Shown one piece after another: positions 1 through 64,000 of a stretch of DNA of 64,000 bases. The stretch spans positions 14,043-78,042 of the forward strand of contig LCRX01000002.1 in NCBI GenBank assembly GCA_001004885.1, read 5' to 3'. This DNA comes from Candidatus Magasanikbacteria bacterium GW2011_GWA2_56_11 (GTDB lineage: Bacteria > Patescibacteriota > Patescibacteriia > Magasanikbacterales > UBA922). How positions within the stretch are numbered: the stretch's first letter is position 1; each line of letters starts with the position of its first letter. Position numbers and translations under genes: made by a program. The notes below the pieces were generated by a model. That model was given only the letters and a program-made list of their open reading frames with translations, did not search any database and was not told the origin of the DNA.

Positions 1-286
1 AATATTATTGTCCGACTGGTAGGTTGTGGTCTTTCCTTGGGCTATTGGGCCGCGGTTTTCCGATTGAACTGGGAGGAGGATGTCATTTTGGTCTGGCCCC
101 AAAGTGTTCGGATCGGCGGCCGCCATTTCTTGGTGGAGGGCCGCGGGTTTCATCCCGGCGACGGCACGAAGCACCTTTTTGGCTCCGGGTTTAGGGTCTT
201 TAGTTCCGGGCATAGGTTTTTTTTCTGGGTTTTCATGACTGGCCGCCGCGGCCCGTTCACCTGGCATAATCAGATATTAGACAGAT

Positions 287-2347
287 TTACTCTGCCAGCA
301 ATCCGCTCCTAACCTTCGCATACGTATCTTTTGTGCCGCTGCCCAGGGAGCCGGTAACGGCTTCTAGATTGTCAACCAAAGATGCCAACCTGGCCGCGCT
401 CCCAGAGTATCCTTTGACGTTCCTGACTGCCTTGGCGAGCTGTCGCGCCATGTCTGTCTGCCGTTCTGCCGGAAGCTGGAGCATGACCCCGGTTAGGTGC
501 TCGAGGATCAGGCCTTTCCACAGCTTAAGTTTATCCTGCCCGTAGAAGCTCGAATCGGAAAAGCAGAGGCGGGACATGTCTTCGGCAACCGAGTCCAGTT
601 GTTGGCGGGCAGCGCGCAGAGATTCAATCCGGTCTCCGTGTGTTTTCCTCAAGGAGGCGGTCGCATTGTCTTCTGGCGCCGGCAGTTCTTCGTCGGCCGC
701 CTTATCAGCTCCGTCCGGCTGCCGGTCCAATTTGACCGGTATTTCGGTCTTTGCTGACACCGAAGGACGATAATTGGCCCGCGCCTGGTCCAGGGCAGCC
801 CGGCCTTGCGCACTGACATCGCGAGTATCTTTAATTCTGTAATCGGCCTCTACTGTGGGCGCTTCGGCGTGAGTAGCATCGTCCATCACTGCTCGGGCCG
901 TATTTATCGCCGCGGCAGTCTGCCTTCCAACAGTGTCTAACATGGCCTGTGCCTCGGCCAGGCCAGCCTGATTTTTCTGGCCGTCACTCTGAAGGCGCTT
1001 GGATCGAGGATCATCCAGCTCTACGGCTTTTCCTGGTTTGGCCTTCGCCGCTCCGCCCGCGGTAGCGTTCTCATTGGCGGCGGCGCGTTTCGCGCGCGGG
1101 TCTTCCAGGTCTAGGCCTTTCCCCGGCCTAGCGTTTTTGGCTCCTCCGGCCAGAGTCTGTTCACTAACGGCGGCCCGGCTGGCACGGGGATCTTCGAGCT
1201 CGATGCTTTCGCCCGGTGTGGCCTGGCTTGCGCCATGGCCAGCCATTTTTTTGGCGGTAACGCCCGGTGGGCCATCCAGACCTGGGCGCGGTTCGGCCGG
1301 GATGACAAACCGATATTTTTTGCCGCCGCTCGCCGTTGCCCTTTCATCCAGTCCGCGCGGTCTGCGATCTTCCTCGGCTTCGGGCGCGCGCGGCCCGGTG
1401 GGCTGGGTACGGTCGACTGGGCGGCTTAAGTCGATACCTAGTTCAACCGTTGTTTCGTCTGTGTCCGCAAACGGAACGTAGATTTCCTCGCCATTTGGCC
1501 CTGGCTCGACAGCCGCCGGCGTGTTTGTCGCCGCTGGTCGTGTCTCCACTGTCTCGTCGGAAAGCCGAACCGGGATGGCAGGTTCGCTTTCGAGCGCTGC
1601 TTTCAACCCGGCTGCCCCAGAGGCGGCGGCCAAGGCCGAACCGACTACCAGGGCCGGCTTAACACCGGATTTGGCCGGCTGGGCCGCCGGAGCGGAATCG
1701 CCGAAAACTTGGCGGCGGAAGTCTAAATAGGCCTTATAGATTTGGTAAGTTTCGCTGGTTTTGACTTGCTTTGTCTGGCCGAATAGTTTGCCCAGCAATC
1801 CGACGACAGGTTTGCCGTCAGCGTCAAATTTAATTTTCGGAAATTGGACCGCCAAAAGCCCTAATTCGCGGTCTACGATGGCAGTCAGGGCGGCATGTAA
1901 CTTGCCGTGGTCGCCGGGGACGAAGCCGGAGGCGATAAGTTTTTCCAAAAAATATTTGTCGCCCATGATCTGGGTACGCTCTGATTCGCCGAGAGTGGAC
2001 TGAGCCAGAAGTTCGGATAGATACGCCTTGACCTGTCCCGGGCGCATCCGTTCTTGGATTTCGGTAATCTGCCGGCGCGCTTCCCGCACCGAAGTCGGCT
2101 CTGTATCCGACGCCACGCCGCGGGCTTTCAGTTTTTCGTATATGGCTATGTTTTCTTGCAGGCTGGCGATGGTTCGCTCCGGTTTGGCTCCGGACTGGTT
2201 TTTTTCCGGCGGCGCAACAGTTAGTCCGGCTCGTTCTGTTTCAACTTCCCGGAGTTCGTCAACGGTTTTTTTTAGCTCTTTCTCCGGGTCCACTGTCCGG
2301 TTTTCGCCGCCTGCGCCGGGGCGGCGTATAAGGTCTTGGCGTGCCAT
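287..2347 (-). CDS. Hypothetical Ala/Glu/Arg-rich protein with three tandem ~32-aa repeats (…LEDPRAxRAAxxExxxAGGAKxAxPGK…)
   Basis: 686-aa ORF; internal tandem repeats visible at protein and DNA level (~96-bp units around 960-1300); no signal peptide; no recognisable catalytic motif. Confidence 0.55.
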   Translation of the reverse strand: MARQDLIRRPGAGGENRTVDPEKELKKTVDELREVETERAGLTVAPPEKNQSGAKPERTIASLQENIAIYEKLKARGVASDTEPTSVREARRQITEIQERMRPGQVKAYLSELLAQSTLGESERTQIMGDKYFLEKLIASGFVPGDHGKLHAALTAIVDRELGLLAVQFPKIKFDADGKPVVGLLGKLFGQTKQVKTSETYQIYKAYLDFRRQVFGDSAPAAQPAKSGVKPALVVGSALAAASGAAGLKAALESEPAIPVRLSDETVETRPAATNTPAAVEPGPNGEEIYVPFADTDETTVELGIDLSRPVDRTQPTGPRAPEAEEDRRPRGLDERATASGGKKYRFVIPAEPRPGLDGPPGVTAKKMAGHGASQATPGESIELEDPRASRAAVSEQTLAGGAKNARPGKGLDLEDPRAKRAAANENATAGGAAKAKPGKAVELDDPRSKRLQSDGQKNQAGLAEAQAMLDTVGRQTAAAINTARAVMDDATHAEAPTVEADYRIKDTRDVSAQGRAALDQARANYRPSVSAKTEIPVKLDRQPDGADKAADEELPAPEDNATASLRKTHGDRIESLRAARQQLDSVAEDMSRLCFSDSSFYGQDKLKLWKGLILEHLTGVMLQLPAERQTDMARQLAKAVRNVKGYSGSAARLASLVDNLEAVTGSLGSGTKDTYAKVRSGLLAE
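960..1300 (-). repeat. Coding tandem repeats (~96 bp x3) inside the 686-aa ORF
   Basis: Repeated DNA blocks, e.g. ggcctttccccggcctagcgtttttggctcctccggcc variants, giving the repeated LEDPRAKRAA peptide. Confidence 0.6.
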
Positions 2348-2427
2348 AGTATGGGTTTAGAAGTAGAGTTAAGTTTGTTATATTTTAGCATAAAATAGAC
2401 CCAGAGTCAAATTGTACACATGTTTTA

Positions 2428-2456
2428 GTTGACGACAGCGGTTTTTTTCTTTAAAA
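2428..2456 (+). promoter_or_regulatory. Sigma70-like promoter TTGACG-17-TAAAAT immediately upstream of repeat copy A1
   Basis: ttgacg acagcggtttttttctt taaaat, 11 nt before the element start. Confidence 0.5.
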
Positions 2457-2468
2457 TAGACTGTTTTT

Positions 2469-2593
2469 GAACTCACAGCCAGTTTCCCCCCTTCGCCGAA
2501 ACATAGACTGGTTTTCGCGGCACCAAAACTCGCTCTTAGAGGCTCAGACATTGGCGTCGCGAAAACCAGTCTATGTTTCGGCTCAACTTAGGA
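2469..2593 (+). repeat. Family-A structured interspersed repeat, copy 1 (3' end diverged; supplies an SD to the downstream ORF)
   Basis: gaactcacagccag…aaacatagactggttttcgcggc…gtcgcgaaaaccagtctatgttt; shares the nested inverted repeats with copies at 7544, 29336, 51598 and 54139. Confidence 0.8.
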
Positions 2594-2605
2594 AGGAGGC
2601 CGGGT

Positions 2606-2950
2606 ATGATTTGGGCGACCGGACCCCCCTGGGGGGTCAAGTACGACGCCGGGAGGCGGCTGCTGGTCCTGGTCTTCGAACCGGGACAAAGTTTGCCGCC
2701 CCTGGCTTGGTTCGCCAATATGGGAGCCGTCAAGTGGGCCGGCTGGTCCCTAGAGGGACTGGTCTGCCTCTACGCATACACGCAGAGGAGGGGCGACGGC
2801 CGGGGGATAACGATGTGGGCCTTTGAGGTGGGGTCGGCGCGCTACTGCGGCCACGCTACCATGAGATCCTTCATCGAACCCTGGCCCGACGGGCTGACGC
2901 TGTTTTTTCGGGACGGCCGGGAGATCCGGTTTCAGGAGGCACCCGGATGA
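2606..2950 (+). CDS. Hypothetical small protein (114 aa)
   Basis: ATG 6 nt after GGAAGGAGG, which lies at the 3' end of repeat copy 1; no homology recognised; ends in ATGA overlap with a further small ORF. Confidence 0.35.
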   Translation: MIWATGPPWGVKYDAGRRLLVLVFEPGQSLPPLAWFANMGAVKWAGWSLEGLVCLYAYTQRRGDGRGITMWAFEVGSARYCGHATMRSFIEPWPDGLTLFFRDGREIRFQEAPG

Positions 2951-3079
2951 CAGCCGCAGACAACATTCAGGCGCTCACCACGACGGTCGAGCGCCTTACC
3001 ATTTTGGGGCTTGATTTTTGCCTTGCCGGCGTCTACAATAGGGCTGTTTATACTCTATGGCCGCCTTCTTTTTTGTGGT

Positions 3080-4432
3080 ATGGTAGAGACGTATATGCCA
3101 GACTCCGCGCGGACGTACCGCTACCATATTGTTACCTTTGGCTGCCAGATGAATAAAAATGACTCCGAGCGTATCGCCTCCATTCTTGGCGGCATGGGGT
3201 TAGAGCCAACCAATGACCCGAAAGAGGCGGATGTGGCCCTAATCAACTCCTGTTCAGTCCGGCAGAGCGCGGAGGATCGGGTTTATGGGCTGGGAGCGAA
3301 TTGGGTCGGGCTAAAAGCCGCCAAGCCGGAGCTAATCGTCTGTCTGACCGGCTGTATGCCCGGACGCGATAAAGACGGCCGGATGCGTTCGAGGCTGCCA
3401 GGGGTGGATCTGTATTTTCCCACCAAAGACATGGTCTATCTGCCTCAGAGGCTGGCGGAGATAAATCCTAATTTGCGGCCAATGGTGGATTTGGCCAGCG
3501 ATTACTTGAGCCTGCGCCCCACTTACCAGAAGACCTGCCAGGCTTATGTTACTATCCAGACCGGCTGTAATCACTTTTGTACCTATTGCGTTGTTCCGTT
3601 CGCGCGCGGACTGGAGGCCAATCGGTCTTTGCGGGACATTCTCGATGAGGTGCGCGCTCTGTCCGCCGGCGGGTGTCTGGAGGTAACGCTTTTGGGCCAG
3701 ATCGTAAACCATTACCGGGCGCCGGATCCGGAACATTTTTCGCGGCTGAACCCGTACGCCAAAAATGATTTTGCGAAATTATTGTGGGAAATCAACGAAA
3801 TCCCGGGTATTGCCCGCGTCCACTGGACCGCGCCGCATCCGCTTTATATGGACGCGGAGGTGATAGACGCCCTGACGCTGCCCAAGCAGGTGAATTATCT
3901 GCATCTGCCGGTTCAATCGGGGAGCAACGAAATTCTCGAGCGCATGAACCGACGGCATACGCGCGAGTTTTATCTCGAAGTTGTGAAAAAAATTCGCTCC
4001 AAAAGGCCTGACATCGCTTTGGGGACAGATATAATAGTCGGGTTCTCCGGAGAAACCGAGGAGCAGTTCGCCGCTACGGTCGCGCTGTACAAGGAATGCG
4101 ACTTTGATATATCATATCACGCCCAGTACTCACCGCGCACCGGCACGGTAGCGCACAATATTTTTCAGGATACGGTGCCTAGAGATGAGAAACGCCGGCG
4201 CTGGTGGGTACTGCAAAATTTGTTGGAAAGCACGGTCCGGAGGAAAAACCAGGCTTTCGTGGGAAAGGCTGTCGAAGTGCTGGCGGAAAGCAGCGAGAAC
4301 GGCTGGGTCAGCGGCAACTCCCGCGAGATGAAGCGGGTGCATTTTCCGGGCGGTCCGGAACTGGCGGGCACGCTCCAGCGAGTGAGCGTCGAGCGCGCCG
4401 AGGAGTGGATACTCTGGGGAAAGCCTGTTTAG
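3080..4432 (+). CDS. miaB: tRNA-2-methylthio-N6-dimethylallyladenosine synthase MiaB (radical SAM methylthiotransferase)
   Basis: YRYHIVTFGCQMN N-terminal MTTase domain; CNHFCTYCVVP radical-SAM CxxxCxxC; TRAM-like C-terminus; start chosen at METYMPD. Confidence 0.9.
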   Translation: MVETYMPDSARTYRYHIVTFGCQMNKNDSERIASILGGMGLEPTNDPKEADVALINSCSVRQSAEDRVYGLGANWVGLKAAKPELIVCLTGCMPGRDKDGRMRSRLPGVDLYFPTKDMVYLPQRLAEINPNLRPMVDLASDYLSLRPTYQKTCQAYVTIQTGCNHFCTYCVVPFARGLEANRSLRDILDEVRALSAGGCLEVTLLGQIVNHYRAPDPEHFSRLNPYAKNDFAKLLWEINEIPGIARVHWTAPHPLYMDAEVIDALTLPKQVNYLHLPVQSGSNEILERMNRRHTREFYLEVVKKIRSKRPDIALGTDIIVGFSGETEEQFAATVALYKECDFDISYHAQYSPRTGTVAHNIFQDTVPRDEKRRRWWVLQNLLESTVRRKNQAFVGKAVEVLAESSENGWVSGNSREMKRVHFPGGPELAGTLQRVSVERAEEWILWGKPV

Positions 4433-4448
4433 CAATCAACCATACCCT

Positions 4449-5390
4449 ATGTTTACCAAGGCGGAGCGGCTGCCCAAACTTATCGTGATACTGGGGCCGA
4501 CCACAGCCGGCAAAACAGCGCTGGCATTGGAATTGGCCGGTAAAATCAACGGCGAGATTATTTCAGCCGATTCGCGGCAGATTTACAAAAAAATGGATAT
4601 CGGCACGGCCAAAGTGAAGGGCGAATGGCGGCGCAACGGCCTGAGGCGCACTTACTTCGTCGAGGATGTGCCGCACCACCTGGTGGACTTTCTTGATCCG
4701 GGCAAAACTTTTACTGTGGCCGAGTTTCGCGACAAGGCTATCAAATACACCAAGCTGGCCTACAAAGAGCAGCGGGTGCCGATGATAGTGGGCGGTACCG
4801 GACTTTATATTTCTTCGGTCATCGACAATTTTGTCATCCCCCGGGTGTCTCCGAACAATAAACTGCGCCAGAGTTTGTCCGAAAAAGACGCCGCCGATCT
4901 TATGGAACTGCTGGGTAAACTTGACCCGGCGGCCGCCAAAAAAATCGATCCTCATAACAAAAGGCGGATTATCCGGGCGCTCGAGGTGTGTATTTTGACC
5001 GGCGAACAGTTCTCCGGCCAGGCCAAGAGGGGCGACCAGTTGTTTGACGTGCTGCAGGTAGGTATTTCCTTGCCCCGCGACGTGCTTTATGAGCGTATCG
5101 GCCGGCGTGTGGACGAGATGATGGAAACCGGGCTTCTAAAAGAGGTCGAGGCGCTTTTGAAACAAAAATACGGCTGGCATCTGCCGAGCATGAACGGCAT
5201 CGGTTACCGGCAATTCCGCGGTTATTTCGAGGCCGGCAAACCGATCGAACAGTGCGTGGCCGAACTCAAACGAGACACCCGCCAGTACGCCCGGCGCCAA
5301 CTGACTTGGTTCCGGCGCGATAAGCGGATCCAGTGGTGCGAGTCGTCTGCCGAGGCGGACGAACTTATCGCCAAGTTTCTCGCCGCTTAA
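4449..5390 (+). CDS. miaA: tRNA dimethylallyltransferase MiaA
   Basis: P-loop LIVILGPTTAGKTALALELA, ISADSRQIYKKMDIGTAK; adjacent to miaB. Confidence 0.9.
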   Translation: MFTKAERLPKLIVILGPTTAGKTALALELAGKINGEIISADSRQIYKKMDIGTAKVKGEWRRNGLRRTYFVEDVPHHLVDFLDPGKTFTVAEFRDKAIKYTKLAYKEQRVPMIVGGTGLYISSVIDNFVIPRVSPNNKLRQSLSEKDAADLMELLGKLDPAAAKKIDPHNKRRIIRALEVCILTGEQFSGQAKRGDQLFDVLQVGISLPRDVLYERIGRRVDEMMETGLLKEVEALLKQKYGWHLPSMNGIGYRQFRGYFEAGKPIEQCVAELKRDTRQYARRQLTWFRRDKRIQWCESSAEADELIAKFLAA

Positions 5391-5436
5391 CAGTGTGGTA
5401 TACTAGAGGTGCCCGTGACTGGGTACCTTTTGCACT

Positions 5437-6078
5437 ATGTTTATTAACCGCGGCCAAAAAATTAGCGGCGCTCCCCGGGAGATTTTGAGCGCTCCCTACA
5501 AGAAAAAATCTGTCGGGGCCATTATGGGCATAGTAAAGCAAAGTGCCGCCGCCCAAAAGCTTTTGACCTCCCGGGCGGCCAGCCTGGTAGCCCGGCGCTT
5601 TGTTACTGGCCAGGATAAACTGGGTATTAGCCGCAAAAAAGAACGACTGCTCATGAAAGACCTGGCTGATAAAGGCGTGGTGAAACCGATTTTGCGCGCT
5701 TCCCCGTTTCGGGCCATGGGAGTTTATCATCGGGAGGCGGCGGCCCAGGCAGCGGTGCAGAGGGTGCCCGTGTCGTCGGAATCAGCCAGCTCCGAAAAGC
5801 GGCCATCTCTGGGCGCGCGGCGCTGGCGCGAAGCGCGCGAGGACGCAGGCTCTAAGCGTGAAGATCACCAAGCCGAGGAGCGTCGGCATACCACGAATTT
5901 TGGCCGCCAGACCGCGGAATCCGCCAAAGTATCGGCAGCCCAGGCATTTCAGAAACCGAGCACTACCTCAATTGAACGCGCCTTGGACACGCCTTACCGC
6001 CCGCCGGATGAGCCGGCCGCCGATGTCGAGGCTACACCCGAAAATACCACGCCCACGCCAGTTACGCAGCTGGAATAA
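5437..6078 (+). CDS. Hypothetical basic, low-complexity protein
   Basis: 213-aa ORF ending at a hairpin terminator; alternative start at MGIVKQ; no homology recognised. Confidence 0.35.
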   Translation: MFINRGQKISGAPREILSAPYKKKSVGAIMGIVKQSAAAQKLLTSRAASLVARRFVTGQDKLGISRKKERLLMKDLADKGVVKPILRASPFRAMGVYHREAAAQAAVQRVPVSSESASSEKRPSLGARRWREAREDAGSKREDHQAEERRHTTNFGRQTAESAKVSAAQAFQKPSTTSIERALDTPYRPPDEPAADVEATPENTTPTPVTQLE

Positions 6079-6101
6079 AAATCCCCTAGAGGGGATTTTT
6101 T
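6076..6101. terminator. Bidirectional hairpin terminator
   Basis: aaaaatcccctagaggggatttttt; overlaps the pyrF stop. Confidence 0.6.
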
Positions 6102-6856
6102 AGTGCTTCTTGATAAGCCTGCCAGCCGGCGGCGCGATAGTTTCGGGCGGCTCCTGCCGGGTCGGGCGCGGCGGTAATGCCGCGGCCGACAATAATAATA
6201 TCGCTGCCGCGCTCTCGGATGACCGCGTCCGGCGTAAGATAATTTTGGCCAAACCGGTCGCTGCCCGCGGCGAGCTGGACGCCAGGAGTAAGGTGGACAA
6301 ACGCCGGGTCGAGCTTCCGAGTGGCGATAAAACCGATAACAAATTCCGGGTATCGCCGGGCCATTTCCACGCTCGCGGCAGTGTACTCGCCGGTGGCGAG
6401 GTTGCCCTTGGGGCTCATTTCGGCGAGGAGGATGAGGGCGCGGCCGCGTTCCTCTCCGACGGTTTTCAGCGCCTCGATAATGCCCGGACCGGACACGGTG
6501 TGGGCGTTGACAATGTCGGCCCACTCGGCAATGCGGTAAATTCCTCCGCGGTACTGCTCCAAAACGGTCTGGCCGATGTCGGCAAACTTACGGTCTTCGA
6601 AAATAAGAAATTGGTGCCGGTCAGCCAAGGCTTTCAATTCCTTTGTCAGCGCGGGCGTGAAGTCGGCCACGATGTCGATGTGCGTCTTGAACAGGCAGAT
6701 CTCGGGACCGAGTCTTTCCGCCAGAGCCAGCAGTTCCGCGGCGGTGGTAACGTCGGCGGCGACGCATAAGTTGGTTTGTTTTTCTTCCATGAGCGCGAGC
6801 AGGCGCCGGGCGGCGGGGTTGGCCTGGGCTAGGGCGCGTTCGGCGTAAGTGGGCAT
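6086..6856 (-). CDS. pyrF: Orotidine 5'-phosphate decarboxylase (URA3-like type)
   Basis: [11 protein letters not shown]…[14 protein letters not shown] closely matches the eukaryote/type-2 ODCase signature. Confidence 0.9.
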
Positions 6857-6894
6857 AGGTTTGCGGTGATTACCGGCGGTTATTTTTGTGCATG

Positions 6895-7518
6895 TTAGAC
6901 TTCAGCCCGGCGCGGCGCCGGGGCTTGGTTTTTGTTGATGAACGTCTTTATTTGGTTGGCTTTTTCCGTCGCCAGATTGCCCGTTGTTTCCAACTCTTCG
7001 ATTAGTTCCGTAATTGTCATGACCGAGCGCAAACGGTAGCCCCTGTCTTCGATATATTTTTTTCCGCCTTGTTCGCGGTCGATAAGGACGATGATGTCTT
7101 TTACTATGAGACCTTCATTTTCGAGCGGCTCGACAGTCTCAAATACGCTTGCCCCGCTGGTTACCAGATCTTCGATAATGAGCACCGTTTGTCCCGGGGA
7201 GTAAGATCCCTCCAGCGCTTTTTTGGTGCCATAGTCCTTGACCTCCTTGCGCCGCATGATCATGGGTTTGGCGTGGGAGAGCGACATGGCGGTGGCAATC
7301 GGCAGGGCCGTATAGGGAACGCCGCAGATGAGGTCGAACTGAGCGTCCCGGGCCTGTTCCCACATCGCGTCGGCTACGCCCTGGAGGAGATCGGGGTGGG
7401 AGACGGTGAGCCTGAGATCAATATAGAGCGGGGAGATGAGGCCGCTTTTGAGCGTAAATTCGCCGAATTTAACGGCGCCGATGGCGTAGAGAGCCTGGAT
7501 AAGGTCCGGAGTAGACAT
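6895..7518 (-). CDS. pyrE: Orotate phosphoribosyltransferase
   Basis: [21 protein letters not shown] and PRPP-binding [14 protein letters not shown]. Confidence 0.9.
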
Positions 7519-7543
7519 AAGATTTATTCAAATAAATAATATT

Positions 7544-7700
7544 GAACTCACAGCGAGTTCCCCCCCCTTTCGCCTCAAACATAGACTGATTTTCGCGGCC
7601 CCAATGTCTGAGCCCGTAAGAGCGAGTTTTGGTGCCGCGAAAATCAGTCTATGTTTCGGCTCGACTTAGGATAGAATTGCTAGTAACTCGCTGTCAGTTC
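7544..7700 (+). repeat. Family-A structured repeat, copy 2 (28-bp loop inverted relative to the other copies)
   Basis: gaactcacagcgagtt…aaacatagactgattttcgcggcc ccaatgtctgagcccgtaagagcgagtttt ggtgccgcgaaaatcagtctatgttt…aactcgctgtcagttc; sits between pyrE and pyrK, antisense to the operon. Confidence 0.85.
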
Positions 7701-7703
7701 ATT

Positions 7704-8519
7704 TTAATACCTGATTTTTGTTCCGCTTTTGTCGCGGTGGTACGCGCCGAACTCGCTAATCCGGTTGGCCGTTTCGCGGTCTACAACCGGTCCCTCGACA
7801 CACATCCGAATGCCTAACGGGTCGACGCAACATTGTCCGCAGACGCCGAAGCCGCATTTCGTATAGCGTTCCAAGCTGATCTCGCACTCGACGTCGTGCT
7901 CGTTGCAGAGATCCAGCACCTTTTTTTCCATTAGTTCCGGACCGCAGGCGGCGATCAGGCGCGTCTGGGCGCCGGTCTCGAGCAGGAGCTCTTCCAAAAT
8001 TTCGGTTACGTACCCCCGGCGTCCGAGACTGCCGTCATCGGTGGCGATGTGGACCCGCAGGTTCGGAACCGTCTTGACTCTCTGGGCGAAAAGAAGGAGA
8101 CCCTCGGTCTTGGCGCCCAGGCAAAAATCCACCTGGGCGCCGGCCGCGGCGGCTCGTTCGGCTAACAGGGCGAGCGGACCGGCACCGTAACCGCCCCCGA
8201 TTGTGATGTAGTGTCTGTCTTTTTTCACGGAAAACGGATGACCGTAAGGGCCGGTGATTCCGACTCGATCGCCTGGTTGGAGGGAGACTAGAGCCTGGCT
8301 TAAAGGACCGACGGGAAAAACCGTGAAGCCGAATTCGCGCCCGTTGTCGTAGGCCACGGAAAACGGTTTCTGGTCTATCCCCGGCAGCCAGGCCATAACG
8401 AACTGCCCTGGCTGGCTGTGGAGCGCGTGGTCAAAATACAATGTTTTTGCCTGCGCATTTTCCGGTTGGACGCGAGCGATCGGCAGGAGAAGCGGGGAGT
8501 CCATAAAGTTTAGGGACAA
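7704..8519 (-). CDS. pyrK: Dihydroorotate dehydrogenase electron-transfer subunit
   Basis: FAD/NAD-binding fold and C-terminal CGFGVCGQCC 2Fe-2S motif; adjacent to pyrD. Confidence 0.9.
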   Translation of the reverse strand: MSLNFMDSPLLLPIARVQPENAQAKTLYFDHALHSQPGQFVMAWLPGIDQKPFSVAYDNGREFGFTVFPVGPLSQALVSLQPGDRVGITGPYGHPFSVKKDRHYITIGGGYGAGPLALLAERAAAAGAQVDFCLGAKTEGLLLFAQRVKTVPNLRVHIATDDGSLGRRGYVTEILEELLLETGAQTRLIAACGPELMEKKVLDLCNEHDVECEISLERYTKCGFGVCGQCCVDPLGIRMCVEGPVVDRETANRISEFGAYHRDKSGTKIRY

Positions 8520-9430
8520 GCGCGGTGGGCCGCGCCGCGGATTTCATCGAGGGTTTTTATACCCTCCTCGGCCATTATACCCTCCATTTCCGCTCTTATT
8601 TTTTTAAAAACTTCGGCGCCGCGGTAGTAAACGGCCGAGCCGATGCCGACGAGCGTCGCTCCGGCCATGATCATGGCCAAGGCGTCTTCGCCCGTAGTAA
8701 CGCCGCCGGTGCCGATAATCGGTATCCGCACGCGTTCGTAGATGTCGTAAACGCATTTAAGAGCGAGAGGAAAGAGCGCCGGACCGGAAACCCCGCCCTG
8801 TTTGTTGTGCAGAACCGGAGAGCGGGCGCGGACATTGATCGCCATACCGCTCACGGTATTGACAGCCGTGATCGCGTCGGCGCCGGCGGCTTCGGCCGCG
8901 GCGGCCAGGCCGGCTATGTTCCAGGCGTTGGGCGAAAGCTTTACGGAAACAGGTACGCGGGTGGCGGACTTCACCTGGCGGGTAATCGCCCCGATGGCGG
9001 CGGCCGAATAGGCGAATGGCTCGCCGAACTCGCGGCCGACGTTCGGACAGGAAAGATCCAGTTCGATAAGGTCGATCGGCGAAACGGAAACGGCCGCCGC
9101 GAGCTGCGCGAACTCATCGGCCGTGCCGGCAAAGATGCTGCCGATGAGCGGGGCCGCGGCGAGCTCTTTGTAGCGTCGCAATTCCTCTTTGCCCGCTTCA
9201 ATGCCGGGATTGGAAAGGCCCACAGCGTTGAGGAAGTATGTTTTCGTGCCGACCATGGTCGGATTCGGATGCCCGGCGCGGGGGGCAAGGGAGAGAGATT
9301 TTACGGTTACCCCGCCGGCGCCGTTTTCGACCGCGCGCGCCAGGCTCGAAGCGGCGGATCCCCAAACTCCGGAGGCTAGAATTAGCGGGTTTCCAAATTC
9401 AACTCCGCAAAAAGAAGTCGCGGAGATCAT
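8510..9430 (-). CDS. pyrD: Dihydroorotate dehydrogenase catalytic subunit (class 1B)
   Basis: NPLILASGVWG, LSCPNV, IIGTGGV motifs. Confidence 0.9.
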   Translation of the reverse strand: MISATSFCGVEFGNPLILASGVWGSAASSLARAVENGAGGVTVKSLSLAPRAGHPNPTMVGTKTYFLNAVGLSNPGIEAGKEELRRYKELAAAPLIGSIFAGTADEFAQLAAAVSVSPIDLIELDLSCPNVGREFGEPFAYSAAAIGAITRQVKSATRVPVSVKLSPNAWNIAGLAAAAEAAGADAITAVNTVSGMAINVRARSPVLHNKQGGVSGPALFPLALKCVYDIYERVRIPIIGTGGVTTGEDALAMIMAGATLVGIGSAVYYRGAEVFKKIRAEMEGIMAEEGIKTLDEIRGAAHRACP

Positions 9431-10383
9431 AAGATTTCCTTTTCTTTCTCCAAGAGCCAGACCAACATAGCTTTTTGCATGTGCAGGCGATTTTCGGCTT
9501 GGTCGAAGATAATTGAATGCGGATGATCGATCGCGTCGCGCGAGATTTCGTAGCCGACGTGGCAGGGCATACAGTGCATAATCCTGGCCGCCGGCGCGTA
9601 ACGTTCAACCGCCTCGGCATTAAGCTGGTAGGGCGCGAACACCCGCAGCCGCCGTTCGTATTCTGATTTGAATTCCGGCCTGACCTGCCCGTTCTCGAAG
9701 AACTCCATATTCATCCACGTATCGGTGTGGACGAAGTCGGCGTCGGTTAACGCTTCGGCCAGATCGGGCGTGCGTTTGACAAGTCCGGTAGCCCCGGCCA
9801 CGGCGTTCAGCTCGGGGTCGACGCTGTTCTTGTCCGCCTCCGGAGCGGCTATGGCTACCTTGATTCCGAGCTTGGCGGCGGCGAGCATGAGCGTATTCGA
9901 AACATTGTTTTCAATGCCGAGCCAGGCGATTTTTTTCACTTTTTCAATCCCGCCGGCCGCTTCAGACATAGTCAACAGGTCGCTTAGGGCCTGGGCCGGA
10001 TGGTATTTTTCGCTGCAAGCGTCGATGACGGGTACGCGGTCGTAGGCCGCGGCAGTAATGACGTCGGCTGCTTTTTGCGCGCGAAACATCAGGATTTGCC
10101 CGAAGCGCATTACGGCCTGGATCTCGTCGCGAAAGTCGGTAAGGGAAAACTGGGTGGTTTTGGCGTCGAGAAATATGGCGTGTCCGCCAAGCTCGGTCAT
10201 GCCCGCCTCGAATGACAGCCGGGTGCGGGTGGAGGTTTTCTGGAACAGCATGATAAGCGTTTGGCGCGGCAGGTAGTTCGTCGGCTCCCCGGCTTGCCGC
10301 CGCCGTTTGATCGTTTCCGCCAGTTTGAGGAGGGTCAGGAGGTCGTCCCGGGTTTGTTCTTTGAGCGATATGAGATGGCGCAT
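9427..10383 (-). CDS. Ornithine-carbamoyltransferase-family protein with a divergent substrate loop, embedded in the pyr operon
   Basis: STRTR, HPAQALSDLLTM, HCMPCH and C-terminal IIFDQAENRLHMQKAM all OTC-like; the canonical DxWxSMG ornithine loop reads DTWMNMEF; ATGA overlap with pyrD. Confidence 0.75.
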   Translation of the reverse strand: MRHLISLKEQTRDDLLTLLKLAETIKRRRQAGEPTNYLPRQTLIMLFQKTSTRTRLSFEAGMTELGGHAIFLDAKTTQFSLTDFRDEIQAVMRFGQILMFRAQKAADVITAAAYDRVPVIDACSEKYHPAQALSDLLTMSEAAGGIEKVKKIAWLGIENNVSNTLMLAAAKLGIKVAIAAPEADKNSVDPELNAVAGATGLVKRTPDLAEALTDADFVHTDTWMNMEFFENGQVRPEFKSEYERRLRVFAPYQLNAEAVERYAPAARIMHCMPCHVGYEISRDAIDHPHSIIFDQAENRLHMQKAMLVWLLEKEKEIL

Positions 10384-10446
10384 AGAGAAAGATTAGCTTA
10401 ATAGTTAAGTTAAGCGTGATCGGATTTTACCCGGCGTTATTTAGCT

Positions 10447-10545
10447 GGGTAAGCGATGGTAATTTAATTTTTTGCCTGCGGAGTAATACCCGCTTCGCTC
10501 TCGCACTCGTCCTCGGCGAAAAATTAAATTACCATCGCTTACCTA
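10447..10545. repeat. Long inverted repeat (25-29-bp arms, 38-bp loop) between pyrC and the OTC-like gene
   Basis: gggtaagcgatggtaatttaattttttgcc … ggcgaaaaattaaattaccatcgcttaccta. Confidence 0.8.
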
Positions 10546-10582
10546 GTCGCGACCGGAGAATCCGGTGGGCGACGGTCGGATA

Positions 10583-11719
10583 TTATAATCTAGAAAGATC
10601 ATGCTGTCGTCCGCGGCAGGTGACGGCGACCGGGAACCCCCGCAATTGCCAGCCGGCAAAGGGCGACCAGGCACATTTGGTTTTTAGGCGTTCAGGCTCG
10701 ATCGGGCGCACGTCGTCAAGGTCAATCGTAACGGTATCGTCATTGGGTGGCAGGCGGAAGATGCGTTCGGGGTTAGTCCGGGTAAGCCTGATAAGTTCGT
10801 CTTTGGCCAGCCGCCCTTCTTCGAGGGCGGTAACGAGGAGCGGCAGCGCAGTTTCGATGCCGGGCACTCCCGAAGGGGCCTCGCCGTAGGGCCGGGTTTT
10901 TTCCGATAGGGTGTGCGGCGCGTGATCCGTGCCGACAGTATCTATGGTGCCGTCGTGAATACCGTCCCAAAGCGCCGCCTGATCCTGATTCTGCCTGAGG
11001 GGCGGGTTCATTTGCGCCTGGGTGCCGAGACGCGAATAAGCTGACACGTTCAAAAACAAATGATGCGGGGTAGCTTCGGCATAGACGCGAAGGCCTTGGC
11101 GTTTGGCGGCGCGTACGGCCGCCACTTCCGCTTTCGTGGACACGTGGAGAATGTAGAGCCGCGTGCCGTAGTCGCGGGCGAAATTGAGCGCTTTTTGGAC
11201 CGCTCTGAGCGCTACCGCCGGCCCCCGAATGCGGGAATGGTCAGCGACGGCGGGGGTCGGGAAACGACGCTGGCGCCGCGCCATTTCCGCTTCGTCCTCG
11301 GCATGGACCGCGAGCAGAATGTCCAAGCGCGCGCACTCGGCAAATATGCGCCGTTGCGTTTCTTCATCGGCCACCGTGAGTCCGCCGGTGCTCGAACCCA
11401 TAAAGAGCTTGACAGCCGTAATTTCGTTTTTGACGTGTTTGAATTCACCCCAGTTTTTTTCCGTGGCGCCGAAATACAGACGATAGCGCAGCGGCAGTCC
11501 GCCGCTTTGGAGCTGGCTCTCGATAAGTTCGCGTTTGGAATAGAGCCGGGCGCGGGATATAACCGGCGGATCATTATTGGGCATGTCGAGGACGGTCGTT
11601 ACTCCGCCCGACAGGGCGGCCCTGGCCCCGCTGGCCCAATCTTCCTTGTGGGCCGCGCCCGGCACGCGGAAATGGACATGGGGATCGATAAGAGCGGGCA
11701 GGGTAAGCAAACGCGTCAT
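10583..11719 (-). CDS. pyrC: Dihydroorotase
   Basis: LIDPHVHFR metal-binding motif and amidohydrolase fold; start at MTRLLTL, 4-nt overlap with pyrI. Confidence 0.85.
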   Translation of the reverse strand: MTRLLTLPALIDPHVHFRVPGAAHKEDWASGARAALSGGVTTVLDMPNNDPPVISRARLYSKRELIESQLQSGGLPLRYRLYFGATEKNWGEFKHVKNEITAVKLFMGSSTGGLTVADEETQRRIFAECARLDILLAVHAEDEAEMARRQRRFPTPAVADHSRIRGPAVALRAVQKALNFARDYGTRLYILHVSTKAEVAAVRAAKRQGLRVYAEATPHHLFLNVSAYSRLGTQAQMNPPLRQNQDQAALWDGIHDGTIDTVGTDHAPHTLSEKTRPYGEAPSGVPGIETALPLLVTALEEGRLAKDELIRLTRTNPERIFRLPPNDDTVTIDLDDVRPIEPERLKTKCAWSPFAGWQLRGFPVAVTCRGRQHDLSRL

Positions 11720-11721
11720 AA

Positions 11722-12174
11722 TTAGCGCAGAGAAACTTCTTCGTGGGAAAATATTTTTTCGCAATAGTGGCAGCGCAGCCGCAGGCGCTCGCCATCCGCC
11801 AGCGGGTAGAACGTGCTCGGGGTTCTCTCGTGGTTGGTAATACAGCGAGAGTTGGGGCAAATGACGAGTTCGGTGAAAACCGGCGGGACGGCGACGGTAA
11901 ATTTTTTTACCACCTTGTGTTCGCGTATGATGTTGATTGTGGCGGTGGGTGCGAAGAGACAAACTTGATTGACTTCGCTCGGGCTGAGCTCCTTGTGCTC
12001 GATTTTAACGATGTCCTTGCGGCCCAGTCTTTTGCTGGTGAAATGGGTGCCCATGGTAAGGACCGTGTTCATGTCGTTTAATTTAAGGGCGGCAATCAGC
12101 CGCAGTCCTTTGCCGTTGGGGATGTGGTCTATGACCGTGCCGTCCTTGATGGCAAAAACTTTATAGGCGCGCAT
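11722..12174 (-). CDS. pyrI: Aspartate carbamoyltransferase regulatory subunit
   Basis: ~150 aa with C-terminal Zn CxxC…CxxC (CPNSRC…CHYC); adjacent to pyrB. Confidence 0.88.
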   Translation of the reverse strand: MRAYKVFAIKDGTVIDHIPNGKGLRLIAALKLNDMNTVLTMGTHFTSKRLGRKDIVKIEHKELSPSEVNQVCLFAPTATINIIREHKVVKKFTVAVPPVFTELVICPNSRCITNHERTPSTFYPLADGERLRLRCHYCEKIFSHEEVSLR

Positions 12175-12233
12175 AATTTTGCGATTGGTTAAGGTTAAAT
12201 GGCGTTGTCCTCCGCTCGCGGCCGGGTGCCGGG

Positions 12234-13154
12234 CTAGAGTTTCCCCAGCACCAGCCCCAGCAGAGCCTGCCGCACATAGAGTCCGTTGGCGGCCTGCTCG
12301 AAATAGTAGGCGTACGGCGTACTGTCTACCGCCGGACTCAGTTCATTGACCCGCGGCAAAGGATGCAGAACGCGCAAATTCGGTTTTGCTTTCGCCAGGA
12401 GCGGCACGTCGAGGACATAGAGATTTTTGGCTTTTTCGTATTCGGAGATGTCGGAGAAACGCTCTTTTTGAATCCGCGTCAGGTAGAGGATGTCCACCTT
12501 GTTTACTACCTCCTCAATAGTTTTTTTGAGGCTGTATTTTATGCCCGCTTCACGCAATTGTTCAAGGAGATGATCGGGCATCTGCAGAAAATCCGGGGCG
12601 ACGAAGTAGAATGTCGGCTGGAAATGGATAAGCGCCTGGGCCAGAGAGTGGACGGTACGTCCGTATTTAAGGTCGCCGACCATGGCAATGGACAAATTGG
12701 TCAGTCTTTTTTGGCATTCCCGGATGGTAAATAGGTCGAGCAGAGTCTGCGTCGGGTGTTGGTTGGCGCCGTCGCCGCCGTTGATGATAGGCTTTTCAGT
12801 CGCCTCGGCTGCCCGCCGGGCGGCGCCGTCCAGGGGATGGCGCATGGTGATGACGTCCGCGTACTGGCCGATAATCCGGATGCTGTCGTACAAGGTTTCG
12901 CCTTTGGTCGCGGAGGAGACGCCAGGATCGGCAAAACCGATAACGCTCCCGCCCAGGCGCTGCATGGCCGTCTCGAAAGATAGCCGTGTTCTGGTCGAGG
13001 GCTCGAAAAAACAGCTGCCCATGACGCAGCCCTTGAGGAGCTCCGGCTCCGGCGCACGCTTGAGTTTTTCGGCCTGGTTCAAGACCAGAAGGATTTCTTT
13101 TTTGTTGAGCTCTTTGATAGAGATGATGTCTCTGCCGGTAAATCCGGTTGGCAT
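12234..13154 (-). CDS. pyrB: Aspartate carbamoyltransferase catalytic subunit
   Basis: [13 protein letters not shown] and LGGSVIGF motifs. Confidence 0.9.
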
Positions 13155-13176
13155 AGGGGCGCATTAGAGTTAGATA

Positions 13177-13210
13177 TAAAAAAGACCACCCGGACGGGTG
13201 GTCTAAAGAT
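13177..13210 (-). terminator. Rho-independent terminator downstream of gatB
   Basis: On minus strand: gaccacccgtccgggtggtc followed by tttttta. Confidence 0.6.
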
Positions 13211-13326
13211 ACGCAGGTTTGCTCTCGCAGAGGCAGGATGGGCGGTTCATCTTCATATTAAACTAAGTTTAACACACGGGGCCGCCAGCGCGCAATAGCG
13301 GCTGTGTATACGCCCGGCAAATTTGA

Positions 13327-14895
13327 TTATTTGTCGAGTTCGGCACGCAGGAGTTTTTCCACCACTGCCGGCTCGGCGCCGCCCTCCGTGGCTTTCATTA
13401 CCATGCCTTTGAGGAAGTGGAAAACCGGTTCTTTCCCGGCCCGGTATTGCTCTACCTGCGCGGGATAGCTATTAATGACCGCCGATATTATGGCCGCTAG
13501 AGCGACCTCGTCGTTTATTTGGCCATAGCCCTTTTCTTCCATAATATGGGTGGGATCTATATCTGTGCCGGCGGCGACCATTTCGGCCAGAATTTTGGTG
13601 GCGCCGCCCGCATTTATGCGGCCGGCGTAGAGCAGCGCCACGAGTTCGGCAAAATTTTCCGGCGAGACTTTCAGGCGGCGGATATCTTTTTTATGTTCGT
13701 GCAAAAGACCCAGGAGTTTGTTCGTGAGCCAATTGCCGGCCAGCCGGGCGATTTTTGCCTTTTTTTGTTCCTTGACGTCGCCAGTATCAGACGCGGTTTC
13801 GTCCAGGCTGCATACCCAGTCAATAATTTCAGACATCACCGCATCGGTATAGTCGGAGAGAAACTTGTCGTCGGTGAGGATTTTGGCATCGGAGTAGGAA
13901 AAGCCGTATTCTTCGCGGAAGCGGGCGCGCCGCGCCGCCGGCAGCTCTGGGAGCAGGCTGTCGCCCGCGAGCGCTAGCGGGTGGAAAGGAGGAATGTCGG
14001 GTTCCGGGAAGTACCGATAGTCGGCGGCGTTTTCTTTGGCGCGTTGGGGCAGAGTTTCGCCGGTGTCCTCGTCCCAGCCGCGCGTCTCCTGAGGCCAGCT
14101 TTCGCCGGCCCCGATCAACCGGGTTTGGCGACCGATTTCAAACTCGATGGCCCGCTCCACGGCCCGGAATGAGTTGATGTTTTTAACTTCGACCTTGTTG
14201 TTGAGGCGGCAGCCGCCGAGCGGCCGGACTGCGCCCGATGCGATTTCAAAACTGCCGGCCGCCTGAACCGAAATATTGGCTTCAACGCGCATTTGTCCTT
14301 TCTCCATATCGGCATCGCTGACGCCCAGGTAACGCAGGATGGTTTGCAGTTCCTGGGCGAAAGTTTTGGCCTCAAGCGCGGTTTTGAAATCCGGGTCGGT
14401 AACAATTTCGACGAGCGGCGCGCCGGAGCGGTTGAAATCCACGAGCGTGGCGCCGTCTTGGTCGTGGAGCAGCCGGGCGGTATCTTCTTCCAAATGCGCC
14501 CGGCGGATGCCGATCTCTGCCTCATCCCGGGTGTTCGTTTCCAGGGGGAAGGCGAGGGTTAGCGTTCCCCGTTCGGCTATCGGTTCGTCATACTGCGATA
14601 TTTGGTAGCCTTTGGGCAAGTCCGGGTAAAAGTAATGTTTGCGGTCGAATTTGGACAGCTCGCGGATAGAACATCCGAGAGCGCGGCCTACCTTGACGGC
14701 GGCGACGATGGCCGCCCGGTTCGGCACCGGAAGAGTACCCGGATGCGCCAGACAGACCGGACAAACATGGCGGTTGGGTTCGCCCGCCCCCGGGTCGTTC
14801 GAACAGGAGCAGAACATCTTGCTCTTTGTATTCAGTTCGACGTGGATTTCCAGGCCGATAATCGGCACGAGGGTAGGAATAGGGAGGTGGCTCAT
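13327..14895 (-). CDS. gatB: Asp/Glu-tRNA(Asn/Gln) amidotransferase subunit B
   Basis: IGLEIHVELNTKSKMFCSC…HVCPVCL and C-terminal GatB/YqeY domain; start at MSHLPIP. Confidence 0.9.
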   Translation of the reverse strand: MSHLPIPTLVPIIGLEIHVELNTKSKMFCSCSNDPGAGEPNRHVCPVCLAHPGTLPVPNRAAIVAAVKVGRALGCSIRELSKFDRKHYFYPDLPKGYQISQYDEPIAERGTLTLAFPLETNTRDEAEIGIRRAHLEEDTARLLHDQDGATLVDFNRSGAPLVEIVTDPDFKTALEAKTFAQELQTILRYLGVSDADMEKGQMRVEANISVQAAGSFEIASGAVRPLGGCRLNNKVEVKNINSFRAVERAIEFEIGRQTRLIGAGESWPQETRGWDEDTGETLPQRAKENAADYRYFPEPDIPPFHPLALAGDSLLPELPAARRARFREEYGFSYSDAKILTDDKFLSDYTDAVMSEIIDWVCSLDETASDTGDVKEQKKAKIARLAGNWLTNKLLGLLHEHKKDIRRLKVSPENFAELVALLYAGRINAGGATKILAEMVAAGTDIDPTHIMEEKGYGQINDEVALAAIISAVINSYPAQVEQYRAGKEPVFHFLKGMVMKATEGGAEPAVVEKLLRAELDK

Positions 14896-14969
14896 ATGCG
14901 CAGAGTTTACCACGCCGGCCGCGCTATTGAAAAGACCCTGGGCCAAGCGGCACGGGGTCTTTTTTGGTT

Positions 14970-15770
14970 TTAGGCCTGGGCAGCCTCGGCCGGTGGGGTA
15001 AAGAGCGGCGTACGTTTGAGTTCCAGGTAAAGTATGGTCGGAGCCGCGGTAAAGAGGGGCAGAAATACCAGCGAAATTATCGCGGCCAGGATGTTGAGGC
15101 CGATTAAGTTGAATTGAATGGTGCCGGACATGGAATTGCCCTGGCCTAATAAGGTGTTGACGAGAACCGAGCCGTATATCATGCCAATAAACGCCTGTAA
15201 GACCAACAAGACAGCCATGAAGGCCAGAGCCGGCGCCAAAAGGCGCCAGAGTACCGCGCCCCAGCGCCCCCTAACCAACTGTTTGCTGTAAGAGAGAGCC
15301 TGGGTACCTTTTTTATTATCGAGGATGACAGCGTGCGTGGAAAAAGCAAACCAAATAGAGAAGATAATTCCTGGTATGACGAGGAGAATAACGCCGCTAA
15401 GAATCGCGAGGACCGTCAGGATTACCACCAGGATAGCGGCGGGCATGGTCGCCAGGCCGGACGACAGCTCGGCTTTGGCGCCAAGCGGCTGGTTGTTGAG
15501 GTAGCGCGCGGCGAGGCCGCGGGTAAAGGCCAGAGAAATCCACAGCTCGGCTATGCCGAGCACAATGGCGGCCAGTACTAGCCAGACAGAACCGCCGCTG
15601 TAGCTCTCAGCTATTGACTGCTCCAAATTGTCCGGGAGCATGTAGACTTCGATGAAGCTGCTTAGGATATAGGGTACGGCCATGATACCCATGTAGGTGA
15701 GACACAGATGCCAGTTGTCGCGGTACAGGGCGATGCTCCGGCGTATGATCTCGGAAGCGGAAATTATCAT
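14970..15770 (-). CDS. Hypothetical polytopic membrane protein
   Basis: 266 aa with about 6 hydrophobic helices; no catalytic motif recognised. Confidence 0.55.
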   Translation of the reverse strand: MIISASEIIRRSIALYRDNWHLCLTYMGIMAVPYILSSFIEVYMLPDNLEQSIAESYSGGSVWLVLAAIVLGIAELWISLAFTRGLAARYLNNQPLGAKAELSSGLATMPAAILVVILTVLAILSGVILLVIPGIIFSIWFAFSTHAVILDNKKGTQALSYSKQLVRGRWGAVLWRLLAPALAFMAVLLVLQAFIGMIYGSVLVNTLLGQGNSMSGTIQFNLIGLNILAAIISLVFLPLFTAAPTILYLELKRTPLFTPPAEAAQA

Positions 15771-15794
15771 AGATAAAAAATAAAAAAAGACTAA

Positions 15795-16490
15795 TTAGGG
15801 GGTAGGGTGGGAGCGAATCTGCTCCTCGGCATAGGCAAAAATTTGGTTATGGATATCTTGTATGGCCCGCAGACGGCCGTCGGAGACGCACTCGATGACA
15901 TGGAATTGGCAGAAAAGACGGGAAATTTCCAGGTACGTGGCTTCGGCGCGGGCCAGGTGCCCCAGATCATCTTCGTGGATATCGCGGCTTTTGCCGTGCA
16001 AGTAGGCGCGGGCGTCTTTTTCGTCCACAAGTTTTTGGGAAATCTCAGGCGTAACGTGCAAGACGATGTTGACGTCCGGCTTGGGGATGCCAAATATATT
16101 ATACTCCAGATCGTATACCCAGGTAAAATAGCGGTTACGCTCCTCGGGAGTAGAGATTTTTCCACCCTGGTGGCCGAGGCTCGCACCCACGTAGCGGTTC
16201 GAGACCACAATTTTACCTTCGTCGAGCCAGCGGCGAATCGTGGTACTGGCAGCATAGCGGTCGATAGCGTAAAAAATCGAGGCGCGGTAAGGGCCGACAT
16301 CCTCAGCCGAACCGAAAGCGCCGTTCAGATAGTCCTCGACCATGGCCGCGCTGCGCTCGCCGTAGCGAGGGAAGCTAATGGTTTCAACGGCGTAGCCTGC
16401 TTGGCGCAGTCTTTCCACCAGGAGTTCGGTTTGGGTGGTTTTGCCGGAGCCGTCCGTGCCGTCGATAGTGATGAAAAATCCCTGGGGCAT
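15795..16490 (-). CDS. tmk: Thymidylate kinase
   Basis: FITIDGTDGSGKTTQ P-loop, DRY motif. Confidence 0.9.
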   Translation of the reverse strand: MPQGFFITIDGTDGSGKTTQTELLVERLRQAGYAVETISFPRYGERSAAMVEDYLNGAFGSAEDVGPYRASIFYAIDRYAASTTIRRWLDEGKIVVSNRYVGASLGHQGGKISTPEERNRYFTWVYDLEYNIFGIPKPDVNIVLHVTPEISQKLVDEKDARAYLHGKSRDIHEDDLGHLARAEATYLEISRLFCQFHVIECVSDGRLRAIQDIHNQIFAYAEEQIRSHPTP

Positions 16491-16496
16491 AAGCGG

Positions 16497-16970
16497 CTAT
16501 ATTCTGGCGTAGGTAACAAATTCGAAATTGCCGCGCGATTCTCGTTCGGTAGGCTCCCACTGCTGGGGGTTTATTTCGGGGAAAAAAGCATCACCGTCCA
16601 CAATTTGGTGCACGTGAGTGATGTATAACCGGTCGGCCCGGTCGATAGTCTGCCGGTATATGTCCGCCCCGCCGATTATCATAATCTCTTCGTCCGGGTG
16701 CGCGGCGATGGCCTCGTCAATCGCGGCATACCGTTCGACGCCGCCCGGCGCCGGATAGTCTGCCTGCCGCGTAATCACCATGTTTGTCCGTTGCGGCAGC
16801 GGCCGGAATTTGTCCGGGATCGATTCCCAGGTTTTGCGTCCCATGAGCACTGGTTTTCCTAGGGTCAGATCCCGGAAGTGCTGCATGTCTTCGGGGATAT
16901 GCCAGGGGAGGCGGCCCTTTTTGCCGATGCAGTTGTTGTCGGAGACGGCGGCGATGAGGGAGAGGGGCAT
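16497..16970 (-). CDS. folA: Dihydrofolate reductase
   Basis: LIAAVSDNNCIGKKGRLPW…VLMGRKTWESIP…IIGGADIY. Confidence 0.9.
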   Translation of the reverse strand: MPLSLIAAVSDNNCIGKKGRLPWHIPEDMQHFRDLTLGKPVLMGRKTWESIPDKFRPLPQRTNMVITRQADYPAPGGVERYAAIDEAIAAHPDEEIMIIGGADIYRQTIDRADRLYITHVHQIVDGDAFFPEINPQQWEPTERESRGNFEFVTYARI

Positions 16971-16991
16971 AAACTCTTAAAGTATCCCGAA

Positions 16992-17612
16992 TTATTCGGA
17001 AAGTAACACCATTACTGCCAGCCCGGCGTAGACGATAAAGAAGGCCAAGCCCCATTGGTTCCATTTCCTTTGTTTGGTCAAAAAATCATCTACGCTGACC
17101 CATTTGTTTTTTTGCCAGGCCCATTCATTTCCTTTTCGTCCCATCACGATCCACCAGATGTACCCCCAAAATGGGATTAATCCCAAAAGGGATATCCAGA
17201 CGCTGTGGTATGCGCCCCAAATCCAGCCCAGCCCGGCCGCGCCCCAGCTCCATTTTTTGATTTCGGGCGGTATTTCCGACAAATGATTATTTCCCGAGCG
17301 TTTGTCATATTGTGCCCCCGGTTTCAGTTCCTTTTTGGTGAGGAAAATAATACCCAGGGGAATACCAATGAGTAGAGCGATTACGCCCACGAGGCCGATA
17401 AAGGCGAGGGTGACGTTGAACACCCCCCGCACCGTTTCGCTGACCCACAATTCAGTGGTGGCGTATGTCAAAATCGCAAACACGATCGGAGTAGCCACCA
17501 AAAGGCCAGCGGGAACCGTGAGCCAAAGAATGCCGGCCTTTCGGTTTTTTTCCGATCTCACGTAGATACTATCCGGCGTGTCGTTTTTTTTTGACAGGGG
17601 AGTTTCCACCAT
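16992..17612 (-). CDS. Hypothetical membrane protein (Trp-rich, 4-5 helices)
   Basis: Hydrophobic segments; no homology recognised. Confidence 0.5.
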   Translation of the reverse strand: MVETPLSKKNDTPDSIYVRSEKNRKAGILWLTVPAGLLVATPIVFAILTYATTELWVSETVRGVFNVTLAFIGLVGVIALLIGIPLGIIFLTKKELKPGAQYDKRSGNNHLSEIPPEIKKWSWGAAGLGWIWGAYHSVWISLLGLIPFWGYIWWIVMGRKGNEWAWQKNKWVSVDDFLTKQRKWNQWGLAFFIVYAGLAVMVLLSE

Positions 17613-17621
17613 AGGTTTATT

Positions 17622-18014
17622 TTAATTTAGCAGTCGAATTAGAGTTTCCGCGTCCGGAACCACTTTGTCTATGAGTGTGTCCCGGCAGGGGTCGCCGGTT
17701 TTGGTCGAGAGGGCGAATATCGGCTTGCCGAGCGCGGCGGCGTAGCCCATCTCCAGGGTAACGCTCACGCCGGCGTAGCTATCTTTATTATACACGAAAC
17801 AGACGTCAGCTTTGCGGATCCAGTCGAAATGCTCGAGAGTCAACCCTTTGAAGATCATCCTTGTAACGTGCTCCGAGTGGAAAAAAGAGTCTTCGGGAAT
17901 CGGACTTTGCACGTTGGGCTCGTACACCAAAACGCCGGCTTCCTCGAGCGCCCGGCAGAATTCTTTGATTTCATCTTTGTATTTTTTTGAGCCGCAGACG
18001 ACAACGGATTTCAT
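17622..18014 (-). CDS. Nucleoside 2-deoxyribosyltransferase-like / DNPH1 (Rcl)-like protein
   Basis: 130 aa; N-terminal VVVCGS and SVTLEMGYAAALGKPIFAL resemble the Rcl/NDT fold (…SLGVGYELG…). Confidence 0.55.
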   Translation of the reverse strand: MKSVVVCGSKKYKDEIKEFCRALEEAGVLVYEPNVQSPIPEDSFFHSEHVTRMIFKGLTLEHFDWIRKADVCFVYNKDSYAGVSVTLEMGYAAALGKPIFALSTKTGDPCRDTLIDKVVPDAETLIRLLN

Positions 18015-18015
18015 A

Positions 18016-19395
18016 CTAATTTATGGCCAAGAGCATTAGATCGCCGACATTGGTGCCGGTCGGACCGGTAAGAATATGGCCGGCTGTTTTTTTAAAGAAA
18101 TGGTAAGAATCATTGCGAAGCAGGTACTTGGTCGGATCCAACCGGAGTTGATTGGCTGCGGATAAGCTCTGGCTGTCCGCCAGGGCGCCGGCCACCGGCC
18201 GCGGCGTCAAGCCGTCTACCCCGTCGGTTCCGAAGGAAGCAATGGTTAAGCCGCTTTTAAGATAGGGCATAGCCGCGAGTACGAGTTCCTGGTTTCGTCC
18301 CCCTTTGCCCGGGCCGCGGATGGTAACGGTTGTCTCCCCACCCGCTACTAGGAGCGCTGGACGGCGTACTGGGCGACCATAGGCTTGGATGTGGGAGCCG
18401 ATAGCGGTAAGCGTTTTCGCCACTTCGCGCGCTTCACCGAATAGGGAGCTGGTGAGCTCGAGTGTTTGATATCCGAGTTCTTTTCCTTTTTGGACAGCGG
18501 CGCTAACCGCTGTCTGGTGGTTGGCGATGGTAAAATTGACCAGGCGGCCGGAGCAGAAAGCCGCGTGACCCTGGTCCGGAGTTTCCGGCCGTTCTCCCTG
18601 GTTGCCTTTTTGTAGTCGGTCGCGAACCGCCGCTGGCACCTGTCGCCAGATGCCGTGGCGTTCCAGTATGCGCCGGGCGTCGGCAAAGGTCGACGGGTCG
18701 GGCGCGGTTGGGCCAGAGGCCTGGATATCCAGGCTATCGCCAATGATGTCGGAGATATAGATGGCGGCGAGAGTGGCGGGATAGGCGAGGCTGGCAAATT
18801 GGCCGCCCTTGATCTGGGATAGGTGCTTGCGCACGATGTTTATTTCGTGAATGGTGGCGCTGGTTTTGAGTAAAAGCGAGGTGACGGCAATTTTATCGCG
18901 CAGGGATATGTCCGCGGCCGGCAAAGGCATGAGCGCCGAACCGCCGCCGGAAATGACGGCAAGGACAAGATCATCGGCTTGCGCGGCGGCGATAATTTTT
19001 TTGATGCGCTTCGCGCCCTGTACGCCGCGGTTGTCGGGTATCGGATGCCGGGCTACCTGGGCGGTAATTTTTTTGAGCCGGCCGGAGAGTGGCGGCGCGG
19101 GAATGTTGATGTGGCCGCAGGTAATTTTTTCTCCCAACACGTTTTCAGCCGCCCGGGCCATATCGTAGACTGCCTTGCCCGCGCCGACGACGTAAATGTG
19201 TTGGTAGTCAGCCAGATTGAAAGTAGCTTTGCCGGCGACTGTGAGCCGTTCGTTTTTGAGTTTGAGATTGTTTCGTACCAGCTCGTAGGGGTCAATTGCT
19301 TTGAGCACGGACTCAATAATCGCGCACAGATCACGGCGCGCTCGGCGTCCACTCGGCGTGCCGCGCGAACAGAGCTCGTGGGTATTATTGATCAT
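18016..19395 (-). CDS. Glycerate kinase, MOFRL family (glycerate 2-kinase-like)
   Basis: YVVGAGKA, AVISGGGSALM, LVAGGETTVT, TDGVDG motifs. Confidence 0.8.
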   Translation of the reverse strand: MINNTHELCSRGTPSGRRARRDLCAIIESVLKAIDPYELVRNNLKLKNERLTVAGKATFNLADYQHIYVVGAGKAVYDMARAAENVLGEKITCGHINIPAPPLSGRLKKITAQVARHPIPDNRGVQGAKRIKKIIAAAQADDLVLAVISGGGSALMPLPAADISLRDKIAVTSLLLKTSATIHEINIVRKHLSQIKGGQFASLAYPATLAAIYISDIIGDSLDIQASGPTAPDPSTFADARRILERHGIWRQVPAAVRDRLQKGNQGERPETPDQGHAAFCSGRLVNFTIANHQTAVSAAVQKGKELGYQTLELTSSLFGEAREVAKTLTAIGSHIQAYGRPVRRPALLVAGGETTVTIRGPGKGGRNQELVLAAMPYLKSGLTIASFGTDGVDGLTPRPVAGALADSQSLSAANQLRLDPTKYLLRNDSYHFFKKTAGHILTGPTGTNVGDLMLLAIN

Positions 19396-20264
19396 ACCGC
19401 AATCTCAAAGCTGATTTTGGGATAGCTCTCGTAGGCGAGAAGTTTCGTGTCCTCGGCTTTCCAGTCGAAAATGGAGGTGAAATTTTCGGTTTCGATCCGG
19501 GGCAACGGGTACTTGTTCGGATCGCGCGTTAGTTGCTCTTTGGCCCCTTCAAGATGATTTTTGTAGATATGCACGTCGGCCAGGAAGCCAACGAGTTTTC
19601 CTTCTTGGCAGCCGGTTTCTTTGGCCAAGAGGTGGAGGAGCGTGGCGTAGCTCGCGATATTAAACGGCAGGCCGAGCATGGTGTCGACCGAACGTTGGTT
19701 CCAGAGGAGATTGAGGCGGCCTTTGATGACCGTTACCTGGTAAGAGTAATGGCAGGGCGGCAGCGCCATCTCTGGGAGCATGGCGGCGTTCCAGGAATTC
19801 ACGATCAGGCGGCGGTCGCCCGGGTCGGCCTTGAGGGTTTCGACCACCCGCTTGAGCTGGTCGACTCCTTGTCCGCTGTAGTCGGCATCGTACCCCCGGT
19901 AGGCGGCCCCGAAATGCCGCCACTGGAATCCGTAGACCGGGCCGAGATCGCGCTCGTTGAGCATGCGTTCCTTCGCCGTCGCGTCATGGCCGTACGGGGC
20001 TTTGACCGGCGTCGCCCATTCATCCCAAATGTGGTTGTTGCGTTCTTGGAGCCATTGTTTGTCAGTAATGCCTTTAATAAAAAATTCGAGTTCGGAGGCG
20101 ACTACCCTAAAAGGTATTTTTTTGGTGGTAAGAAGCGGGAAGCCCGCGGCCATGTCGTGCTCGAACATCGCGCCGGCGATGGCGACGGTGCCGACGCCGG
20201 TGCGGTCGGCTTTTTCCTCGCCGGTTTCGAGCACCCGGCGGACGATGTCGAGGTAGGTTTGCAT
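19392..20264 (-). CDS. thyA: Thymidylate synthase
   Basis: DRTGVGT, LPPCH active-site Cys region, NIASYA. Confidence 0.92.
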   Translation of the reverse strand: MQTYLDIVRRVLETGEEKADRTGVGTVAIAGAMFEHDMAAGFPLLTTKKIPFRVVASELEFFIKGITDKQWLQERNNHIWDEWATPVKAPYGHDATAKERMLNERDLGPVYGFQWRHFGAAYRGYDADYSGQGVDQLKRVVETLKADPGDRRLIVNSWNAAMLPEMALPPCHYSYQVTVIKGRLNLLWNQRSVDTMLGLPFNIASYATLLHLLAKETGCQEGKLVGFLADVHIYKNHLEGAKEQLTRDPNKYPLPRIETENFTSIFDWKAEDTKLLAYESYPKISFEIAV

Positions 20265-20275
20265 GTGATTGGGGG

Positions 20276-20707
20276 TTAGCCGCCGGTGCTGCCAAAGCCG
20301 CCGCGGCTCTCTGCGGACATCGTTTCGGTTTCAAGCCAGTCGGCACGATCAATTTTGACAAATATTCCTTGAGCCAGCCGTTCGCCGCGTTCGATCGTTA
20401 CCTCATGGTCAGTGAAATTGTAGGCCAGAAGATGGATTTCATCCGCGTTGCCGCAATAGTCCTGGTCGATGATGCCGATGCCGTTTCTCATGGTCAAGCC
20501 TTTCTTTTTGGCCGAACTCGACCGGGCAGAAATCATGAGCATATAACCGGGTGGCGTGGCAATAATAAGATTGGTGGGGAGAAAAGCGGTTTCCCCGGCT
20601 TTGATCGTGGCTGGAATTCGAGAATAAATATCGAAAGCAGCCGCTCCCGGTGTTTGGTAATCAGGAAGGGGGAGGCTGGGGTCAAAGCGTTTGATCTTAA
20701 CCTGCAT
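20276..20707 (-). CDS. dut: dUTP diphosphatase
   Basis: AAFDIYS, ARSSSAKKKGL, GIIDQDY motifs. Confidence 0.9.
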   Translation of the reverse strand: MQVKIKRFDPSLPLPDYQTPGAAAFDIYSRIPATIKAGETAFLPTNLIIATPPGYMLMISARSSSAKKKGLTMRNGIGIIDQDYCGNADEIHLLAYNFTDHEVTIERGERLAQGIFVKIDRADWLETETMSAESRGGFGSTGG

Positions 20708-20716
20708 ACTACTTTT

Positions 20717-21280
20717 TTAGGCCGTAGCCCGGAGTTTCGCCACGATCTCGTCCATTTGGCGGTACAATTCTTCGAGCGGTCCATTGTTATCCACGATAAA
20801 ATCCGCGCCGGCGGCGACTTCCTTTATCTTGGTTTCCGTTTCCTTTTGGCCCTCTTTTTGGAAATCTGCCCACGTTTTGGTCTGGTCGTCGGTTTTTTCG
20901 CTGCGTTTGAGCAGCCGTTCGTAGCGCGTGCGTTCGGCCGCGACCAGGCTTACCAGCCGGTAGCCCGGCAGGGCGCGCAGATAGGCGACGTCGGTCGGGC
21001 GGCGGACTCCCTCGGTGATAATGAAATCGGCCGCTGCCTCGGCCACGTCGCGCGCGATGACTTGGGACATGATGTCTTCGCCGAAAGTTTGCCTGAGAGC
21101 GGTAGACAGATCCTGGAAATTTTCACGCGCCGGCTCTATATGCAGGCGCTCTAAAATATCCCCGAGCATGTCGGAAAAGCGGAACGTAACCGCGCCGTAT
21201 TTTTCTTTGAGATAGCTGGTTATCGTAGATTTGCCCGCTCCCATCTCGCCGATGATGCCGAGGATAATTTTGGCGCTCAT
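20717..21280 (-). CDS. P-loop nucleoside/nucleotide kinase (putative dNMP or dephospho-CoA-like kinase)
   Basis: IILGIIGEMGAGKST Walker A; about 187 aa from MSAKIIL; ATGA overlap with the upstream dCMP deaminase. Confidence 0.55.
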   Translation of the reverse strand: MSAKIILGIIGEMGAGKSTITSYLKEKYGAVTFRFSDMLGDILERLHIEPARENFQDLSTALRQTFGEDIMSQVIARDVAEAAADFIITEGVRRPTDVAYLRALPGYRLVSLVAAERTRYERLLKRSEKTDDQTKTWADFQKEGQKETETKIKEVAAGADFIVDNNGPLEELYRQMDEIVAKLRATA

Positions 21281-21789
21281 ACGGACGGTTGGGTAAAAGT
21301 TATCGGCGCCGCAGAGGGCAGAGAAGATTCGGCCCAGTCCGAGATGTATTGGCGGTACGCGACGCCGGCGGCGTCGAAGAGTCGGCGCGAAGCGACAAAG
21401 GCGTCTACGTCGTGGTACTTGTCGCTCTCGAAGACTATCTCCCGGATGCCGTTTTGGATGAGAGTTTTGGCGCACTCGTTGCAGGGGAAAAGGGTACAGT
21501 AAATCTTGCAGTCCTGGGTGGAGTTATTGGCGTTGTAAACGGCGTTTTCCTCGGCGTGGCAAACGTAGGCGTACTTGGTGTCGAGAAACGAACCCTCGCG
21601 GTTCCAGGTGAAGGACTCGGCCTCGACGCCGCGGGGAAAGCCGTTGTACCCCAGACCGACTACGACGTTGTTTCGGTCGGCCACCACGGCCCCGGCCTGG
21701 GTAGAGGGGTCTTTGGAGCGTTCGGCGATGACTCTGGCCATGCGCATAAAGCATTCGTCCCAGGAGATGTGGTTCGCTCTTGGCTGCAT
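21277..21789 (-). CDS. dCMP deaminase (cytidine/deoxycytidylate deaminase family)
   Basis: HAEENA…PCNECAK zinc-binding motifs. Confidence 0.85.
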   Translation of the reverse strand: MQPRANHISWDECFMRMARVIAERSKDPSTQAGAVVADRNNVVVGLGYNGFPRGVEAESFTWNREGSFLDTKYAYVCHAEENAVYNANNSTQDCKIYCTLFPCNECAKTLIQNGIREIVFESDKYHDVDAFVASRRLFDAAGVAYRQYISDWAESSLPSAAPITFTQPSV

Positions 21790-21984
21790 AGAGAAAGGGG
21801 TTAGTTTCCCTCATTCTAACAGAGACCCTGGGGTTTGCCAAGGTGGGCGGGAATGGGCAAAAGTTGGTTACAGGGGGGCTCATTGGGCGGGTGCGTAAAA
21901 GTGAGGGTGGATGCACAATTTGGGTACTGGTGTTATAATGATGTGGTATTTGACGCTTACGGCATTAATTTTTTTGTCCAAAAT

Positions 21985-22410
21985 ATGAATTGGGTTCTGC
22001 TTGCGCTAATCACGGCTATATTTTTTGGAACATACAATTTTTTTATAAAGGTATCGGCAGGCCACATTAATCAAATTGTTGGAGCCGTTATTTTGCAGAT
22101 TGTCGCTGCGTCTGTGGGGGGGGTAGTATTGCTTTTTTTGAAGATGACACACAGTCCTCTGGCAATTACTTCTAGGGGGATTTGGTTCGCACTCCTGGCT
22201 GGAATTATGGTGGGGCTGGCAGAAATTACCTCGTTTTACTTTTTTGCTAAAGGCGTGCCGGCCTCAGTAGGCATTCCAGTGGTTATCGGCGGTTCAATTT
22301 TAGTGGGTGCTTTGCTTGGCGTGGCGTTCCTCCACGAAACATTAACTTTAATTCACTATTCCGCCATCCTGCTGATTATTATCGGAGTAGTTTTCTTGAC
22401 TGCTAAGTAG
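21985..22410 (+). CDS. EamA/DMT-family small membrane transporter (4 TM)
   Basis: 141 aa, hydrophobic; locally low GC; start at MNWVLLAL. Confidence 0.6.
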   Translation: MNWVLLALITAIFFGTYNFFIKVSAGHINQIVGAVILQIVAASVGGVVLLFLKMTHSPLAITSRGIWFALLAGIMVGLAEITSFYFFAKGVPASVGIPVVIGGSILVGALLGVAFLHETLTLIHYSAILLIIIGVVFLTAK

Positions 22411-22490
22411 CGGTATGGTGGCGATTGGGTTTCGGGTACAGAATTAAGGGGTTAAAAAACCGGCCGCGAAACAAAATCCAAGTTCTGAAT

Positions 22491-22518
22491 TTGACTAATT
22501 CCATCTTTCGGCTATACT
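22491..22518 (+). promoter_or_regulatory. Promoter TTGACT-16-TATACT for hicBA
   Basis: ttgact aattccatctttcggc tatact, 23 nt upstream of the hicB ATG. Confidence 0.55.
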
Positions 22519-22541
22519 AGGGGTGTAGGTAACCTAGATTT

Positions 22542-22760
22542 ATGAGTAATTTAGACCTAAAGGCCGCGGTCTGGAAAGAGGGAAAATACTTTGTTTCCCA
22601 GTGCCTGAACGTGGACGTTTCCAGTTACGGCAAAACAAAAAAAGAAGCCCTGGGCAATCTTCTCGAAGCTCTGCAGTTGTATTTTGAAGGCGTCCGCAAA
22701 CCGAAGCTGTCCGAAGTTAAGCAGCCCGATGTGGTGTCACTTAAGCTCCGGCATGCCTAA
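22542..22760 (+). CDS. hicB: HicB-family antitoxin
   Basis: 72 aa; KEGKYFVSQCLNVDVSSYGKTKKEALGNLLEALQLYFE matches the HicB/UPF0150 fold. Confidence 0.8.
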   Translation: MSNLDLKAAVWKEGKYFVSQCLNVDVSSYGKTKKEALGNLLEALQLYFEGVRKPKLSEVKQPDVVSLKLRHA

Positions 22761-22983
22761 GCCTGTATCGTTAAAGGTTATTTTGAAAGTCCTTGAGATA
22801 AAGGGCTTCTTTTTTGTTTCCCAAAAAGGCAGCCATGCGAAGTACAGAAATAGCAGCGATCCGGTCCGGACGGTTATCGTGCCAATCCACGGCAGAGAAA
22901 TTCCCTACGGCACTTTTCGGTCTATTTTGCGTCAAGCTAATTTGACGGAAGAGGACTCCGAAATAACGAGCCAATCTTTCTAA
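22753..22983 (+). CDS. hicA: HicA-family mRNA interferase toxin
   Basis: PVSLKVILKVLEIKGFFFVSQKGSHAKYRN…VIVPIHGREIPYGTFRSILRQANL; 8-nt overlap with hicB. Confidence 0.8.
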   Translation: MPKPVSLKVILKVLEIKGFFFVSQKGSHAKYRNSSDPVRTVIVPIHGREIPYGTFRSILRQANLTEEDSEITSQSF

Positions 22984-24080
22984 GTTTCCGCCAGAACGAA
23001 AACGCTGCCGGCAGCCGCATCAATCCGGACTAGTTGGCCATCTCTGAGCACCGAGGTGGCCGTTTTGGTTCCTACGATGCAGGGCTTCCGGAGCTCCCGG
23101 CTGACAATGGCCGCGTGCGAGAGGATATTGCCGCGGTCGGTGATGATGGCGCCGGCGCGTTTCATAAGCGGCACGTACTCGACCATGGTCATGGGGCAGA
23201 CCAGGATGTCGCCGTCGTTGAAGTCGGCCGTTATCGGGTCGGTAACAACGCGGACCCGCCCCTCGACCATGCCCGGGCAAGCGCAAATGCCGGTGAGGTC
23301 TCCGGCCGATTCGGGCAGAGCCGCCCGGGCGTCTTTGAGCAGGGTGTACAGGAGTCGGTTGTAATCTATAAACTGGATTTCTCCCGAGGGGAGGACCACG
23401 AACTCGAAGTAGCCTTTGATATGCCCGCTCGGGGTAAATTCTGCCGCTACGCTCTTTTGCAGTTTGGCCCGGAGGCCTGGGTCCGCGACTTTGACGGCGT
23501 CTAGGGCCGACTGGGCGACATTTTGGATATCAGGATCCGGTTCAGACAGCTGGCAGCGCGAGAAATCGTGCGCGAAACTCACGATGGCGTGGTCGTTTAT
23601 GCCCTGGGTCAGCTGCCAGTGCCAGCCGGGCACGATTTCGCCGTAGGCGCCGTGATCGTTGATGAGAAAAATGGCGGCGTAGGGCGTAATTCCGTCTGGG
23701 TGCGGGATGACTTCGACCCGGTACTGGTCCGGATCGATCGCTTGTTCGGAAAACCAGATCAGGTTTTCCTTGAGCGTTTTGCCCCGGACGCGCAGCTTGG
23801 GTAGTTCGGGGTTGTAGGGTATGAGCCGGAGCGCGGTTGGGCGGTCGCCGTGGCTCTTTAGGACCTCGGCAAAGCGCGGCGTCCGGTCTGTAATGTCGCG
23901 GGCGGTAAGGCGTTCCGGACGGTCGTAATTGAGGCCGATTGTTTGGTAAAGCACCTCCAGCCGGTCCCGTTTGGCGTTGTCCTCGGCCCGGAAAGCCTCG
24001 GCGTCGCGGTGGCCGATTTTCTGCAGCCACTCGGTGAGCGAAGGCATGACAGCGTCTTTGATTTCGGAGATGGTGTCCAT
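22980..24080 (-). CDS. Protein with C-terminal PEP-utilising-enzyme mobile (phosphohistidine swivel) domain and unknown ~270-aa N-terminal domain
   Basis: GNILSHAAIVSRELRKPCIVG matches the GGxTSHAAIxAREL swivel signature; high GC, unlike the flanking TA modules. Confidence 0.7.
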   Translation of the reverse strand: MDTISEIKDAVMPSLTEWLQKIGHRDAEAFRAEDNAKRDRLEVLYQTIGLNYDRPERLTARDITDRTPRFAEVLKSHGDRPTALRLIPYNPELPKLRVRGKTLKENLIWFSEQAIDPDQYRVEVIPHPDGITPYAAIFLINDHGAYGEIVPGWHWQLTQGINDHAIVSFAHDFSRCQLSEPDPDIQNVAQSALDAVKVADPGLRAKLQKSVAAEFTPSGHIKGYFEFVVLPSGEIQFIDYNRLLYTLLKDARAALPESAGDLTGICACPGMVEGRVRVVTDPITADFNDGDILVCPMTMVEYVPLMKRAGAIITDRGNILSHAAIVSRELRKPCIVGTKTATSVLRDGQLVRIDAAAGSVFVLAET

Positions 24081-24121
24081 GTTTTTATTTTAGCAGATTT
24101 GGTTGCTTGTGGACAGGCCAG

Positions 24122-24150
24122 TTGACATTATAACAAATTTGTTATACGCT
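24122..24150 (+). promoter_or_regulatory. higBA promoter with overlapping palindromic operator
   Basis: ttgaca ttataacaaatttgttata cg: -35 TTGACA followed by a perfect 9-bp-arm palindrome TTATAACAA/TTGTTATAA covering the -10 region. Confidence 0.55.
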
Positions 24151-24180
24151 AAATAAGCGGAGGTTTTATTCTTTAAATTT

Positions 24181-24510
24181 ATGCACCTAGAGTTTTGGAG
24201 GGCTCGAGGCGGATCTTCGGATATAGAGGAATTTATGGTCGGTTTGGATGATGCCCAAAAAGACAAGCTCGGATTGGGCTTTGCCGTCCTTGATAAGCAT
24301 GGGTTGCATCTCGCCTTAATATCCCAGCTGGTAAAGCTCGTACATAAAGACCGTCCTAAAGTTTACGAATTGAGATCAGGTAATATTCGCGTCTTGTTCG
24401 GTATTCACAACGGAGTTTATTGGCTATTAGACGGTTTTAGAAAAAAAAGTCGGCAGACGCCGCCCAATCGTCTGAAGAAAGCTGTTGGCCGGATTCAGTC
24501 AATAATATAG
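24181..24510 (+). CDS. higB: HigB/RelE-family (Gp49-like) toxin
   Basis: KVYELRSGNIRVLFGIHNGVYWLLDGFRKKSRQTPPNRLKKA matches the Gp49/HigB core. Confidence 0.75.
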   Translation: MHLEFWRARGGSSDIEEFMVGLDDAQKDKLGLGFAVLDKHGLHLALISQLVKLVHKDRPKVYELRSGNIRVLFGIHNGVYWLLDGFRKKSRQTPPNRLKKAVGRIQSII

Positions 24511-24515
24511 CTCTT

Positions 24516-24947
24516 ATGAAATTAGAAGAACTTAGAAATGGCTTGCTGAGCAATGTCTATAGCCGCGGCGAGAAAAAGAGGCCGCTAGGCTTGGAAATTT
24601 CGCAGATGGTGCTGGAAGCGAGGGTATCTCTCGGTTGGACACAGCAAAAATTGGCCGATCGTATGGGGACGAAACAGCCAAGCATAGCCAGGCTGGAAAA
24701 AGGCGTTGGTTTGCCCAGCCTTTCTTTCCTTGAAAAGATGGCCGAAGTCTTTGGTACGCGATTGGTTCCTCCCCGTTTTGAATTTTTAGACGGCGCTACT
24801 ATGCAAACCGGGGCTGAACTCTCGACCAGGAATATCAGCCGCAACTCTGAGCCGGCTGGGGCTGTCGGCTGCCCTTTTGTGGTCGTGGATGTTAAAAATT
24901 TAACTTCAGGATACAGGTCGTCCCAGGCTATGTTTATTCAGCAGTAA
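24516..24947 (+). CDS. higA: XRE-family HTH antitoxin (HigA-like)
   Basis: LGWTQQKLADRMGTKQPSIARLEKG helix-turn-helix; immediately follows higB. Confidence 0.75.
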   Translation: MKLEELRNGLLSNVYSRGEKKRPLGLEISQMVLEARVSLGWTQQKLADRMGTKQPSIARLEKGVGLPSLSFLEKMAEVFGTRLVPPRFEFLDGATMQTGAELSTRNISRNSEPAGAVGCPFVVVDVKNLTSGYRSSQAMFIQQ

Positions 24948-24954
24948 AATACCT

Positions 24955-25416
24955 ATGGGCCTTAACGTAGAGCATATTTGGACTGTCCTTTGTAAGACTA
25001 CGGCGATTGACCAGCAAACGAATAATATTAGTCTTTTTAACGTGGTTGAAGAACTGAGGATAGAAGTTGAGACGCATGACAGACACGCCGCGCACCCGAC
25101 ATTGTCAAAGGATCTCGTGATACCGGCTGAAATGGCGCTCGTTTCCTTGTGGAAAAGAATAAATGCAAATGCGGCGGCAGCGTATGCCGGCGTTATTTGT
25201 CTGAAATCCCCCACGGGGGTTATCCTATCCGAGGACGCTTTTGAAGTTAGGTTTAATTCGTCTCAGAAAAGGCTGCGCACGATATTGAACTTTAGGGGGA
25301 TCAAGGTGGCCGAACCGGGTGAGCATATATTCGAGGTTTGCCTTAAGCTAAATCGCCATGCCAGTCCTGAACCAGTGGTGAAGATACCTCTCGATGTTAA
25401 GATTGTCAGACGATAA
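24955..25416 (+). CDS. Hypothetical protein, translationally coupled to higA
   Basis: 153 aa, starts 8 nt after the higA stop; low GC; ends at a bidirectional terminator. Confidence 0.5.
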   Translation: MGLNVEHIWTVLCKTTAIDQQTNNISLFNVVEELRIEVETHDRHAAHPTLSKDLVIPAEMALVSLWKRINANAAAAYAGVICLKSPTGVILSEDAFEVRFNSSQKRLRTILNFRGIKVAEPGEHIFEVCLKLNRHASPEPVVKIPLDVKIVRR

Positions 25417-25450
25417 AAAACCGTCCCGGTTTAGCGGGACGGTTTTTTTG
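25415..25450. terminator. Bidirectional rho-independent terminator
   Basis: aaaaaaccgtcccggtttagcgggacggtttttttg. Confidence 0.8.
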
Positions 25451-25467
25451 TTTTGAACCTGGGTTAT

Positions 25468-26157
25468 TTACTGCGGAATTTCCAGCTTCACGCTCGGCCC
25501 CATGGCGCTGGTGAGATAGAGGCCTTTGAGGTAGTTGCCCTTGGCGCTCGCCGGCTTGATGCGTTTGAGAGTGTCAACAAACGCCGTGATGTTTTCTTTC
25601 AACTGCTCATCCGTGAAGCTCACTTTGCCGACCGCGATATGGAGGTTCGCGCCGTCGTCATTTTTGAAAGCGGCTTTGCCTTTTTTAAGATCGGTAACCA
25701 TTTTTTTTACGTCCGGTCCGACGGTTTCGGTTTTCGGATTCGGCATGAGGCCTTTGGGACCGAGCACCTTCGCGGCGACCGCGAGCTTCGGCATCATGTC
25801 CGGGGTGGCGACGGCGATATCGAACTCAATTTTGAGCGTGCCGTCTTTGATCTTTTTGATATCCTCTTCGCCGTAGACGAAGTCCGCGCCGGCTTCTTGG
25901 GCCGTTTTTTCGTTGTTGGCGCCCACGAAAGCGGCGACTTTTTTGGTTTTGCCGGTGCCGTGCGGCAAGGCCACGGTGGCGCGGATCTGCTGGTCGCTTT
26001 TGGTCGGGTCAACGCCGAGACGGACGTGCACCTCGACCGAGGCGTCGAATTTGACGTTGCTCGTCTGCTTGATAAGCGCGATACCCTCGCTCAGCGAGTA
26101 GGTCTTGGTCTTGTCGACCAGAGCCTTGAGGGCTGTCATCCGTTTGGATTTGGCCAT
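25468..26157 (-). CDS. rplA: 50S ribosomal protein L1
   Basis: ALPHGTGKTKKVAAF, VLGPKGLMPNPK motifs. Confidence 0.93.
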   Translation of the reverse strand: MAKSKRMTALKALVDKTKTYSLSEGIALIKQTSNVKFDASVEVHVRLGVDPTKSDQQIRATVALPHGTGKTKKVAAFVGANNEKTAQEAGADFVYGEEDIKKIKDGTLKIEFDIAVATPDMMPKLAVAAKVLGPKGLMPNPKTETVGPDVKKMVTDLKKGKAAFKNDDGANLHIAVGKVSFTDEQLKENITAFVDTLKRIKPASAKGNYLKGLYLTSAMGPSVKLEIPQ

Positions 26158-26244
26158 AAACTATGTGTCTATTCCGGTAATCCCCGGAGTAGCGTGGTCG
26201 GTAACCCCCGAGTGGTCGGGGTGCCACGAAAATAACGTGCGGTA

Positions 26245-26273
26245 TTTATACCGGAAACCGGCCGTTTTGTCAA
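26245..26273 (-). promoter_or_regulatory. rplA promoter TTGACA-17-TATAAA (minus strand) with ~80-nt structured leader
   Basis: Minus-strand read: ttgacaaaacggccggtttccggtataaat; the leader contains GC hairpins (ccccgagtggtcgggg) and may be an L1 autoregulatory site. Confidence 0.5.
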
Positions 26274-26282
26274 GGGACGACA

Positions 26283-26660
26283 CTATCGGTATTCAAGCGG
26301 AAAACCTTCCTTTCCGGCCACGGCGATCGGCGCCGCGGTGAAATGACCGGAGTATCTTTTTTTCAGCTCTGCCCCGGACTCGTTCTGCCGCGGTCCGCCC
26401 TGGCAAGCGGACAATAGGAGTCCGATATGCACGGCTGTTTCGCGGTCGAGCCAATAGCCGGTGTGGGCCACAGATTCGTCGTCGAGCGCCCCGCGCCGTG
26501 ACTCTTCGTAGATCGCCATGCCCCGCTTGCCGCAGCGGTCGCACTCTATACTCTGGATCGCGACCTCGTCAAAGTTGCCCGCGGCTCCGATATCCACGCT
26601 CTGCAGAATCCGGAGCGACCGGGAAGTTTCGCAGTGGGGGCACCAAAAACCGTCGGCCAT
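26283..26660 (-). CDS. Hypothetical zinc-ribbon protein
   Basis: CPHCETS…CDRCGKRG Cys pairs. Confidence 0.45.
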   Translation of the reverse strand: MADGFWCPHCETSRSLRILQSVDIGAAGNFDEVAIQSIECDRCGKRGMAIYEESRRGALDDESVAHTGYWLDRETAVHIGLLLSACQGGPRQNESGAELKKRYSGHFTAAPIAVAGKEGFPLEYR

Positions 26661-26700
26661 ATATAGTTAGTGTTAAACTGTCTAATAACCTGGCGCCAAG

Positions 26701-27732
26701 TTACCGCCGGCTGACATTATTGGTCGGGTTGCCCGCGAGAAACGCCCGCATGTTTCCGATCGAGGTGTCGATGATGCGTTTGATGGCCTCCGTGGTGTTG
26801 AAGGCGTTGTGCGGAGTAACGATAGTTTTGGGATGGTCTATAAGCAGTGAATTCATCAGGCTGGTTTTGACCGTGCATTCGTCGCACTTGTCCCCGAAGA
26901 TGAGCACCGGGTCGCGCATCACCTCTTCGTCTTCCAGGACATCCAGACCGGCGCCGGCTATCTGGCCGCTTTGCAGCCCGGAAAGGAGGGTGGCGCCGTC
27001 GATGAGGCCGCCGCGGGCCGTGTTTATTATGTAAGCTCCGGGTTTAATTTTTTTGAGATTTTTTTTGCCGATCAGGTGGTGCGTCGCGGGCAAAAGGGGT
27101 ACGTGCAGGGTAATGATATCCGCGCTGCCCAAGAGTTTGGACAGGGGTACGTAGCTAAAGCCGCGCTCGGCCGCGAACTTTTTGTCTGGAAAGGGATCGT
27201 AGGCCACGATGTTCATCTCGAATCCCGCGAGCAGCCGGATGAGCTGTTTGCCGATATGTCCGGTACCGACCACGCCGATAGTTTTGCCTTTCAAATCAAA
27301 ACCGCGCATGCCGTGATAGTCGTATTCTCCCTCCTTGACCCGTTTGACCGATTCGAACAGTTTTTTGGACAGCGCCAGGATGAGCGCCAGTGCGTGCTGG
27401 GCCACGGTGTAGTCGCCGTAGGTGGGAACGTTGCACACCGGAATACCGCGGCGAGAGGCCTCTTTGAGGTCTATATGGTCAAAACCGGTGGAGAGGGTAA
27501 CGACAAGTTTAAGGCGCGGCAGCCGGGCGAAGATATCTTTGGTAACTTTGGAATCGGTAAAGACGCCGAGAATCTCGGTTTTGGGGTCGAGTTCGTCCAC
27601 GGTCAGGACGTCCGGGACAATCCGGTGGGGCAGGCCTTTGATTTGATTTTTGATATACGACGTGAGGTCCGGGGTGAGACTCAAGAAGAAGAGCGCGAAC
27701 GGTTTCTGGTTTTTTTTGGCGGCGCGGGGCAT
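26701..27732 (-). CDS. D-isomer-specific 2-hydroxyacid dehydrogenase (glycerate/lactate/phosphoglycerate DH family)
   Basis: GKTIGVVGTGHIGKQL NAD-binding motif; catalytic-domain hallmarks present. Confidence 0.8.
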   Translation of the reverse strand: MPRAAKKNQKPFALFFLSLTPDLTSYIKNQIKGLPHRIVPDVLTVDELDPKTEILGVFTDSKVTKDIFARLPRLKLVVTLSTGFDHIDLKEASRRGIPVCNVPTYGDYTVAQHALALILALSKKLFESVKRVKEGEYDYHGMRGFDLKGKTIGVVGTGHIGKQLIRLLAGFEMNIVAYDPFPDKKFAAERGFSYVPLSKLLGSADIITLHVPLLPATHHLIGKKNLKKIKPGAYIINTARGGLIDGATLLSGLQSGQIAGAGLDVLEDEEVMRDPVLIFGDKCDECTVKTSLMNSLLIDHPKTIVTPHNAFNTTEAIKRIIDTSIGNMRAFLAGNPTNNVSRR

Positions 27733-27820
27733 AGAGAAGGCGGCTACGATTAGAGCGCCGGCCGGCGCTGTTTGGGGGCGGCTCCGGCCAGGGGGGTAAA
27801 TTCCAGTTTTCTAGTATAGC

Positions 27821-27848
27821 AAAAACTCGCCGGTTTCGGCGAGTTTTT
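27821..27848. terminator. Hairpin terminator downstream of rplK
   Basis: aaaaactcgccggtttcggcgagttttt. Confidence 0.65.
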
Positions 27849-27855
27849 CTCACGG

Positions 27856-28281
27856 TTAGTTTTCCACCGTTACTCCCATCTGGCGGGCCGTGCCAGCGAT
27901 GATCTTCATGGCGGCGTCGATATCGTTGGCGTTCAGGTCCATCATTTTCTTTTCAGCAATTTCGCGCAGCTGCTGCCGGGTAATCTTGCCGACCTTGTCC
28001 TTGAGCGGGCTGGCAGAACCTTTCGGTATGCCGGCCGCCTTCTTGATGAGCTCCGAGGCCGGCGCGACTTTCATGATGAAGTCGAAACTGCGGTCGTCGT
28101 AGACGTTGATGACTATCGGCACGACTTCGCCCTTGCGGTCCTGGGTCTTGTCATTGAACTCCTTGCAGAACGCCTGGATGTTCACGCCGTGCTGGCCGAG
28201 AGCCGGGCCGACCGGAGGGGCCGGATTGGCGGCGCCGCCGGTAATTTGGAGTTTGATCTGGGTGGTAAGTTTTTTGGCCAT
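27856..28281 (-). CDS. rplK: 50S ribosomal protein L11
   Basis: [26 protein letters not shown]. Confidence 0.93.
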
Positions 28282-28340
28282 AGGTGCTTAGTTCTCCTGT
28301 GAGAAGCGTCCCGGGAAGGAACCACAGGGTTTGTAGGTGT

Positions 28341-28886
28341 TTAGATTTTTTTTACTTGCAGGGCATCGAGCTCCACCGGCGTTTCGCGTCCGAACATGCT
28401 CACCAGCACCTTGATTTTGCCGCGGCTTTCGTCCACCGCGCTCACCTTGCCTTCGAAGTTTTTGAACGGTCCGTCCACGATCTTCACCGGATCGTTCATG
28501 CCGACGTCTATCCGGTGGCTCGGCTCTTCGACTGCCATGCGCTTCATGAGCGACTGCATTTCTTTTTCGTCTATGGGGGTGGGAACCGTGCCAGAGCCGA
28601 CGAACCCGGTAACATTGGGAGTGTTTCGCACCACATACCAGGAGTCGTCGGTAACCACCATCTGCACCAGCACATAGCCGGGAAAGATTTTTTCCTCCGC
28701 CACCGTGCGCTTGCCATTTTTAATTTTGATTTTTTTCTCTTTGGGCACCATTATTTGCGCGATTTTGTCCTGCATGTCGAAAGAATCAACTCTCTGTTCC
28801 AGGTTGCGCTTGACGTTTTCCTCGTAGCCGCTGTAAGTATGGATGACATACCAGCGCAGACCGAGATTGGGATTTTGTTTGGACAT
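28341..28886 (-). CDS. nusG: Transcription termination/antitermination factor NusG
   Basis: WYVIHTYSGYE NGN domain and C-terminal KOW (VKIVDGPFKNFEGKV). Confidence 0.92.
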   Translation of the reverse strand: MSKQNPNLGLRWYVIHTYSGYEENVKRNLEQRVDSFDMQDKIAQIMVPKEKKIKIKNGKRTVAEEKIFPGYVLVQMVVTDDSWYVVRNTPNVTGFVGSGTVPTPIDEKEMQSLMKRMAVEEPSHRIDVGMNDPVKIVDGPFKNFEGKVSAVDESRGKIKVLVSMFGRETPVELDALQVKKI

Positions 28887-28954
28887 AGGTTTGGTCGGTG
28901 GCGGAATCCGGAGACGAGACGGTACGGCTTTGGTCCCGGGGATTCCGGTCGAAT

Positions 28955-29143
28955 TTAGATAATGAGTTCGAGTACCTGGTTGAGCAGATTGTCGACCACC
29001 GCAAAGAAAACGGCGATGCCGACGCTCAGAGCGATGACGATAACGGTGTAGTTTATCGTCTGCTTTTTGCTCGGCCAGATGACTTTTTTCATTTCAATTA
29101 CGGCCTCTTTGAAATAGGTGGTGAGTTTGAGAGCTAGAGACAT
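28955..29143 (-). CDS. secE: Preprotein translocase subunit SecE
   Basis: 62 aa, single TM; E(V/M)KKVxWPS motif; immediately upstream of nusG. Confidence 0.8.
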   Translation of the reverse strand: MSLALKLTTYFKEAVIEMKKVIWPSKKQTINYTVIVIALSVGIAVFFAVVDNLLNQVLELII

Positions 29144-29261
29144 ATTGGGGAAAATGGGACCGCTTCGCCAAGCCGTACCGGCGGCGAAAGCCAGGCCCTT
29201 GCCAGGGCTATGGCGGGGCTGCGGATATTTAAAAACGGCCTGCGGCCGAATTGCTGGAACT

Positions 29262-29291
29262 ACTATATACTAAACCGGGCAGGCTGTCAAG
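29262..29291 (-). promoter_or_regulatory. secE-nusG-rplK promoter TTGACA-17-TATAGT (minus strand)
   Basis: Minus-strand read: ttgacagcctgcccggtttagtatatagt; the -35 block cttgacagcctgcc is shared with the rpmE promoter. Confidence 0.55.
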
Positions 29292-29293
29292 TA

Positions 29294-29322
29294 TTGACGG
29301 CAGTGGATAACTGTGCTATGAT
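29294..29322 (+). promoter_or_regulatory. Plus-strand promoter TTGACG-17-TATGAT (TGn extended -10) firing into repeat copy A3 and the LysM gene
   Basis: ttgacg gcagtggataactgtgc tatgat. Confidence 0.6.
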
Positions 29323-29335
29323 GCTGTGTTTTATC

Positions 29336-29490
29336 GGACTCACAGCGAGTTCCCCCCTTTCGCCTCAAACATAGACTGATTTTCACGGCACCAAAACTCG
29401 CTCTTACAGGCTCAGACATTGGTGCGGCTAAAATCAGTCTATGTTTCGGCTCAACTTAGGATAGAATTGCTAACAAGTCACCATCAGTTC
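29336..29490 (+). repeat. Family-A structured repeat, copy 3
   Basis: ggactcacagcgagtt…aaacatagactgattttcacggc…ggctaaaatcagtctatgttt…caccatcagttc. Confidence 0.85.
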
Positions 29491-29592
29491 ATTGTATTTG
29501 TGAGATAATCAGAGGGCTGGTTGTGGTCTGGAGATAAGCGTCTTTAGACCATAGCCTGCCACGAGGGGTGGCGGTGCTGAGAGGAGGGCGAG

Positions 29593-30075
29593 ATGCGAGC
29601 GACTTCTGTTTTGGGCCTGTGCTTTGTCCTTGCCGCTGCTCTGTGCTGCGACCAGGTCGAGATTTTCACCGTGGGGCCGGCCCCGGTCCAGAGCCCGACG
29701 CCGCGGTACGACCCGGCCTCGCCTCCGGCGACCAAGCCGGACCCGGCCCCGGTGCCGACGCTGCCGGCACCCTGGCCGGACTATGGGCGCAGGACGTACA
29801 TGTTCGCCCACATCCATGTGGTGTCCTCCGGGGACACCATCTGGAATCTGGCCGAGGCGTACGGAGTGCCCTACGAGCTCATCGAGCGGTTCAATAGCGA
29901 GCTGCTTCAGGAGTACTGGCACGCCAACTGCCCGGGCCGCCGGCGGCCGCCCAAGCCGGCGGGTTATTGCTCCATCCCGGAGTCCACTATCCAGATCGGG
30001 ATGACTATCCTCATTCCGGAGCCGGCGCTCTACATCGTGCCGGCCGCCCTGGACGGTCCGGACATCCGGATGTAG
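29593..30075 (+). CDS. Secreted LysM-domain protein
   Basis: N-terminal signal peptide; Pro-rich linker; LysM core HVVSSGDTIWNLAEAYGV…IQIGMTILIP. Confidence 0.7.
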   Translation: MRATSVLGLCFVLAAALCCDQVEIFTVGPAPVQSPTPRYDPASPPATKPDPAPVPTLPAPWPDYGRRTYMFAHIHVVSSGDTIWNLAEAYGVPYELIERFNSELLQEYWHANCPGRRRPPKPAGYCSIPESTIQIGMTILIPEPALYIVPAALDGPDIRM

Positions 30076-30153
30076 AGCCCCACCGTATCTGGGATCCATA
30101 GCACTGGATCCCCTCAAGCCGGTATACTTTAGCGAGAGTCTAGCGGCTTGAGG

Positions 30154-30207
30154 ACTCAACTAATTAAAACGCCCCGGGTTCGGCCGGGGCGTTTTAATTA
30201 GTTGAGG
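30154..30207. terminator. Long (23-bp stem) bidirectional hairpin terminator between the LysM gene and gyrB
   Basis: actcaactaattaaaacgccccgg gttcgg ccggggcgttttaattagttgag. Confidence 0.7.
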
Positions 30208-30208
30208 T

Positions 30209-32368
<2,160 letters not shown>

Positions 32369-32483
32369 CTACGTTAAGCCGGACAATAGACAGTCTTCAA
32401 TCAGAAAATTACTGCCTTAGTTTAGCATATCCGACTGTTTCGGGCAAGGTCGGATTGCTATTTTCCGAGTCGGATAACCGGAC

Positions 32484-32517
32484 AAAAAATCCCCGAGCTT
32501 GGCTCGGGGATTTTTTG
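32484..32517. terminator. Bidirectional hairpin terminator
   Basis: aaaaaatccccgagcttggctcggggattttttg. Confidence 0.7.
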
Positions 32518-32615
32518 AAGTCAGTGGACGGAATTAAGCTTCTGTTCACTGGATTGGACGGCGCGCAGGTGAGAGGGCGCGCCGGCGGGAAGGAACGAGG
32601 AAGGATCAGGCCTGG

Positions 32616-33767
32616 CTAGGGCGTGGCGCTCGGCTGGGCGTCGGCCGGCTTCTCGGGCGTGACCGCGTCGGGGTTAGCCGGCGTCTCGGGGGCCTGCTTG
32701 GACTTCGGGTCCTCGCAGCCGAGAGCGGCGATCTGGTCAGGGGAGTAGCCCGTGGTGTCCGGGCTGAGCGGGTCATTGCCGTCGTCGAGGTAGCCCTGGA
32801 TGGCATTGCACAGCCTCTGGCCGTACTTCGTCTTCTTGTCCTCGGGCGCCGCCTTCCACTCCTGGTACTGCTCCTGCCACGCCTGTCGCGTGGCCTTGAA
32901 CAGCTTGGCCGCGAGCTCTTCCGGTCTGCCCTGATCGAGGACCTCGACTCGCCGGTCGCTCAGGTAGCGGATCGCCTCCCGGACCACCCAGTCGCGTCCC
33001 TGGCAGGTGGACCCGGGGAGGCAGAGGAACTCGCTCCCCAGATCACCCTTGTACAGGGCCAGCTCGACGAGGGCCGTGGCCAGGGCGTCCTTCAGGTCGT
33101 CCCACTGGGACGCCACGGTGTTGACAGTGTACTTGTGGTGGGTAGTTGGGAAGGCCTCCGCGCGGTCCCCGCTGTCCTCCAGAAACCGGTCGAACACCTC
33201 GCCGCAGCTGTCCCTCGACTCGAGGTACTGCATGGTCCGGGCCTCCAGCCCATCGAGCCCGAGGAGACGGCTGTACTCCTTCGCCGTCCCGGTCAGGGTG
33301 GAACCCTTCATGCAGTCCGTGAGCGTGAGGTCGTCAGCGTTCGGGGTCGGCTTCTTGTCGGCCTTCCGATCCCGCTCGATGCCGTCCCGCGCTCCCGCGG
33401 TGTACTGCCGAAGCTGGTCGGCGGCCTTCGCGCTATCGAGGCCGGCGGGATCCTCTAGGCAGAGCTTGTAGCTCTGGTTGACCTCCGGCAGGTTGACGGG
33501 CAGGCAGTCGCCGGTCTTGGTCGCCAGCCGAGCGAGGATCGACTCGACCAGCTTGTCGAGGTTGGTCTTGGCCCCGGAGGGGCTCCGCATCTCTACGCGA
33601 CGCCTCAACTCCAGGGTGATGTTCACCCCTCCGGTGAGCTCCGTGGGCAGCTCTGCGGTGGAGACCACCATGTGCGTGTCCTCCTGCTGGGGCCGTTGGG
33701 TTTTTTGCTCCTTGGGGCACCCCCCGAGGAGACCGGCGATGACCGCGAGGATCAAGGTCTTGTGCAT
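32616..33767 (-). CDS. Hypothetical lipoprotein
   Basis: Signal peptide with lipobox LLGGC; Cys-rich; very high GC3. Confidence 0.6.
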   Translation of the reverse strand: MHKTLILAVIAGLLGGCPKEQKTQRPQQEDTHMVVSTAELPTELTGGVNITLELRRRVEMRSPSGAKTNLDKLVESILARLATKTGDCLPVNLPEVNQSYKLCLEDPAGLDSAKAADQLRQYTAGARDGIERDRKADKKPTPNADDLTLTDCMKGSTLTGTAKEYSRLLGLDGLEARTMQYLESRDSCGEVFDRFLEDSGDRAEAFPTTHHKYTVNTVASQWDDLKDALATALVELALYKGDLGSEFLCLPGSTCQGRDWVVREAIRYLSDRRVEVLDQGRPEELAAKLFKATRQAWQEQYQEWKAAPEDKKTKYGQRLCNAIQGYLDDGNDPLSPDTTGYSPDQIAALGCEDPKSKQAPETPANPDAVTPEKPADAQPSATP

Positions 33768-33808
33768 GGCTGTTTTCCTTTGACAAAGTTTTCAACCCTC
33801 GATCGGCC

Positions 33809-33883
33809 AGCCAAGCCGATCCAGTTTTTTTAGGGTGTGCCTTTAACGCCGGGTACACCCCACAAAAACTGGATCGGCTGGGT
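33809..33883. repeat. Nested inverted repeat (outer cagcc…ccgatccagttttt / aaaaactggatcggctgg; inner gggtgtgcc / ggtacaccc)
   Basis: Read directly; upstream of the minus-strand lipoprotein gene. Confidence 0.7.
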
Positions 33884-33903
33884 CCTAGTATATGAAAAGG
33901 ACG

Positions 33904-33931
33904 TAATTTACTCGGTAACCCGAGTAAATTA
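33904..33931. promoter_or_regulatory. Perfect 12-bp-arm palindrome (candidate operator for a dimeric regulator)
   Basis: taatttactcgg taac ccgagtaaatta, ~30 bp upstream of the 33961 promoter. Confidence 0.5.
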
Positions 33932-33960
33932 ACTGCCCAGTTAACCATAAAATCTAAATT

Positions 33961-33989
33961 TTGTCAAGATACGCCCGAGCTGGTATACT
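33961..33989 (+). promoter_or_regulatory. Promoter TTGTCA-17-TATACT
   Basis: ttgtca agatacgcccgagctgg tatact; ATG at 34015. Confidence 0.6.
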
Positions 33990-34014
33990 AAGAGTACTTT
34001 TTCGCCTGTCAGGT

Positions 34015-34920
34015 ATGTTCAAACCCCCGAAACCGGAAGATAAATTATCGAAGTACATCGATGCTTCGGGCGATTTTAGCAACCGGGATCTTAAGCTCGG
34101 CGAATGGTACGTCCGCCACAGAATCATGTTGCGCGAGCTCGTCGTCGGGGTGCTCGTCATCTTTTGCGTGGTAGTCGGCGGCTACGGTTTTTACCGCTGG
34201 GCCGAGTACCTGATAGTCGGCTACAGCCGGGACGAGAGACTGCGGGCAGAGCTGACAAAAAATGCCATTCCTTTTGCGCGGCTGCGCGAGCGTCTGGCTC
34301 CGGACACTCTCCAGATCGGGGGCGTGTCCGTATTCCAGAGTGCCTCGGGCAAGTACGATTTTTTTGCCGAAGCGCTTAACCCCAATGCCGATTGGTACGC
34401 TGACGTGGAATACCGGTTCGTTTACCCTGGCGGAGAAACCGAGGCCCGGACAACGCGCCTCTTGCCCGGCAGCCGGCAGCCACTGACCGCGATCGGCATC
34501 GCGGCTCCGAGTTTTCCCTCGGCCCTGCGGCTCGAATTTGTCTCCACTGCCTGGCAGCGGATAGACCGGCACCAGATAGCCGAGCCGGCAGACTACCTGC
34601 GCGACCGGCTTCAGTTTTCGGTCGAGAATTTTTCTTTTCAGAGCGCCGGCGGCCCATCCGAGGCGCCGGCGCATACCATCGCTTTTACGCTTTCCAACCG
34701 TTCCACCTACAGCTACTGGCAGGCGGTTTTTTACGTGCTGTACAAAGATAACGGTTCTCTCGTCGGTTTCAAGCGCCTGGTAGTGGACAATTTTCGGTCG
34801 CAAGAGAGCCGTCCGATAGAGATAAAATCTTTGGCCGACGGACTCAACGTTACCGACATCGACGTTCTTCCGGCCATTGATGTCTTTGCCCAGGGGGTGT
34901 ATATTCCGCTCGGACGATGA
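34015..34920 (+). CDS. Hypothetical single-pass membrane protein
   Basis: One TM helix (LVVGVLVIFCVVVGGYGFY), then a ~240-aa extracytoplasmic domain. Confidence 0.55.
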   Translation: MFKPPKPEDKLSKYIDASGDFSNRDLKLGEWYVRHRIMLRELVVGVLVIFCVVVGGYGFYRWAEYLIVGYSRDERLRAELTKNAIPFARLRERLAPDTLQIGGVSVFQSASGKYDFFAEALNPNADWYADVEYRFVYPGGETEARTTRLLPGSRQPLTAIGIAAPSFPSALRLEFVSTAWQRIDRHQIAEPADYLRDRLQFSVENFSFQSAGGPSEAPAHTIAFTLSNRSTYSYWQAVFYVLYKDNGSLVGFKRLVVDNFRSQESRPIEIKSLADGLNVTDIDVLPAIDVFAQGVYIPLGR

Positions 34921-34937
34921 GGCTGCCCTAGTCCGAA

Positions 34938-35941
34938 TTGATACCTATGAGCCGCTTTTCCTTTGCCGCTCCCTGGACCCGTCATTTTGACTGGCTGCTC
35001 CTGGCAGCCGTACTGACACTGTCTTTGGTCGGTTTGACTTCTATTTACAGCGTTGATCTGTCCCGAGGCGAAGGCCTTAATTTTTTTTCGACGCAGACGC
35101 TCGCGCTTGTAATTGCCCTGGCTGGCTTGCTCGTCGCCGGCGCCCTGCATATTACCTGGTATGAGTCCGGGGCGCGTTTCTTGTATCTGGGCGCCATAAT
35201 CCTTTTGGCGGGTGTTCTGATATTCGGAGAGACGATACGCGGTACGACCGGCTGGTTTCGTTTGGGGACATTTTCGTTTCAGCCGGCCGAATTGTCCAAA
35301 GCGGCCGTGGTTATTTTTCTCGCCTGGCGGATAGAGCGCCAGGGGCGCCAATTCGGCCGGCTGCAGTTTGTGGCGGGCGCTACATACTAGGCCTGGCCGC
35401 GGCCATACTTTTCGCCCTGGCCGCCGGCTGGTTATTTTTATTTCAGGATTACCAAAAAGAACGGCTTTTGACTTTTATTGATCCTGGTCGCGATCCGCTG
35501 GGGGCCGGCTACAATGTGCAGCAGTCGCTGATCGCGGTCGGCGCCGGTCAGTTTTTCGGCCGCGGCCTGGGTTTTGGGTCGCAGAGCCAGCTCCACTTTT
35601 TGCCCGAAGCGCAGACAGACTTTATTATTTCTGTTATCGGCGAGGAGCTTGGTTTCGTCGGTCTATTGATTATTTTGGGCTTGTACGTGGTAATCATTTA
35701 CCGGCTCATCCGCATCGCTGCCGGGTGCCGGACAGATTTTGCCGCCTACACCGTTTTGGGCACGGCTCTGCTATTTTTTATCCAGCTTACCGTGAACGCC
35801 GGGGCCGCGCTTGGCCTTTTGCCGGTTACCGGGGTAACGCTGCCGTTTGTGAGTTACGGCGGCTCGTCGCTTATCATAAATTTTGGGCTGGTGGGCATAG
35901 CCGAGAGCGCCGCCCGTTCGTCGCCCGCTCTGGCGGAGTAG
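34938..35941 (+). pseudogene. rodA: SEDS-family peptidoglycan glycosyltransferase RodA/FtsW, split by a frameshift near 35340-35400
   Basis: ORF1 carries FQPAELSKAAVVIFLAW; ORF2 carries DPLGAGYNVQQS, PEAQTDFIIS, LPVTGVTLPFVSYGGSS; the frame-2 reading continues upstream of 35468 as …YILGLAAAILFALAAGWLF…. Confidence 0.6.
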
Positions 35942-36009
35942 CGGCGCGTCCGGCCTGCTAAATTAGGCTTGACTTCACTCCTTTGGTCTGCTATAGTCAT
36001 GGACGCTCT

Positions 36010-36384
36010 ATGAACATTCACCAGCCGCCGGACCGCGCTTCCCAAACTGCCGAACCGGTCAAGTTAGTGAAACGCTGCCCGGTGTGCGCCAGGGAACACA
36101 GCCTGGAGCGGGTAAAAATCATCTACAGCGAACCCCAGGCCAGCGTTTTGCATATCACCTGTCCGCACTGCGCCCATGCCATGGTCGCCGTGGTCGGCGC
36201 GACCCGCCATGGGGTGGGGCTGTTCGGCGCCGTTACCGATCTGACCGGCGACGATGTGGAGCGTCTGCAAACCAGACTGCCAATGAGCGGCGACGAGCTC
36301 ATTGACGCGGCGGCAGTAATCCGCCGCGGGTCATCCGCCGTTGTTTCGGCCCTTATGCGTAGCGGTCGCGCGGGTGCGGCCTAA
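36010..36384 (+). CDS. Hypothetical zinc-ribbon protein
   Basis: CPVC…CPHC; start at MNIHQ. Confidence 0.45.
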   Translation: MNIHQPPDRASQTAEPVKLVKRCPVCAREHSLERVKIIYSEPQASVLHITCPHCAHAMVAVVGATRHGVGLFGAVTDLTGDDVERLQTRLPMSGDELIDAAAVIRRGSSAVVSALMRSGRAGAA

Positions 36385-36426
36385 ATTTTTCGGAAAATAT
36401 TTATTTGTCTCTAACTTATTTTTACT

Positions 36427-37101
36427 ATGGCGTTTTCGATCGAGGCCAACAAACGTACACCCGGGGGAGCGGCGCAGGTACGAGCGGCTGACAGCGTCCC
36501 TGGCGTAGTATATGGCGGCGGCCGGAGCGAGAGCCTGTCCTTGTCCGTCGGCTATAACGTGCTCGACAAGCTTTACAATGAAGCCGGCGAGTCGAGCTTG
36601 ATTGATCTGTCGCTTCCCGGCGAAGCGCCGGTGAAGGTGCTGATCCAGGACCTGCAATTTGATCCGGTCAGCGGACGGATTACGCACGTGGATTTCCGCC
36701 AAATTAATATGACAGAGGAGATGACGGCGGCTATTGAGCTGACTTTCATCGGCGAAGCGCCGGCGGTCAAAGGGCTGGGCGGCACGCTTATGAAAACCAT
36801 CAATTACGTCAATGTCCGCTGTCTGCCCAAGGATTTGGTGGGCGAAATCGCGGTTGATCTCGGCCGTTTGGCCACTTTCGACGACGTTATCCACGTGAGC
36901 GATCTGAATGTTCCCACCGGGATCACTGTTACCGACAGCTTGGATTTGGTGTTGGCCAAAGTTTCTCCGCCGCTCTCAGAAGATGAAATCAAGGCGATGG
37001 ATGAAGCCGGATCGGTAGATATTTCGACGATTGAAGTGGAGAAGAAAGGTAAGAAGGAAGAAGCCGGCGAGGCGGCAGAAGCGGGCGAAGCGCAAAAATA
37101 G
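36427..37101 (+). CDS. rplY: 50S ribosomal protein L25 / general stress protein Ctc
   Basis: RTPGGAAQVRAADSVPGVVYGGG…; beta-barrel Ctc domain plus acidic tail. Confidence 0.88.
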   Translation: MAFSIEANKRTPGGAAQVRAADSVPGVVYGGGRSESLSLSVGYNVLDKLYNEAGESSLIDLSLPGEAPVKVLIQDLQFDPVSGRITHVDFRQINMTEEMTAAIELTFIGEAPAVKGLGGTLMKTINYVNVRCLPKDLVGEIAVDLGRLATFDDVIHVSDLNVPTGITVTDSLDLVLAKVSPPLSEDEIKAMDEAGSVDISTIEVEKKGKKEEAGEAAEAGEAQK

Positions 37102-37121
37102 ATTGGTCTAGCAGAAATTTA

Positions 37122-37152
37122 AAACCGGCCTGGCTAAACAGGGCCGGTTTTA
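37122..37152 (+). terminator. Rho-independent terminator after rplY
   Basis: aaaccggcctggctaaacagggccggtttt. Confidence 0.65.
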
Positions 37153-37280
37153 AATTTGGCGTTGGCGCCGGGCGGGGAGTCTTTGCGGCTCGGTTTCTTT
37201 GTGGTATGCTAGGATTCATCTCAAAAAAGTCCCGGACCACTTTGAGGAGGATATTTTGATCTAAAATTGTATATTTTTAG

Positions 37281-38369
37281 ATGAGCCCTAAGCGAACTGC
37301 GGCCAAATTATTTCGTTTGTTCCCCAAGCTAAAACAACCGTTAGCGCTGGCTATCTTGGTGCTTTGCTTCGGAGCGGCAATTTTTTGGTTTAGCGCCGTA
37401 CGGTCCTGGCGCCCGGTCCACGAAATCGAGCCGCCCAGCATCGCCGATGACACGGCGCGGGCGGAGGCCTGCCGTTACCGCCGCGCTCTCGACGGCCGCT
37501 GCGTGGCCGCTTTGGCCGAGACGGCCGAACCGGTTGTGGCGGTAATGATAGAGAATCACCCGGAGGCCCGGCCGTTGTCCGGTCTGGCCCAGGCGGCAGT
37601 GGTCTATGAGGCTCCGGTCGAAGCGAATATCACCCGTTTTTTGGCTATCTACCCCTTGAACCAGCCGGTGTCCAAAGCCGGTCCGGTGCGTAGTGCCCGG
37701 CCGTATTATCTCGACTGGGTGGAGGAGTACGGCCAACCGCTTTATATGCATGTCGGGGGATCGCCGGCAGCCTTGGACGGGGTGAGAGAGCGTGGTATCC
37801 TCTCCATAAATGAGTTTTACCGGGACTGGTACTTTTGGCGCGGTCGCGAGCGCCGCGCCCCGCACAATAACTACACTTCGCGCGATTTGTGGGAGCGGGC
37901 ATACAATGATTACGGCCAGGGCGCCGCGGTACTCTCCAGCTCAACCTGGCAATTTACAGACGAGCCGGCCTGTGAGGCGGACTGCGTCCGGACAGTTACC
38001 GCTTCATTTTTGCCGCCGGTTTACGAGGCTATTTGGGAGTATTCCACTACTACCGGGCGCTACGCGCGGTACCAGGCGGGCGAACCGCACCGGGATGAAG
38101 ACGGCACGGCCATTATGGCCGATACGGTTATCGTGGAGAGGGTAACCAAACGCGTGCTCGACAGTACCGGCCGGCTGGAGCTCGGAACTATGGGCGGCGG
38201 CGAAGCTTTGATTTTCCGTGACGGTCGTTTGCGCGCCGGGCGCTGGAGCAAAACCGAGCCGGGTAAGCGCACTGAGTGGCTCGACGAGAGCGGGCAGCCG
38301 ATTCCTCTTAGGGCCGGGGTTATCTGGGTGGAAGTGGTCCCGTCGGACGGCCGGGTGAATTATGAATAG
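37281..38369 (+). CDS. DUF3048-domain protein (YerB-like) with N-terminal membrane anchor
   Basis: VMIENHPEARPLSGLAQAAVVYEAPVEANITRFLAIY matches the DUF3048 core. Confidence 0.65.
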   Translation: MSPKRTAAKLFRLFPKLKQPLALAILVLCFGAAIFWFSAVRSWRPVHEIEPPSIADDTARAEACRYRRALDGRCVAALAETAEPVVAVMIENHPEARPLSGLAQAAVVYEAPVEANITRFLAIYPLNQPVSKAGPVRSARPYYLDWVEEYGQPLYMHVGGSPAALDGVRERGILSINEFYRDWYFWRGRERRAPHNNYTSRDLWERAYNDYGQGAAVLSSSTWQFTDEPACEADCVRTVTASFLPPVYEAIWEYSTTTGRYARYQAGEPHRDEDGTAIMADTVIVERVTKRVLDSTGRLELGTMGGGEALIFRDGRLRAGRWSKTEPGKRTEWLDESGQPIPLRAGVIWVEVVPSDGRVNYE

Positions 38370-38420
38370 CAGCCGCGAGTAAAAAAATTATCTTGGCGGC
38401 GCCAGCTTAACCGAGGCGGT

Positions 38421-38843
38421 ATGGGGCGTAGAATAGTTGTTTCCGGACTGCCGATGCTGGCAGTTTTTATTCTCAATGTCATACTCGATACGCAGTGGCG
38501 CGCGTATGATGTCTGGCCCGGCTTAAGCTGGGTCATGCACGGCATCGGCGGCTTTGTCGTTGCCTGGAGCACTGTCCGCTGGTATGACCGTTTGCCCACA
38601 AGCGCGCGGCCTCGCGTCGGCCCGCCGGCCGCGGCCGCTTTTTGTCTGGTCGGCGCCGCTGCCATGGTAGGCATACTCTGGGAAGTCTACGAGTACTTCC
38701 TTGACCGGGTGGCTGCGGCCGCGGTTCAGCCGAGCGTAGGCGATACAGTGGCCGATTTGGTCATGGACATGGCCGGCGCGGCCGTATATTGCCTGGCCGC
38801 CTGGCAGTCAATAAAGCGCCGTTCGTATTTAGGCCCGCGGTAA
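38421..38843 (+). CDS. Hypothetical membrane protein (4 TM)
   Basis: Hydrophobic helices; no homology recognised. Confidence 0.45.
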   Translation: MGRRIVVSGLPMLAVFILNVILDTQWRAYDVWPGLSWVMHGIGGFVVAWSTVRWYDRLPTSARPRVGPPAAAAFCLVGAAAMVGILWEVYEYFLDRVAAAAVQPSVGDTVADLVMDMAGAAVYCLAAWQSIKRRSYLGPR

Positions 38844-39731
38844 ACGGATAATGATAACCCGGTCTCGCCGGCCAAGATCTTTTTTTATCTCCAGACTGGC
38901 GCCGGGCAGATGGCGGCTGGCGAGTTCTCGCGCCCAGGCTGTCTGGCCGGGATCAATTTCCAAAAAAACAGTAACCGGACAGCCGTTGTTTTTTGTTTGC
39001 CGGTACCACAGACCGAGGCCGGAAAGGAATTCATTATACAGTGAGAGTCCTCTCTCTCCTCCGACGAGCGCCCGCCGCGGTTCATAGGCGAGTGTCGGCT
39101 CGCTTGCGTGTTGCGCGGCCGTGAGGTAGGGAAGATTGGCGGTAATGATAAGCGCGGCTTTCGGCGCGCTATCAAGACGGCCCGGGAGCGGTTTCCACAA
39201 ATGACCGCGGACAAAACGTATGGCTACCAGATGCCGCCGGGCATTGCGGCGGGCGACGCGCAGCGCCGGACGGGATACGTCTGTGGCCCAGGCGTCGAGG
39301 CGCTCGCGGTCCGGCAGGGAGGCCGTGAAGAGCAGGGAAATCGGGATACAGCCAGAGCCAGTGCCCACATCCACGAGACGTATGAGTCCTGAGGGGCCGC
39401 TATCCGCCAGGCGCTGTCGCAGTTCGGCGGCCGCGGCTTCGACCAGGATCTCTGTGTCCGGCCGCGGTATCAGCACCTGCCGGTTGACATAAAAAACCCG
39501 GCCGAAAAATTCTTGGCGGCCGGTGAGATAGGCGACAGGCACTCCTGCCCGGCGAAGCCGGACCAGGCGGCCGAAACGCCAATTTTTAAAATAACCGATT
39601 TGGGCCTCCGGGTGGCTAAGCACGTATTCGCGCGTCCGGTTTTGGACACAGGCCAAAAGGACCTCGGCATCAAGCGGGGCTATAAGGCGGACGGCAGCTT
39701 TCAAGACGGCGGCAAAAGTACGGGCAGCCAT
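38829..39731 (-). CDS. prmC: Release-factor glutamine N5-methyltransferase PrmC/HemK
   Basis: VDVGTGSGCI SAM motif, NLPY (NPPY-type) motif; adjacent to prfA. Confidence 0.85.
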   Translation of the reverse strand: MAARTFAAVLKAAVRLIAPLDAEVLLACVQNRTREYVLSHPEAQIGYFKNWRFGRLVRLRRAGVPVAYLTGRQEFFGRVFYVNRQVLIPRPDTEILVEAAAAELRQRLADSGPSGLIRLVDVGTGSGCIPISLLFTASLPDRERLDAWATDVSRPALRVARRNARRHLVAIRFVRGHLWKPLPGRLDSAPKAALIITANLPYLTAAQHASEPTLAYEPRRALVGGERGLSLYNEFLSGLGLWYRQTKNNGCPVTVFLEIDPGQTAWARELASRHLPGASLEIKKDLGRRDRVIIIRLPRA

Positions 39732-39743
39732 AGCTCTATCCGT

Positions 39744-40796
39744 TTAGAGACCGGCGTAATCCGCGCTGCGCAGGGCAGTGATGATCGGCTCCAGTCGGCC
39801 GTCGAGCACGGCTCCGATATTGTTCCAGCTTTCGTGGATGCGGTGGTCGGTAATACGGTCCTGGGGAAAGTTGTAGGTCCGGATTTTTTCGCTCCGGTCG
39901 CCGGTGCCGATTTGATGTTTGCGTTCGGCGTCGAGCTTAGCCTTCTGGGCCGCCTGCTCCTGCTCGTACAGGCGGGCCCGTAGCACCTCGAGCGCCTTGG
40001 CGCGGTTTTGCTGTTGGGAGCGTTCATCCTGGCACTGGACGATAAGGCCGGTCGGGACATGGACCACCCGGACGGCGGAATAGGTCGTGTTGACGCTCTG
40101 GCCGCCTTTGCCGCCGGCCATGAAAGTGTCGATGCGCAGGTCCTTGGGGTCGATAACAAGTTCGGTTTCCTCAATTTCCGGCAGGACCGCGACACTGACG
40201 GTGGAAGTGTGGATTCGCCCGGCTTTTTCCGTTTCCGGCACCCGCTGCACGCGGTGCACGCCCATCTCGTATTTGAGATCGCGGTAAACATCGCGTCCCT
40301 TGATGGAGAATATGACCTCTTTGTATCCGCCGAGTCCGATGCGGCTTTCGCTGATAAGACCCGCGCGCCACCCTCGCGTCTCGGCGTATTTCATGTACAG
40401 GCGCATCAGTTCGGCGGCAAACAGCGCCGCCTCGTCGCCGCCGGCGCCGGCGCGGATTTCAACGATAACATTTTTTTTATCCATGGGGTCTTTGGGCCGG
40501 ATAAGCTCTTGGAGCTCCGCCTCGATCCGGTTTTTTCTCTCCGTGAGTTCCTGGATCTCGGCCTCTGCCAAGGCCGTCATTTCTTGGTCGGCTTCTTGCC
40601 CGGCCATTTGGCTCGCGGCCGCGGCTTCCGTCTCGACTCTGTGCAATTTTTCAATAAGTTCAATCGTCGGTTTCAGCTCGGCGTAATCCGCGGAAACGGC
40701 CTTTAATTTTTCCGGATTGGCAAGAGTGGCGCTGTCCTCCAAGGAGCGCTCCAGTTCCAGGTAGTGGGCTTTTAGGTCTAGGTATTTTTGATCCAT
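39744..40796 (-). CDS. prfA: Peptide chain release factor 1
   Basis: [16 protein letters not shown] motif; PAT-type tripeptide context; start at MDQKYLD. Confidence 0.93.
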
Positions 40797-40918
40797 AGTC
40801 TTGATTAGCGCGGACTTTTTTGCGTAAAATATCAGCCAAACTGGCTCCAAATTATTTTTCCGACGAGTTATTGAAAATAAAAAACAGGACAGCAATGTCC
40901 TGCTTTTTGCAGTGGCAG

Positions 40919-41221
40919 CTACTGGGCGTCTTTCTCGACCGCAGTCTGCTCGGCCATCTTGGCCGCTTTCTTTTTGGCCACTTTGGCGCGTTTGCCCTGG
41001 CGCGTACCGGACGTGGCGGCTACCCGGGCCATTTTTTCTTGGAATTTCTCGACGCGGCGGGCCGTGTCAACGAACTTTTCTTTGCCCGTGTAGAACGGAT
41101 GGCAGGCACCGCAAATTTCTACGCGCAGCGTTTCGCGGGTGGAACCCGTAACGAACGAGTTGCCGCAGGCGCAGGTAACAGTGACGTTCGGGTGGTATTT
41201 CGGATGAATGTTAGCTTTCAT
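40919..41221 (-). CDS. rpmE: 50S ribosomal protein L31 (Zn-ribbon type) with basic C-terminal extension
   Basis: IHPKYH…CACGN…[11 protein letters not shown]. Confidence 0.88.
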
Positions 41222-41240
41222 AGCAAAAAATTATAGGCCC

Positions 41241-41269
41241 AGTTTACCATAGGGCCGGCAGGCTGTCAA
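41241..41269 (-). promoter_or_regulatory. rpmE promoter TTGACA-17-TAAACT (minus strand); short or leaderless 5' UTR
   Basis: Minus-strand read: ttgacagcctgccggccctatggtaaact. Confidence 0.5.
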
Positions 41270-41292
41270 GTATTGTCCGGGCGTCCGGATTG

Positions 41293-41321
41293 TTGACAGT
41301 TTATCGGTTTTTATGTATAGT
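41293..41321 (+). promoter_or_regulatory. rpsB promoter TTGACA-17-TATAGT with ~118-nt leader
   Basis: ttgaca gtttatcggtttttatg tatagt. Confidence 0.6.
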
Positions 41322-41438
41322 AGGCCCACTTAAATTATCCCTCATTTTTGCTCCGGTCGGGCCGCCTGGCCCTTACCGGCAACATTTCCTCCCTCGGGCC
41401 ACCCCGCGGGCCGGCAAAAAGAGGCAAAAAGGAAATCT

Positions 41439-42161
41439 ATGACATACCCCAGCATCCTGGAGATGCTCCAGGCGGGCGTCCATTTCGGCCACCAAGTGTC
41501 GCGCTGGCACCCGAAAATGAAGCCGTTCATCTTTACCGAGCGCAACCGCGTCCACATCATCAACCTCGAGAAAACCGAGGAACAGCTGAAAGCGGTGCTT
41601 CCGGCCGTGAAGCAGATGGCGGCCGAAGGAAAAACGATTTTGTTTGTTACCACCAAGCCGCAGGCCCGGGATATCGTGAAAGCGGCAGCTATCGATTGCG
41701 GCATGCCGTATTTGGTCGATCGCTGGCTGGGCGGAATGCTCACCAACTTTGTCGAGATCCGGAAGCTTTTGAAGAAGTACATTTCTCTCAAAGAGAAGCA
41801 GGCCAAGGGCGAGTTTGAACAATATACCAAAAAAGAGCAGCTGGAAATCTCCAAGGAGCTGGAAAAGATGGACTCGTACCTGGCCGGCCTTGTCAGCCTG
41901 GAGCGAATGCCGGATGCCTTGTTTATTCCCTCCGTGCAGCGGGAAAAAACCGCGGTAGTCGAGGCCAATAAAATGGGCGTACCTATAATCGGGGTGTGCG
42001 ATACTAACGCCAACCCGGGCAAGGTAGCCCATGTTATCCCCGGCAACGACGACGCGGTTAAATCCATCACCCTTTTGGTTGGACTCGTGGGGGCGGCCGT
42101 GAAAGAGGGTAAAGCTGAAGGCGCTCAACCTAAAGAGGCCACGACCGAGGAAACTAAGTAG
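41439..42161 (+). CDS. rpsB: 30S ribosomal protein S2
   Basis: MLQAGVHFGHQVSRWHPKM…. Confidence 0.95.
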   Translation: MTYPSILEMLQAGVHFGHQVSRWHPKMKPFIFTERNRVHIINLEKTEEQLKAVLPAVKQMAAEGKTILFVTTKPQARDIVKAAAIDCGMPYLVDRWLGGMLTNFVEIRKLLKKYISLKEKQAKGEFEQYTKKEQLEISKELEKMDSYLAGLVSLERMPDALFIPSVQREKTAVVEANKMGVPIIGVCDTNANPGKVAHVIPGNDDAVKSITLLVGLVGAAVKEGKAEGAQPKEATTEETK

Positions 42162-42238
42162 CCCTCTCCAGGCGGCCGCCGCGCGGGAAGAGCCGGCATG
42201 GCTCTTGCGCTTAAATCAGAAACCTTTAAACAAATTTT

Positions 42239-42886
42239 ATGTCTATTTCCGCTTCTGATATCGCCAGACTCCGGGCGCAGACCGGCGCCGGTATGCTGGA
42301 CTGTAAAAATGCTCTGGAAGAAGCCGGCGGCGATTTTGAGGCCGCGGCGGAACTGCTGCGCAAAAAAGGCATTGCCAAGGCTGCCAAGCGCGCCGGCAAA
42401 ATTGCCGCCGAAGGGCTGGTCTGGAGCTATATCCACGGCAACGGCAGGCTCGGCGTACTGGTGGAAGTGAACTGCGAGACCGATTTTGTGGCCCGCACCG
42501 ATAATTTTCAGGATCTGGTGAAGGGCGTGGCCATGCATATCGCCGCTGTCTCGCCCCGCTACGTGTCGCGCGCTGAAGTCCCCGGAGCGGAACTGGAAAA
42601 GGAAAAAGACATCTATCGCGCCCAGCTCGCTGCCGAAGGCAAGCCGGCCGAGATGATTGAAAAGATCGTCGAGGGCAAGATGAACAAATTTTACTCGGAG
42701 ATTTGCCTGCTTGAGCAGCCCTACATTCGCGACGAAGACAAGACTGTGGAGCAGCTCCTGGGCGAAAAAACCGCCGAAATCGGCGAGAAAATTTCGGTGC
42801 GCCGGTTTGTCCGCTTTGAGCTCGGCGAGGGGATAGAAAAGAAACGGGTAGATTTTGCCGCCGAAGTCGGCGAACAGCTTGGTTAG
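42239..42886 (+). CDS. tsf: Elongation factor Ts (short form)
   Basis: [29 protein letters not shown]; follows rpsB. Confidence 0.9.
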
Positions 42887-42955
42887 CCGTTAGCGGAAAT
42901 TTTGGTGAGTAAAAAAAGTGTTCGCGCTAATTAGCGACTCTAAATTCGAAGACAT

Positions 42956-42985
42956 AATCCCGCCCCTGCCAGGGCGGGGTTTATT
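42956..42985 (+). terminator. Rho-independent terminator after tsf
   Basis: aatcccgcccctgccagggcggggtttatt. Confidence 0.7.
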
Positions 42986-43074
42986 AACATAGAAAGTCTT
43001 TTACGGCTGCCCTCGACATGGTATACTTGGCCTAGTTTTTCTCTTCGCAATCAGGGTGGATTGCATTTTTCTCT

Positions 43075-46000
43075 ATGAGCCGTCCGCGCCGAACAATTTT
43101 TCATCGTTTGACCGCCTGGCTCGTGCTGTTGACCACCCTGTGGTATTTCACTTTGGGCTTGCTTCCTTTTGGCCTCACCGACCCCACAGTACCGATAGCC
43201 AAAGCCGCCGCTGTTACCTGGGTGGGGCTAGCCACGGGCAACTGGGAAGACGGGGCGAATTGGAACACCGGCGTGGTCCCGACGGCAAGTGACGATGTTA
43301 CGATATCGAGCAGCACCGGCAATATTTCCGTTACTCTTTCCGCCGGCCAGACAGCTAATTTCGCTTCGCTGACTATTGGCGGGGATTCGACTTATTATGT
43401 TACCACGACGCTCGTCGGCAATATCGGAACCGCCGTGAGCAGCACGATCGCCGGCCGGGGAGTTTTGGTTCAGAAAAATGCCGTCGTCCAGACGCTAACA
43501 GGGGATTTGACTATCCAAAGCGGAGGGATTTTGACGCATGAGGCGAACACGACGGCGCAGTCGTACGAGGTAGATTGGAGCGTGGCTAATTTGAATGTTC
43601 AGGCCGGAGGTAAAATTGATGTTGACGGCCAGGGATATACCGGGACAAATGATACCGGCTCATCCGGCAATGGTCCGGGTGGCGGTTACAAATCTGTCAG
43701 CCTCGGCACCGGCGGCGCTCACGCGGGCAACGGCGGCGGACCATCAAACAGCGAAGACGGGCCAGCCGGGTACTGCGATATCACTAATCCAGTCTCCATG
43801 GGTTCGGGCGGCGGCGTTGGCGGCTCCGGATTCGGCGGTTCGGGCGGCGGCGTGATTATTCTCAACGTTTCCGGGACAATCACCGTTAACGGGACGATTA
43901 CCGCCGACGGCGCAACTCCCATTTCCGGTACCAGCGTTGGTGGCGGCGCCGGCGGCGGCGTAAAGATCGTGGCTGGTGACATTGCCGGCACCCCGCAAAG
44001 TTTCACGATTACCGGAGGTGGCGGCCGAAGCACTTATGGCGGCGGCGGGGGCGGAGGTTGCGCCTTTCTGTCTTACACTACTGCCAATAGTATTTTCCCG
44101 ACCAGCACTATTACGATGAATGGCGGCGCCGGCGTATCGGGACAGCGCGGCGGCGGCGGCGTAGTGTATGTAAAACAGACCGGCACCAATGGCGATATTT
44201 ATTCGGTCAATACTGCGCCGGGAGCTCCTTCTGCCCAGGGGGCCACCTCCATCACGGCCGATTCCTTGACGGTGATGGTTTCCTCAACTTACCAGATTGC
44301 CTCGGGCAAAACTTTGGTGCTTAAAAATAGCAGCCCTTTTTCCGGCGGAGACGCATCGGGTACTCTGCGGGTAGATAGCGGCGGTACGTTCACTCCCACG
44401 TCAACCGCCGATTTTACCGTTGCCAGTACCACTCTGGAGATTCACCAGGGTTCTACTGTTACCTCGGCCTCTTCTCTTAACGTGGTTGTTGACTATGGGG
44501 GTGTCCTCAGCCAAGGACGGTATGTGACAACCAGCCCTGCTTTGGGATTGAATACTCTTTATATATTAAACGGCGGTGTTCTCACCCATGCAGCCAATAC
44601 GACGACGCAGAGCCACGTGGTAAATTTGAGCGCGGCTTCTTCTACCGTGGCGGCCGGCGGATTTATTAACCTGGACGGCAGGGGATACGCCGGAGTCAGC
44701 GGCGGAAACGGCAACGGACCGGGCGGCGGCGCGGTAAAAGTATCCAGCACCGGCGGCGGCGGCGGCGCCCATGCCGGCGCCGGCGGAAACGGTTTTAACG
44801 GTTCGGCTGGCGGCGCGGCCTACTGCGTTACAAGTTCTCCGGGTACGATTGGGTCGAGCGGCGGCTATGGCGGAAACGGCGCCAGTCCTGCCGGCGGAGG
44901 CCTGGCCGTGTTAGCTATTACTAATACGCTTACCGTAAATGGTACTATCACGGCGGATGGTGGCGCCGCGCCCGGATCTCAGTCGACTGGTTCTGGCGGC
45001 GGCGGCGTAAAAATCACTGCCGGTGTTATCGCCGGTTCGCCGCAGAGTTTCACCGCTACCGGATCGGCCGGCAGGGGTTCGAGCGGCGGCGGAGGCGGTG
45101 GCTGTATTTATATTGGTTACTCAACCAGCAACAGTATCTCATCCGCGACCGTGTCCGGCGGTGCCGCCGGCGGCAGCGGCGGCTCCACCGCCGGAGGCTC
45201 CGGTGAGTTTAATGCCGCGCAGACCAACCGCGCGCCATCGGCTCCGGCCACTCTCTACGCCCATGCTACCGACGCCCAGTCCGGTACTGCCAACCCGAGC
45301 TGGGTTAGCAGTATTACGCCGGCATTTTCTGCTATTTATGCCGACGACGATGTGGGCGACATCGCGAATAAAGCTCGCATACAAATAGGCACTGACTCTA
45401 ACTTCAGTTCCATTACGCACTGGGATTCCGGGTCATCCGGCACTTCTATCAGCAACTGCACTGCCGGACAGCGCTGTCAAAATATCGTCTACGGTTCTTT
45501 TGGGTCCGCGCCTACCCAGAACTTGGCTCTTAACGATGATGCCGACGAGGCCAGCCAGACGACTTACTACTGGCGCATTAAATTTTTTGACGATAGCAGC
45601 ACCGAGGGCGCTTTCTCCGCCGAGTCGGCGTCGTTTACTTTGCTCGACGCGCCCAATGAACCGACCAATTTGGCCACCTCCTCCCTTAGTATCACAGGTG
45701 TTACCTTGTCCTGGACAGATAATTCGTCACTCGAAAACAACTACGTTTTGCAGGTTTCCGAGGACGGCGGGGGCACTTATTCGACCGCTTCGACCACCGT
45801 GGCCAACACCACGTCCGTGACTACCAGCACACTGTCGGCCGATACCCGCTATGTTTATCGCGTACACGGAGCCAACACGGCCGGCGACTCCGATGCCATC
45901 GCCACAGCGGCTTTTTACACTTTGGCCAATGCGCCGGGAACACCGACGCCGGGTACGGTTACTGCCGCCACAATCCCTATTACCATCTCCGTAAACGGCA

Positions 46001-49000
46001 ACCCCACGAATACCCTGTACGCCGTCTTTGATACCATCTCTGACACTTACGTGGGAGCCGACGGCTCGGCTTCGGCCGGGCCGGTATTCCAAACTACGTC
46101 TACCTGGGGCAACAATTTTGCCCGCAGCGGGCTTACCCCCAACACCCAACATGCGTTCGCCGTGGTTGCGCGCAACGGAGACGGCGTAAGCACGGCTACC
46201 TCCACGGCCAGCGCCGCCGTCTACACACTGGCCGCCACTCCGTCGTCGGCGAGCGCCAGCGCCGACAGCGCCAGCCAGATCACGGTTTCCTGGAACGCCA
46301 ACTCCAACGCGCCGGGTACTAGCTATTACGCGGAGGATGCCGGTTCGCCGACGCGCGCTTCGGGCTGGATTACCGCCACCTCATACACATTTAGCGGGTT
46401 GAGCGCCGGTACAGCCTATACGTTTCGGGTCAAGGCGCGTAATGACGAGGGCACGCAAACAGATTTTGGTTCATCGGTAACGGCGACTACTTTGCCGTCC
46501 GGCGGATCTCCTTCTCCCACTCCTCCGGCACCGCCGCCGCCGCCATCGCCGACCCCCTATATTTCGGCAGAAGAAATAATCGAGTTTGCCCCTACCGGGC
46601 TCATTAAAATTATTTCTGTTTCCGGCGAAACCGAAGTTGATGTCCTTGACGGAGCGGGCATAGCGGCGCCCCATGTCGTGAATGGTTATAGCCAGGTGAA
46701 AGGCGTGTCCAGTGATGACGGTATCCTCGACCTGTCATCTCCATTTAGCCTGGATTTTTCTTTTGCCCTCGACAAGACGCCCCTTGATTCAAGTCTGGCC
46801 GGGAAAAAGCGCCGGTTGTTTTCGAAGTACGACGCCTACAATGCCGGGTACAGCACGAATAACGATATCGCGGCCACGAAAGGATTTTGTTTCAGCGCCG
46901 GCACCGGGCAGGTCTGCGATTACCGCAATCCGTTCGTGAAGAGTACCTATGTTTATAATATTGTCTGGTCAGGCAGCACTCTCGATCTCATCGAGAATAA
47001 TAAAAAATTGGATAGCGCCCCGCTGGCGGCTATCCCCAAGAGCCAGCACCCTTTGGCTATTGGCGGTGAATTAGTCCCGTACCAAAATGGCAAGTACGCC
47101 ACTTCGTTTTATCCGTTCACTCTTTATACGCTGCGCCTGAAACAAGATCCCGGACTGCTTATCTACACCAACACGCCCGTAGTCAAGCTTAAAATAGATG
47201 CCACGTATGCGCAGCAGCTGGCCCTAAAGGAGAGCCATGGCTCTCCGTACACCGATTTTTCGGAAGTGTCGTTCAACCCGGTGGTTTCCGAGCTCACTTG
47301 GCAGCTGGCCGGAGAGGACGGTAAAAAATGCGTTAATGCCCGGTTTAAGGGAATTGAAGGCAAAAACCTTACGTATGATACCTATGCTTGCGTCATTCTG
47401 GATCGTGTCAAGCCTTCCGCCGACTTTTTGATCGACGCCGGGCCGGCCAATCCAACGGCCGCCGCCCCGCGCATTTACGGCGTAAGCGAACCCAAGGCCG
47501 TGATTGTCATCACCAAAAAGAGCAAACAAGCCGCGGCCGCTTTGGCCTCAGCGGCGGAAAAGGCGACTTTTCATCTCGCGGCTGAACCGGCAGCCTATAC
47601 CACCATGGCCGATAACACCGGTGCTTGGAGTTACACCTTTTCCGCCCCGTTTAACCCCGGCGACCATATTATTACTGTTCAGGCCACTGATCCGGCCGGC
47701 AATACCTCGGACCCGGTGAGTCAAGAGCTGTCCGTAACTACGCCTCTCCCGTCCGAACCGGATCCGGAGGACACTAAACCCGATGAAATCGAAGATAAAA
47801 AAGAAGACACTAAACCGTCTGACCAAGACCAAGAAGACACTAAAACCGATGAGACTGAGAAGGGAGATGAGGTAAAAAAGGACGATACGGCGGTGGCCGA
47901 TGCCGAAGAAGAAAAGACGACCAACCCTGACCAGGCGGACCAGCCGGTACTGAGTCTGCCAGGAGAAGCCGGGCCGGGTTTGGCACCAATCGCCCGGCGA
48001 CCGGATCGGGCGGCTGGCAAGGAGGAGTTGGCACCGATGGCAGAGGTGCCAGAATCGGAACAAGCCGCGGCCGCGGCCGAAATGATCGCTCCTGCATTTG
48101 GCCCCTCCCTTTTGTCTCAGGTATGGAATAAGTGGCGCGCGCTGAAAGATAATCCCTTTCTCGAGAAAATCAACGAAACGGCCGCGGCCCCGGCCATCGC
48201 CCTCTTGGGTGCTGCCAATCTGGCTGTTGGCGTTCAAATTCCGCGTCTTTTAGCCCTGCTGCGGTATCTGTTCAGCCAGCCGGCGCTCCTTTTGCGCCGA
48301 CGCAAGTACAAAGGCTGGGGCACGGTCTACAATGCCTACAGCAAGCTGCCCGTGGATCTGGCCACGATTCGTCTCATCAGCGATGAAACAAATAAAGTGG
48401 TTAGCTCCCAGGTAACGGATTTTTACGGCCGCTATTTTATCTCGGCGGAAAACGGCCGTTTTCGCCTGGAGGTCATTAAACCAGGATTCACGGGTTTCAG
48501 CGCGCTGTTGAGGGAACAGACCGAGGACGCCAAGTACCTCAATCTGTACCACGGAGAGGCTTTTTATCCGCCGGAGTCCGGGAGCGCCGTTACCTACAGT
48601 ATCCCGCTCGATCCGGAGACGATCATCAAGCCCACGACCCAGATTCTCAAAGACCATTCCCGGTCGGTGTTGCAACAGGCGTTTACTTTGGTGGGATTGG
48701 GCGCCAGTTTGGTCTCGTTTGCCGTCTCACCCACTCCAGGCGTGGGGTTTCTCGTGGGGCTGCATGTCATTTTTTACTTTTTATTCCATCGTCTGGCGCA
48801 CCGTCGGCTTCCCAGTTCCTGGGGCGTAGTCCGCGATCTGAAGGACAAATCAACGCTGTCGAGAGTGGTTATCCGCGTCTTTGACGCCGCTTACAATAAA
48901 TTGGTCAATACCGCTGTTACCGACAGCCGCGGCCGTTATGCCGTGCTGGTCGGGCCAAGCCGGTATTACGTCATGTACGAAAAAGACGGCTACCACCGGA

Positions 49001-49137
49001 AGCAGTCGCCGACTTTGGACTTTAGCTCAGAAAAGACCGGCGGCCTGGGCGGTATCATCAACCGGTCGGAGATGATGGAAAGGGGGACAGGCTCTCCGGC
49101 GGCGTCGGAATCCGGCGGACCGAATCCAGGGCTTTGA
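43075..49137 (+). CDS. Giant (2020-aa) membrane-anchored surface protein: N-terminal signal/TM, duplicated Gly-rich beta-helix-like module, FN3 domains, Pro-rich and acidic repeat linkers, C-terminal TM segments and two CarboxypepD_reg-like beta-sandwich domains
   Basis: Single uninterrupted ORF; GNWEDGANWNTGVVP…; two ~300-aa paralogous Gly-rich modules; FN3-like LSITGVTLSWTDNS…YVYRVHGAN; PPAPPPPPSP; EDTKPDEIEDKKEDTKPSDQDQEDTK; VVSSQVTDFYGRYFISAENGRFRLEV and RVFDAAYNKLVNTAVTDSRGRYAV. Confidence 0.8.
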   Translation: MSRPRRTIFHRLTAWLVLLTTLWYFTLGLLPFGLTDPTVPIAKAAAVTWVGLATGNWEDGANWNTGVVPTASDDVTISSSTGNISVTLSAGQTANFASLTIGGDSTYYVTTTLVGNIGTAVSSTIAGRGVLVQKNAVVQTLTGDLTIQSGGILTHEANTTAQSYEVDWSVANLNVQAGGKIDVDGQGYTGTNDTGSSGNGPGGGYKSVSLGTGGAHAGNGGGPSNSEDGPAGYCDITNPVSMGSGGGVGGSGFGGSGGGVIILNVSGTITVNGTITADGATPISGTSVGGGAGGGVKIVAGDIAGTPQSFTITGGGGRSTYGGGGGGGCAFLSYTTANSIFPTSTITMNGGAGVSGQRGGGGVVYVKQTGTNGDIYSVNTAPGAPSAQGATSITADSLTVMVSSTYQIASGKTLVLKNSSPFSGGDASGTLRVDSGGTFTPTSTADFTVASTTLEIHQGSTVTSASSLNVVVDYGGVLSQGRYVTTSPALGLNTLYILNGGVLTHAANTTTQSHVVNLSAASSTVAAGGFINLDGRGYAGVSGGNGNGPGGGAVKVSSTGGGGGAHAGAGGNGFNGSAGGAAYCVTSSPGTIGSSGGYGGNGASPAGGGLAVLAITNTLTVNGTITADGGAAPGSQSTGSGGGGVKITAGVIAGSPQSFTATGSAGRGSSGGGGGGCIYIGYSTSNSISSATVSGGAAGGSGGSTAGGSGEFNAAQTNRAPSAPATLYAHATDAQSGTANPSWVSSITPAFSAIYADDDVGDIANKARIQIGTDSNFSSITHWDSGSSGTSISNCTAGQRCQNIVYGSFGSAPTQNLALNDDADEASQTTYYWRIKFFDDSSTEGAFSAESASFTLLDAPNEPTNLATSSLSITGVTLSWTDNSSLENNYVLQVSEDGGGTYSTASTTVANTTSVTTSTLSADTRYVYRVHGANTAGDSDAIATAAFYTLANAPGTPTPGTVTAATIPITISVNGNPTNTLYAVFDTISDTYVGADGSASAGPVFQTTSTWGNNFARSGLTPNTQHAFAVVARNGDGVSTATSTASAAVYTLAATPSSASASADSASQITVSWNANSNAPGTSYYAEDAGSPTRASGWITATSYTFSGLSAGTAYTFRVKARNDEGTQTDFGSSVTATTLPSGGSPSPTPPAPPPPPSPTPYISAEEIIEFAPTGLIKIISVSGETEVDVLDGAGIAAPHVVNGYSQVKGVSSDDGILDLSSPFSLDFSFALDKTPLDSSLAGKKRRLFSKYDAYNAGYSTNNDIAATKGFCFSAGTGQVCDYRNPFVKSTYVYNIVWSGSTLDLIENNKKLDSAPLAAIPKSQHPLAIGGELVPYQNGKYATSFYPFTLYTLRLKQDPGLLIYTNTPVVKLKIDATYAQQLALKESHGSPYTDFSEVSFNPVVSELTWQLAGEDGKKCVNARFKGIEGKNLTYDTYACVILDRVKPSADFLIDAGPANPTAAAPRIYGVSEPKAVIVITKKSKQAAAALASAAEKATFHLAAEPAAYTTMADNTGAWSYTFSAPFNPGDHIITVQATDPAGNTSDPVSQELSVTTPLPSEPDPEDTKPDEIEDKKEDTKPSDQDQEDTKTDETEKGDEVKKDDTAVADAEEEKTTNPDQADQPVLSLPGEAGPGLAPIARRPDRAAGKEELAPMAEVPESEQAAAAAEMIAPAFGPSLLSQVWNKWRALKDNPFLEKINETAAAPAIALLGAANLAVGVQIPRLLALLRYLFSQPALLLRRRKYKGWGTVYNAYSKLPVDLATIRLISDETNKVVSSQVTDFYGRYFISAENGRFRLEVIKPGFTGFSALLREQTEDAKYLNLYHGEAFYPPESGSAVTYSIPLDPETIIKPTTQILKDHSRSVLQQAFTLVGLGASLVSFAVSPTPGVGFLVGLHVIFYFLFHRLAHRRLPSSWGVVRDLKDKSTLSRVVIRVFDAAYNKLVNTAVTDSRGRYAVLVGPSRYYVMYEKDGYHRKQSPTLDFSSEKTGGLGGIINRSEMMERGTGSPAASESGGPNPGL

Positions 49138-49169
49138 TGTTGAGACTATCCGGCGTAGTCTGTTATACT

Positions 49170-49330
49170 AGAACCCACTCCCAAAAATAATTCCGGCTCA
49201 ATTTTGCGCCTGTACCGCTGGCAATTGTCCGGCTGGCGTGGCCATAGCACCGCTATATCTCCTCAACCCGAACAATTTTCGTTTGAAACACGACAAAATT
49301 GCCTCGGAATTATTTTTGGGAGTGGGTTCT
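49170..49330 (+). repeat. Family-B TIR element, copy 1 (perfect 26-bp terminal inverted repeats)
   Basis: agaacccactcccaaaaataattccg … cggaattatttttgggagtgggttct; immediately upstream of gap; TATACT hexamer abuts the left end. Confidence 0.85.
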
Positions 49331-49356
49331 AAATTATCCGCTTTTAATTTCCTTTT

Positions 49357-50367
49357 ATGCTGCGTGTCGCTATCAACGGATTTGGCCGGATCGGCCGGCA
49401 TGCCTTTAAAGTCGCCTGGAGCAAGAAGGGGATGCAGATCGTGGCCATCAACGATTTGACTGCCCCGGCGACACTGGCTTACCTGCTCAAGCATGATACG
49501 GCCTATCCGGACGTGCCGTACCCGGTGAGCTCTGACGACAAGAATCTTATCGTGGCCGGTCGGAAAATTCCGGTGTTTGCCGAAAAAGACCCCGGCCTGC
49601 TACCCTGGAAAAAACTCAGAGTTGACGTGGTCATCGAGTCCACCGGCAAGTTCACCAAGCAGGAGGGCGCCGAACTCCACCTTAAGGCCGGCGCCAAAAA
49701 GGTCGTTATCTCGGCCCCGAGCAAGGGCGGCGGGATTGTTACCTATGTCCGGGGCGTGAACGACCGGGCATACGCCGGCGAGGCGCTTCTCGACAATGCC
49801 TCGTGCACCACCAACTGCGCGGCGCCGGTTATGCTGGTGCTCGAGCGCGAATTCGGCATCGAAAAAGCCATGCTTACGACCGTGCACTCTTACACGGCCA
49901 CGCAGGCGCTCCAGGACGGGCCGGCCAAGGATTTGCGCGAGTCGCGCGCGGCGGCCGAAAATATGGTGCCGACCACTACCGGCGCGGCCATTGCCACGGC
50001 CCGGGTCATTCCGTCCTTGGCGGGCAAATTCGACGGCCTGTCGGTGCGCGTGCCGACGATTACCGTGTCGCTTACCGACATTACGGCGCTCTTGAAGCGT
50101 TCGGTGACGAAAGAAGACGTAAACCAGGCGTTGCGGAAGGCTGCCCGGAGCTATCTCAAAAATATATTAACGACCACGGAAGAAGAGCTGGTCTCGTCCG
50201 ATTTTATCGGCAACCCATATTCGGCAATAGCGGACTTGAAGTTGACTGCCGTAGTTGACGGCAACCTGGTGAAGGTCATCGCCTGGTACGATAACGAATG
50301 GGGGTATGCCAATCGGCTCGTGGAGATGGTGGCAGTGGCCGGGAAGCACAAAGGCCAGAAGAAGTAA
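49357..50367 (+). CDS. gap: Glyceraldehyde-3-phosphate dehydrogenase
   Basis: INGFGRIGR, SCTTNCAAP active-site Cys. Confidence 0.95.
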   Translation: MLRVAINGFGRIGRHAFKVAWSKKGMQIVAINDLTAPATLAYLLKHDTAYPDVPYPVSSDDKNLIVAGRKIPVFAEKDPGLLPWKKLRVDVVIESTGKFTKQEGAELHLKAGAKKVVISAPSKGGGIVTYVRGVNDRAYAGEALLDNASCTTNCAAPVMLVLEREFGIEKAMLTTVHSYTATQALQDGPAKDLRESRAAAENMVPTTTGAAIATARVIPSLAGKFDGLSVRVPTITVSLTDITALLKRSVTKEDVNQALRKAARSYLKNILTTTEEELVSSDFIGNPYSAIADLKLTAVVDGNLVKVIAWYDNEWGYANRLVEMVAVAGKHKGQKK

Positions 50368-50371
50368 TTTT

Positions 50372-51574
50372 ATGGATTATAGCGCCGTCCGGTCGATCAA
50401 ACAGGCACGTCGTCTCGCAGGCAAACGCGTGCTTTTGCGCGTGGATTTTAACGTCCCGCTTGATGGCCGGAGAGTAGCCGATGACACGCGCCTCAGGGAG
50501 GCGTTGCCTACCCTCCAATATCTCGCAAAAAACAAAGCTAGAATCATCATTGTTACCCACCTGGGCCGGCCAGAAGGCCGGCGGGCGGCCGAGTACAAGC
50601 TGGATCCGGTGGCCAAGCGCTTGGCAGAGCTTTGGAAAAGGAAAGTCGCCAAGCTGCCGGATATTACCGGGCCGAAAGTCGAGCGGGGCATACGAGCGTT
50701 GCGGCCCGGACAGGCGCTTATGCTCGAAAATATCCGGTTTTCCCCCGACGAGAGCGGCAACCGCGGTACTCTCGGCCGCGAACTGGCCGCGCTCTCTGAT
50801 ATCTTTGTGCAGGACGGCTTTGCCGTGTCGCACCGCGGCGACGCTTCCGTGGTCGGCGTGGCCCGGTACTTGCCGTCATATTCCGGGCTGCTGCTCGATA
50901 GAGAAATCAAGGGCCTGGCGAAAGTAGTGGACAAACCGGTTTCTCCGTTTGTACTCGTGTTGGGCGGGGCCAAAATGGAGACCAAGGTGCCGGTAATGAA
51001 AAATCTTCTGCCCCGGGCCGATTTTGTCCTGGTCGGCGGCGGCATTGTTAACACTTACCTGCATGCCCTGGGATACGCGGTCGGCCAGTCTTTGATTGAT
51101 CCGGGACAGGCAGCGGAAGCGGACAAATATGTCGGGCGCAGAAAAGTCATTAAACCTGTGGACGTCGTGGTAGGATCCCGTGACGGCGCTAACTACCGAG
51201 TGGTGAAGCTAGAGCGCCGGCCGCATGCCGTGTGTAAAAAAAATGAGGCTATTTTGGATATCGGTCCCGCCACTATCCGCCTATTCGCCGGGTACATCAA
51301 ACAGGCGCGGACGCTGGTTTGGAACGGCGCCATGGGCTATTTTGAACAGAAGCCCTACGATGTCGGGACATTGTCTATCGCTCGGCTCGTAGCCGCCCGG
51401 TCGAAAGGCCCGGCTTTCGGAGTTATTGGCGGCGGCGAGACCGTTTTAGCTATGGACCGCGTCGGCATGGGGGAAAATATTGATTTGATCTCCACCGGTG
51501 GCGGGGCTATGCTGGAATTTCTTTCCGGCCGCGAACTCCCGGGTATTGCCGCGCTCGTGCGGAAACGTTCTTAG
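50372..51574 (+). CDS. pgk: Phosphoglycerate kinase
   Basis: VLLRVDFNVPL, hinge and ATP-binding motifs; start at MDYSAV. Confidence 0.95.
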   Translation: MDYSAVRSIKQARRLAGKRVLLRVDFNVPLDGRRVADDTRLREALPTLQYLAKNKARIIIVTHLGRPEGRRAAEYKLDPVAKRLAELWKRKVAKLPDITGPKVERGIRALRPGQALMLENIRFSPDESGNRGTLGRELAALSDIFVQDGFAVSHRGDASVVGVARYLPSYSGLLLDREIKGLAKVVDKPVSPFVLVLGGAKMETKVPVMKNLLPRADFVLVGGGIVNTYLHALGYAVGQSLIDPGQAAEADKYVGRRKVIKPVDVVVGSRDGANYRVVKLERRPHAVCKKNEAILDIGPATIRLFAGYIKQARTLVWNGAMGYFEQKPYDVGTLSIARLVAARSKGPAFGVIGGGETVLAMDRVGMGENIDLISTGGGAMLEFLSGRELPGIAALVRKRS

Positions 51575-51597
51575 TGTGCTATACTGCTTCTGTGAAT

Positions 51598-51753
51598 GAA
51601 CTCACAGCGAGTTTCCCCACTTTTGCCTCAAACATAGACTGATTTTCGCGGCCCCAAAACTCGCTCTTACAGGCTCAGACATTGGCGCCGCGAAAATCAG
51701 TCTATGTTTCGGCTCAACTTAGGAGAGAATTGCTGATAACTCACTATCAGTTT
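51598..51753 (+). repeat. Family-A structured repeat, copy 4
   Basis: gaactcacagcgagttt…aaacatagactgattttcgcggc…gccgcgaaaatcagtctatgttt…cttaggagagaattgctga…; preceded by TGcTATACT extended -10. Confidence 0.85.
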
Positions 51754-51830
51754 AGTCGGTATTAGACACTAGCCGATTAGCGCTCGGTCCTGTTTTGCGG
51801 GATCGGACGTTAATCAGTTAATGTTCTTCT

Positions 51831-54013
<2,183 letters not shown>

Positions 54014-54138
54014 GCCAAACCGGCGCCAGGGTTGGGGCCGCGCGGCTGGTTTTTGCGTTTGGGTCATTTTCGACTGTCGCCGCCTGGCGGTCCCCGGTTG
54101 TTTTTTTTCGTCCTTTGCTCTATAATAGCGGGTACTAT

Positions 54139-54289
54139 GAACTCACAGCGAGCCCCCCTTCGCCGAAACATAGACTGATTTTCGCGGCCCCAAAACTCGC
54201 TCTTACAGGCTCAGACATTGGTGCCGCGAAAATCAGTCTATGTTTCGGCTCGACTTAGGATAGAATTGCTGATAACTCACTGCCAGTTC
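54139..54289 (+). repeat. Family-A structured repeat, copy 5 (ends 2 nt before the gpmI ATG)
   Basis: gaactcacagcgag…aaacatagactgattttcgcggc cccaaaactcgctcttacaggctcagacattggtg ccgcgaaaatcagtctatgttt…aactcactgccagttc; preceded by TTGTTT-17-TATAAT. Confidence 0.85.
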
Positions 54290-54290
54290 T

Positions 54291-55865
54291 ATGGCTGCAC
54301 ACCCGCAGGGACAAGTACAGCGCATCCGTCCGACTCTTCTTATCATTCTCGATGGCTTCGGTTTAGCCCCGGCCGAGAATCCGGGCAACGCCATCACTCC
54401 CCAAACCGCGCCCCATATTTTTGGCTGCCTGGAGCGCTATCCGTCTACCATCCTCAAAGCCCACGGTCGCGATGTCGGGCTGTTTGCGTCGCAGGAGGGC
54501 AATTCCGAGGCCGGACACTTCAATATCGGCGCCGGCCGGGTGGTGGAACAGGATTTGGTCCGGATTTCCCGGGCCATCAAAGATGGAACTTTTTTCAAGA
54601 ATGAGGCTTTCGCGCAAGCGGTTTATCACGTCGAAAAATATCAGGCGGCGGTCCATGTGATGGGGCTGTTGAGCGGCGGGCAAAGCGCGCACGCTCACCC
54701 GAAGCACCTATACGCCCTTCTGGAATATTTGCGTCGTCAGAAAGTAAAAAAAATCTATTTGCATCTGTTTACCGACGGGCGCGATTCGCCGCCGCATGCG
54801 GCCATCCGGCATCTGCGCGAGCTGCGCAAAGAGATGAAAAACGGCGAGCGTATCGCCACCATTATGGGACGATTCTACGCCATGGACCGCAATAAGTCCT
54901 GGGAGCGCACCGGGCGGGCGTATGCCGCCATGGTACACGGTAAGGGAGAATGCGGGTCTGCGAGCGCCGAAGAGGCGCTGTCGCAGGCGTACAACCGGGG
55001 CGAAACTGACGAATACGTGTTGCCGACGATCGTGTGCGAGAACGGTCAAGGGAGCGCCACAATCCAGGATAATGACGCGATATTTTTTTTCAATGCCCGC
55101 AGCGACCGCGCGCGCCAGATTACCAAGGCCTTCGTCCAGCCTGATTTTGCGAAAAAAAATCCCGGCGCTTTCCGCCGGGAGCGTTGCCCCAAAAACATCC
55201 GTTTTGTGGCCATGACCGACTTTGGACCGGATTTGCCCGGAATTTTCACCGCTTTTCCGAGTCCCGACGTACCGCTGAGTTTGGCCCGGGCAATCGGCGA
55301 GAATTACCGACAGCTGTATATATCGGAAACGGAAAAATACGCTCACGTAACTTATTTTATCAACGGCGGGGACGCCGAGCCGATAAACGGCGAAGCGCGG
55401 GAACTCGTGCGTTCGTCCGGCCATTACTCTTACGCGGCGGCGCCGGAAATGAGCGCGGTGGAATTGACCGCCAGAATCGTCCGGTATCTGCAAGACGGCG
55501 TTTACGATTTTATCACGGTGAATTTTCCCAATGCCGACATGGTCGGGCACACAGGCGACTGGCAGGCAGCCAAACGCGCTGTCCGGGCGGTCGACCGGGC
55601 GGTCCGGCGGCTCACGGACGCGGTGCTCAAATTGAAGGGCCAGGCCGTAATTACCGCCGATCATGGCAATGCCGAAGAAATGATCAACTCCCAAACCGCA
55701 GAGATAATGACCGAGCACACCCGGAATCCCGTGCCGTTTATCGTGGTCCGCCGGAATTTCGCGGCCAAGCTTCGCCCTGGCCGGCTCGCCGACGTGGCGC
55801 CGACGCTGCTTAAGCTCATGGGGGTGGATAAGCCAAAAGAGATGACCGGAAAAGCGTTATTTTAG
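54291..55865 (+). CDS. gpmI: 2,3-bisphosphoglycerate-independent phosphoglycerate mutase (paralogue 1)
   Basis: LIILDGFGLAP, GNSEAGHFNIGAGR (Ser nucleophile retained), DGRDSPP, TADHGN. Confidence 0.88.
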   Translation: MAAHPQGQVQRIRPTLLIILDGFGLAPAENPGNAITPQTAPHIFGCLERYPSTILKAHGRDVGLFASQEGNSEAGHFNIGAGRVVEQDLVRISRAIKDGTFFKNEAFAQAVYHVEKYQAAVHVMGLLSGGQSAHAHPKHLYALLEYLRRQKVKKIYLHLFTDGRDSPPHAAIRHLRELRKEMKNGERIATIMGRFYAMDRNKSWERTGRAYAAMVHGKGECGSASAEEALSQAYNRGETDEYVLPTIVCENGQGSATIQDNDAIFFFNARSDRARQITKAFVQPDFAKKNPGAFRRERCPKNIRFVAMTDFGPDLPGIFTAFPSPDVPLSLARAIGENYRQLYISETEKYAHVTYFINGGDAEPINGEARELVRSSGHYSYAAAPEMSAVELTARIVRYLQDGVYDFITVNFPNADMVGHTGDWQAAKRAVRAVDRAVRRLTDAVLKLKGQAVITADHGNAEEMINSQTAEIMTEHTRNPVPFIVVRRNFAAKLRPGRLADVAPTLLKLMGVDKPKEMTGKALF

Positions 55866-55942
55866 GCGGGGTTTTAACAGTCCCAAGCCGTCGAGCGCGC
55901 CTGGGCAACTCGTAACTCTGACAGCAAAATTTCTCAACTGCT

Positions 55943-57520
55943 ATGTCCCGACCAAAACCATTAGTCCTGGCTATTCTTGACGGCTGGGGAGTCGCCCCGG
56001 AGCACGAGGGCAACGCCATCACCCGGGCCAAGTTGCCGAATTTTGCCCGGTTTATCAAAGATTACCCGGCCATGACTCTTTACGCTTCGGGCACCGAGGT
56101 CGGCTTGTCGTTCGGCGAGATGGGTAATTCCGAAGTCGGCCACTTGAATATCGGCGCCGGACGCGTCTACTACCAGACTTTTCCGCGTATCAATAAATGC
56201 CTGGGGGACGGATCTTTTTTTACCAATAAGGCCTTTTTGTCCGCGGCTGAACACGCGCGGAAGAACAAGTCCGCTTTGCACCTTATCGGTCTGGTCAGCC
56301 CTGGCAATGTCCATGCCAGCGATACGCATCTTTTCGGACTGCTGGAATTTTGCAAACAGCAGAAGTTGAAACAGGTGGCGGTGCACGCTATTTTGGACGG
56401 CCGCGACACGATTTACAACAGCGGCGCGGATTTCATCAAGAAATTGCAGGCGAAAATAAAAGACATCGGCGTGGGCAAAATCGCTTCGCTCTGCGGGAGG
56501 TTCTACGCCATGGACCGCGACAACCGGTGGGACCGGATTGAAAAAGCCTACCGCGCCATGGCGGACGGAGTGGCGGCCGAGTATTTTAAAGATCCGGTCA
56601 AAGCCATTGAGTCCTCGTACGCCAAAGAAATTTATGATGAAGAATTCGTCCCGGTGGTGATAGGCAAAGAAGGCGAGCCGGCGGCCAAGGTGGAGGCCGG
56701 AGACGCCGTCATTTTTTTCAACTTCCGTCCGGATCGCGCGCGCCAGCTCACGCAGGCTTTCGTCCTGCCGAGTTTCGCCAAATTCGACCGGCCGTATATC
56801 AAGGAGCTGCGCTTTGTTACCATGACCGAGTACGAAAAAGAAACGCCGGTGGTCGTCGCCTTTTCGCCGAACGTGGTCGTCAACTGTCTGTCCGAGGCCG
56901 TAAGCCAGGCCGGACTCAGACAGTTTCATATCGCGGAGACCGAAAAATACGCGCATATCACGTTTTTTTTAAACGGCACGATTGAGGATCCGTTTCCGAA
57001 CGAAGAACGCGCCATTATACCTTCGCCAAAAGTTTCTTCTTACGACCAGGCGCCGGAGATGTCGGCCGCGGAGATAACCAGAGAAGTGGTAAAGGCGGTG
57101 GATGAAGAGAAATACGATGTCATAATGCTGAACCTGGCTAATGCCGACATGGTCGGACACACCGGTAACCTTAGGGCGACTGTCAAAGGCGCGGAGGCCG
57201 TAGACAAGAGTCTCGGGCAAATTGCCGAGCACGTGCTGGCCAAAGGCGGAGTCCTGCTTATTACCGCCGATCACGGCAATGGCGAGGAGGTAATTAATCT
57301 TCAAACAGGAGAAAAGGACAAAGAGCACAGCACAAACCCGGTGCCGTTTTTGGTGATCGCCGAGGCGTACCGCGGACAAACGGGCCCGTCCGGCGACCCG
57401 CCTAACGGAGACCTGAGTTTGCTGCACCCGGTCGGCATGCTGGCCGACGTGGCGCCGACGGCGCTCAGCCTGCTTGGCATTCCCCAGCCGCCAGAGATGA
57501 CCGGGCGGGCTTTGATGTAA
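55943..57520 (+). CDS. gpmI: 2,3-bisphosphoglycerate-independent phosphoglycerate mutase (paralogue 2, more canonical)
   Basis: LAILDGWGVAP, GNSEVGHLNIGAGR, DGRDT, TADHGN. Confidence 0.92.
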   Translation: MSRPKPLVLAILDGWGVAPEHEGNAITRAKLPNFARFIKDYPAMTLYASGTEVGLSFGEMGNSEVGHLNIGAGRVYYQTFPRINKCLGDGSFFTNKAFLSAAEHARKNKSALHLIGLVSPGNVHASDTHLFGLLEFCKQQKLKQVAVHAILDGRDTIYNSGADFIKKLQAKIKDIGVGKIASLCGRFYAMDRDNRWDRIEKAYRAMADGVAAEYFKDPVKAIESSYAKEIYDEEFVPVVIGKEGEPAAKVEAGDAVIFFNFRPDRARQLTQAFVLPSFAKFDRPYIKELRFVTMTEYEKETPVVVAFSPNVVVNCLSEAVSQAGLRQFHIAETEKYAHITFFLNGTIEDPFPNEERAIIPSPKVSSYDQAPEMSAAEITREVVKAVDEEKYDVIMLNLANADMVGHTGNLRATVKGAEAVDKSLGQIAEHVLAKGGVLLITADHGNGEEVINLQTGEKDKEHSTNPVPFLVIAEAYRGQTGPSGDPPNGDLSLLHPVGMLADVAPTALSLLGIPQPPEMTGRALM

Positions 57521-57522
57521 CT

Positions 57523-57682
57523 AGAACCTACTCCCGAAAATAATTCCGAGACAATTTTGTGCCTGTTTCGAGCGAAAATTGTCGGGTTGAGCAGGCTAGT
57601 GGTACTATGGCGACGAGAGCCGGACAATTTGCAGCCGAAGCAGGCCAAAATTGAGCCGGAAGTTATTTTTGGGAGTAGGTTC
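57523..57682 (-). repeat. Family-B TIR element, copy 2, inverted relative to copy 1
   Basis: agaacctactcccgaaaataattccgag … ccggaagttatttttgggagtaggttc; full length aligns to the reverse complement of the 49170-49330 copy. Confidence 0.85.
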
Positions 57683-57694
57683 AAGACGTTCATA

Positions 57695-57718
57695 AATCCC
57701 CGCTCGAGCGGGGATTTA
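57695..57718 (-). terminator. Hairpin overlapping the nrnA stop codon
   Basis: aaatccccgctcgagcggggattt. Confidence 0.5.
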
Positions 57719-58870
57719 CGTTTGGAGGGTTTGTTTTTTGAGGTGGGAGACGACGTCTTGTTCCACCTCGCGCAGGGTTTTTTGTCCGTTGATCGTAAAT
57801 GTGCACTGTTCGGAGTCGCCTTGAGGGGCGAACGGCAGCATAAGTTCTTTGGCCTGGCGGCCGTTACTGACTTGGAAAATACCGTGGATCGTGTGCGCGT
57901 CCGAGGGTTGCGGGTGTTCGTGCAAAAGCAGTATAAATTTGGCGGCCGGCGAGTTGGCAATGAGTTCGTCTATAATCTCGGCTAGGTCGTTTTCGTTCGC
58001 TCCAGCCCGGATGAAATCTTCGCGGGTGATAGAAGACCACACCAGCCCGATGCCGGGATCGTGCTCCAGGTGGGTAAGCGCCGCGCCCCAGAGTTTGAAA
58101 GTGGCGATAGACTTGGTCTGGAAAAGATTTTTGACGATCGTGCCGCGATCGGCGCCGAGGTTCACCAGTTCGCTCGCCACCGCGAGCGTGCGCGGCCGGA
58201 CATTGTTCTTCTTGAAGCTCCCGGTGCCGGCGATCATGCCCGTCAAAAGCGCGGTCGCCATTTCGGTATTAATTATCTCCGGCTTAATTTCGTTCATAAG
58301 CCGATAGAGCAGCTCGGCGGTAGTGCTGGCAGTGAGGTCCACCAGATTCAGCTGTCCGAAATGTTCGTTGCCGGCCTGGTGGTCGATATTGACGGTCGTG
58401 GTCTGGTAGAAGAAATCGGTGTTGTTGGCATAGAGCTTGCCCAGCGAATTCAGGTCCGGCGTGTCCAAGACGAAGACCAGGTCGTACTGGAAATCGGACT
58501 GGGCGGTGCGGATGTCGTCTTTGGTGATGAAGCCGGTTTTGGGCGTAATAAAAATGCGCAGGTGCGCGTCTTTGACGTCGTAGGAAAGCTCCTGGATGCC
58601 GGTTTTATCGATATCCACGGTCAAAATAAATTTTTGCAGGTGCCCCGGGGAGGCTTTGACGAGGCCGGCCGCGGGCAGAAAGCGGTAGGCTCCAGGCAAG
58701 ACAAAGTCGGAGCAGACGATTTCGGCGCGTTTCCCCTGGGCATGCAAAAAAGACCGCCAGGCGATGGCGCTGCCGATGGCGTCGCCCCGGCCGTCGGTTC
58801 TGAAAGTGATGAGAATATGCTTTTTCTCTTCGATCAGCTTTTTGATTTGTTCGATTTCGGAAAGTGCCAT
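57716..58870 (-). CDS. nrnA: DHH-family phosphoesterase (NrnA-like oligoribonuclease / pAp phosphatase)
   Basis: DGDAIGS and NIDHQ (DHH) motifs; DHHA1-like C-terminus. Confidence 0.8.
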   Translation of the reverse strand: MALSEIEQIKKLIEEKKHILITFRTDGRGDAIGSAIAWRSFLHAQGKRAEIVCSDFVLPGAYRFLPAAGLVKASPGHLQKFILTVDIDKTGIQELSYDVKDAHLRIFITPKTGFITKDDIRTAQSDFQYDLVFVLDTPDLNSLGKLYANNTDFFYQTTTVNIDHQAGNEHFGQLNLVDLTASTTAELLYRLMNEIKPEIINTEMATALLTGMIAGTGSFKKNNVRPRTLAVASELVNLGADRGTIVKNLFQTKSIATFKLWGAALTHLEHDPGIGLVWSSITREDFIRAGANENDLAEIIDELIANSPAAKFILLLHEHPQPSDAHTIHGIFQVSNGRQAKELMLPFAPQGDSEQCTFTINGQKTLREVEQDVVSHLKKQTLQT

Positions 58871-58970
58871 AGAGGATTTGACAGCTTATCACCCGGTTAA
58901 ATTTCTGTCAACTGTGGGAAATCCTGGACTTTGGCAGGCAGGCAGACCCAGTGGGCGCAGGGGGTAAAAG

Positions 58971-58999
58971 TTGCTTTTTTTAGCAAAAATTATTAGAAT
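58971..58999 (+). promoter_or_regulatory. valS promoter TTGCTT-17-TAGAAT
   Basis: ttgctt tttttagcaaaaattat tagaat. Confidence 0.5.
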
Positions 59000-59069
59000 G
59001 GAGGTAAAGTTTATAATTCGTCCTCGCCGTTCAAAGCCAAGGAGCTTGCCCCTGCCCGGAGCAAAATTT

Positions 59070-61832
59070 ATGAAGGAACTGCCCAAAACCTACGAACCGG
59101 ATAAATACGAAGACGCCATTTACCGCCGCTCAGAAGAGAGCGGGTTCTTCAATCCGGATGTTTGCGTAGAGAAAGGCGTGACCGCTCCGGATGCACCGCC
59201 CTTTTCTATGGCGCTCCCGCCGCCGAACGTTACCGGCACGCTTCACATGGGGCACGCGACCATGCTCGCGATCCAAGACATTATGGCGCGCTACCACCGG
59301 ATGAAAGGGGAGCGCACCCTGTGGCTACCCGGGACGGACCACGCGGCAGTAGCGACCGAGTCAAAGGTGGAAGCGCTGTTAATCAGCGAGGAGGGGTACG
59401 CCAAACCGAAACAAGAACTCGGCCGCGAGGCGTTTTTGGAGCGTGTGCGCCAGTTCGCGCAAGCTTCGCATGATACCATCGTCACCCAGAGCAAGAAAAT
59501 GGGTTCGTCGCTTGACTGGTCGCGGGAGGCCTACACCCTCGACGAAGAGCGCAACCTGGCTGTCCGGACCGTTTTCAAGCTGATGTACGATGAGGGCCTT
59601 ATTTACCGCGGCTACCGCGTCGTCAACTGGTCGGTGAAAGGCCAGTCCACCTGCAGCGATGACGAGCTGGTGTACGTCGAGCGCCCCGGGAAACTGTATT
59701 ATTTCAAGTACGGCCCGGATTTTCCGATCACGATTGCGACGACTCGTCCCGAGACTAAGCTGGGCGACACGGCCGTGGCGGTCCATCCGGAGGATGAGCG
59801 CTACCAAAAATTTATCGGTCAAATTTTCACTGTAGACGTCGGCGCGGCCAAACCGCTTGCGATTAAAATCATCGCCGACCCGGGTATTGACCCCGAGTTC
59901 GGCACAGGCGCCCTGGGTGTTACTCCGGCGCACAGCCCGACTGACTTTGAGATGTATCTGCGGGAAAAAGCCCGGGGCAACGACATTGGCCTGATCCCAG
60001 TAATCGGCGAGGACGGCCGTATGACCCAAGCGGCCGGCGCCGCTTATCAGGGACTCACGGTCGAAGAAGCGCGGGCCAAGTTTGTGGAGTGGCTGCGCCT
60101 TCGGGGGCTGCTCGAAAAAGAAGCAGACACGGTGCAGAACGTCGGCACTTCGGATCGCTTCAAGGATGTGGTCGAGCCTTTGCCCAAGACGCAATGGTTC
60201 GTGGACGTCAACAAAGCCTTCCCGATGAAGGGCGATAAAATCGCCGGCATCAAAGCCGGAGAGAACACAACGCTCAAAGAAGCGATGCACGCGGTCGTTA
60301 AAAACGGCCAGGTTAAGATAGTGCCCGAGCGGTTCGAGGCGACTTATTTTCATTGGATAGATAATTTACGCGACTGGTGTATTTCGCGCCAGATTTGGTT
60401 TGGACACCAGATTCCGGTTTGGTATTGCGCCAGCGGACCCAAACCCGAGTGCCGCCGGCCGATTGTCGAGGTTGAAGCGCCGGCCGAGTGTCCGCACTGC
60501 GGCGCGCGCCAGCTGGAACAGGATCCGGATACCCTGGATACCTGGTTCAGTTCAGGCTTGTGGACTTTTTCAACTCTGGGCTGGCCCGCCGCCAAAGCCA
60601 TGGAAGGAGATGCCGGCACCGGGACCGCGCGGGACGGGCGCACGGATTTTGAAGTTTATCACCCGACGAGCGTGCTGGAAACGGGTTACGATATTCTGTT
60701 TTTTTGGGTGGCGCGCATGATTCTCATGACAACTTACGCCTTGGGGGATGTGCCGTTCAAGACGGTTTACCTTCATGGATTGGTGCGGGATGAACAGGGG
60801 AGAAAGATGAGCAAGTCCCTGGGCAACATTATTGACCCTCTCGATATGATTGCCCGGTATGGCACGGACGCCACCCGGTTGTCGCTCGTCCTTGGCACTA
60901 CGCCGGGCAATGACGTAAAGTTGTCGGAAGAGAAGATTGCCGGGTTTAGGAATTTTACGAACAAACTTTGGAACATCGCGCGTTTTATGCTTCTCAACAC
61001 AGAGGAGCCTAAATCCGCCGCGGTCCGGCCGCTCCCGGCGACGCTATCCGACCGCTGGATACTTCACCGGCTGGATGCGACCATCGCCGAAGCGACACGC
61101 GGCATTGAACAGTATAATTTTTCGGCCGTGGGAGAGCGCCTGCGCGACTTTACTTGGAATGAATTGGCTGACTGGTACCTGGAGATAGCCAAGATAGAGG
61201 GCGGGAAAAGTGCTATACTCAATTACGTCCTGAACACGCTTTTGAAGCTCTGGCACCCCTACATGCCGTTTGTTACCGAGGCGATTTGGCGCGAGGTGTA
61301 CGGCGACGGCGGGCTACTGATGGTGGAGCGCTATCCCGAGGCCCCGGCGGCGCCGGATGCGGGAGACGTCCAGGCGTTTGCCCTGGCGCAGAGCATCATA
61401 ACCGGGATCCGATCGCTTCGGGCCGCGTACCGCCTGGAATCGAATAAGAATCTTTCCGTGGTCATAAATGCCGGTGAACGAGCGAGAGAGATCGAAGAGG
61501 GCGCGGCGGTGATCGCCGGCTTGGCTCGTCTCAAAAATTTGACGGTGGCGAGACAGGCAAAGAAGCCGGCCACGGCCGTTGGCTTTGTCGAACAGGGCGT
61601 GGAGGTCTTTCTCGACCTCATGGGCGTAGTTGATACGGCCAAAGAAAAGGAACGGCTGGAAAAAGAGATCGCGACGGTCTCTCCTTATGTGGATTCCCTC
61701 AGGAAGAAACTGGCGGACGAGCAGTTTGTCCGTAACGCCCCGGCCGCGGTGGTGGCAGCGGAACGCCAGAAGTTATCCGACGCCGAGGCGAAGCGCGCTA
61801 AATTGACCGAACAATTGCTATCATTGCTTTAA
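59070..61832 (+). CDS. valS: Valyl-tRNA synthetase
   Basis: PPNVTGTLHMGHA (HIGH), KMSKSLGN, C-terminal coiled coil; start at MKELPKTYEP. Confidence 0.95.
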   Translation: MKELPKTYEPDKYEDAIYRRSEESGFFNPDVCVEKGVTAPDAPPFSMALPPPNVTGTLHMGHATMLAIQDIMARYHRMKGERTLWLPGTDHAAVATESKVEALLISEEGYAKPKQELGREAFLERVRQFAQASHDTIVTQSKKMGSSLDWSREAYTLDEERNLAVRTVFKLMYDEGLIYRGYRVVNWSVKGQSTCSDDELVYVERPGKLYYFKYGPDFPITIATTRPETKLGDTAVAVHPEDERYQKFIGQIFTVDVGAAKPLAIKIIADPGIDPEFGTGALGVTPAHSPTDFEMYLREKARGNDIGLIPVIGEDGRMTQAAGAAYQGLTVEEARAKFVEWLRLRGLLEKEADTVQNVGTSDRFKDVVEPLPKTQWFVDVNKAFPMKGDKIAGIKAGENTTLKEAMHAVVKNGQVKIVPERFEATYFHWIDNLRDWCISRQIWFGHQIPVWYCASGPKPECRRPIVEVEAPAECPHCGARQLEQDPDTLDTWFSSGLWTFSTLGWPAAKAMEGDAGTGTARDGRTDFEVYHPTSVLETGYDILFFWVARMILMTTYALGDVPFKTVYLHGLVRDEQGRKMSKSLGNIIDPLDMIARYGTDATRLSLVLGTTPGNDVKLSEEKIAGFRNFTNKLWNIARFMLLNTEEPKSAAVRPLPATLSDRWILHRLDATIAEATRGIEQYNFSAVGERLRDFTWNELADWYLEIAKIEGGKSAILNYVLNTLLKLWHPYMPFVTEAIWREVYGDGGLLMVERYPEAPAAPDAGDVQAFALAQSIITGIRSLRAAYRLESNKNLSVVINAGERAREIEEGAAVIAGLARLKNLTVARQAKKPATAVGFVEQGVEVFLDLMGVVDTAKEKERLEKEIATVSPYVDSLRKKLADEQFVRNAPAAVVAAERQKLSDAEAKRAKLTEQLLSLL

Positions 61833-61834
61833 AT

Positions 61835-62302
61835 ATGCGCGGTACCTTTGTAACCCTCTCCGGCTGCCTGCTCCTATTCGGAGCCGGTTGCGGACCGATT
61901 TATCAATCAGAATCCTCGCCTATGACCGTAACTCAAGCTAGCCCGGCTTCCGGTAAAAATGTCCTGGAACTTATCCTTCAGCCCCAAGACGCTCAATTTT
62001 ACGTGGCGGCCGGCTGGACCGGTGGGATGGGGAGCGCTCCGGTCGTGGATCCGGCTACCGGCGCCCCGGTATTGTTTGCCGGTGCCCCGATCTATTTTGA
62101 TGAATCGTACGCCAAAGAAATCGAGGCTAAATTGCCGGCATGCTATGCGGGAGAGCCCCAGATAATCGTAACCGCAAATATCACGCTCACCAAGCGCACG
62201 GATATCAACCCCTCGATTCCCGGCGCCCCCGAAGAGACGTATTACGAGGCGGTGGTGAACAGTCTTAAAGATATTTCCGTGGCGGCAGAGCCGTGCTCCT
62301 AA
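61835..62302 (+). CDS. Hypothetical lipoprotein
   Basis: Signal peptide with lipobox LSGC. Confidence 0.55.
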   Translation: MRGTFVTLSGCLLLFGAGCGPIYQSESSPMTVTQASPASGKNVLELILQPQDAQFYVAAGWTGGMGSAPVVDPATGAPVLFAGAPIYFDESYAKEIEAKLPACYAGEPQIIVTANITLTKRTDINPSIPGAPEETYYEAVVNSLKDISVAAEPCS

Positions 62303-62313
62303 TTTTACCAGGT

Positions 62314-63507
62314 ATGCCAGTTTCCATTGATAACGCTTGCATAAACGAACTTCTTACCCGCGGGGTCGAGAACGTCTACCCGACGCGTGAGTTTTTGGAA
62401 CAGGAATTGAAATCCGGCCGCCGGCTGACTCTGTATACCGGCTACGACCCGACCGCGCCCACTCTGCACATCGGACACGGAATCACGCTTTTGAAACTCC
62501 GCCAGTTCCAGGAACTTGGCCACAAGATTATCATGCTCGTCGGCGACTTTACGGGCATGATCGGCGATCCGACCGACAAGTCGGCCGCGCGGCAGAAGCT
62601 CACGCGCGAGCAGGTGGCGGATAACGCCAGTTTTTACCGGGACCAGGCGGCGGCAATTTTGGATTTTACCGGCGAAAACGCCGCCGAGGTCCGCTACAAC
62701 AGCCACTGGCTCGCGGAGATGAAATTGACGGATATCGTCGAACTGTCCGCGCACTTTACCGTGCAGCGTCTCTTGGAGCGTGATATGTTCGAGCGCCGGA
62801 TGAAGGAAGAAAAACCGATTTATCTGCACGAATTTTTGTATCCGCTTATGCAGGGTTATGATTCAGTGGCCATGAACGTGGACGGCGAGGTCGGCGGGAA
62901 CGATCAGACGTTCAACATGCTCGCCGGGCGCACCCTCATGAAGGATTTGAAAAATAAAGAGAAATTCGTTTTGACGCTGAAGCTTCTCACCGACTCGAGC
63001 GGCAAGAAAATGGGCAAGACCGAGGGAAACATGGTGGCGCTGTCGGACACGCCGGAGGATATGTTCGGCAAAGTCATGAGCTGGCCCGACGAGATGATCG
63101 GAAACGGTTTCGAGCTCTGCACCCGCGTGCCGGCGGCGGAGATAAGCGCCATGGCCCAAGCGATGGCAGGCGGAGAAAATCCGCGGGACCACAAGCTCCG
63201 GCTGGCTTACGAGGTAACGAAGACATTTTTGGGCGAGGCGGCCGCCCAGGCGGGGCAGCGCCATTTTGCGACCGTTATCCAAAGCAAGGAGAAACCGGAG
63301 GCTATACCCGAACTCAAACCCTCGGCTTACGACATTGTTACCGTCCTGGTGGAGGCCGGTTTCGCGACGAGCAAAACCGACGCGCGCCGGGCGATCGACC
63401 AGGGCGGAGTAAAGGTGAACGACGGCAAAGTGGCCGGTTACGAGACCGCCACCGCCCCGGGCGATGTGGTGCAGAAAGGCAAACGGTTTTTTGTCAAAGT
63501 CAAATAA
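62314..63507 (+). CDS. tyrS: Tyrosyl-tRNA synthetase
   Basis: HIGH motif in TLHIGHGITLL, KMGKT (KMSKS), C-terminal S4 domain; start at MPVSIDN. Confidence 0.93.
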   Translation: MPVSIDNACINELLTRGVENVYPTREFLEQELKSGRRLTLYTGYDPTAPTLHIGHGITLLKLRQFQELGHKIIMLVGDFTGMIGDPTDKSAARQKLTREQVADNASFYRDQAAAILDFTGENAAEVRYNSHWLAEMKLTDIVELSAHFTVQRLLERDMFERRMKEEKPIYLHEFLYPLMQGYDSVAMNVDGEVGGNDQTFNMLAGRTLMKDLKNKEKFVLTLKLLTDSSGKKMGKTEGNMVALSDTPEDMFGKVMSWPDEMIGNGFELCTRVPAAEISAMAQAMAGGENPRDHKLRLAYEVTKTFLGEAAAQAGQRHFATVIQSKEKPEAIPELKPSAYDIVTVLVEAGFATSKTDARRAIDQGGVKVNDGKVAGYETATAPGDVVQKGKRFFVKVK

Positions 63508-63530
63508 GCGCGAACAGTACCCTGGCATAT

Positions 63531-64000
63531 GATGGAACAGATTACCAAAGAAATCTCCCGCCTGCTCGGATCGGCCGGCGTGGCCGGACCGATCGAGCTC
63601 TCCGCGCCTCCCAAACCGGAAATGGGAGACCTGGCCTTTGCGTGTTTTTCTCACGCCAAAACTGTTCTCCGGAATCCGGCTGAGGCGGCGGCGGAGATCG
63701 CGCAGAAGATAAGCCGTTCTCATTCCGGTCTTTTTTCAGAGATTAAGGCCTTTGGCCCCTACGTAAATTTTTATATCGAGAGCCGGGAGCTAACCCGGCA
63801 GGTGCTGTACGAGATTGCTCAAGCCGGCGTCAATTACGGGCGCCAGACCGTCGGCCGCGGCCGGATAATGGTGGAGTTCGCCCATCCCAATACGCACAAG
63901 GCGCTGCATATCGGGCATCTGCGCAATATTATTACCGGCGAGAGCCTGGTACGCTTATTGGAGAACGCCGGTTATCAAGTGATCCGGGCCAATTACCAGG
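63531..64000 (+). CDS. argS: Arginyl-tRNA synthetase, N-terminal part (runs off window end)
   Basis: VEFAHPNTHKALHIGHLRNIITGESLVRLLENAGYQVIRANY matches the E. coli ArgRS block (…[44 protein letters not shown]…) around the HIGH region; not in the ORF track because it is truncated. Confidence 0.8.

What the first reader, a model, noticed from the sequence alone, without database searches (positions are those of the whole stretch)
7544..7700. Hairpin-loop inversion: the 28-bp core of copy 2 is the reverse complement of the core in the other four copies
In copies 1, 3, 4 and 5 the segment between the perfect 23-bp inverted repeats reads cccaaaactcgctcttacaggctcagacattggtg. In the copy at 7544-7700 it reads cccaatgtctgagcccgtaagagcgagttttggtg. 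That is the exact reverse complement apart from one SNP, while both flanks keep the same orientation. So a short DNA segment bounded by long inverted repeats has flipped. This could arise by recombination or template switching across the inverted repeat, or by a site-specific invertase (inverton-like). The flip changes which arm the loop motif can pair with: 5' arm agcgagtt versus 3' arm aactcgct. If the element is transcribed, the inversion would toggle between alternative RNA folds.
Basis: seen in the sequence. Interest (0 to 1): 0.8.

Follow-up and report, generated by a model that had tools for sequence, protein, structure and literature searches.

The report
Flipped loop in a repeated hairpin element
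One copy of a roughly 155-base hairpin-forming repeat in a groundwater CPR bacterium really does carry its loop backwards, but the flip is fixed rather than switching, and in every copy where a direction could be assigned the loop points the same way as the neighbouring gene.

Summary
At 7605-7628 a 24-nt core, bounded by CCAA/TTGG and perfect 23-bp inverted arms, is the reverse complement (1 SNP) of the core in the four other window copies.

The element is an undescribed palindromic intergenic repeat of about 155 nt in Candidatus Magasanikbacteria GW2011_GWA2_56_11. I found at least 15 copies, with no Rfam, plasmid or phage match. Most copies have a sigma70-like promoter aimed into them.

Three of the 15 copies are flipped, in at least two lineages. 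Each locus has one orientation in every independent assembly: c2 8/8, a second locus 7/7, a third 3/3. No recombinase domain was found in the window. A phase-variable inverton is therefore not supported.

The new result is loop polarity. In all 12 copies where direction can be called, the loop has the same polarity relative to the adjacent promoter or gene. The three flipped copies are exactly the three whose flanks lie backwards. The unpaired loop is as conserved as the stems.

Best reading: rare inverted-repeat-mediated spacer inversions, retained because the loop works only in the sense orientation of the transcript.

The function, the mobility mechanism and the unusually tight breakpoints remain open.

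The parts
7544..7700 (+). Copy 2 (c2) of the repeat. Its flanks are in + orientation. It lies between the pyrK stop (7704) and the pyrE start (7518), both on the - strand, so it is transcribed in its antisense-flank direction.
7544..7559 (+). 5' outer arm GAACTCACAGCGAGTT. It pairs with 7685-7700, and together with the next C it is itself a 6-bp mini-hairpin.
7560..7576 (+). C-rich 5' bulge, the most variable part of the family.
7577..7599 (+). Inner inverted-repeat arm AAACATAGACTGATTTTCGCGGC.
7600..7604 (+). C (mismatch partner of T 7633) followed by CCAA, which pairs with TTGG at 7629-7632. The mismatch is not swapped in flipped copies, so the inversion breakpoints lie inside or at CCAA/TTGG.
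7605..7628 (-). Inverted 24-nt loop core. Read on the - strand it is the family's standard loop AACTCGCTCTTACgGGCTCAGACA, with 1 SNP.
7629..7633 (+). TTGG followed by T, the mismatch partner of C 7600.
7634..7656 (+). Inner inverted-repeat arm, the perfect complement of 7577-7599.
7657..7684 (+). 3' bulge CGGCTCGACTTAGGATAGAATTGCTAGT. Its start is conserved in the Legionella MAG relatives.
7685..7700 (+). 3' outer arm AACTCGCTGTCAGTTC.
2469..2596 (+). Copy 1 (c1), standard loop. The 3' end is missing and the element runs into the RBS and ATG (2607) of a + strand gene.
2429..2457 (+). Promoter-like site TTGACG-17-TAAAAT aimed into c1, 11 nt upstream.
29336..29490 (+). Copy 3 (c3), standard loop, 3 arm mismatches. 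It lies between convergent genes.
29294..29322 (+). Promoter-like site TTGACG-17-TATGAT with extended TG, aimed into c3.
51598..51753 (+). Copy 4 (c4), standard loop, between PGK and a DUF541 gene (both +). A TATACT box lies 12 nt upstream.
54139..54289 (+). Copy 5 (c5), standard loop, between enolase and iPGM (both +). It ends 1 nt before the iPGM ATG. TATAAT lies 12 nt upstream. Several assemblies break here.
6895..7518 (-). pyrE (orotate phosphoribosyltransferase). Its start codon is 25 nt from c2.
7704..8519 (-). pyrK-like dihydroorotate dehydrogenase electron-transfer subunit. Its stop codon is 3 nt from c2.

Best explanation
The element is one member of an undescribed family of palindromic intergenic repeats of about 155 nt in a CPR bacterium (Candidatus Magasanikbacteria GW2011_GWA2_56_11).

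Anatomy of each copy:
- a 16-nt outer inverted repeat;
- two asymmetric bulges;
- a 23-bp inner inverted repeat extended by CCAA/TTGG;
- a conserved 24-nt loop.

Most copies sit just downstream of a sigma70-like promoter and just upstream of a gene, or between genes of an operon. They are therefore probably transcribed as 5' leaders or intercistronic hairpins. This transcription is inferred, not shown.

The flipped loop of copy 2 is a fixed evolutionary inversion of the spacer between the inner arms. It was most likely produced by recombination or template switching across the inverted repeat, not by an invertase. That mechanism is inferred.

Such flips happened at least twice in this genome. 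They persist only in copies whose flanks lie backwards relative to local transcription. As a result the loop has the same polarity in the transcript in every copy, and its AACUCGCU motif stays complementary to the transcript's 5' arm.

I infer that the loop carries a strand-specific function in the RNA and that selection keeps it in the sense orientation. That function could be a protein or RNA binding site, or an alternative pairing with the 5' arm. The function itself is unknown.
For: Observation and copies:
- Five window copies, with one loop reverse-complemented.
- Ten further copies of the same genome.
- Flipped copies are c2, L029 4356-4511 and L022 8983-9137.

Fixation:
- Orientation is identical in all independent assemblies of each locus.
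- No recombinase or transposase Pfam domain in the window.

Number of flips:
- Flipped copies do not cluster on non-loop sequence. c2 is nearest to L014, L029 to L016, and L022b to L013.
- L029 and L022b share a homologous promoter-bearing flank, so they form one lineage.

Polarity:
- Gene and promoter context gives 12 copies where direction can be called. The loop is in sense in 12/12. The flanks are in sense in 9/12. The 3 exceptions are the 3 flipped copies (1 in 220 by Fisher's exact test, post hoc).
- For L029 and L022b a TTGTCG-17/18-TATAGT/TATACT promoter with extended TG points into the element from the end that is the 3' end in the other copies.

Loop constraint:
- After orientation is normalised, the 24-nt loop differs by 0.061 per site between copies. 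The inner arms differ by 0.050-0.061, the bulges by 0.19-0.33 and the outer arms by 0.10-0.17.

Insertion history:
- The syntenic relative L030 has no room for the element at the c1 and c2 sites, and nhmmer finds no copy in L030-L033.

Mechanism precedent:
- Template switching between IR arms homogenises the arms and inverts the spacer (PMC8604942, PMC5941160).
- All three flipped copies have arms that are perfect or differ at one position.
Against: - Transcription is inferred only from promoter-like motifs and gene order. No expression data were available.
- The polarity rule was formulated after seeing the data. The copies are related, so the effective sample is smaller than 12, with only two flipped lineages.
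- All three flipped copies keep the C...T mismatch just outside CCAA/TTGG. The inverted tract therefore ends within a 4-bp repeat. Simple template switching or crossover in the 23-bp arms should usually swap this mismatch or correct it to C-G or A-T.
- Covariation favours a full-length rod on the strand that is antisense in most copies. That strand has 19 positions varying only through G.U against 6 through A.C. The sense strand gives three separate hairpins. So the biologically relevant strand is not settled.
- Assembly consensus cannot exclude minority orientations in the population.
Confidence: 0.6

Rival explanations
1. Inverton: a site-specific recombinase flips the loop reversibly, giving phase variation that toggles the leader RNA between two folds.
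For: - Perfect inverted repeats flank the invertible segment.
- Both states exist in the genome.
- The breakpoints are oddly precise, within CCAA/TTGG, in all three flipped copies. That is more typical of a site-specific reaction than of homology-driven exchange.
Against: - One orientation per locus across 3-8 independent assemblies from different samples, with no exception in about 40 locus-by-assembly observations.
- No recombinase domain in the 64-kb window or among the precomputed Pfam annotations of the loci fetched from this genome.
- The spacer is only 24-34 bp. By my own knowledge this is too short for synapsis of two recombinase-bound sites on duplex DNA.
- The orientation correlates with a fixed property of the locus, its transcription direction.
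Confidence: 0.06
2. Neutral by-product: the loop flips now and then by template switching or hairpin-mediated recombination, as in plastid small inversions. Fixation is by drift, and the match with gene direction is a coincidence of small numbers.
For: - A known mechanism that needs nothing beyond the inverted repeat (PMC8604942, PMC5941160).
- Only two independent flipped lineages.
- The polarity rule is post hoc.
Against: - The loop is in sense in 12/12 copies, and all flips fall exactly in the three copies with antisense flanks.
- The unpaired loop is as conserved as the stems, which argues that its sequence matters.
Confidence: 0.22
3. Old subfamilies: a single ancient flip created a flipped subfamily that then spread as a unit. 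On this view copy 2 never inverted at its present locus.
For: - All three flipped copies share the C...T mismatch flanking CCAA/TTGG.
- L029 and L022b share the flank promoter and a terminal CCAGTC.
Against: - c2 is closer to standard copies (0.07-0.08) than to L029 or L022b (0.12-0.13) on non-loop sequence, and shares no diagnostic change with them.
- C...T also occurs in the standard copies c5 and L022a.
- The sequences are short and gene conversion could blur the signal, so this test is weak.
Confidence: 0.2
4. Assembly artefact: the palindromic arms let an assembler place the loop in the wrong orientation.
For: The repeats do break assemblies. Several contigs end inside copies.
Against: The same orientation is recovered at each of three loci by MEGAHIT (k127 and k141), SPAdes, the original Rifle scaffolds and JGI assemblies. 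The 24-34 nt loop plus an arm is shorter than a read, so reads span it.
Confidence: 0.01

Closest known systems
Hairpin-associated small inversions and IR-spacer inversion by template switching (plastid non-coding DNA; yeast and bacterial quasi-palindromes)
   Same: A short spacer between inverted-repeat arms is replaced by its exact reverse complement while the flanks stay put. The arms are kept complementary. The event recurs in related sequences (PMC8604942, PMC5941160, PMC12928735).
   Different: - The inversion lies inside a multi-copy element.
- Its outcome is non-random with respect to transcription direction.
- The breakpoints fall within the innermost 4 bp rather than anywhere in the 23-bp arms, and the adjacent arm mismatch is not corrected.
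Invertons (phase-variable invertible promoters such as fimS, hin, and Bacteroides invertons)
   Same: Inverted repeats flank an invertible segment next to genes.
   Different: There is no population heterogeneity at assembly level and no invertase nearby. The segment is only 24 nt and carries no recognisable promoter. The arms are part of a dispersed repeat.
Correia repeat-enclosed elements (Neisseria) and ERIC/YPAL elements (enterobacteria): MITE-like palindromic intergenic repeats
   Same: - Size of about 100-155 bp, terminal inverted repeats, dozens of intergenic copies.
- Co-transcription with neighbouring genes as long hairpins.
- Association with promoters.
- Effects on mRNA that depend on orientation (PMC2229807, PMC2649163).
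   Different: - No sequence similarity and a different phylum (CPR).
- No target-site duplication seen.
- The promoter is outside the element and points into it.
- Polarity is carried by the loop alone and can be reset by inversion, which to my knowledge has not been described for those families.
REPINs (REP doublets forming hairpins, mobilised by RAYT transposases)
   Same: A long hairpin built from inverted terminal units, each of which is itself a small palindrome (GAACTC-ACAGC-GAGTTC). The elements are intergenic, have no target-site duplication, and evolve within the genome as a population (PMC3116915).
   Different: Copy number is much lower. There is a large conserved inner hairpin and loop. 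No RAYT or Y1 transposase was found in the sequence examined, and there is no consistent GTAG or CGTC tag.

Membership tests
Inverton (recombinase-driven phase-variable inversion) | Inverted repeats flank the invertible DNA | tested here: met
   23-bp perfect arms plus CCAA/TTGG
Inverton (recombinase-driven phase-variable inversion) | Both orientations coexist at one locus in a population | tested here: not met
   One orientation per locus in 3-8 independent assemblies. Minority reads could not be tested.
Inverton (recombinase-driven phase-variable inversion) | A cognate tyrosine or serine invertase, usually nearby | tested here: not met
   No such Pfam domain in 50 window ORFs scanned (nearly all of those of at least 100 aa). 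The few not scanned are annotated as pyr, miaA/miaB and iPGM genes in identical loci. The rest of the genome was not searched.
IR-spacer inversion by template switching or hairpin recombination | Spacer is the exact reverse complement, with flanks unchanged | tested here: met
   23/24 identity to the reverse complement
IR-spacer inversion by template switching or hairpin recombination | Arms are homogenised, and mismatches inside the switched tract are swapped or corrected | tested here: inconclusive
   Flipped copies have arms that are perfect or differ at one position. However, the C...T mismatch next to CCAA/TTGG is unchanged in all three.
MITE | Terminal inverted repeats | tested here: met
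   GAACTCACAGCGAGTT / AACTCGCTGTCAGTTC, 15/16 in c2
MITE | Target-site duplication | tested here: not met
   No consistent direct repeat flanks the 15 copies
MITE | Multi-copy, with presence/absence between related genomes | tested here: met
   At least 15 copies. The syntenic sites in L030 (pyrE 69% identical) are empty. The relative is distant, so this shows lineage-specific gain, not recent mobility.
MITE | A parent transposon with the same ends | not testable with these tools
   No extra occurrence of the terminal repeat in the window. The full genome could not be scanned.
REPIN/REP-RAYT | RAYT (Y1 transposase) gene flanked by the repeats | not testable with these tools
   None in the roughly 250 kb of this genome held, as far as it is annotated. 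The genome is incomplete here.
Any Rfam RNA family | Match at the gathering score | tested here: not met
   No hit in the window. Only weak hairpin-shaped chance hits at E<10.

The most novel reading that the evidence does not exclude
The repeat is a promoter-plus-leader module that this CPR bacterium has spread in front of unrelated housekeeping genes. Its apical 24-nt loop is a polarity-sensitive RNA signal.

On this reading the inner inverted repeat works as a built-in orientation corrector. A precise inversion bounded by CCAA/TTGG, possibly catalysed, resets the loop to the sense strand when a copy lands backwards. The same reaction could act as a slow on/off switch for the downstream gene.
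Probability: 0.15. Interest if true: 0.75.

Novelty: new variant of a known kind. Interest (0 to 1): 0.5.

Why it matters
Gene regulation in CPR (Patescibacteria) bacteria is almost unknown, and their small genomes carry few recognisable regulators. A dispersed promoter-proximal hairpin with a strongly conserved loop of fixed polarity, sitting in front of pyrimidine, glycolysis and cell-envelope genes, would be a candidate general cis-regulatory or mRNA-stability module for this lineage.

It also gives a natural experiment. The same element occurs with its flanks in both orientations but its loop always in one. That separates which part of a palindromic repeat matters in the transcript. It also shows that inverted-repeat-mediated spacer inversion can be adaptive rather than mere noise.

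If instead the polarity rule is coincidence, the finding reduces to an ordinary hairpin-loop inversion in a new repeat family.

Tried and rejected
Searches that found nothing:
- Rfam at gathering and at E<10: nothing relevant.
- blastn against the plasmid and phage collections: no match.
- Viral contig scan: none.
- Literature search for the arm sequence: one unrelated paper, a C. elegans study.

Searches with limited yield:
- The genome-contig scan found only one true relative, a Legionella MAG with two copies. It also found two unrelated palindromes.
- Several metagenome pattern hits (L012/L025, L020, L021, L023, L024) look like chance or different palindromes. L015/L027/L028 may be a distant relative. 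It has the same ATAGACTGATTTT box and a GGTTTAACTT bulge, but nhmmer did not confirm it.

Hypotheses considered and dropped:
- Retron ncRNA: no reverse transcriptase nearby, and the msr part is too short.
- Integron attC: no RYYYAAC/GTTRRRY boxes, and housekeeping genes lie between copies.
- Riboswitch or T-box: the downstream genes are unrelated.
- Small ORF: no conserved reading frame.
- All four of these were judged from the sequence and gene context.

Tests that were not decisive:
- Replication-strand bias. All 6 copies in and next to the window share one orientation on a constant GC skew. Elsewhere, though, 4 copies lie on the locally G-rich strand and 5 on the C-rich strand, and two copies 2 kb apart are inverted.
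- Walking 12 kb to the left of the window found no new copy.

Full report
**1. The observation**

The common loop sequence matches five places in the window. Four are on the + strand (2522, 29390, 51653, 54189) and one is on the - strand at 7599-7633. None is expected by chance. The asymmetric parts of the element are on the + strand in all five copies. These are the 5' arm GAACTCACAGCGAGTT, the C-rich bulge and the 3' bulge CGGCTCRACTTAGGA.

In copy 2 (c2) the inner arms are 7577-7599 and 7634-7656, a perfect 23/23 inverted repeat. Between them lie C(7600), CCAA, a 24-nt core (7605-7628), TTGG and T(7633). The reverse complement of the core differs from the family consensus by one base.

The arms of copies 1 and 3 are not perfect (1 and 3 mismatches between the arms), and copy 1 lacks the 3' end of the element.

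**2. Source and nature of the element**

Proteins of the window are identical to entries of Candidatus Magasanikbacteria bacterium GW2011_GWA2_56_11. This is a CPR bacterium from the Rifle aquifer. The window is ordinary chromosome: the pyr operon, miaA/miaB, gatB, gyrB, PGK, enolase, two iPGM genes and several tRNA synthetases.

The element matches no Rfam family and nothing in the plasmid or phage collections.

A pattern scan of metagenome contigs, followed by nhmmer, recovered nine further distinct copies on contigs whose proteins carry accession numbers of the same genome. One more copy lies 10 kb to the right of the window. That makes at least 15 copies.

A Legionella MAG has two relatives. 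They share the base of the inner stem and the start of the 3' bulge, but have a different outer stem and a different apical part.

A syntenic Magasanikbacteria relative (pyrE 69% identical) has no space for the element at the c1 and c2 sites. No copy is found in about 60 kb of two related genomes. The copies are therefore lineage-specific gains.

No target-site duplication is visible.

**3. Is it a switch?**

For each locus I collected every independent assembly I could reach.
- c2 is flipped in the window and in 7 other assemblies.
- The L029 locus is flipped in 7 of 7.
- L022b is flipped in 3 of 3.
- Every standard locus is standard in all its assemblies.

These assemblies come from different samples and different assemblers, and they differ by occasional SNPs. 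They are therefore not copies of one another.

No recombinase, integrase or transposase domain is present in the window's ORFs. At the level of consensus sequence there is thus no phase variation. Only read-level data could reveal a minority state.

**4. How many flips?**

On non-loop sequence the three flipped copies are each closer to standard copies than to one another. However, L029 and L022b share a homologous promoter-bearing flank and a terminal CCAGTC, so they form one lineage. c2 shares none of this.

I conclude that there were at least two inversion events. One old flipped subfamily cannot be excluded, because all three flipped copies share the C...T mismatch flanking CCAA/TTGG.

**5. 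The polarity rule**

Gene context was established with ORF maps, Pfam and the called genes of the fetched loci.

Nine of the 15 copies have a -10-like hexamer 10-13 nt from the element, and many of these also have a TTGnnn -35 at the right spacing. The promoter scanner finds sites pointing into four copies:
- c1: TTGACG-17-TAAAAT.
- c3: TTGACG-17-TATGAT, with extended TG.
- L029: TTGTCG-17-TATAGT, with TG.
- L022b: TTGTCG-18-TATACT, with TG.

In L029 and L022b the promoter enters from what is the 3' end in the other copies.

c2 lies inside the minus-strand pyr operon, 3 nt after pyrK and 25 nt before pyrE.

Direction was taken from the nearest gene that starts next to the element and points away from it, or from operon read-through. 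Twelve copies can be called in this way. In all twelve the loop has the same polarity relative to transcription. The flanks agree in only nine. The three disagreeing copies are exactly the three flipped ones (1/220 by Fisher's exact test).

This test is post hoc, and relatedness of the copies reduces its weight.

In the sense transcript of every copy, the loop motif AACUCGCU is complementary to the transcript's 5' arm. The match is 8/8 in most copies and at least 6/8 in all (read from the sequences).

After orientation is normalised, the unpaired loop is as conserved as the stems. It differs by 0.061 per site, against 0.050-0.061 for the stems. The bulges differ by 0.19-0.33 and the outer arms by 0.10-0.17.

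**6. Mechanism**

What is shown: a precise inversion of a 24-nt spacer between long inverted arms, fixed at each locus, in at least two lineages.

What is inferred: the flip arose by recombination or template switching across the inverted repeat. That process is known to homogenise arms and invert spacers (PMC8604942, PMC5941160). It could equally have arisen by gene conversion from an inversely oriented copy aligned through the palindromic arms. The flip was then retained because the loop functions only in the sense orientation of the transcript.

The closest functional analogues are two other families of palindromic intergenic repeats:
- ERIC elements, whose orientation in the mRNA decides transcript stability.
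- Correia elements, which bring promoters and RNase III sites (PMC2229807, PMC2649163).

Two possible reasons for the polarity, both speculation:
- a need for pairing between the 5' arm and the loop;
- avoidance of the exposed AUG and the purine-rich AAGAG tract that the antisense loop would present.

**7. What does not fit**

First, the inverted tract ends inside CCAA/TTGG in all three flipped copies. The C...T mismatch one base further out is neither swapped nor corrected. Exchange within the 23-bp arms should usually give C-G, A-T or A...G at that position. Either the events are unusually precise, or the three flipped copies share their central part by descent.

Second, RNAfold and RNAalifold favour the strand that is antisense in most copies.
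- Every copy folds 5-17 kcal/mol better on that strand.
- The consensus on that strand is a full rod, with 19 positions varying only through G.U against 6 through A.C.
- The sense strand gives three separate hairpins, one of which has its own wobble-compatible variation.
- The Legionella and L015 relatives show no consistent bias.

The strand on which structure is selected is therefore unresolved. This may reflect a single-stranded mobility intermediate rather than the transcript.

**8. Verdict**

The inversion is real and recurrent. It is not an assembly artefact. By all evidence available it is not a phase-variable inverton.

The element is a new family of a known kind, a palindromic intergenic repeat. 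The inversion mechanism is of a known kind, IR-spacer inversion. What is new is the strict polarity of a conserved loop relative to transcription, with flips occurring exactly where the flanks are backwards. I rate this as moderate interest.

Noticed in passing
L001 747-852 and 1982-2092 (Legionella sp. MAG JARLJQ010000005.1): Two relatives of the element lie 1.2 kb apart in a gammaproteobacterial MAG. They share GCCGAAATAGACTGATTTTC...GAAATCAGTCTATTTCGGCTCAAC(C/T)TAG, but have a different outer stem with compensatory changes between the two copies. This suggests either a conserved core with a wide host range or horizontal transfer.
   Followed up: partly
L015 4726-4799 (also L027, L028): A hairpin of about 190 nt in another metagenome has the same ATAGACTGATTTT/AAAATCAGTCTAT box and a 3' bulge GGTTTAACTT that resembles GGCTCAACTT. 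It may be a distant member of the family. nhmmer did not confirm it.
   Followed up: partly
window 54139-54289; L041, L044, L045, L046, L047: Several independent assemblies end or start inside copies of the element, and L047 begins with an apparently chimeric join. The repeat fragments this MAG's assemblies.
   Followed up: no
window 33961-35941: The FtsW/RodA family gene appears split into two ORFs, 34938-35390 and 35468-35941, which match the N- and C-terminal parts of PF01098. They are preceded by an ORF with no Pfam hit. This could be a frameshift, an insertion or a genuinely split gene.
   Followed up: no
window 54291-57520: Two tandem paralogues of cofactor-independent phosphoglycerate mutase (524 and 525 aa).
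   Followed up: no
window 22980-24080 and L013 7500-12800: The C-terminal PEP-utilisers mobile domain of this 366-aa ORF has at least six tblastx-similar copies in tandem on another contig of the same genome (L013), and single copies in L010 and L011. This looks like an expanded paralogous family.
   Followed up: no
window 24181-24947: A Gp49-like (DUF891) ORF followed by an HTH_3 ORF, the arrangement of a HigB/HigA-type toxin-antitoxin pair.
   Followed up: no
L032 9913-10001: In another Magasanikbacteria genome from the same site, the pyrK-pyrE spacer is filled with a different short repeat, CCTATTGGCTACGAACTAT and its complement. Different lineages appear to place different repeats at the same junction.
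   Followed up: no
L022 8983-11440: Two copies in inverted orientation, one flipped and one standard, bracket a single subtilisin-like S8 peptidase gene in the manner of a composite element.
   Followed up: partly
window 43075-49137: A 2020-aa ORF with fibronectin type III and bacterial Ig-like domains, probably a giant surface protein.
   Followed up: no

What the first reader, a model, noticed from the sequence alone, without database searches (positions are those of the whole stretch)
9427..10383. Divergent OTC-family carbamoyltransferase embedded in the pyrimidine operon between pyrC and pyrD
The operon already encodes a canonical ATCase (pyrB, with FFEPSTRTR and HPLP) plus pyrI. This additional gene keeps the OTC-type hallmarks: STRTR, HPAQ, HCMP and a C-terminus nearly identical to E. 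coli ArgI (IIFDQAENRLHMQKAM vs IVFDQAENRMHTIKAV). The ornithine-recognition loop DxWxSMG is replaced by DTWMNMEF. A transcarbamylase with an altered second-substrate loop, translationally coupled to pyrD (ATGA overlap), suggests an unusual substrate or a regulatory/inactive paralogue tied to pyrimidine synthesis.
Basis: partly seen in the sequence, partly recalled or inferred. Interest (0 to 1): 0.6.

Follow-up and report, generated by a model that had tools for sequence, protein, structure and literature searches.

The report
Variant-loop ornithine carbamoyltransferase inside pyrimidine operon
The extra carbamoyltransferase in this pyrimidine operon is most likely a genuine ornithine/citrulline enzyme from a subfamily confined to ultra-small bacteria and archaea, and it may stand in for the missing carbamoyl-phosphate synthetase.

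Summary
A 318-aa OTC-branch carbamoyltransferase ("X") lies on the minus strand at 9427-10383, between pyrC and pyrD. It overlaps pyrD by ATGA and carries DTWMNME in place of DxxxSMG.

The inference of an unusual substrate or inactive paralogue is not supported. X belongs to a tight family (65-79% identity) found in Patescibacteria (CPR) and in MAGs labelled DPANN. The variant loop is shared with a wider "[DN]ME-loop" clade whose members sit in ordinary arginine operons (argJ-argB-argD-argG-argH).

In 80 related loci, X's partners all handle citrulline or carbamoyl phosphate (CP):
- the pyr operon (about 30 loci)
- carbamate kinase (15)
- a probable arginine synthetase, ArcE (6)
- argG/argH (4)
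- NodU-type carbamoyltransferase (6)

So X is most likely a real, reversible OTC.

This window and operon encode every step from CP to UMP but no CP source. Thermococcus kodakarensis, which lacks CPS, was shown in 2026 to get pyrimidine CP from ArcB. I therefore favour citrulline + Pi -> ornithine + CP, feeding PyrB. The direction is inferred, not shown, and some relatives carry carAB or argGH in the same operon.

Verdict: new variant of a known kind, moderate interest.

The parts
9427..10383 (-). X: 318-aa OTC-branch carbamoyltransferase of the variant-loop CPR/DPANN subfamily
   Evidence: ORF and translation. Pfam OTCace_N + OTCace. NCBIfam OTC models just below cut-off: 291 vs 306 and 275.3 vs 280.85. 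Best PDB sequence match is P. furiosus OTC 1a1s, E = 6e-61. AF2 model pLDDT 93.
10222..10245 (-). FQKTSTRT carbamoyl-phosphate motif, with the OTC-type Lys at the third position
   Evidence: invariant in the family
9703..9723 (-). DTWMNME, the variant of the DxxxSMG ornithine loop, followed by a 5-residue insertion relative to P. furiosus OTC
9565..9576 (-). HCMP, a variant of HCLP
9427..9430 (-). ATGA overlap of the X stop codon and the pyrD start codon
8510..9430 (-). pyrD, dihydroorotate dehydrogenase catalytic subunit
   Evidence: TIGR01037, 322 bits vs 270
7704..8519 (-). pyrK, electron-transfer subunit
   Evidence: NF000796, 262 vs 224
6895..7518 (-). pyrE (orotate phosphoribosyltransferase), assigned by sequence reading and by conserved operon position
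   Evidence: Translation. Conserved after pyrK in related loci. Not scanned against a family library.
6086..6856 (-). pyrF (OMP decarboxylase), assigned by sequence reading and by operon position
   Evidence: Not scanned against a family library.
10448..10543 (-). Perfect 25-bp inverted repeat (arms 10448-10472 and 10519-10543) in the 199-nt pyrC-X spacer
   Evidence: (MFE -78.2 kcal/mol, z = -6.97); no Rfam match
10583..11719 (-). pyrC, dihydroorotase; likely start at Met82 of the listed ORF
11722..12174 (-). pyrI, ATCase regulatory subunit
12234..13154 (-). pyrB, canonical ATCase catalytic subunit
   Evidence: TIGR00670, 369 vs 237
13327..14946 (-). gatB-like gene directly upstream of pyrB. 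It marks the 5' edge of the pyr block, and there is no carAB between it and pyrB.
   Evidence: The same gatB-pyrB junction occurs in related loci.

Best explanation
X is a catalytically competent, reversible ornithine carbamoyltransferase (ornithine + carbamoyl phosphate <-> citrulline + Pi). It belongs to a distinct, strongly conserved subfamily of Patescibacteria (CPR) and DPANN-labelled genomes. In that subfamily the SMG ornithine loop is remodelled to [DN]ME plus a short insertion. In Candidatus Magasanikbacteria and relatives the gene is a fixed part of the pyr operon because it shares the carbamoyl-phosphate (CP) pool with PyrB.

In this genome the operon encodes every step from CP to UMP but no CP-forming enzyme. 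X therefore most likely runs in the phosphorolytic (ArcB) direction: imported or arginine-derived citrulline + Pi gives ornithine + CP, and PyrB uses the CP. On this reading X functionally replaces carbamoyl-phosphate synthetase, as ArcB does in Thermococcus kodakarensis.

Shown: the family, the motifs, the fold, and the gene contexts in relatives.
Inferred: the substrate pair (I put this at about 0.8) and the direction (about 0.45 for CP supply; that figure is the confidence given for this explanation as a whole).
For: (1) OTC-branch identity.
- Best curated families are OTC: 291 and 275 bits, against 223 for putrescine CTase and 121 for ATCase.
- Best PDB sequence matches are OTCs.
- The AF2 model has pLDDT 93 and matches OTC/PTC structures at E ~1e-27.
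- The following are invariant in 40 family members: Lys of FxKxSxRT, STRTR, Gln78, Arg101, HPxQ, Asn159/160, Asp221, Cys271 and Arg299.

(2) The loop variant is compatible with OTC function.
- X groups with other [DN]ME-loop proteins in NJ trees: X family 94.5%, X+P0124+P0146 98%, whole [DN]ME clade 66%.
- P0275 lies in X'-argJ-argB-argD-argG-argH.
- P0128 lies in argB-argD-X'.
- P0124 lies in argG-argH-X'-M20 deacylase.
- P0127 passes the NCBIfam OTC equivalog NF011379, 445 vs 373.

(3) X's own neighbours in 80 genomes all touch citrulline or CP (unless stated).
- pyrB-pyrI-pyrC-X-pyrD-pyrK in about 30 loci.
- Carbamate kinase (TIGR00746, 388 vs 358) in 15 loci.
- An ArcE-like P-loop protein in 6 loci, in the order ArcE-CK-X. 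It is annotated 'predicted GTPase' or 'cDPG synthase' and folds like cDPG synthetase and LpxK. Those are the properties published for arginine synthetase TK2200 (PMC11032458).
- argG/argH in 4 loci.
- NodU/CmcH CP-dependent carbamoyltransferase in 6 loci.

(4) Direction.
- The 64-kb window has no carA/carB, carbamate kinase, ArcE, argG/H or other transcarbamylase.
- gatB abuts pyrB here and in most related operons, so the operon itself has no CP source other than X.
- X occupies the slot between pyrC and pyrD/pyrK where Bacillus subtilis carries pyrAA/pyrAB (my own knowledge of that operon).
- X is translationally coupled to pyrD and fused to pyrC in L077.
- Precedent: in CPS-less T. kodakarensis, deleting arcB or arcE causes pyrimidine auxotrophy, and a heterologous CPS rescues it (PMC13260591).
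Against: - No enzymology exists for this family or for any [DN]ME-loop relative. The OTC assignment rests on context and conservation.
- X fails the literal DxxxSMG and HCLP signatures. It also falls just under both general NCBIfam OTC cut-offs.
- Direction is unresolved. Some operons that contain X also carry carA-carB (L015, L048, L063, L077) or carbamate kinase (L041, L065), which would make a CP-supplying X redundant. Others carry argG/argH (L071, L048, L007), which fits an anabolic ArgF equally well.
- Only 64 kb of this genome was visible, so carAB, arcC or arcE may lie elsewhere.
- No arginine deiminase or ArcE was found in the window to provide citrulline.
- The ArcE assignment was not tested directly against the TK2200 sequence.
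Confidence: 0.45

Rival explanations
1. X is the lineage's anabolic ArgF. It draws CP made elsewhere (CarAB or carbamate kinase) to convert ornithine to citrulline for arginine synthesis through ArgG/ArgH or ArcE. It sits in the pyr operon only because both branches share one CP pool.
For: - argG-argH lie in the same operon in L071, argH-carA-carB-pyrB...X in L048, and argG-X-pyrD in L007.
- carAB lies upstream of pyrB in four X-containing operons.
- The nearest loop-variant relatives are in arginine biosynthesis operons.
- ArcE is reversible and supports arginine synthesis from citrulline in vivo (PMC11032458).
Against: - Most X-containing pyr operons, including this one, show no carAB, argG or argH nearby.
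- No ornithine-forming genes (argJ/B/C/D) were seen in the window or recurrently next to X. The neighbour clusters found in three or more of the 80 loci and identified here include none.
- The CPR carB's closest named relatives are Chlamydiota and Verrucomicrobia at 67-68% identity, which suggests sporadic acquisition.
- 15 loci pair X with carbamate kinase, the classical catabolic partner.
Confidence: 0.3
2. X has a different second substrate. It forms or phosphorolyses a ureido compound other than citrulline, for example a carbamoylated diamine or polyamine or another basic amino acid. The extra acidic residues around the second-substrate site (Asp121, Glu158, Asp/Asn225, Glu227) would select for it.
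For: - DxxxSMG and HCLP are not met. The review of the family treats the 240's loop as the specificity determinant (PMC4581275).
- X is below the OTC HMM cut-offs.
- X forms a single isolated 50%-identity cluster. The next full-length relative is only 47% identical.
- Foldseek ranks putrescine carbamoyltransferase structures on a par with OTC.
- An Orn/DAP-type PLP decarboxylase follows CK-X in L002 and L023.
Against: - Most of these substitutions are shared with relatives in arginine operons: Cys for Leu before HPxQ, loss of the GDG Asp, and the [DN]ME loop.
- The PTC signatures are absent (Gln in FxQxSxRT, the (Y/W)(G/W)(V/L/I) loop, the C-terminal extension), and TIGR04384 scores 223 against a cut-off of 500.
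- The ornithine-binding Asp221, Asn160 and Lys49 are invariant.
- The ArcE-CK-X and argG/H contexts call for citrulline.
Confidence: 0.12
3. X is a non-catalytic or regulatory paralogue. It acts as a trimeric scaffold that activates or organises PyrC (as ATCase does for dihydroorotase in Aquifex-type complexes), or as a sensor of CP or pyrimidine intermediates.
For: X is adjacent to pyrC and fused to it in frame in L077. PyrB here pairs with PyrI and so may not be available to bind PyrC (inference from established ATCase classes).
Against: Every catalytic and CP-binding residue is invariant, and conservation is very high (mean column identity 76-78%). About half of the family members lie outside pyr operons, often next to carbamate kinase.
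Confidence: 0.04
4. X is a second aspartate carbamoyltransferase.
For: Its position in the pyr operon. In L007, X follows argG and precedes pyrD with no pyrB in the stretch fetched.
Against: - X lacks FxExSTR, RxQxER and HPLP.
- The ATCase model scores 121 bits against 275-291 for OTC models.
- X is 28% identical to the window's own PyrB.
- A canonical PyrB-PyrI pair is present.
Confidence: 0.02

Closest known systems
ArcB ornithine carbamoyltransferase of the arginine synthetase pathway (Thermococcus kodakarensis TK0871; P. furiosus OTC, PDB 1a1s)
   Same: - OTC fold and CP-binding residues. P. furiosus OTC is the best solved-structure sequence match.
- In relatives, X is clustered with carbamate kinase and an ArcE-like gene.
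- In T. kodakarensis, which lacks CPS, ArcB supplies CP for pyrimidine synthesis (PMC13260591). That is the role proposed here.
   Different: - The Thermococcales enzymes carry the canonical DxxxSMG/HCLP motifs (1a1s alignment). X has DTWM[DN]ME plus a 5-residue insertion, and HCMP.
- X is physically inside the pyr operon, coupled to pyrD.
- No ArcE or carbamate kinase is seen in this window.
NCBIfam NF011379 (PRK14804) 'ornithine carbamoyltransferase' and related [DN]ME-loop OTC-like proteins
   Same: - A shared remodelled loop (DxW x [DN] M E + insertion), Cys before HPxQ, and loss of the GDG Asp.
- The same clade in NJ trees.
- Some members sit in argJ-argB-argD-argG-argH operons.
   Different: - Only 35-47% identical to X.
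- These proteins have HD[ML]P where X has HCMP.
- X scores 261 against a cut-off of 373 for this model.
- They were not seen in pyr operons.
Putrescine carbamoyltransferase (E. faecalis AgcB, PDB 4a8p/3txx)
   Same: It belongs to the OTC branch, is a catabolic partner of carbamate kinase, has a non-SMG 230's loop, and gives a top Foldseek match.
   Different: - PTC has Gln in FxQxSxRT, a (Y/W)(G/W)(V/L/I) loop and a C-terminal helix of about 20 residues (PMC4581275). X has none of these.
- Sequence score is 136 bits against 209 for OTC.
Bacillus-type pyr operon with pyrAA/pyrAB (CPS) between pyrC and pyrK/pyrD
   Same: It is one operon covering CP to UMP, with the CP-supplying gene placed between pyrC and pyrK/pyrD. 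X occupies that slot here.
   Different: The gene in the slot is a transcarbamylase, not a CPS. This comparison rests on my own knowledge of the B. subtilis operon and was not tested here.

Membership tests
Transcarbamylase superfamily | SxRT, HPxQ and HxLP motifs plus the conserved beta4 Arg (PMC4581275) | tested here: met
   STRTR 51-55, HPAQ 128-131, HCMP 270-273 (Leu to Met), Arg101. Pfam OTCace_N 127 bits and OTCace 135 bits.
Ornithine carbamoyltransferase (OTC) | Lys at the third position of FxKxSxRT | tested here: met
   FQKTSTRT; Lys49 is invariant in 40 family members.
Ornithine carbamoyltransferase (OTC) | DxxxSMG ornithine-binding loop | tested here: not met
   DTWMNME here and DTW[MI][DN]ME in the family. 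Asp and Met are kept; Ser becomes Asn/Asp and Gly becomes Glu; there is a 5-residue insertion.
Ornithine carbamoyltransferase (OTC) | HCLP motif | tested here: inconclusive
   HCMP. The OTC-typical Cys is kept and Leu is replaced by Met in all 120 homologues.
Ornithine carbamoyltransferase (OTC) | Asn167 (E. coli numbering) and the C-terminal ENR Arg | tested here: met
   Asn159/Asn160 and Arg299 are invariant. Aligned to E. coli ArgI.
Ornithine carbamoyltransferase (OTC) | Score above the curated NCBIfam cut-offs | tested here: not met
   NF001986, 291 vs 306; TIGR00658, 275.3 vs 280.85; NF011379, 260.6 vs 373. OTC models are nevertheless the best-scoring families.
Ornithine carbamoyltransferase (OTC) | Gene context with citrulline-forming or citrulline-consuming enzymes | tested here: met
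   Seen in relatives, not in this window: ArcE-like-CK-X (6 loci), argG/argH (4 loci), carbamate kinase (15 loci).
Ornithine carbamoyltransferase (OTC) | Catalysis of ornithine + CP <-> citrulline + Pi | not testable with these tools
   Needs enzymology or complementation.
Putrescine carbamoyltransferase | Gln in FxQxSxRT; (Y/W)(G/W)(V/L/I)x loop; C-terminal extension of about 20 residues; TIGR04384 cut-off of 500 | tested here: not met
   X has Lys in that position, an MNME loop, is 318 aa long and ends like an OTC. TIGR04384 scores 223.
Aspartate carbamoyltransferase | FxExSTR, RxQxER, HPLP | tested here: not met
   Absent from X and present in the window's PyrB.
Knotted transcarbamylases (AOTC, SOTC, YgeW) | Proline-rich loop and extended 120's loop; family HMMs | tested here: not met
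   X matches YgeW models over residues 119-230 only, at 46-47 bits against cut-offs of 453-500. The AOTC model scores 130 vs 288. The alignment shows no extra loops.
Dap/Dab carbamoyltransferases | HDLP and (T/S)RWQ(T/S)(T/M)G in place of DxxxSMG | tested here: not met
   X keeps Asp221 and has HCMP (criteria from PMC4581275).
Arginine synthetase (ArcE-ArcB-ArcC) pathway | ArcE and ArcC encoded together with ArcB | tested here: not met
   Neither an ArcE-like gene nor a carbamate kinase lies in the 64-kb window. The triad is present in L022, L033, L035, L049 and L050. The rest of this genome was not visible.

The most novel reading that the evidence does not exclude
X is not an ornithine enzyme. 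It would be a CPR/DPANN-specific phosphorylase or transferase for a different, probably more cationic, ureido compound. It would deliver CP directly to PyrB within a PyrB-PyrC-X assembly, as the pyrC-X fusion in L077 might suggest. Pyrimidine synthesis in these episymbionts would then depend on a host-derived carbamoylated metabolite not yet recognised as a CP donor.
Probability: 0.1. Interest if true: 0.75.

Novelty: new variant of a known kind. Interest (0 to 1): 0.38.

Why it matters
- The textbook signature used to tell OTCs from other transcarbamylases (DxxxSMG/HCLP) appears not to be universal. A whole clade with a [DN]ME loop sits in arginine operons, and curated HMM cut-offs miss the CPR/DPANN branch by a few bits.
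- If X supplies CP, the de novo pyrimidine pathway of Magasanikbacteria-type CPR bacteria would run on citrulline or arginine obtained from outside, not on bicarbonate and ammonia. That would extend the 2026 Thermococcus result to a large group of ultra-small bacteria and give a concrete, testable host dependency.
- ArcE-like, carbamate kinase and X genes occur together in CPR and DPANN-labelled genomes. This suggests the two-ATP arginine synthetase pathway is an energy source in organisms with very few known ways of making ATP.

Tried and rejected
- Rfam scans found nothing, either for the whole window (gathering thresholds) or for the pyrC-X spacer (E-value mode).
It was redone with database proteins only.
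- The afdb50 fold library was unavailable. I therefore could not match the ArcE-like model directly to T. kodakarensis TK2200, and used the PDB library instead.
- I spent the last protein search on a CPR carB, hoping to see whether GW2011_GWA2_56_11 has one. carB is too conserved: the top 120 hits are 66-72% identical, the named ones are mostly Chlamydiota and Verrucomicrobia, and the question stays open.
- Literature searches for a described CPR/DPANN OTC variant found only the canonical arginine deiminase system of Saccharibacteria.
- A Pfam scan of 67 same-strand neighbours in non-pyr loci gave no recurrent partner beyond those already found. An Orn/DAP-type decarboxylase appeared twice.
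- Considered and rejected: putrescine CTase, ATCase, knotted AOTC/SOTC/YgeW, and Dap/Dab CTases (see the membership tests); and a pseudogene or inactive copy, since conservation is far too high.
Full report
**What is there.** The finding's coordinates hold one ORF on the minus strand (9427..10383, ATG start, 318 aa). It sits in a minus-strand block: gatB (13327-14946), pyrB (12234-13154), pyrI (11722-12174), pyrC (10583-11719), X, pyrD (8510-9430), pyrK (7704-8519), pyrE (6895-7518), pyrF (6086-6856). NCBIfam places pyrB, pyrI, pyrC, pyrD and pyrK above their curated cut-offs. pyrE and pyrF were assigned by reading the translations and by their conserved position in related operons.

X's stop and pyrD's start overlap as ATGA. 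Upstream, X is separated from pyrC by 199 nt containing a perfect 25-bp inverted repeat. The C-terminus does align with E. coli ArgI, at 29% identity overall.

**What kind of protein.** Pfam finds both transcarbamylase domains. The best curated families are OTC models, but X falls just short of them: 291 vs 306 and 275.3 vs 280.85. Putrescine CTase (223 vs 500), ATCase (121-126) and YgeW (46-47) are far behind. The best solved-structure sequence matches are OTCs, headed by P. furiosus 1a1s (E = 6e-61). An AlphaFold model built on 40 homologues is confident (pLDDT 93). It superposes equally well on OTC and putrescine CTase structures.

An identical protein is on record as 'ornithine carbamoyltransferase' from Candidatus Magasanikbacteria bacterium GW2011_GWA2_56_11.

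**A tight family of its own.**
- The 120 nearest homologues are all 71-79% identical to X.
- They carry DTW[MI][DN]ME, HCMP-C-H-x-G-Y-E, G[IV]ENNV and IDACSEKYHP almost without exception.
- Among 1.84 billion representatives clustered at 50% identity, the family collapses into one full-length representative (P0121, 69%). The next full-length protein is only 47% identical.
- A scan of one genome per species found 157 stretches that encode a relative. The 80 best came from Magasanik-, Falkow-, Lipton-, Uhr-, Kerfeld-, Peregrini- and Paceibacteria and WWE3. Some also came from MAGs labelled Woesearchaeota, Nanoarchaeota and Bathyarchaeia, at 65-78% identity.
- Some records carry placeholder labels such as 'uncultured Gammaproteobacteria', and I do not trust those labels.

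**Does the altered loop mean a new substrate?** Probably not.
- The proteins just outside the X family share the same remodelling. They have DxWx[DN]ME followed by an insertion, Cys instead of Leu before HPxQ, and loss of the Asp of GDG.
- In NJ trees the X family (94.5% bootstrap) joins P0124 and P0146 (98%), and then the HD[ML]P group (66%), next to the SMG-loop OTCs.
- These relatives occupy the argF position of ordinary arginine operons. P0275 lies in X'-argJ-argB-argD-argG-argH, P0128 in argB-argD-X', and P0124 in argG-argH-X'-M20 deacylase.
- P0127 passes NCBIfam's OTC equivalog NF011379 (445 vs 373).
- Within X, the residues that the family review names as ornithine ligands are invariant, except Ser235. 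Those ligands are Asp231, Asn167, Lys53 and Met236 in E. coli numbering (PMC4581275).

The literal DxxxSMG test fails, but the evidence says that rule is too narrow.

**X's own neighbours.** I called ORFs in the 80 loci and clustered them. I identified the recurrent clusters with Pfam and NCBIfam and checked them by tblastn.
- About 30 loci repeat this window's arrangement, pyrB-pyrI-pyrC-X-pyrD-pyrK(-pyrE-pyrF).
- In L077, pyrC and X form one 706-aa ORF.
- Outside pyr operons the consistent partner is carbamate kinase (15 loci; TIGR00746, 388 vs 358).
- In six loci a 440-aa P-loop protein joins them, giving the order P-loop protein-CK-X. Sources annotate it 'predicted GTPase' or 'cyclic 2,3-diphosphoglycerate synthase'. 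It shows weak sequence similarity to cDPG synthetase. Its model matches cDPG synthetase and Aquifex LpxK. Michimori et al. describe the same properties for arginine synthetase ArcE (TK2200), which they found next to arcB/arcC in some genomes (PMC11032458). I could not compare it with TK2200 itself.
- Other contexts: NodU/CmcH-type CP-dependent carbamoyltransferase (6 loci); YgeW-CK-X (L043, L062); argG-argH-pyrB...X (L071); argH-carA-carB-pyrB...X (L048); argG-X-pyrD (L007); carA-carB upstream of pyrB (L015, L048, L063, L077); carbamate kinase between pyrI and pyrC (L041, L065); and an aspartase-like gene directly after X (L012, L029).

Every recurrent partner makes or uses citrulline or carbamoyl phosphate. 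ArcE makes citrulline and ArgG consumes it. An enzyme that interconverts citrulline with ornithine + CP explains both contexts.

**How it most likely works here.** That X is a working OTC is the well-supported step; I put it at about 0.8. The direction is inferred.
- The window encodes every reaction from CP to UMP but no CP source. There is no carA/carB, carbamate kinase, ArcE-like gene, argG or argH, and no transcarbamylase other than X and PyrB in 64 kb.
- gatB abuts pyrB, so the operon has no room for a CP source upstream. The same is true in most related operons.
- X lies between pyrC and pyrD/pyrK, where Bacillus keeps its CPS genes (my own knowledge). It is translationally coupled to pyrD.
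- A direct precedent now exists. T. kodakarensis lacks CPS. Deleting arcB or arcE makes it a pyrimidine auxotroph, deleting arcC does not, and a foreign CPS partly rescues growth (PMC13260591).

I therefore favour citrulline + Pi -> ornithine + CP -> PyrB, at about 0.45.

The main rival (about 0.3) is an ordinary anabolic ArgF sharing the CP pool. It is supported by the operons that also contain carAB or argG/argH. Both may be true in different genomes, because the reaction is reversible. A different substrate (about 0.12), a scaffold or regulator (about 0.04) and a second ATCase (about 0.02) are less likely, for the reasons given under the rival explanations.

**What remains open.**
- No member of the [DN]ME-loop clade has been assayed, as far as my searches show.
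- I could see only 64 kb of this genome. An attempt to learn whether it has carB failed because carB is too conserved for the hit list to discriminate.
- The source of citrulline is unknown, since the window holds no ArcE-like gene.

**Verdict.** This is a real gene and a real, conserved loop variant, but it is most likely an ornithine/citrulline enzyme and not a new chemistry. Three points are of interest:
- the OTC signature rule needs widening;
- the gene is a fixed member of the pyr operon in one CPR lineage, plausibly as a replacement for CPS;
- CPR/DPANN genomes appear to carry the recently discovered arginine synthetase pathway.

I rate it a new variant of a known kind, with interest about 0.38.

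Noticed in passing
window 10384-10582 (minus strand), arms 10448-10472 and 10519-10543: The 199-nt spacer between pyrC and X contains a perfect 25-bp inverted repeat with a 46-nt loop (MFE -78.2 kcal/mol, z = -6.97). It occurs once in the window and has no Rfam match. No U-run follows it, so it does not look like a plain intrinsic terminator. Long hairpins of unrelated sequence also fill the pyrC-X spacer in L003, L015, L031, L063, L065, L080 and L051. This may be a recurrent intra-operon processing or attenuation element.
   Followed up: partly
L022:5634-6956, L033:8945-10264, L050:5481-6800; also L035, L049, L054: A 440-aa P-loop protein lies next to carbamate kinase and X. It is about 70% conserved across CPR, Bathyarchaeia and Kapabacteria and is annotated 'predicted GTPase' or 'cDPG synthase'. 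Its fold matches cDPG synthetase and LpxK, as published for arginine synthetase ArcE. The 2024 paper's main text does not name CPR or DPANN among the lineages that carry ArcE.
   Followed up: partly
L026, L028, L040, L043, L045, L047: X-family genes 68-72% identical to the bacterial ones occur in MAGs labelled Woesearchaeota, Nanoarchaeota and Bathyarchaeia. This implies either cross-domain transfer between CPR and DPANN or binning and labelling errors. Several other records carry implausible placeholder labels ('uncultured Gammaproteobacteria', 'Methanosarcinales').
   Followed up: no
L077:5195-7315: pyrC and X are joined in a single 706-aa ORF (…GWPIDITSNHY-MKHLISLKEQ…). Seen in one genome only. 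It could be a true fusion or a lost stop codon.
   Followed up: no
L041:4883-5821, L065:5651-6586; L029:9073-10251, L012:8958-10169: Other precursor-related genes are inserted in or next to the same operon: carbamate kinase between pyrI and pyrC, and an aspartate ammonia-lyase-like gene (NF008909, 470 vs 510) directly after X.
   Followed up: partly
L043:1021-2247 and L062:5816-7021: A YgeW-type knotted carbamoyltransferase (NF005538, 600 vs 453) lies in the order YgeW-carbamate kinase-X, so two transcarbamylases flank one kinase.
   Followed up: no
L029:7027-7956: A third, very divergent transcarbamylase (309 aa; FDSNSLRT, HPSQ, ADEWW, HCLP; best OTC model 214 vs 306) lies immediately upstream of X inside the pyr operon of one Magasanikbacteria genome.
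   Followed up: no
L015:710-3955: The carB found upstream of pyrB in some X-containing operons has Chlamydiota and Verrucomicrobia proteins among its closest named relatives (67-68% identity). This hints that carAB was acquired sporadically in these CPR genomes.
   Followed up: no

Follow-up and report, generated by a model that had tools for sequence, protein, structure and literature searches.

A 2020-residue predicted surface fibril protein of Candidatus Magasanikbacteria, with a duplicated glycine-rich solenoid module and a C-terminal membrane anchor found across CPR bacteria

Background

Type Va autotransporters such as Ag43 and TibA carry an elongated right-handed beta-helix that is distal and surface-exposed, and the 2020-aa protein described here may resemble them in this respect, to judge by weak structural matches (7kob, 4q1q, 4kh3, 7koh). 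It differs from them in lacking a C-terminal beta-barrel translocator, in belonging to an organism without an outer membrane, in having an anchoring end of alpha-helical transmembrane segments and beta-sandwiches, and in its Gly-rich modules, which have no sequence relative in Pfam or PDB. A type Va translocator (a 12-strand beta-barrel) was rejected, since the C-terminus consists of four helices and two beta-sandwiches and no autotransporter family was found in Pfam or NCBIfam.

Like SiiE, RTX adhesins of the LapA/MpIBP type and MSCRAMMs of the SdrD type, the protein has a tandem beta-sandwich stalk that would project a ligand-binding region, and the Cna-B/SdrD_B-like fold matches its CarboxypepD_reg domains. 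Its secretion signal is N-terminal and of the Sec type, whereas that of the RTX giant adhesins is a C-terminal T1SS signal. Membership of the RTX/T1SS adhesins was rejected given this Sec-type signal, zero GGxGxD motifs and no HemolysinCabind match. Likewise, the sortase signal LP.[TSA][GAN] occurs nowhere in the protein, which removes it from the LPXTG/MSCRAMM group, and the SLH-anchored S-layer proteins were set aside since Pfam and NCBIfam scans returned no SLH family. The protein would be held by an integral-membrane module, and not by an outer-membrane plug or a sortase linkage as in the giant adhesins.

Archaeal S-layer stalks of the SlaB type offer another likeness: they are Sec-exported, rich in beta-sandwiches and held by a C-terminal transmembrane anchor in cells without an outer membrane. 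The anchor of the 2020-aa protein differs in being multi-pass with two folded domains, and neither a lattice-forming partner nor an S-layer family was detected for it. Within the CPR, a cultivated Saccharibacterium cannot grow epibiotically without certain envelope proteins that carry FN3, VCBS or dockerin domains, and three of these (SEML1_0890, SEML1_0891 and SEML1_0315) have extracytoplasmic domains of glycan-binding type and a proposed role in host attachment (PMC10633639). We liken these three to the 2020-aa protein by domain type, as an analogy. For Magasanikbacteria, unlike the cultivated Saccharibacteria, we know of no cultivated representative and of no host.

Results and discussion

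The window is the whole 64,000-nt stretch of DNA that was analysed, and positions are counted along it. The gene and its upstream signals are as follows:

42959..42979 (+): GC-rich hairpin and T-run, terminator-like, 8-pair stem with 7 GC, 3' of tsf
43000..43027 (+): sigma-70-like promoter candidate TTTACG-16-TATACT, TG extended, a consensus match only
43075..49137 (+): complete open reading frame, ATG start, 2020 aa and stop codon

The product is identical to GenBank KKW42944.1 / UniRef100_A0A0G2BBK2 (also P0271; 160-kb contig), annotated as "hypothetical protein" of Candidatus Magasanikbacteria, a CPR lineage, in agreement with the initial annotation, which regarded giant envelope proteins of this kind as typical of episymbiotic or ultra-small bacteria. 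The KKW42944.1 reading frame is a real gene. Its repeats, Gly-rich composition and metagenomic origin could point to an assembly artefact, chimera or repeat mis-join, but an independent ENA scaffold (L037) contains the 6063-nt gene too, differing from it at 3 nt. At the DNA level the two repeated modules can be aligned over only 111 nt, with 72% identity, which marks the duplication as old and rules out a repeat that was collapsed or doubled during assembly. There are homologues that are colinear over the full length, with 40-54% identity. The second assembly, the repeat DNA comparison and the colinear orthologues gave no sign of the mis-assembly contemplated in the initial annotation, and we assign an artefact a negligible probability.

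The terminator-like hairpin parts the giant gene from the upstream operon. The candidate promoter sits 47 nt 5' of the ATG. The gene order rpsB-tsf-[giant]-gap-pgk-SIMPL-eno recurs in Magasanikbacteria GCA_001784325.1, with an orthologue at the same place, and an orthologue holds this position in two other MAGs. The neighbourhood of the closest homologue (P0002) is different, and the genomic-context comparison yielded no partner genes.

Because this single locus is syntenic and moderately conserved (in one Magasanikbacteria clade), an envelope component fits it as well as an adhesin does. The protein could then be a membrane-anchored subunit, with stalk and canopy, from which an S-layer-like outer layer is built, and not a partner-binding protein. 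In keeping with such a role, several Magasanikbacteria genomes retain the gene at its place amid genes for translation and glycolysis, it has its own promoter-like site, and its conservation over the entire length (40-60%) is moderate rather than hypervariable. Monoderm and archaeal S-layer anchors are, moreover, designed as a C-terminal membrane anchor with a stalk. However, Pfam and NCBIfam contained no SLH or other S-layer family matching the protein, and lattice subunits do not usually have a Pro hinge or a disordered tether of ~130 aa. The anchor described below also carries many unrelated passengers and occurs in two or more genes per genome, suggesting a general anchor for varied surface proteins and not one lattice protein. 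Hence, we regard a structural envelope role as unlikely.

The N-terminal third of the protein was divided as follows:

43075..43212 (+): signal peptide or signal anchor of the Sec type, aa 1-46, with RPRR n-region, h-region 12-34 and AKA/A
43213..43491 (+): turns capping the beta-solenoid at its N-terminal end, aa 47-139, TWxGxxxGxWxxxxNW motif, AlphaFold2 pLDDT 94-97
43492..44229 (+): Gly-rich module 1, aa 140-385, conserved Cys pair 234/329
44230..44541 (+): inter-module solenoid turns, aa 386-489, short beta strands in AlphaFold2, pLDDT 82-96
44542..45279 (+): Gly-rich module 2, paralogous to module 1, aa 490-735, with Cys pair 584/677

The hydrophobic segment (aa 12-34) is preceded by RPRR and followed by AKAAA, and the AAAxTWxGG junction after the signal is kept in the A2 consensus; the signal peptide is probably cleaved at AKA/A. 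The internal duplication proposed in the initial annotation is evident from composition-adjusted BLASTP, which aligned aa 145-340 with aa 495-688 (52% identity over 197 aa, E=1e-24). Its module length of ~300 aa was roughly correct, since the copies recur with a period of 350 aa and can be aligned over a core of about 200-250 aa. Both copies are kept and colinear in the orthologues P0002, P0003, P0006 and P0008.

AlphaFold2 modelling of aa 40-860 (pLDDT 84, pTM 0.77) predicts that aa 47-735 fold as a single rigid solenoid. The best Foldseek matches of this solenoid in the PDB were only right-handed beta-helix adhesins (Ag43b, TibA, Ag43, HMW1 and Hbp), and they were weak, with Ag43b (7kob) at E=3.4e-3 and TM-scores of 0.14-0.27 and the others at E>0.1. 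The beta-helical, adhesin-like fold suggested earlier is thus consistent with the model, and its sole solved likenesses are adhesin passengers. No Pfam, NCBIfam or PDB match was found for the module: Pfam gave nothing at E<=10 for either copy or at E<=1 for 14 module copies, and a module profile matched only scFv (G4S) linkers among PDB sequences. The ALK/LTK-type glycine-rich domain (PF12810, polyglycine-II) was tried and rejected, as it had no Pfam match and ALK/LTK were absent from the Foldseek matches. A single protein can contain as many as nine copies of the module, which recurs in CPR and in Verrucomicrobiota/Planctomycetota.

The solenoid might instead be a surface-tethered polysaccharide-degrading enzyme, namely a parallel beta-helix lyase or hydrolase that attacks host cell-wall glycans. 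PL6 alginate lyases are among the Foldseek matches, and a preprint connects cell-wall degradation with giant genes in other ultra-small bacteria (bioRxiv 10.1101/2023.11.21.568195). Nevertheless, the PL6 matches had probabilities of 0.01-0.04 and E>0.2. Neither an enzyme nor a toxin domain was found in Pfam and NCBIfam scans of the protein, and PDB sequence searches added no housekeeping enzyme family. The residues invariant in 14 diverse module copies are 18 Gly together with Tyr, Pro and Ser, and are therefore structural rather than catalytic; no acidic or His residue is conserved across copies. An enzymatic solenoid is thus improbable.

Between the solenoid and the membrane-proximal region lies a series of beta-rich units:

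45280..45639 (+): FN3-like / Rha78A_N-like Ig unit, aa 736-855 (about 705-855), Cys pair 795/801
45640..46509 (+): three fibronectin type III domains, aa 856-950, 948-1043 and 1050-1145, from PF00041, PDB sequences and self-comparison
46510..46578 (+): Pro-rich hinge SPSPTPPAPPPPPSPTPY, PPAPPPPPSP at aa 1150-1159, pLDDT <50
46579..47544 (+): all-beta region with no assigned family, aa 1169-1490, AlphaFold2 pLDDT about 90
47545..47754 (+): Big_13 bacterial Ig-like domain, aa 1491-1560, PF19077

The fn3 family (PF00041) was matched in two stretches (66.3 bits, cut-off 25, E=2.9e-18), and the same units matched the FN3 domains of titin, Dscam and DCC among PDB sequences. The preceding unit is FN3-like, with a PF25788 match below cut-off (E=3.6e-4 to 1.9e-3), a weak FN3 self-match and a low-confidence model (pLDDT 32-67). 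The N-terminal signal, paired Gly-rich modules, FN3 repeats and Pro hinge of the first reading were all recovered, the repeats as three FN3 domains and one FN3-like unit. Big_13 (29.2 bits in the whole protein and 33.6 bits in the segment alone; cut-off 27) lies between the Pro hinge and the acidic linker.

The all-beta region comprises a ~190-aa unit of 16 strands and then a ~115-aa Ig-like unit, with invariant Cys pairs 1272/1281 and 1419/1439. It had no Pfam or PDB sequence match, even by profile, and Foldseek returned only tandem Ig/FN3 adhesin stalks for it. A concanavalin A-like lectin (Laminin_G_3, PF13385) was rejected for aa 1169-1360: Pfam gave no match across nine homologous segments, and hhalign against P0131, which carries Laminin_G_3, gave a probability of 0.1%. 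For aa 1150-2020 the top Foldseek matches were 2yn5, 6xi3 and SdrD, that is, tandem Ig/FN3 extenders of SiiE, SdrD and large adhesion proteins.

Five domain-internal Cys pairs (234/329, 584/677, 795/801, 1272/1281 and 1419/1439) are kept in homologues. The ectodomains of anchor-bearing relatives contain 1.3 Cys per 100 aa, and the Cys count is even in 77%. The N-terminal signal, the FN3 and Big_13 domains, these conserved pairs and the relatives' even counts argue for an extracytoplasmic ectodomain.

The remainder of the protein comprises a tether and the C-terminal anchor:

47755..48144 (+): acidic disordered tether, aa 1561-1690, EDTKP/EDTKT repeats, pLDDT 28-42
48145..48309 (+): anchor helices TM1 (1700-1719) and H2 (1724-1741), then RRRKYK cluster; conserved motif LRYLFxQPxLLLRRRKxKxWG
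48310..48639 (+): CarboxypepD_reg-like beta-sandwich 1, aa 1746-1855, from Pfam, AlphaFold2 and self-comparison
48640..48810 (+): helical hairpin of TM3 (1866-1884), SPTPG loop and TM4 (1890-1908), with a highly conserved His
48811..49083 (+): CarboxypepD_reg-like beta-sandwich 2, aa 1913-2003, 63-70% identical to homologues and better conserved than any other segment
49084..49137 (+): short C-terminal tail, which is variable, and the stop codon

The acidic repeat reported earlier is present as two EDTKP and one EDTKT at aa 1565-1591. The hydrophobic segments reported there are also present, although they number four and not two to three. Both carboxypeptidase-regulatory-like domains were borne out by PF13620, which matched two stretches above the gathering score (E=3.9e-13; 50 bits, cut-off 32.3) in a scan restricted to the C-terminal 345 aa and was absent from the listing when the whole protein was scanned. 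Self-comparison showed the two domains to be paralogous (E about 5e-6).

The ~320-aa anchor is the best-conserved part of the protein (56-70% identity), whereas the acidic tether is the least conserved (about 21%). The transmembrane and beta-sandwich region is one conserved unit, which was overlooked in the first reading. We defined this family as TM1-H2-RRRK-WG-beta-sandwich-TM3/TM4-WG-beta-sandwich (A3 profile), which the 2020-aa protein matches with 556 bits (profile positions 34-369, aa 1678-2013). At E<=1e-3 a search with the profile retrieved 5044 proteins, and the stricter threshold of E<=1e-30 left 1484 protein clusters; all named sources were CPR. By these matches, the anchor appears common to thousands of related surface proteins. 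In 131 representatives it is nearly always C-terminal, ending a median of 5 residues from the C-terminus. It is preceded by domains of extracellular type (fn3, Big_13, Laminin_G_3, TSP_3, FG-GAP, cohesin and beta-propeller), and short proteins of Saccharibacteria and Nealsonbacteria with signal peptides carry it in the same layout. No family model or description of this module was found in Pfam, NCBIfam, PDB or the literature searched.

The topology of the anchor is ambiguous: charge bias places the sandwiches inside, whereas their fold type and near absence of Cys place them outside. By charge distribution, the two CarboxypepD_reg domains may be cytoplasmic rather than surface-exposed. We tentatively suggest that the ~320-aa unit is a previously undescribed CPR-wide surface-protein anchor, with H2 as an amphipathic helix and possibly both conserved sandwiches in the cytoplasm, acting as a rivet or coupler to a conserved intracellular partner.

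The conserved C-terminus also bears on contact-dependent toxin delivery of the CdiA, RHS or polymorphic-toxin type, in which the filament would present a C-terminal effector. The Gly-rich module does occur in a Phycisphaerae protein (P0098) with RHS/DUF6531 domains. Such delivery is already disfavoured by the architecture, which ends in a conserved membrane anchor and not in a variable toxin domain. RHS, PT-VENN and toxin families were absent from Pfam and NCBIfam scans, and no immunity-like small gene lies 3' of the giant gene, where gap comes next. We consider this role highly improbable.

Based on these findings, the 2020-aa protein is most likely a cell-surface fibre protein, ordinary in kind, from an ultra-small groundwater bacterium. 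We propose, with moderate confidence, that it is exported by the Sec route and anchored in the membrane through its C-terminus, and that it serves this monoderm CPR bacterium as a non-enzymatic surface fibril or adhesin. From the membrane outwards, it would consist of the anchor (TM1, an interfacial H2, a beta-sandwich, the TM3/TM4 hairpin and the second beta-sandwich), the acidic disordered tether of about 130 aa, a stalk (Big_13, the Ig-like unit, the 16-strand beta unit, the Pro hinge, and three FN3 and one FN3-like units) and, distally, the rigid ~690-aa beta-solenoid around the two paralogous modules. The solenoid tip would be the ligand-binding part, held tens of nanometres off the cell, and may attach to a polymer or to the surface of a host or partner cell. 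With its folded domains, the multi-pass anchor could act as a rivet that keeps the protein from being pulled out of the membrane.

Conclusions

CPR/Patescibacteria are believed to live on other cells and, to our knowledge, few of the molecules that hold them there, beyond type IV pili, have been identified. The 2020-aa protein is a well-supported example of the large surface proteins of these bacteria. The analysis also isolates two reusable building blocks, neither matched in Pfam, NCBIfam or PDB: the Gly-rich solenoid module, widespread in giant proteins of several phyla, and the C-terminal anchor. With the anchor profile, a single search of a CPR genome could list whichever surface proteins are anchored in this way and, since Saccharibacteria carry the module, the anchor would be a defined target for work in the few cultivable CPR bacteria. 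If our suggestion is correct, the anchor would be the rivet or coupler that joins hundreds of extracellular passengers (adhesins, lectins and propellers) to a conserved intracellular partner, and would take the functional place of sortase/LPXTG or PEP-CTERM systems where bacteria lack these. If the beta-sandwich domains are cytoplasmic, this would point to an inside-outside linkage not described for bacterial adhesins.

Gene, locus and assembly

The giant protein is encoded by a single ATG-started ORF of 2020 codons, placed between chromosomal housekeeping genes: DUF3048, prmC, prfA, rpsB and tsf lie upstream, while gap, pgk, a SIMPL protein gene, eno and two tandem iPGM genes lie downstream. 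The iPGM pair is also found in locus L001 of Magasanikbacteria. Two further ORFs of the window had no Pfam family at E<=1e-5.

43075..49137 (+), giant ORF
54291..55865 (+), first iPGM paralogue (iPGM_N + Metalloenzyme), 524 aa
55943..57520 (+), second iPGM paralogue (iPGM_N + Metalloenzyme), 525 aa
287..2347 (-), ORF without Pfam family, 686 aa
32616..33767 (-), ORF without Pfam family, 383 aa

A GC-rich hairpin and a T-run stand after tsf, ahead of the giant gene, and sigma-70-like sites occur 47 nt 5' of its ATG and again ahead of gap, so that the gene looks like a separate transcription unit. Neither Rfam nor a tRNA scan gave a match in the window. GC skew, positive almost everywhere else, is slightly negative (-0.02 to -0.07) at 44001..48000, within the giant ORF, which probably reflects its Ala/Thr/Ser/Pro-rich coding composition.

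The identical protein is deposited as KKW42944.1 in GenBank (UniRef100_A0A0G2BBK2), annotated 'hypothetical protein UY92_C0002G0061 [Candidatus Magasanikbacteria bacterium]'; UY92_C0002 derives from Rifle groundwater. In a second, independent assembly, ENA scaffold L037, the 6063-nt gene recurs and differs at 3 nt; an assembly artefact is unlikely.

Full-length colinear homologues with 40-54% identity were P0002, P0003, P0006, P0008 and P0010, the named sources among them being Candidatus Magasanikbacteria. P0003 (GCA_001784325.1) occupies the same slot (rpsB-tsf-[giant]-gap-pgk-SIMPL-eno), and P0002, the nearest homologue, has a different gene neighbourhood. In a conserved-neighbour search, synteny was confined to one Magasanikbacteria clade, with none for P0002, and no partner gene emerged. 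Two more MAGs share the locus, with the giant gene divided into two or three overlapping ORFs; the breaks may stem from frameshifts or errors of assembly, or mark real pseudogenes. Gene callers report at both loci just a 325-427-aa 'carboxypeptidase regulatory-like' fragment.

L003 3279..10284 (GCA_964522405.1), broken orthologous giant gene
L004 841..9978 (GCA_964390625.1), broken orthologous giant gene

Signal, tip and stalk

The giant protein starts with a Sec-type signal and ends in a conserved integral-membrane module, with an extracytoplasmic body of many domains between the two. Several elements that the initial annotation had read from the sequence were recovered at defined positions, namely an N-terminal signal or transmembrane segment, an internally duplicated module, FN3 repeats and an acidic EDTKP repeat.

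aa 1-46, signal: RPRR n-region, 22-residue hydrophobic core, AKA|A
aa 47-735, solenoid tip with two Gly-rich modules
aa 736-855, FN3/Rha78A_N-like unit, modelled with low confidence
aa 856-1145, three FN3 domains, followed by a Pro hinge
aa 1169-1490, all-beta region without assigned family (AlphaFold2 pLDDT ~90): a ~190-aa 16-strand unit, then an Ig-like unit
aa 1491-1560, Big_13
aa 1561-1690, acidic and disordered (pLDDT ~30), EDTKP repeats
aa ~1691-2003, C-terminal membrane anchor

The tip was modelled with AlphaFold2 from a 27-sequence alignment (pLDDT 84). Its pTM of 0.77 is so high for 821 residues that it indicates a tip forming one rigid body. The model consists of many short strands, and the Gly-rich stretches are modelled confidently yet without DSSP assignment. 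Foldseek found no match in the PDB at E<=1e-3. The nearest likenesses were right-handed beta-helix adhesins, namely Ag43b (7kob, E=3.4e-3), TibA, Ag43, HMW1 and Hbp. Matches to viral predicted structures were weak and uninformative. PL6 lyases appeared among the PDB matches at negligible probability; a glycan-degrading role is unlikely, and the giant protein displayed no enzyme features, the initial annotation having named a known housekeeping enzyme family as the domain-search result that would refute its reading.

Residues 145-340 and 495-688 are 52% identical over 197 aa (E=1e-24). At the DNA level the alignable stretch is just 111 nt with 72% identity, and both copies are present and colinear in the orthologues. 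The duplication is therefore real, dates far back and cannot have arisen in assembly. Of the 120 best homologues, 117 contain the Gly-rich module, ~246 aa long, in up to 9 copies per protein, and its sources include Verrucomicrobiota, Limisphaerales and Phycisphaerae proteins. No Pfam or NCBIfam family describes it, and a profile of 14 diverse copies matched only scFv (G4S) linkers among PDB sequences. The residues that never vary in it, 18 Gly together with Tyr, Pro and Ser, point to a scaffold for structure or binding and not to a catalytic site. An ALK/LTK-like polyglycine-II identity was considered and rejected, as it found no Pfam, PDB-sequence or Foldseek support. A Cys pair (YCD ... GGGC) is specific to CPR copies, whereas Verrucomicrobiota/Planctomycetota copies have YGD ... 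GGGR instead.

For the stalk and C-terminal half, the Foldseek matches were confined to SiiE, SdrD and large adhesion proteins, in each case to their tandem Ig/FN3 extender regions. A ConA-like/Laminin_G_3 lectin at aa 1169-1360, guessed from the sequence pattern, gained no support on follow-up. The protein has ten cysteines, all of them in the ectodomain and paired once in each domain, and the pairs are kept in homologues, which fits disulfide-bonded extracytoplasmic domains. The disordered stretch at aa 1561-1690 is the least conserved part of the protein (~21% identity).

Cys 234/329, codons 43774/44059
Cys 584/677, codons 44824/45103
Cys 795/801, codons 45457/45475
Cys 1272/1281, codons 46888/46915
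Cys 1419/1439, codons 47329/47389

A probable C-terminal anchor of CPR surface proteins

The anchor comprises TM1, H2, an RRRKYK basic cluster, a CarboxypepD_reg beta-sandwich, a TM3/TM4 hairpin and a second beta-sandwich. The two carboxypeptidase-regulatory-like domains of the initial annotation are thus present, and its 'two to three' hydrophobic segments are in fact four. This is the best-conserved part of the protein, with sandwiches 56-70% identical to homologues against 35-60% in the ectodomains of the same homologues.

An exhaustive search of 1.84 billion representative proteins with the anchor profile yielded 5044 matches at E<=1e-3, 3584 at E<=1e-10 and 1484 at E<=1e-30; the family is visible only in this way, as word-indexed searches with the anchor alone or its alignment gave just 10 and 21 proteins. 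Among the matches listed, the whole module is covered. The anchor ends a median of 5 residues from the C-terminus (131 representatives, 342-3595 aa) and is preceded by diverse extracellular types: fn3, Big_13, Laminin_G_3, TSP_3, FG-GAP, cohesin, beta-propellers and DUF4215. Named sources are CPR throughout (Magasanikbacteria, Peregrinibacteria, Parcubacteria, Nealsonbacteria, Saccharibacteria), and some genomes hold at least two anchor-bearing genes. In Nealsonbacteria and Saccharibacteria, 562-572-aa signal-peptide proteins end in the anchor and share its KKKxWGVVYDxFTKQPL junction. Neither Pfam nor NCBIfam has a model that spans the module as one unit, and we found no description of it in the literature searched. 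Together with its distribution, this suggests that the module is a general, undescribed C-terminal anchor for CPR surface proteins.

Some members run past the second sandwich into long charged, Pro-rich or low-complexity tails (P0125, P0126, P0160, P0201, P0226, P0236, P0260), with recurring 'PWELQxLQK' or 'AQYGK' motifs that look like short linear binding or interaction motifs. The short anchor-only proteins P0121 and P0128 were rejected as stand-alone genes, being C-terminal pieces of the frameshifted or split giant genes at L003 and L004; P0127, which adjoins the 3' side of a 2136-aa gene, is probably a fragment too. The anchor also occurs in numerous MAG records under the title 'uncultured Gammaproteobacteria bacterium' (loci L006, L008, L009, L013, L018 and others). 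Two of these, CAZFTR010000001.1 (L003/L006) and CAYMID010000008.1 (L004/L018), display Magasanikbacteria-type synteny as well, and the titles look wrong.

Topology of the anchor

Across 28 homologues, K/R excess falls on the sandwich-bearing flanks (+4.2 after H2, +2.6 before TM3, +1.4 after TM4), and neither of the short loops, VQIP and SPTPG, carries a charge. By the positive-inside rule, both sandwiches are predicted to be cytoplasmic. A simple Hessa-type scale ranks H2 as the least membrane-like of the helices (median +8.1 versus +2.3 to +4.8 for the others). In the predicted path, the ectodomain would lie outside, TM1 would cross inward, H2 would rest on the cytoplasmic face with sandwich 1 inside, and TM3 and TM4 would lead out and back, leaving sandwich 2 inside. 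CarboxypepD_reg, Cna-B and transthyretin-like folds are usually extracytoplasmic, which counts for sandwiches outside. So does the near absence of cysteine from the anchor (0.04 per 100 aa; 138 of 160 anchors without any), as against 1.3 per 100 aa, in mostly even counts, in the ectodomains of anchor-bearing proteins. On balance, we lean cautiously towards a cytoplasmic location of both sandwiches.

Proposed role

The modelled tip weakly resembles the beta-helix tip of Ag43 and TibA, and the stalk the Ig/FN3 extender of SiiE, LapA and SdrD; by analogy, the giant protein may work like giant modular adhesins. It was rejected as a member of the autotransporter, RTX, LPXTG, SLH and toxin families: the defining secretion or anchoring feature of each was tested and absent, including in Pfam/NCBIfam scans, so that the protein stands outside all of them. 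Toxin delivery is likewise an unlikely role. We postulate a fibril that would stand out from the membrane by tens of nanometres and bind through the rigid solenoid at its far end. Its multi-pass anchor, which includes folded domains, would prevent extraction from the membrane in a protein without an LPXTG sortase signal. In a cultivated Saccharibacterium, FN3, VCBS or dockerin envelope proteins are essential for epibiotic growth (PMC10633639), which makes an attachment role plausible by analogy. The main rival to attachment is an S-layer-like structural role.

The giant protein by itself is unremarkable, since its sequence became public in 2015, labelled a hypothetical protein, and CPR genomes are expected to encode giant surface proteins with FN3 domains. 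What is new in description is the widespread, unannotated Gly-rich solenoid module and the conserved CPR-wide anchor. The anchor is the more important of these two novelties, and its possibly cytoplasmic beta-sandwiches are unexpected.

Follow-up and report, generated by a model that had tools for sequence, protein, structure and literature searches.

A non-autonomous MITE family very probably accounts for the inverted repeats that flank a glycolytic gene block in Candidatus Magasanikbacteria

The window, a 64-kb stretch of Candidatus Magasanikbacteria DNA, carries a glycolytic block that is bordered on each side by one copy of a short repeat, here called family B (Table 1). Pfam confirmed the gene names gap, pgk, SIMPL, eno, and twice gpmI that had been proposed for the block, and the two elements of a different repeat family, family A (repeat family D1, with five window copies), that were said to lie inside it were found. 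The original prediction, that an element with terminal inverted repeats (TIRs) occurs in opposite orientation at both block borders, was borne out. Copy 2 aligned to copy 1 with 84.4% identity over 167 columns when inverted (E 2.7e-42) and with 70.7% identity in direct orientation, within a point or two of the 85 to 90% estimated for a reverse complement. Spacing was also as described, with 26 nt between copy 1 and the gap ATG (49357) and 2 nt between the gpmI-2 stop codon (57518-57520) and base 57523. The perfect 26-bp TIRs attributed to both copies, however, are a property of copy 1 only. There, positions 49170-49195 and 49305-49330 pair over 26 nt with 0 mismatches (0 matches expected from 100 shuffles), and end complementarity reaches 38 nt at 92%. 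The TIRs of copy 2 (57523-57682) are imperfect, with an indel in the right arm and, relative to the TIR of copy 1, 2 mismatches in the left. Nine copies of the family align almost without variation over the first ~25 nt, and the ends read GAACCYACTCCC. The 159-nt body stays below the limit of ~300 bp that characterizes bacterial MITEs and is too short for a transposase, and family B is without coding capacity; ORFs that overlap the elements are short, extend into the flanks, and differ between copies.

Table 1. Coordinates of the glycolytic block, its repeats, and the adjoining sites, counted from the first base of the window
Feature	Position	Strand	Remarks
Promoter match, sigma-70-like, TTGAGA-18-TG-n-TATACT	49140..49169	+	Abuts copy 1; 10/12 consensus, extended TG
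TA left of copy 1	49169..49170	.	Putative target duplication copy; comprises the final base of the -10-like hexamer and the next base
Family-B copy 1	49171..49329	+	159-nt body GAACCC...GGGTTC; spacer between giant fn3 gene and gap
TA right of copy 1	49330..49331	.	Putative second target duplication copy
Flanks of copy 1			...GTTATAC-TA on left; TA-AATTATCC... on right
Ancestral glycolytic block	49357..57520	+	Pfam, gene calls, same order in Magasanikbacteria relatives
gap	49357-50367	+	Pfam
pgk	50372-51574	+	Pfam
Family-A element	51613..51752	.	pgk-SIMPL spacer; different repeat family from B
SIMPL	51831-52688	+	Pfam
eno	52754-54013	+	Pfam
Family-A element	54149..54288	.	eno-gpmI-1 spacer; different repeat family from B
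gpmI-1	54291-55865	+	Pfam
gpmI-2	55943-57520	+	Pfam
TA flanking copy 2, gpmI-2 side	57522..57523	.	Putative target duplication; partner 57683-57684 now AA
Family-B copy 2	57524..57682	-	159-nt body; inverted relative to copy 1; between gpmI-2 stop codon and native terminator hairpin
Flanks of copy 2			...GTAAC-TA on gpmI-2 side; AGACG... on far side
Native GC-rich hairpin AAATCCCCGCTCGAGCGGGGATTT	57694..57717	.	Between convergent gpmI-2 and DHH genes; outside the element

Both copies are predicted to fold as one long hairpin across the whole element, with free energies in the range of -72 to -88 kcal/mol and z scores of -9.6 to -13 (copy 1, -74 kcal/mol and z of -9.7; copy 2, -88 kcal/mol and z of -13). 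The complementary segments that had been described as internal palindromes exist, but folding indicated that they are not separate and that all belong to the single hairpin. Changes on both sides of the stem that preserve pairing numbered 6 pairs compared to 2.4 +/- 1.0 in shuffles, a count that kinship of the copies can inflate, and in the 70%-diverged variant L025a the inner arms are different yet still complementary. Kept pairing is not required of a purely selfish element, and thus some constraint on family-B structure may exist. One strand folds better in every copy, but a strand-specific RNA function was rejected, as the copies are oriented both ways relative to neighboring genes, and the asymmetry is inherited and gives no evidence of function. 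An intrinsic terminator was also rejected because neither hairpin is followed by a run of U residues.

Transcription of family B, as originally suggested, is plausible. A central promoter (TGGTACTAT on one strand of copy 2) was considered and discarded: copy 1 has TGCTAT at this place and L025a has TGGTAT, and by our reading of the alignment a hexamer that varies between subfamilies (TACTAT/TGCTAT/TGGTAT) is not a conserved -10 box. Outside the element, the promoter-like sequence that abuts copy 1 was recognized by consensus, and its function is putative. If it is functional, gap mRNA would start inside copy 1, and the hairpin would be its 5' leader. On the far side of the block, the native hairpin beyond copy 2 is probably a bidirectional terminator, and the only Rfam model that it resembles is RsmY, at the terminator end and with a score under the gathering cutoff. 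The window was without Rfam matches at the gathering score, and neither element had an Rfam match at an E value of 1 or below. Weak matches near copy 2 lay, entirely or for the most part, in its 3' flank and in the adjacent terminator hairpin.

Family B is not restricted to the glycolytic block. A 20-nt TIR pattern recovered copies, whether full, truncated, or variant, from 11 more metagenome loci representing 8 distinct sites, and a profile search of these loci added one decayed copy and one solo TIR. Family B is thereby present at at least 10 distinct sites besides the window in the same Rifle-aquifer population of Candidatus Magasanikbacteria (CPR), and this dispersal contradicts a particular association with the block. 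The loci share a G+C content of 54 to 56%, family A is also present in L029, and the gene block of the window recurs on a 62-kb contig of metagenome Ga0208246, the source also of L021, L028, and L031; from these three observations, we conclude that the loci come from the same population. Neighbors of the copies include DnaK, RNase J, YibE/F, GH113, PGI, GSDH, RseP, LemA, a glycosyltransferase, and transaldolase. All copies are found at gene borders. In two cases the element completes a TAG stop codon with its G, one copy reaches 57 nt into the 3' end of dnaK, L025a lies 20 nt before the pgi start codon with a decayed copy behind pgi, and one lies downstream of the transaldolase gene. Families A and B together contribute 7 MITE copies, or ~1 kb, to the window. 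Among GTDB-representative contigs, the TIR pattern gave 6 single matches, none of which continued into an element and which we attribute to chance; thus, the source species is apparently not among the representatives. Viral contigs searched with two patterns and a plasmid BLAST search yielded no family-B member.

The block keeps its place in relatives without the elements. In GCA_001784325.1 (L033), L034, L035, and ERZ27296333, the gene order is S2, tsf, the giant fn3 gene, gap, pgk, SIMPL, eno, gpmI, gpmI, DHH, and valS. In these relatives, 15 nt separate the giant gene from gap, and gpmI-2 and DHH overlap in ERZ27296333. A profile search of L033 to L037 gave no family-B match, and the elements are absent from the orthologous spacers of relatives, although the nearest relatives without an element have only ~75% GAPDH identity and their spacers are too diverged for base-by-base alignment. 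SIMPL had been taken for an inserted gene, but it lies between pgk and eno in every relative examined and is not a recent insertion. Because order and chromosomal place are the same where the elements are missing, we conclude that the block, including SIMPL, is ancestral and did not move, contrary to the mobility that had been suggested.

The two copies differ in age. Copy 2 belongs to a young subfamily, with 94 to 97% identity to L019, L020, L021/L025b, L028, and L029, while copy 1 is 81 to 85% identical to other main-family copies and 68% identical to the L025a variant. On these identities, copy 1 is an old, diverged variant and copy 2 a recent one. Moreover, L036 (82% GAPDH identity) has at the orthologous site a 60-nt palindrome that resembles the right arm of copy 1 and its flank, with a score of 27 compared to 14.4 +/- 2.2 (0 of 2,000 shuffles). 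The nearest relative thus seems to retain a remnant of copy 1 at the corresponding position, and if so, copy 1 predates the young subfamily. Insertion polymorphism was not seen in the population for either copy, as every contig reaching the sites has the element. The 195-nt spacer containing copy 2 is identical in all four of the population contigs that cover it, and no inversion was found in contigs reaching the spacers, where the arrangement is uniform.

How family B is mobilized is suggested by its flanks. Complete copies read Y-TA-[GAACC...GGTTC]-TA-R; of the nine, six are flanked by TA at each end and three have a single TA, the other one being mutated, and a cTAg target may be read at six sites. 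The G and C next to TA are invariant, while copy 1, L016, L028, and L025a have outer bases that do not match between the left and right flanks. An invariant inner G/C combined with discordant outer bases argues for a 2-bp TA duplication rather than a 4-bp CTAG duplication, and the IS5-type 4-bp alternative was rejected because of those four copies. IS5-derived MITEs with 4-bp CTAG/YTAA duplications, such as MITEPsy1 of Pseudomonas syringae, share with several family-B copies a CTAG at both junctions (PMC3189936), but they differ in that the outer bases of the tetranucleotide vary in the same four copies of family B while the inner G/C is invariant. The flanks point to duplication of a TA target with a preference for CTAG, although the CTAG could, in principle, belong to the TIR and not to the target. 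TA duplication and CTAG preference are documented for IS630 (PMC2170065), and the pattern of ends and target suggests that an IS630/Tc1-mariner-type transposase mobilizes family B. A scan of 29 window ORFs and of 18 ORFs flanking other copies revealed no transposase, and no autonomous insertion sequence with matching ends was seen in the scanned window ORFs or the retrieved loci. The lack of a transposase among the window ORFs is consistent with a non-autonomous element.

Non-autonomous elements with similar features are known from other bacteria. The cyanobacterial Nezha element is an IS630-derived MITE. General MITE traits, and the relationship of RUP to IS630-Spn1, have been described (PMC2229807). 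Correia/NEMIS elements of Neisseria resemble family B in size (107 to 155 bp, versus 159 bp), in TIRs of ~24 to 26 bp, in TA at the termini and as target duplication (putative for family B), in a long stem-loop transcript (likewise putative for family B), and in a location at gene borders with occasional ORF fusion (PMC2229807). The two are not known to be related in sequence, however, and one is from Betaproteobacteria, the other from CPR. Known features of Correia further include promoter activity, an IHF site, and processing by RNase III. Like family B, RUP of Streptococcus pneumoniae is non-coding, bounded by TIRs, and associated with a TA target, and for both, mobilization is attributed by inference to an IS630-family transposase (PMC2229807, PMC2170065). 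The attribution is based on TIR similarity to IS630-Spn1 for RUP and on the TA/CTAG pattern for family B.

Two inverted copies exactly at the outer borders of a gene block invite the reading that they are the ends of an 8.5-kb mobile element carrying glycolytic genes, in line with the composite-transposon-like arrangement raised in the original prediction. Composite transposons (IS-cargo-IS) likewise have a gene block between two repeat copies, and IS630-associated examples are known (cited in PMC2170065). In the window, however, the repeats are non-autonomous, differ from each other by 16%, and come from different age classes, the remnant in L036 suggests that copy 1 predates the subfamily to which copy 2 belongs, and the cargo occupies its ancestral position, between the giant fn3 gene and DHH/valS, in four relatives. 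With the family also at at least 10 unrelated sites, we consider a composite transposon extremely improbable. Alternatively, the inverted copies might serve as a recombination substrate that inverts the 8.3-kb block, either as a switch or as a source of rearrangement. The repeats are ~160 nt long and 8.2 kb apart, and elsewhere in the population sequence context changes inside a family-B copy (L017 versus L019) and at a family-A copy (scaffold L064, exactly at the 54149..54288 element). In metagenome assemblies, however, a change of context at a repeat may reflect misassembly, and at 84% identity with short longest identical runs the copies are a poor substrate for homologous recombination. 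Every contig reaching the spacers has the same orientation, which relatives share, and the recombination-prone arrangement that had been proposed is very improbable.

Exaptation deserves more weight. Copies of MITE origin, chiefly copy 1, might be retained for a hairpin function in cis, as an mRNA 5' leader, 3' stabilizer, processing site, or protein-binding site of highly expressed central-carbon genes. Copy 1 sits between a promoter-like site and the start of gap, the pgi copy is similarly placed, the copy-1-like palindrome is at the same site in L036, compensatory changes exceed those in shuffles, and, of 12 family-B sites, 5 are next to genes of glycolysis or the pentose-phosphate pathway. 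This enrichment was noted post hoc, however, and 2 of those five sites are the window copies themselves. Moreover, copy orientation relative to neighboring genes is mixed, unrelated genes are also flanked by copies, the glycerate kinase and PEP-utilizing enzyme genes of the window have none, no Rfam family matches, a terminator role lacks the U-run, and covariation is subject to the inflation noted above. Thus, retention for a cis-acting structure seems unlikely, and it is a little more doubtful still that this CPR lineage has domesticated old copies to serve as hairpins in the leaders or trailers of highly expressed central-carbon genes. If domestication were true, the gap copy would have been retained from a time before the nearest relative diverged, and the bracketing of glycolytic genes would reflect selection for mRNA-end structures, not chance.

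We conclude that family B is very probably a non-autonomous MITE, that its two window copies are independent insertions, and that the block was neither delivered nor moved by them. In its host, the Candidatus Magasanikbacteria (CPR/Patescibacteria) population of the Rifle aquifer, a DDE transposase of the IS630/Tc1-mariner type would mobilize the family in trans, cutting at the GAACC...GGTTC ends and inserting into TA, preferably within YTAR/CTAG, with duplication of the TA. The window copies would have inserted at different times. Copy 1, the old one, would have entered a TA at the downstream end of the -10 box before gap and probably turned into part of the gap 5' leader, and copy 2, the recent one, would have entered a TA beyond gpmI-2, 2 nt from the stop codon and before the native terminator; effects on transcripts are presumptive. 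Only insertions outside coding sequence would survive selection. The copies lie exactly at gene borders, probably because TA-rich sites in a genome of 57% G+C concentrate at stop codons, -10 boxes, and spacers and because selection leaves only non-coding insertions.

The analysis removes an attractive but wrong reading, and the glycolytic cluster of this CPR bacterium is not a mobile island. A full-text literature search found no paper describing MITEs in CPR/Patescibacteria. Metagenome assembly is affected by such repeats, as contigs end or change context at them. Copy 1 offers a testable case of a MITE between a candidate promoter and the housekeeping gene gap. The small, streamlined genome of a patescibacterium carries at least two MITE families that are active or were recently active.

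Two family-B elements bracket the glycolytic block in inverted orientation, as the original prediction held, and the block contains everything listed for it: gap, pgk, a SIMPL-domain gene, eno, two gpmI paralogues, and, as a separate kind of repeat, two family-A elements. Copy 2, on the gpmI side, matches copy 1, on the gap side, at 84.4% identity when inverted (E 2.7e-42) versus 70.7% in direct orientation. The perfect 26-nt terminal inverted repeats (TIRs) ascribed to the family are found in copy 1 (zero matches in shuffles), where arm complementarity reaches 38 nt at 92%, but the TIRs of copy 2 are imperfect. Either copy folds into a single full-length hairpin (dG -72 to -88 kcal/mol, z -9.6 to -13), and thus the further internal palindromes that had been noted are pieces of that one structure.

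Such bracketing had been likened to a composite transposon, and the SIMPL gene had been thought inserted into the block. Four relatives (GAPDH, 75-77%), however, share the order S2, tsf, giant fn3 gene, gap, pgk, SIMPL, eno, gpmI, gpmI, DHH (opposite strand), and valS. Thus, the block, SIMPL included, is ancestral and in place. Moreover, a family-B profile search of relatives L033 to L037 gave zero hits. The giant gene lies 15 nt from gap in L033 and L035, the spacer between the second gpmI gene (gpmI-2) and DHH is 119 nt of AT-rich, unrelated sequence in L033, and DHH overlaps gpmI-2 in ERZ27296333; the corresponding window spacers of 219 nt and 195 nt owe their length to the family-B insertions. 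Other lineages placed other insertions in the block spacers: the eno/gpmI spacer of the window contains a family-A element and that of L033 an AbiEii-family gene with a second gene of unknown function, and L035 has additional open reading frames (ORFs) after gap and after gpmI-2. The spacers are simply permissive. We note that the tandem gpmI paralogues and the SIMPL gene between pgk and eno, kept in the Magasanikbacteria relatives L033, L035, and ERZ27296333, form an unusual but stable layout.

The copies also differ in age. Copy 2 and the elements of loci L019, L020, L028, and L029 are 94 to 97% identical to one another, and the L016 element shares about 88% identity with this group. For copy 1, identity to the main-family copies is 81 to 85%, and the values are 81 to 82% for L015 and 66 to 72% for the L025a variant. 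Thus, the two window copies were not inserted together, and with the block ancestral in place we reject a composite transposon. In the closest relative, L036 (GAPDH, 82% identity), the interval from the upstream gene to gap holds a 60-nt palindrome (AGAACCTATCTTAAAATTG...CATTTTTGAAATAGGTTTC) at the place taken by copy 1 in the window. When its right half and the adjoining 7 nt of flank are compared with the right arm and flank of copy 1, the alignment scores 27 (shuffles, 14.4 +/- 2.2; 0/2,000), and on that one 42-column alignment the palindrome is probably an internally deleted orthologue of copy 1. Read in this way, copy 1 would predate the split from L036.

Was the arrangement prone to recombination, as was also proposed? 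All population contigs that reach the two sites carry both elements in one arrangement, with no empty site or inversion among them. Contig ends and changes of context do occur at repeats, and one contig (L038) begins at copy 1. L017 and L019 are identical over 3,772 nt up to family-B position 114 and then fully divergent, in that a complete element is present in one contig, and in the other a 1,067-aa ORF without a Pfam match follows a truncated element. Such changes may reflect genuine rearrangement or errors of assembly. Likewise, scaffold L064, in which the cysS region is joined to window position 54137 onward at the family-A copy preceding gpmI-1, replacing eno, reflects either rearrangement at a repeat or a scaffolding error. 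Separately, the giant fn3/Big_13 protein has internal repeats of ~1,047 nt, and a population contig with a different upstream neighbour (TrmB) encodes a 1,261-aa version, indicating strain-level length variation.

Family B is dispersed. A 20-nt TIR pattern, run against one genome per species, gave six matches, all by chance, and in metagenomes it gave 20 loci, 11 of which hold real elements; merging loci shown to be the same site left eight sites beyond the window, with varied neighbouring genes. Searching with a profile brought in two more, a decayed copy and a solo TIR. The window GAPDH protein is encoded identically on Rifle groundwater metagenome contigs (PRJNA268031, JGI samples), and its closest named homologues are from Candidatus Magasanikbacteria (CPR/Patescibacteria; 72 to 76% identity). 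The family-B loci and the window come from the same population, as G+C is 54 to 56% at the other loci (56.6% in the window), L029 also carries family A, and a 62-kb contig bearing the window gene block belongs to metagenome Ga0208246, the source of L021, L028, and L031. Of 12 family-B sites, 5 are next to gap, gpmI, pgi (twice), or transaldolase, a category chosen post hoc in which two of the five are the window copies themselves. The pgi gene is flanked by two inverted copies, one after its stop and one before its start, in a layout like that of gap...gpmI. The window genes for glycerate kinase and a PEP-utilising enzyme are without a family-B copy, and an association with carbon metabolism is improbable.

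Positions of family-B elements, other repeats, and related features
Sequence	Position	Feature
Window	49170-49195, 49305-49330	Family-B copy 1, left and right TIRs
Window	57523-57682	Family-B copy 2
Window	2482-2621, 7560-7699, 29350-29489	Family A, ~140 nt, nested 28-32-nt inverted repeats
Window	51613-51752, 54149-54288	Family A (same structure), inside glycolytic block
Window	10445-10546	Palindrome, ~100 nt; 32-nt arms, 94% complementary, 38 nt apart
Window	43075-49137	Giant fn3/Big_13 protein, 2,020 aa
Window	49129-49140, 57507-57518	12-mer GGGCTTTGATGT, + strand
Window	54291-57520	Tandem gpmI paralogues
Window	57694-57717	Hairpin AAATCCCCGCTCGAGCGGGGATTT
L012	1-1156	1,261-aa version of giant protein
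L015	4181-4237	dnaK ORF reaches 57 nt into family-B copy; final 18 codons and stop element-encoded
L015	11355-11399	Solo family-B TIR
L016		Copy 183 nt downstream of transaldolase gene
L017 / L019	7011-7124 / 3659-3822	Copy flanked by two ORFs without Pfam match
L020		Copy 1 nt past RNase J stop
L021 = L025b		Copy provides G of YibE/F gene's TAG stop
L025a = L031	L025 6217-6380	Variant copy; provides stop of GSDH-like gene, ends 20 nt before pgi
L025	4571-4744	Decayed copy, 138 nt downstream of pgi
L028		Copy amid divergent RseP and LemA genes
L029		Glycosyltransferase gene begins 14 nt downstream of copy
L033 (GCA_001784325.1)	14582-15884	AbiEii-family gene and second gene
L036	229-300	Palindrome at the site corresponding to copy 1
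L064	1-1120	cysS region joined to window sequence

What moves family B is suggested by its ends. Aligned copies with flanks read Y-TA-GAACC...GGTTC-TA-R, in which the element's first G and last C, each bordering a TA, are invariant and the outer bases are discordant in copy 1 (c/a), L016 (t/g), L028 (t/g), and L025a (t/a). As outer bases vary between left and right while the inner G and C do not, the flanks fit a 2-bp TA duplication with preference for palindromic YTAR (CTAG at six sites) and do not fit the 4-bp CTAG duplication of IS5 type seen in MITEPsy1 (PMC3189936). TA duplication is a hallmark of IS630/Tc1-mariner transposition, and CTAG is preferred by IS630 itself (PMC2170065 and references therein). 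CTAG is five-fold underrepresented in the window (50 observed versus 240 expected). Like Correia and RUP, family B has the bacterial MITE traits of small size, TIRs, TA termini, and a long stem-loop (PMC2229807).

Conservation of the hairpin has more than one possible source. Pairing holds in 94% of cells across nine distinct copies, pairs changed on both sides number 6 versus 2.4 +/- 1.0 in shuffles (0/500), a statistic that related sequences can affect, and the inner arms of the L025a variant differ in sequence with complementarity kept. Pairing may be conserved because both ends are fitted to one transposase, because of the way palindromic MITEs originate, or because the hairpin itself is constrained. 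The same strand folds better in all copies, but orientation relative to genes is mixed, and thus the better-folding strand is no sign of a strand-specific role.

We inferred the preinsertion sites by removing copy 1 with one TA and by removing copy 2. Without copy 1, the sequence reads TTGAGA-18-TG-n-TATACT, then 27 nt, then the gap ATG, and the region, with 10 of 12 consensus positions matched, would have been a compact putative promoter and leader. Insertion of copy 1 at the TA on the 3' boundary of the -10 box would have recreated it, such that gap transcripts would now have their start within the left TIR and include the hairpin. Without copy 2, the gpmI-2 TAA stop is followed by 12 nt and a hairpin whose sole resemblance is to the terminator end of the RsmY model; the gpmI-2 C terminus is intact (525 aa), as in relatives. 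At two loci outside the window a TAG stop gets its G from the first base of the element, indicating that TA at stop codons is tolerated as a target, and copies therefore seem to abut genes "exactly." A 12-mer also lies just upstream of both copies and spans the preceding gene's end both times. If 26 nt are omitted from the copy 1 flank, both flanks are nearly identical up to the element, a likeness unlikely by chance (about 1e-4 by our estimate).

Other repeats share the window. The five family-A copies in 64 kb neighbour MiaB-like, pyrimidine synthesis, gyrB-side, and glycolytic genes, and their ends (GAACTCAC...) resemble those of family B (GAACCYAC...); judged by these ends, the families might use related transposases. 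A separate palindrome, with an aspartate/ornithine carbamoyltransferase gene on one side and an amidohydrolase gene on the other, may be a member of a third family or a regulatory hairpin.

Family B is very probably a MITE, and we moderately favor its mobilization by an IS630-type transposase at TA targets. The bracketing of the glycolytic block arose when two insertions, unrelated to each other, entered permissive border spacers. Ultimately, what this CPR lineage carries is a new family of an ordinary type of element.
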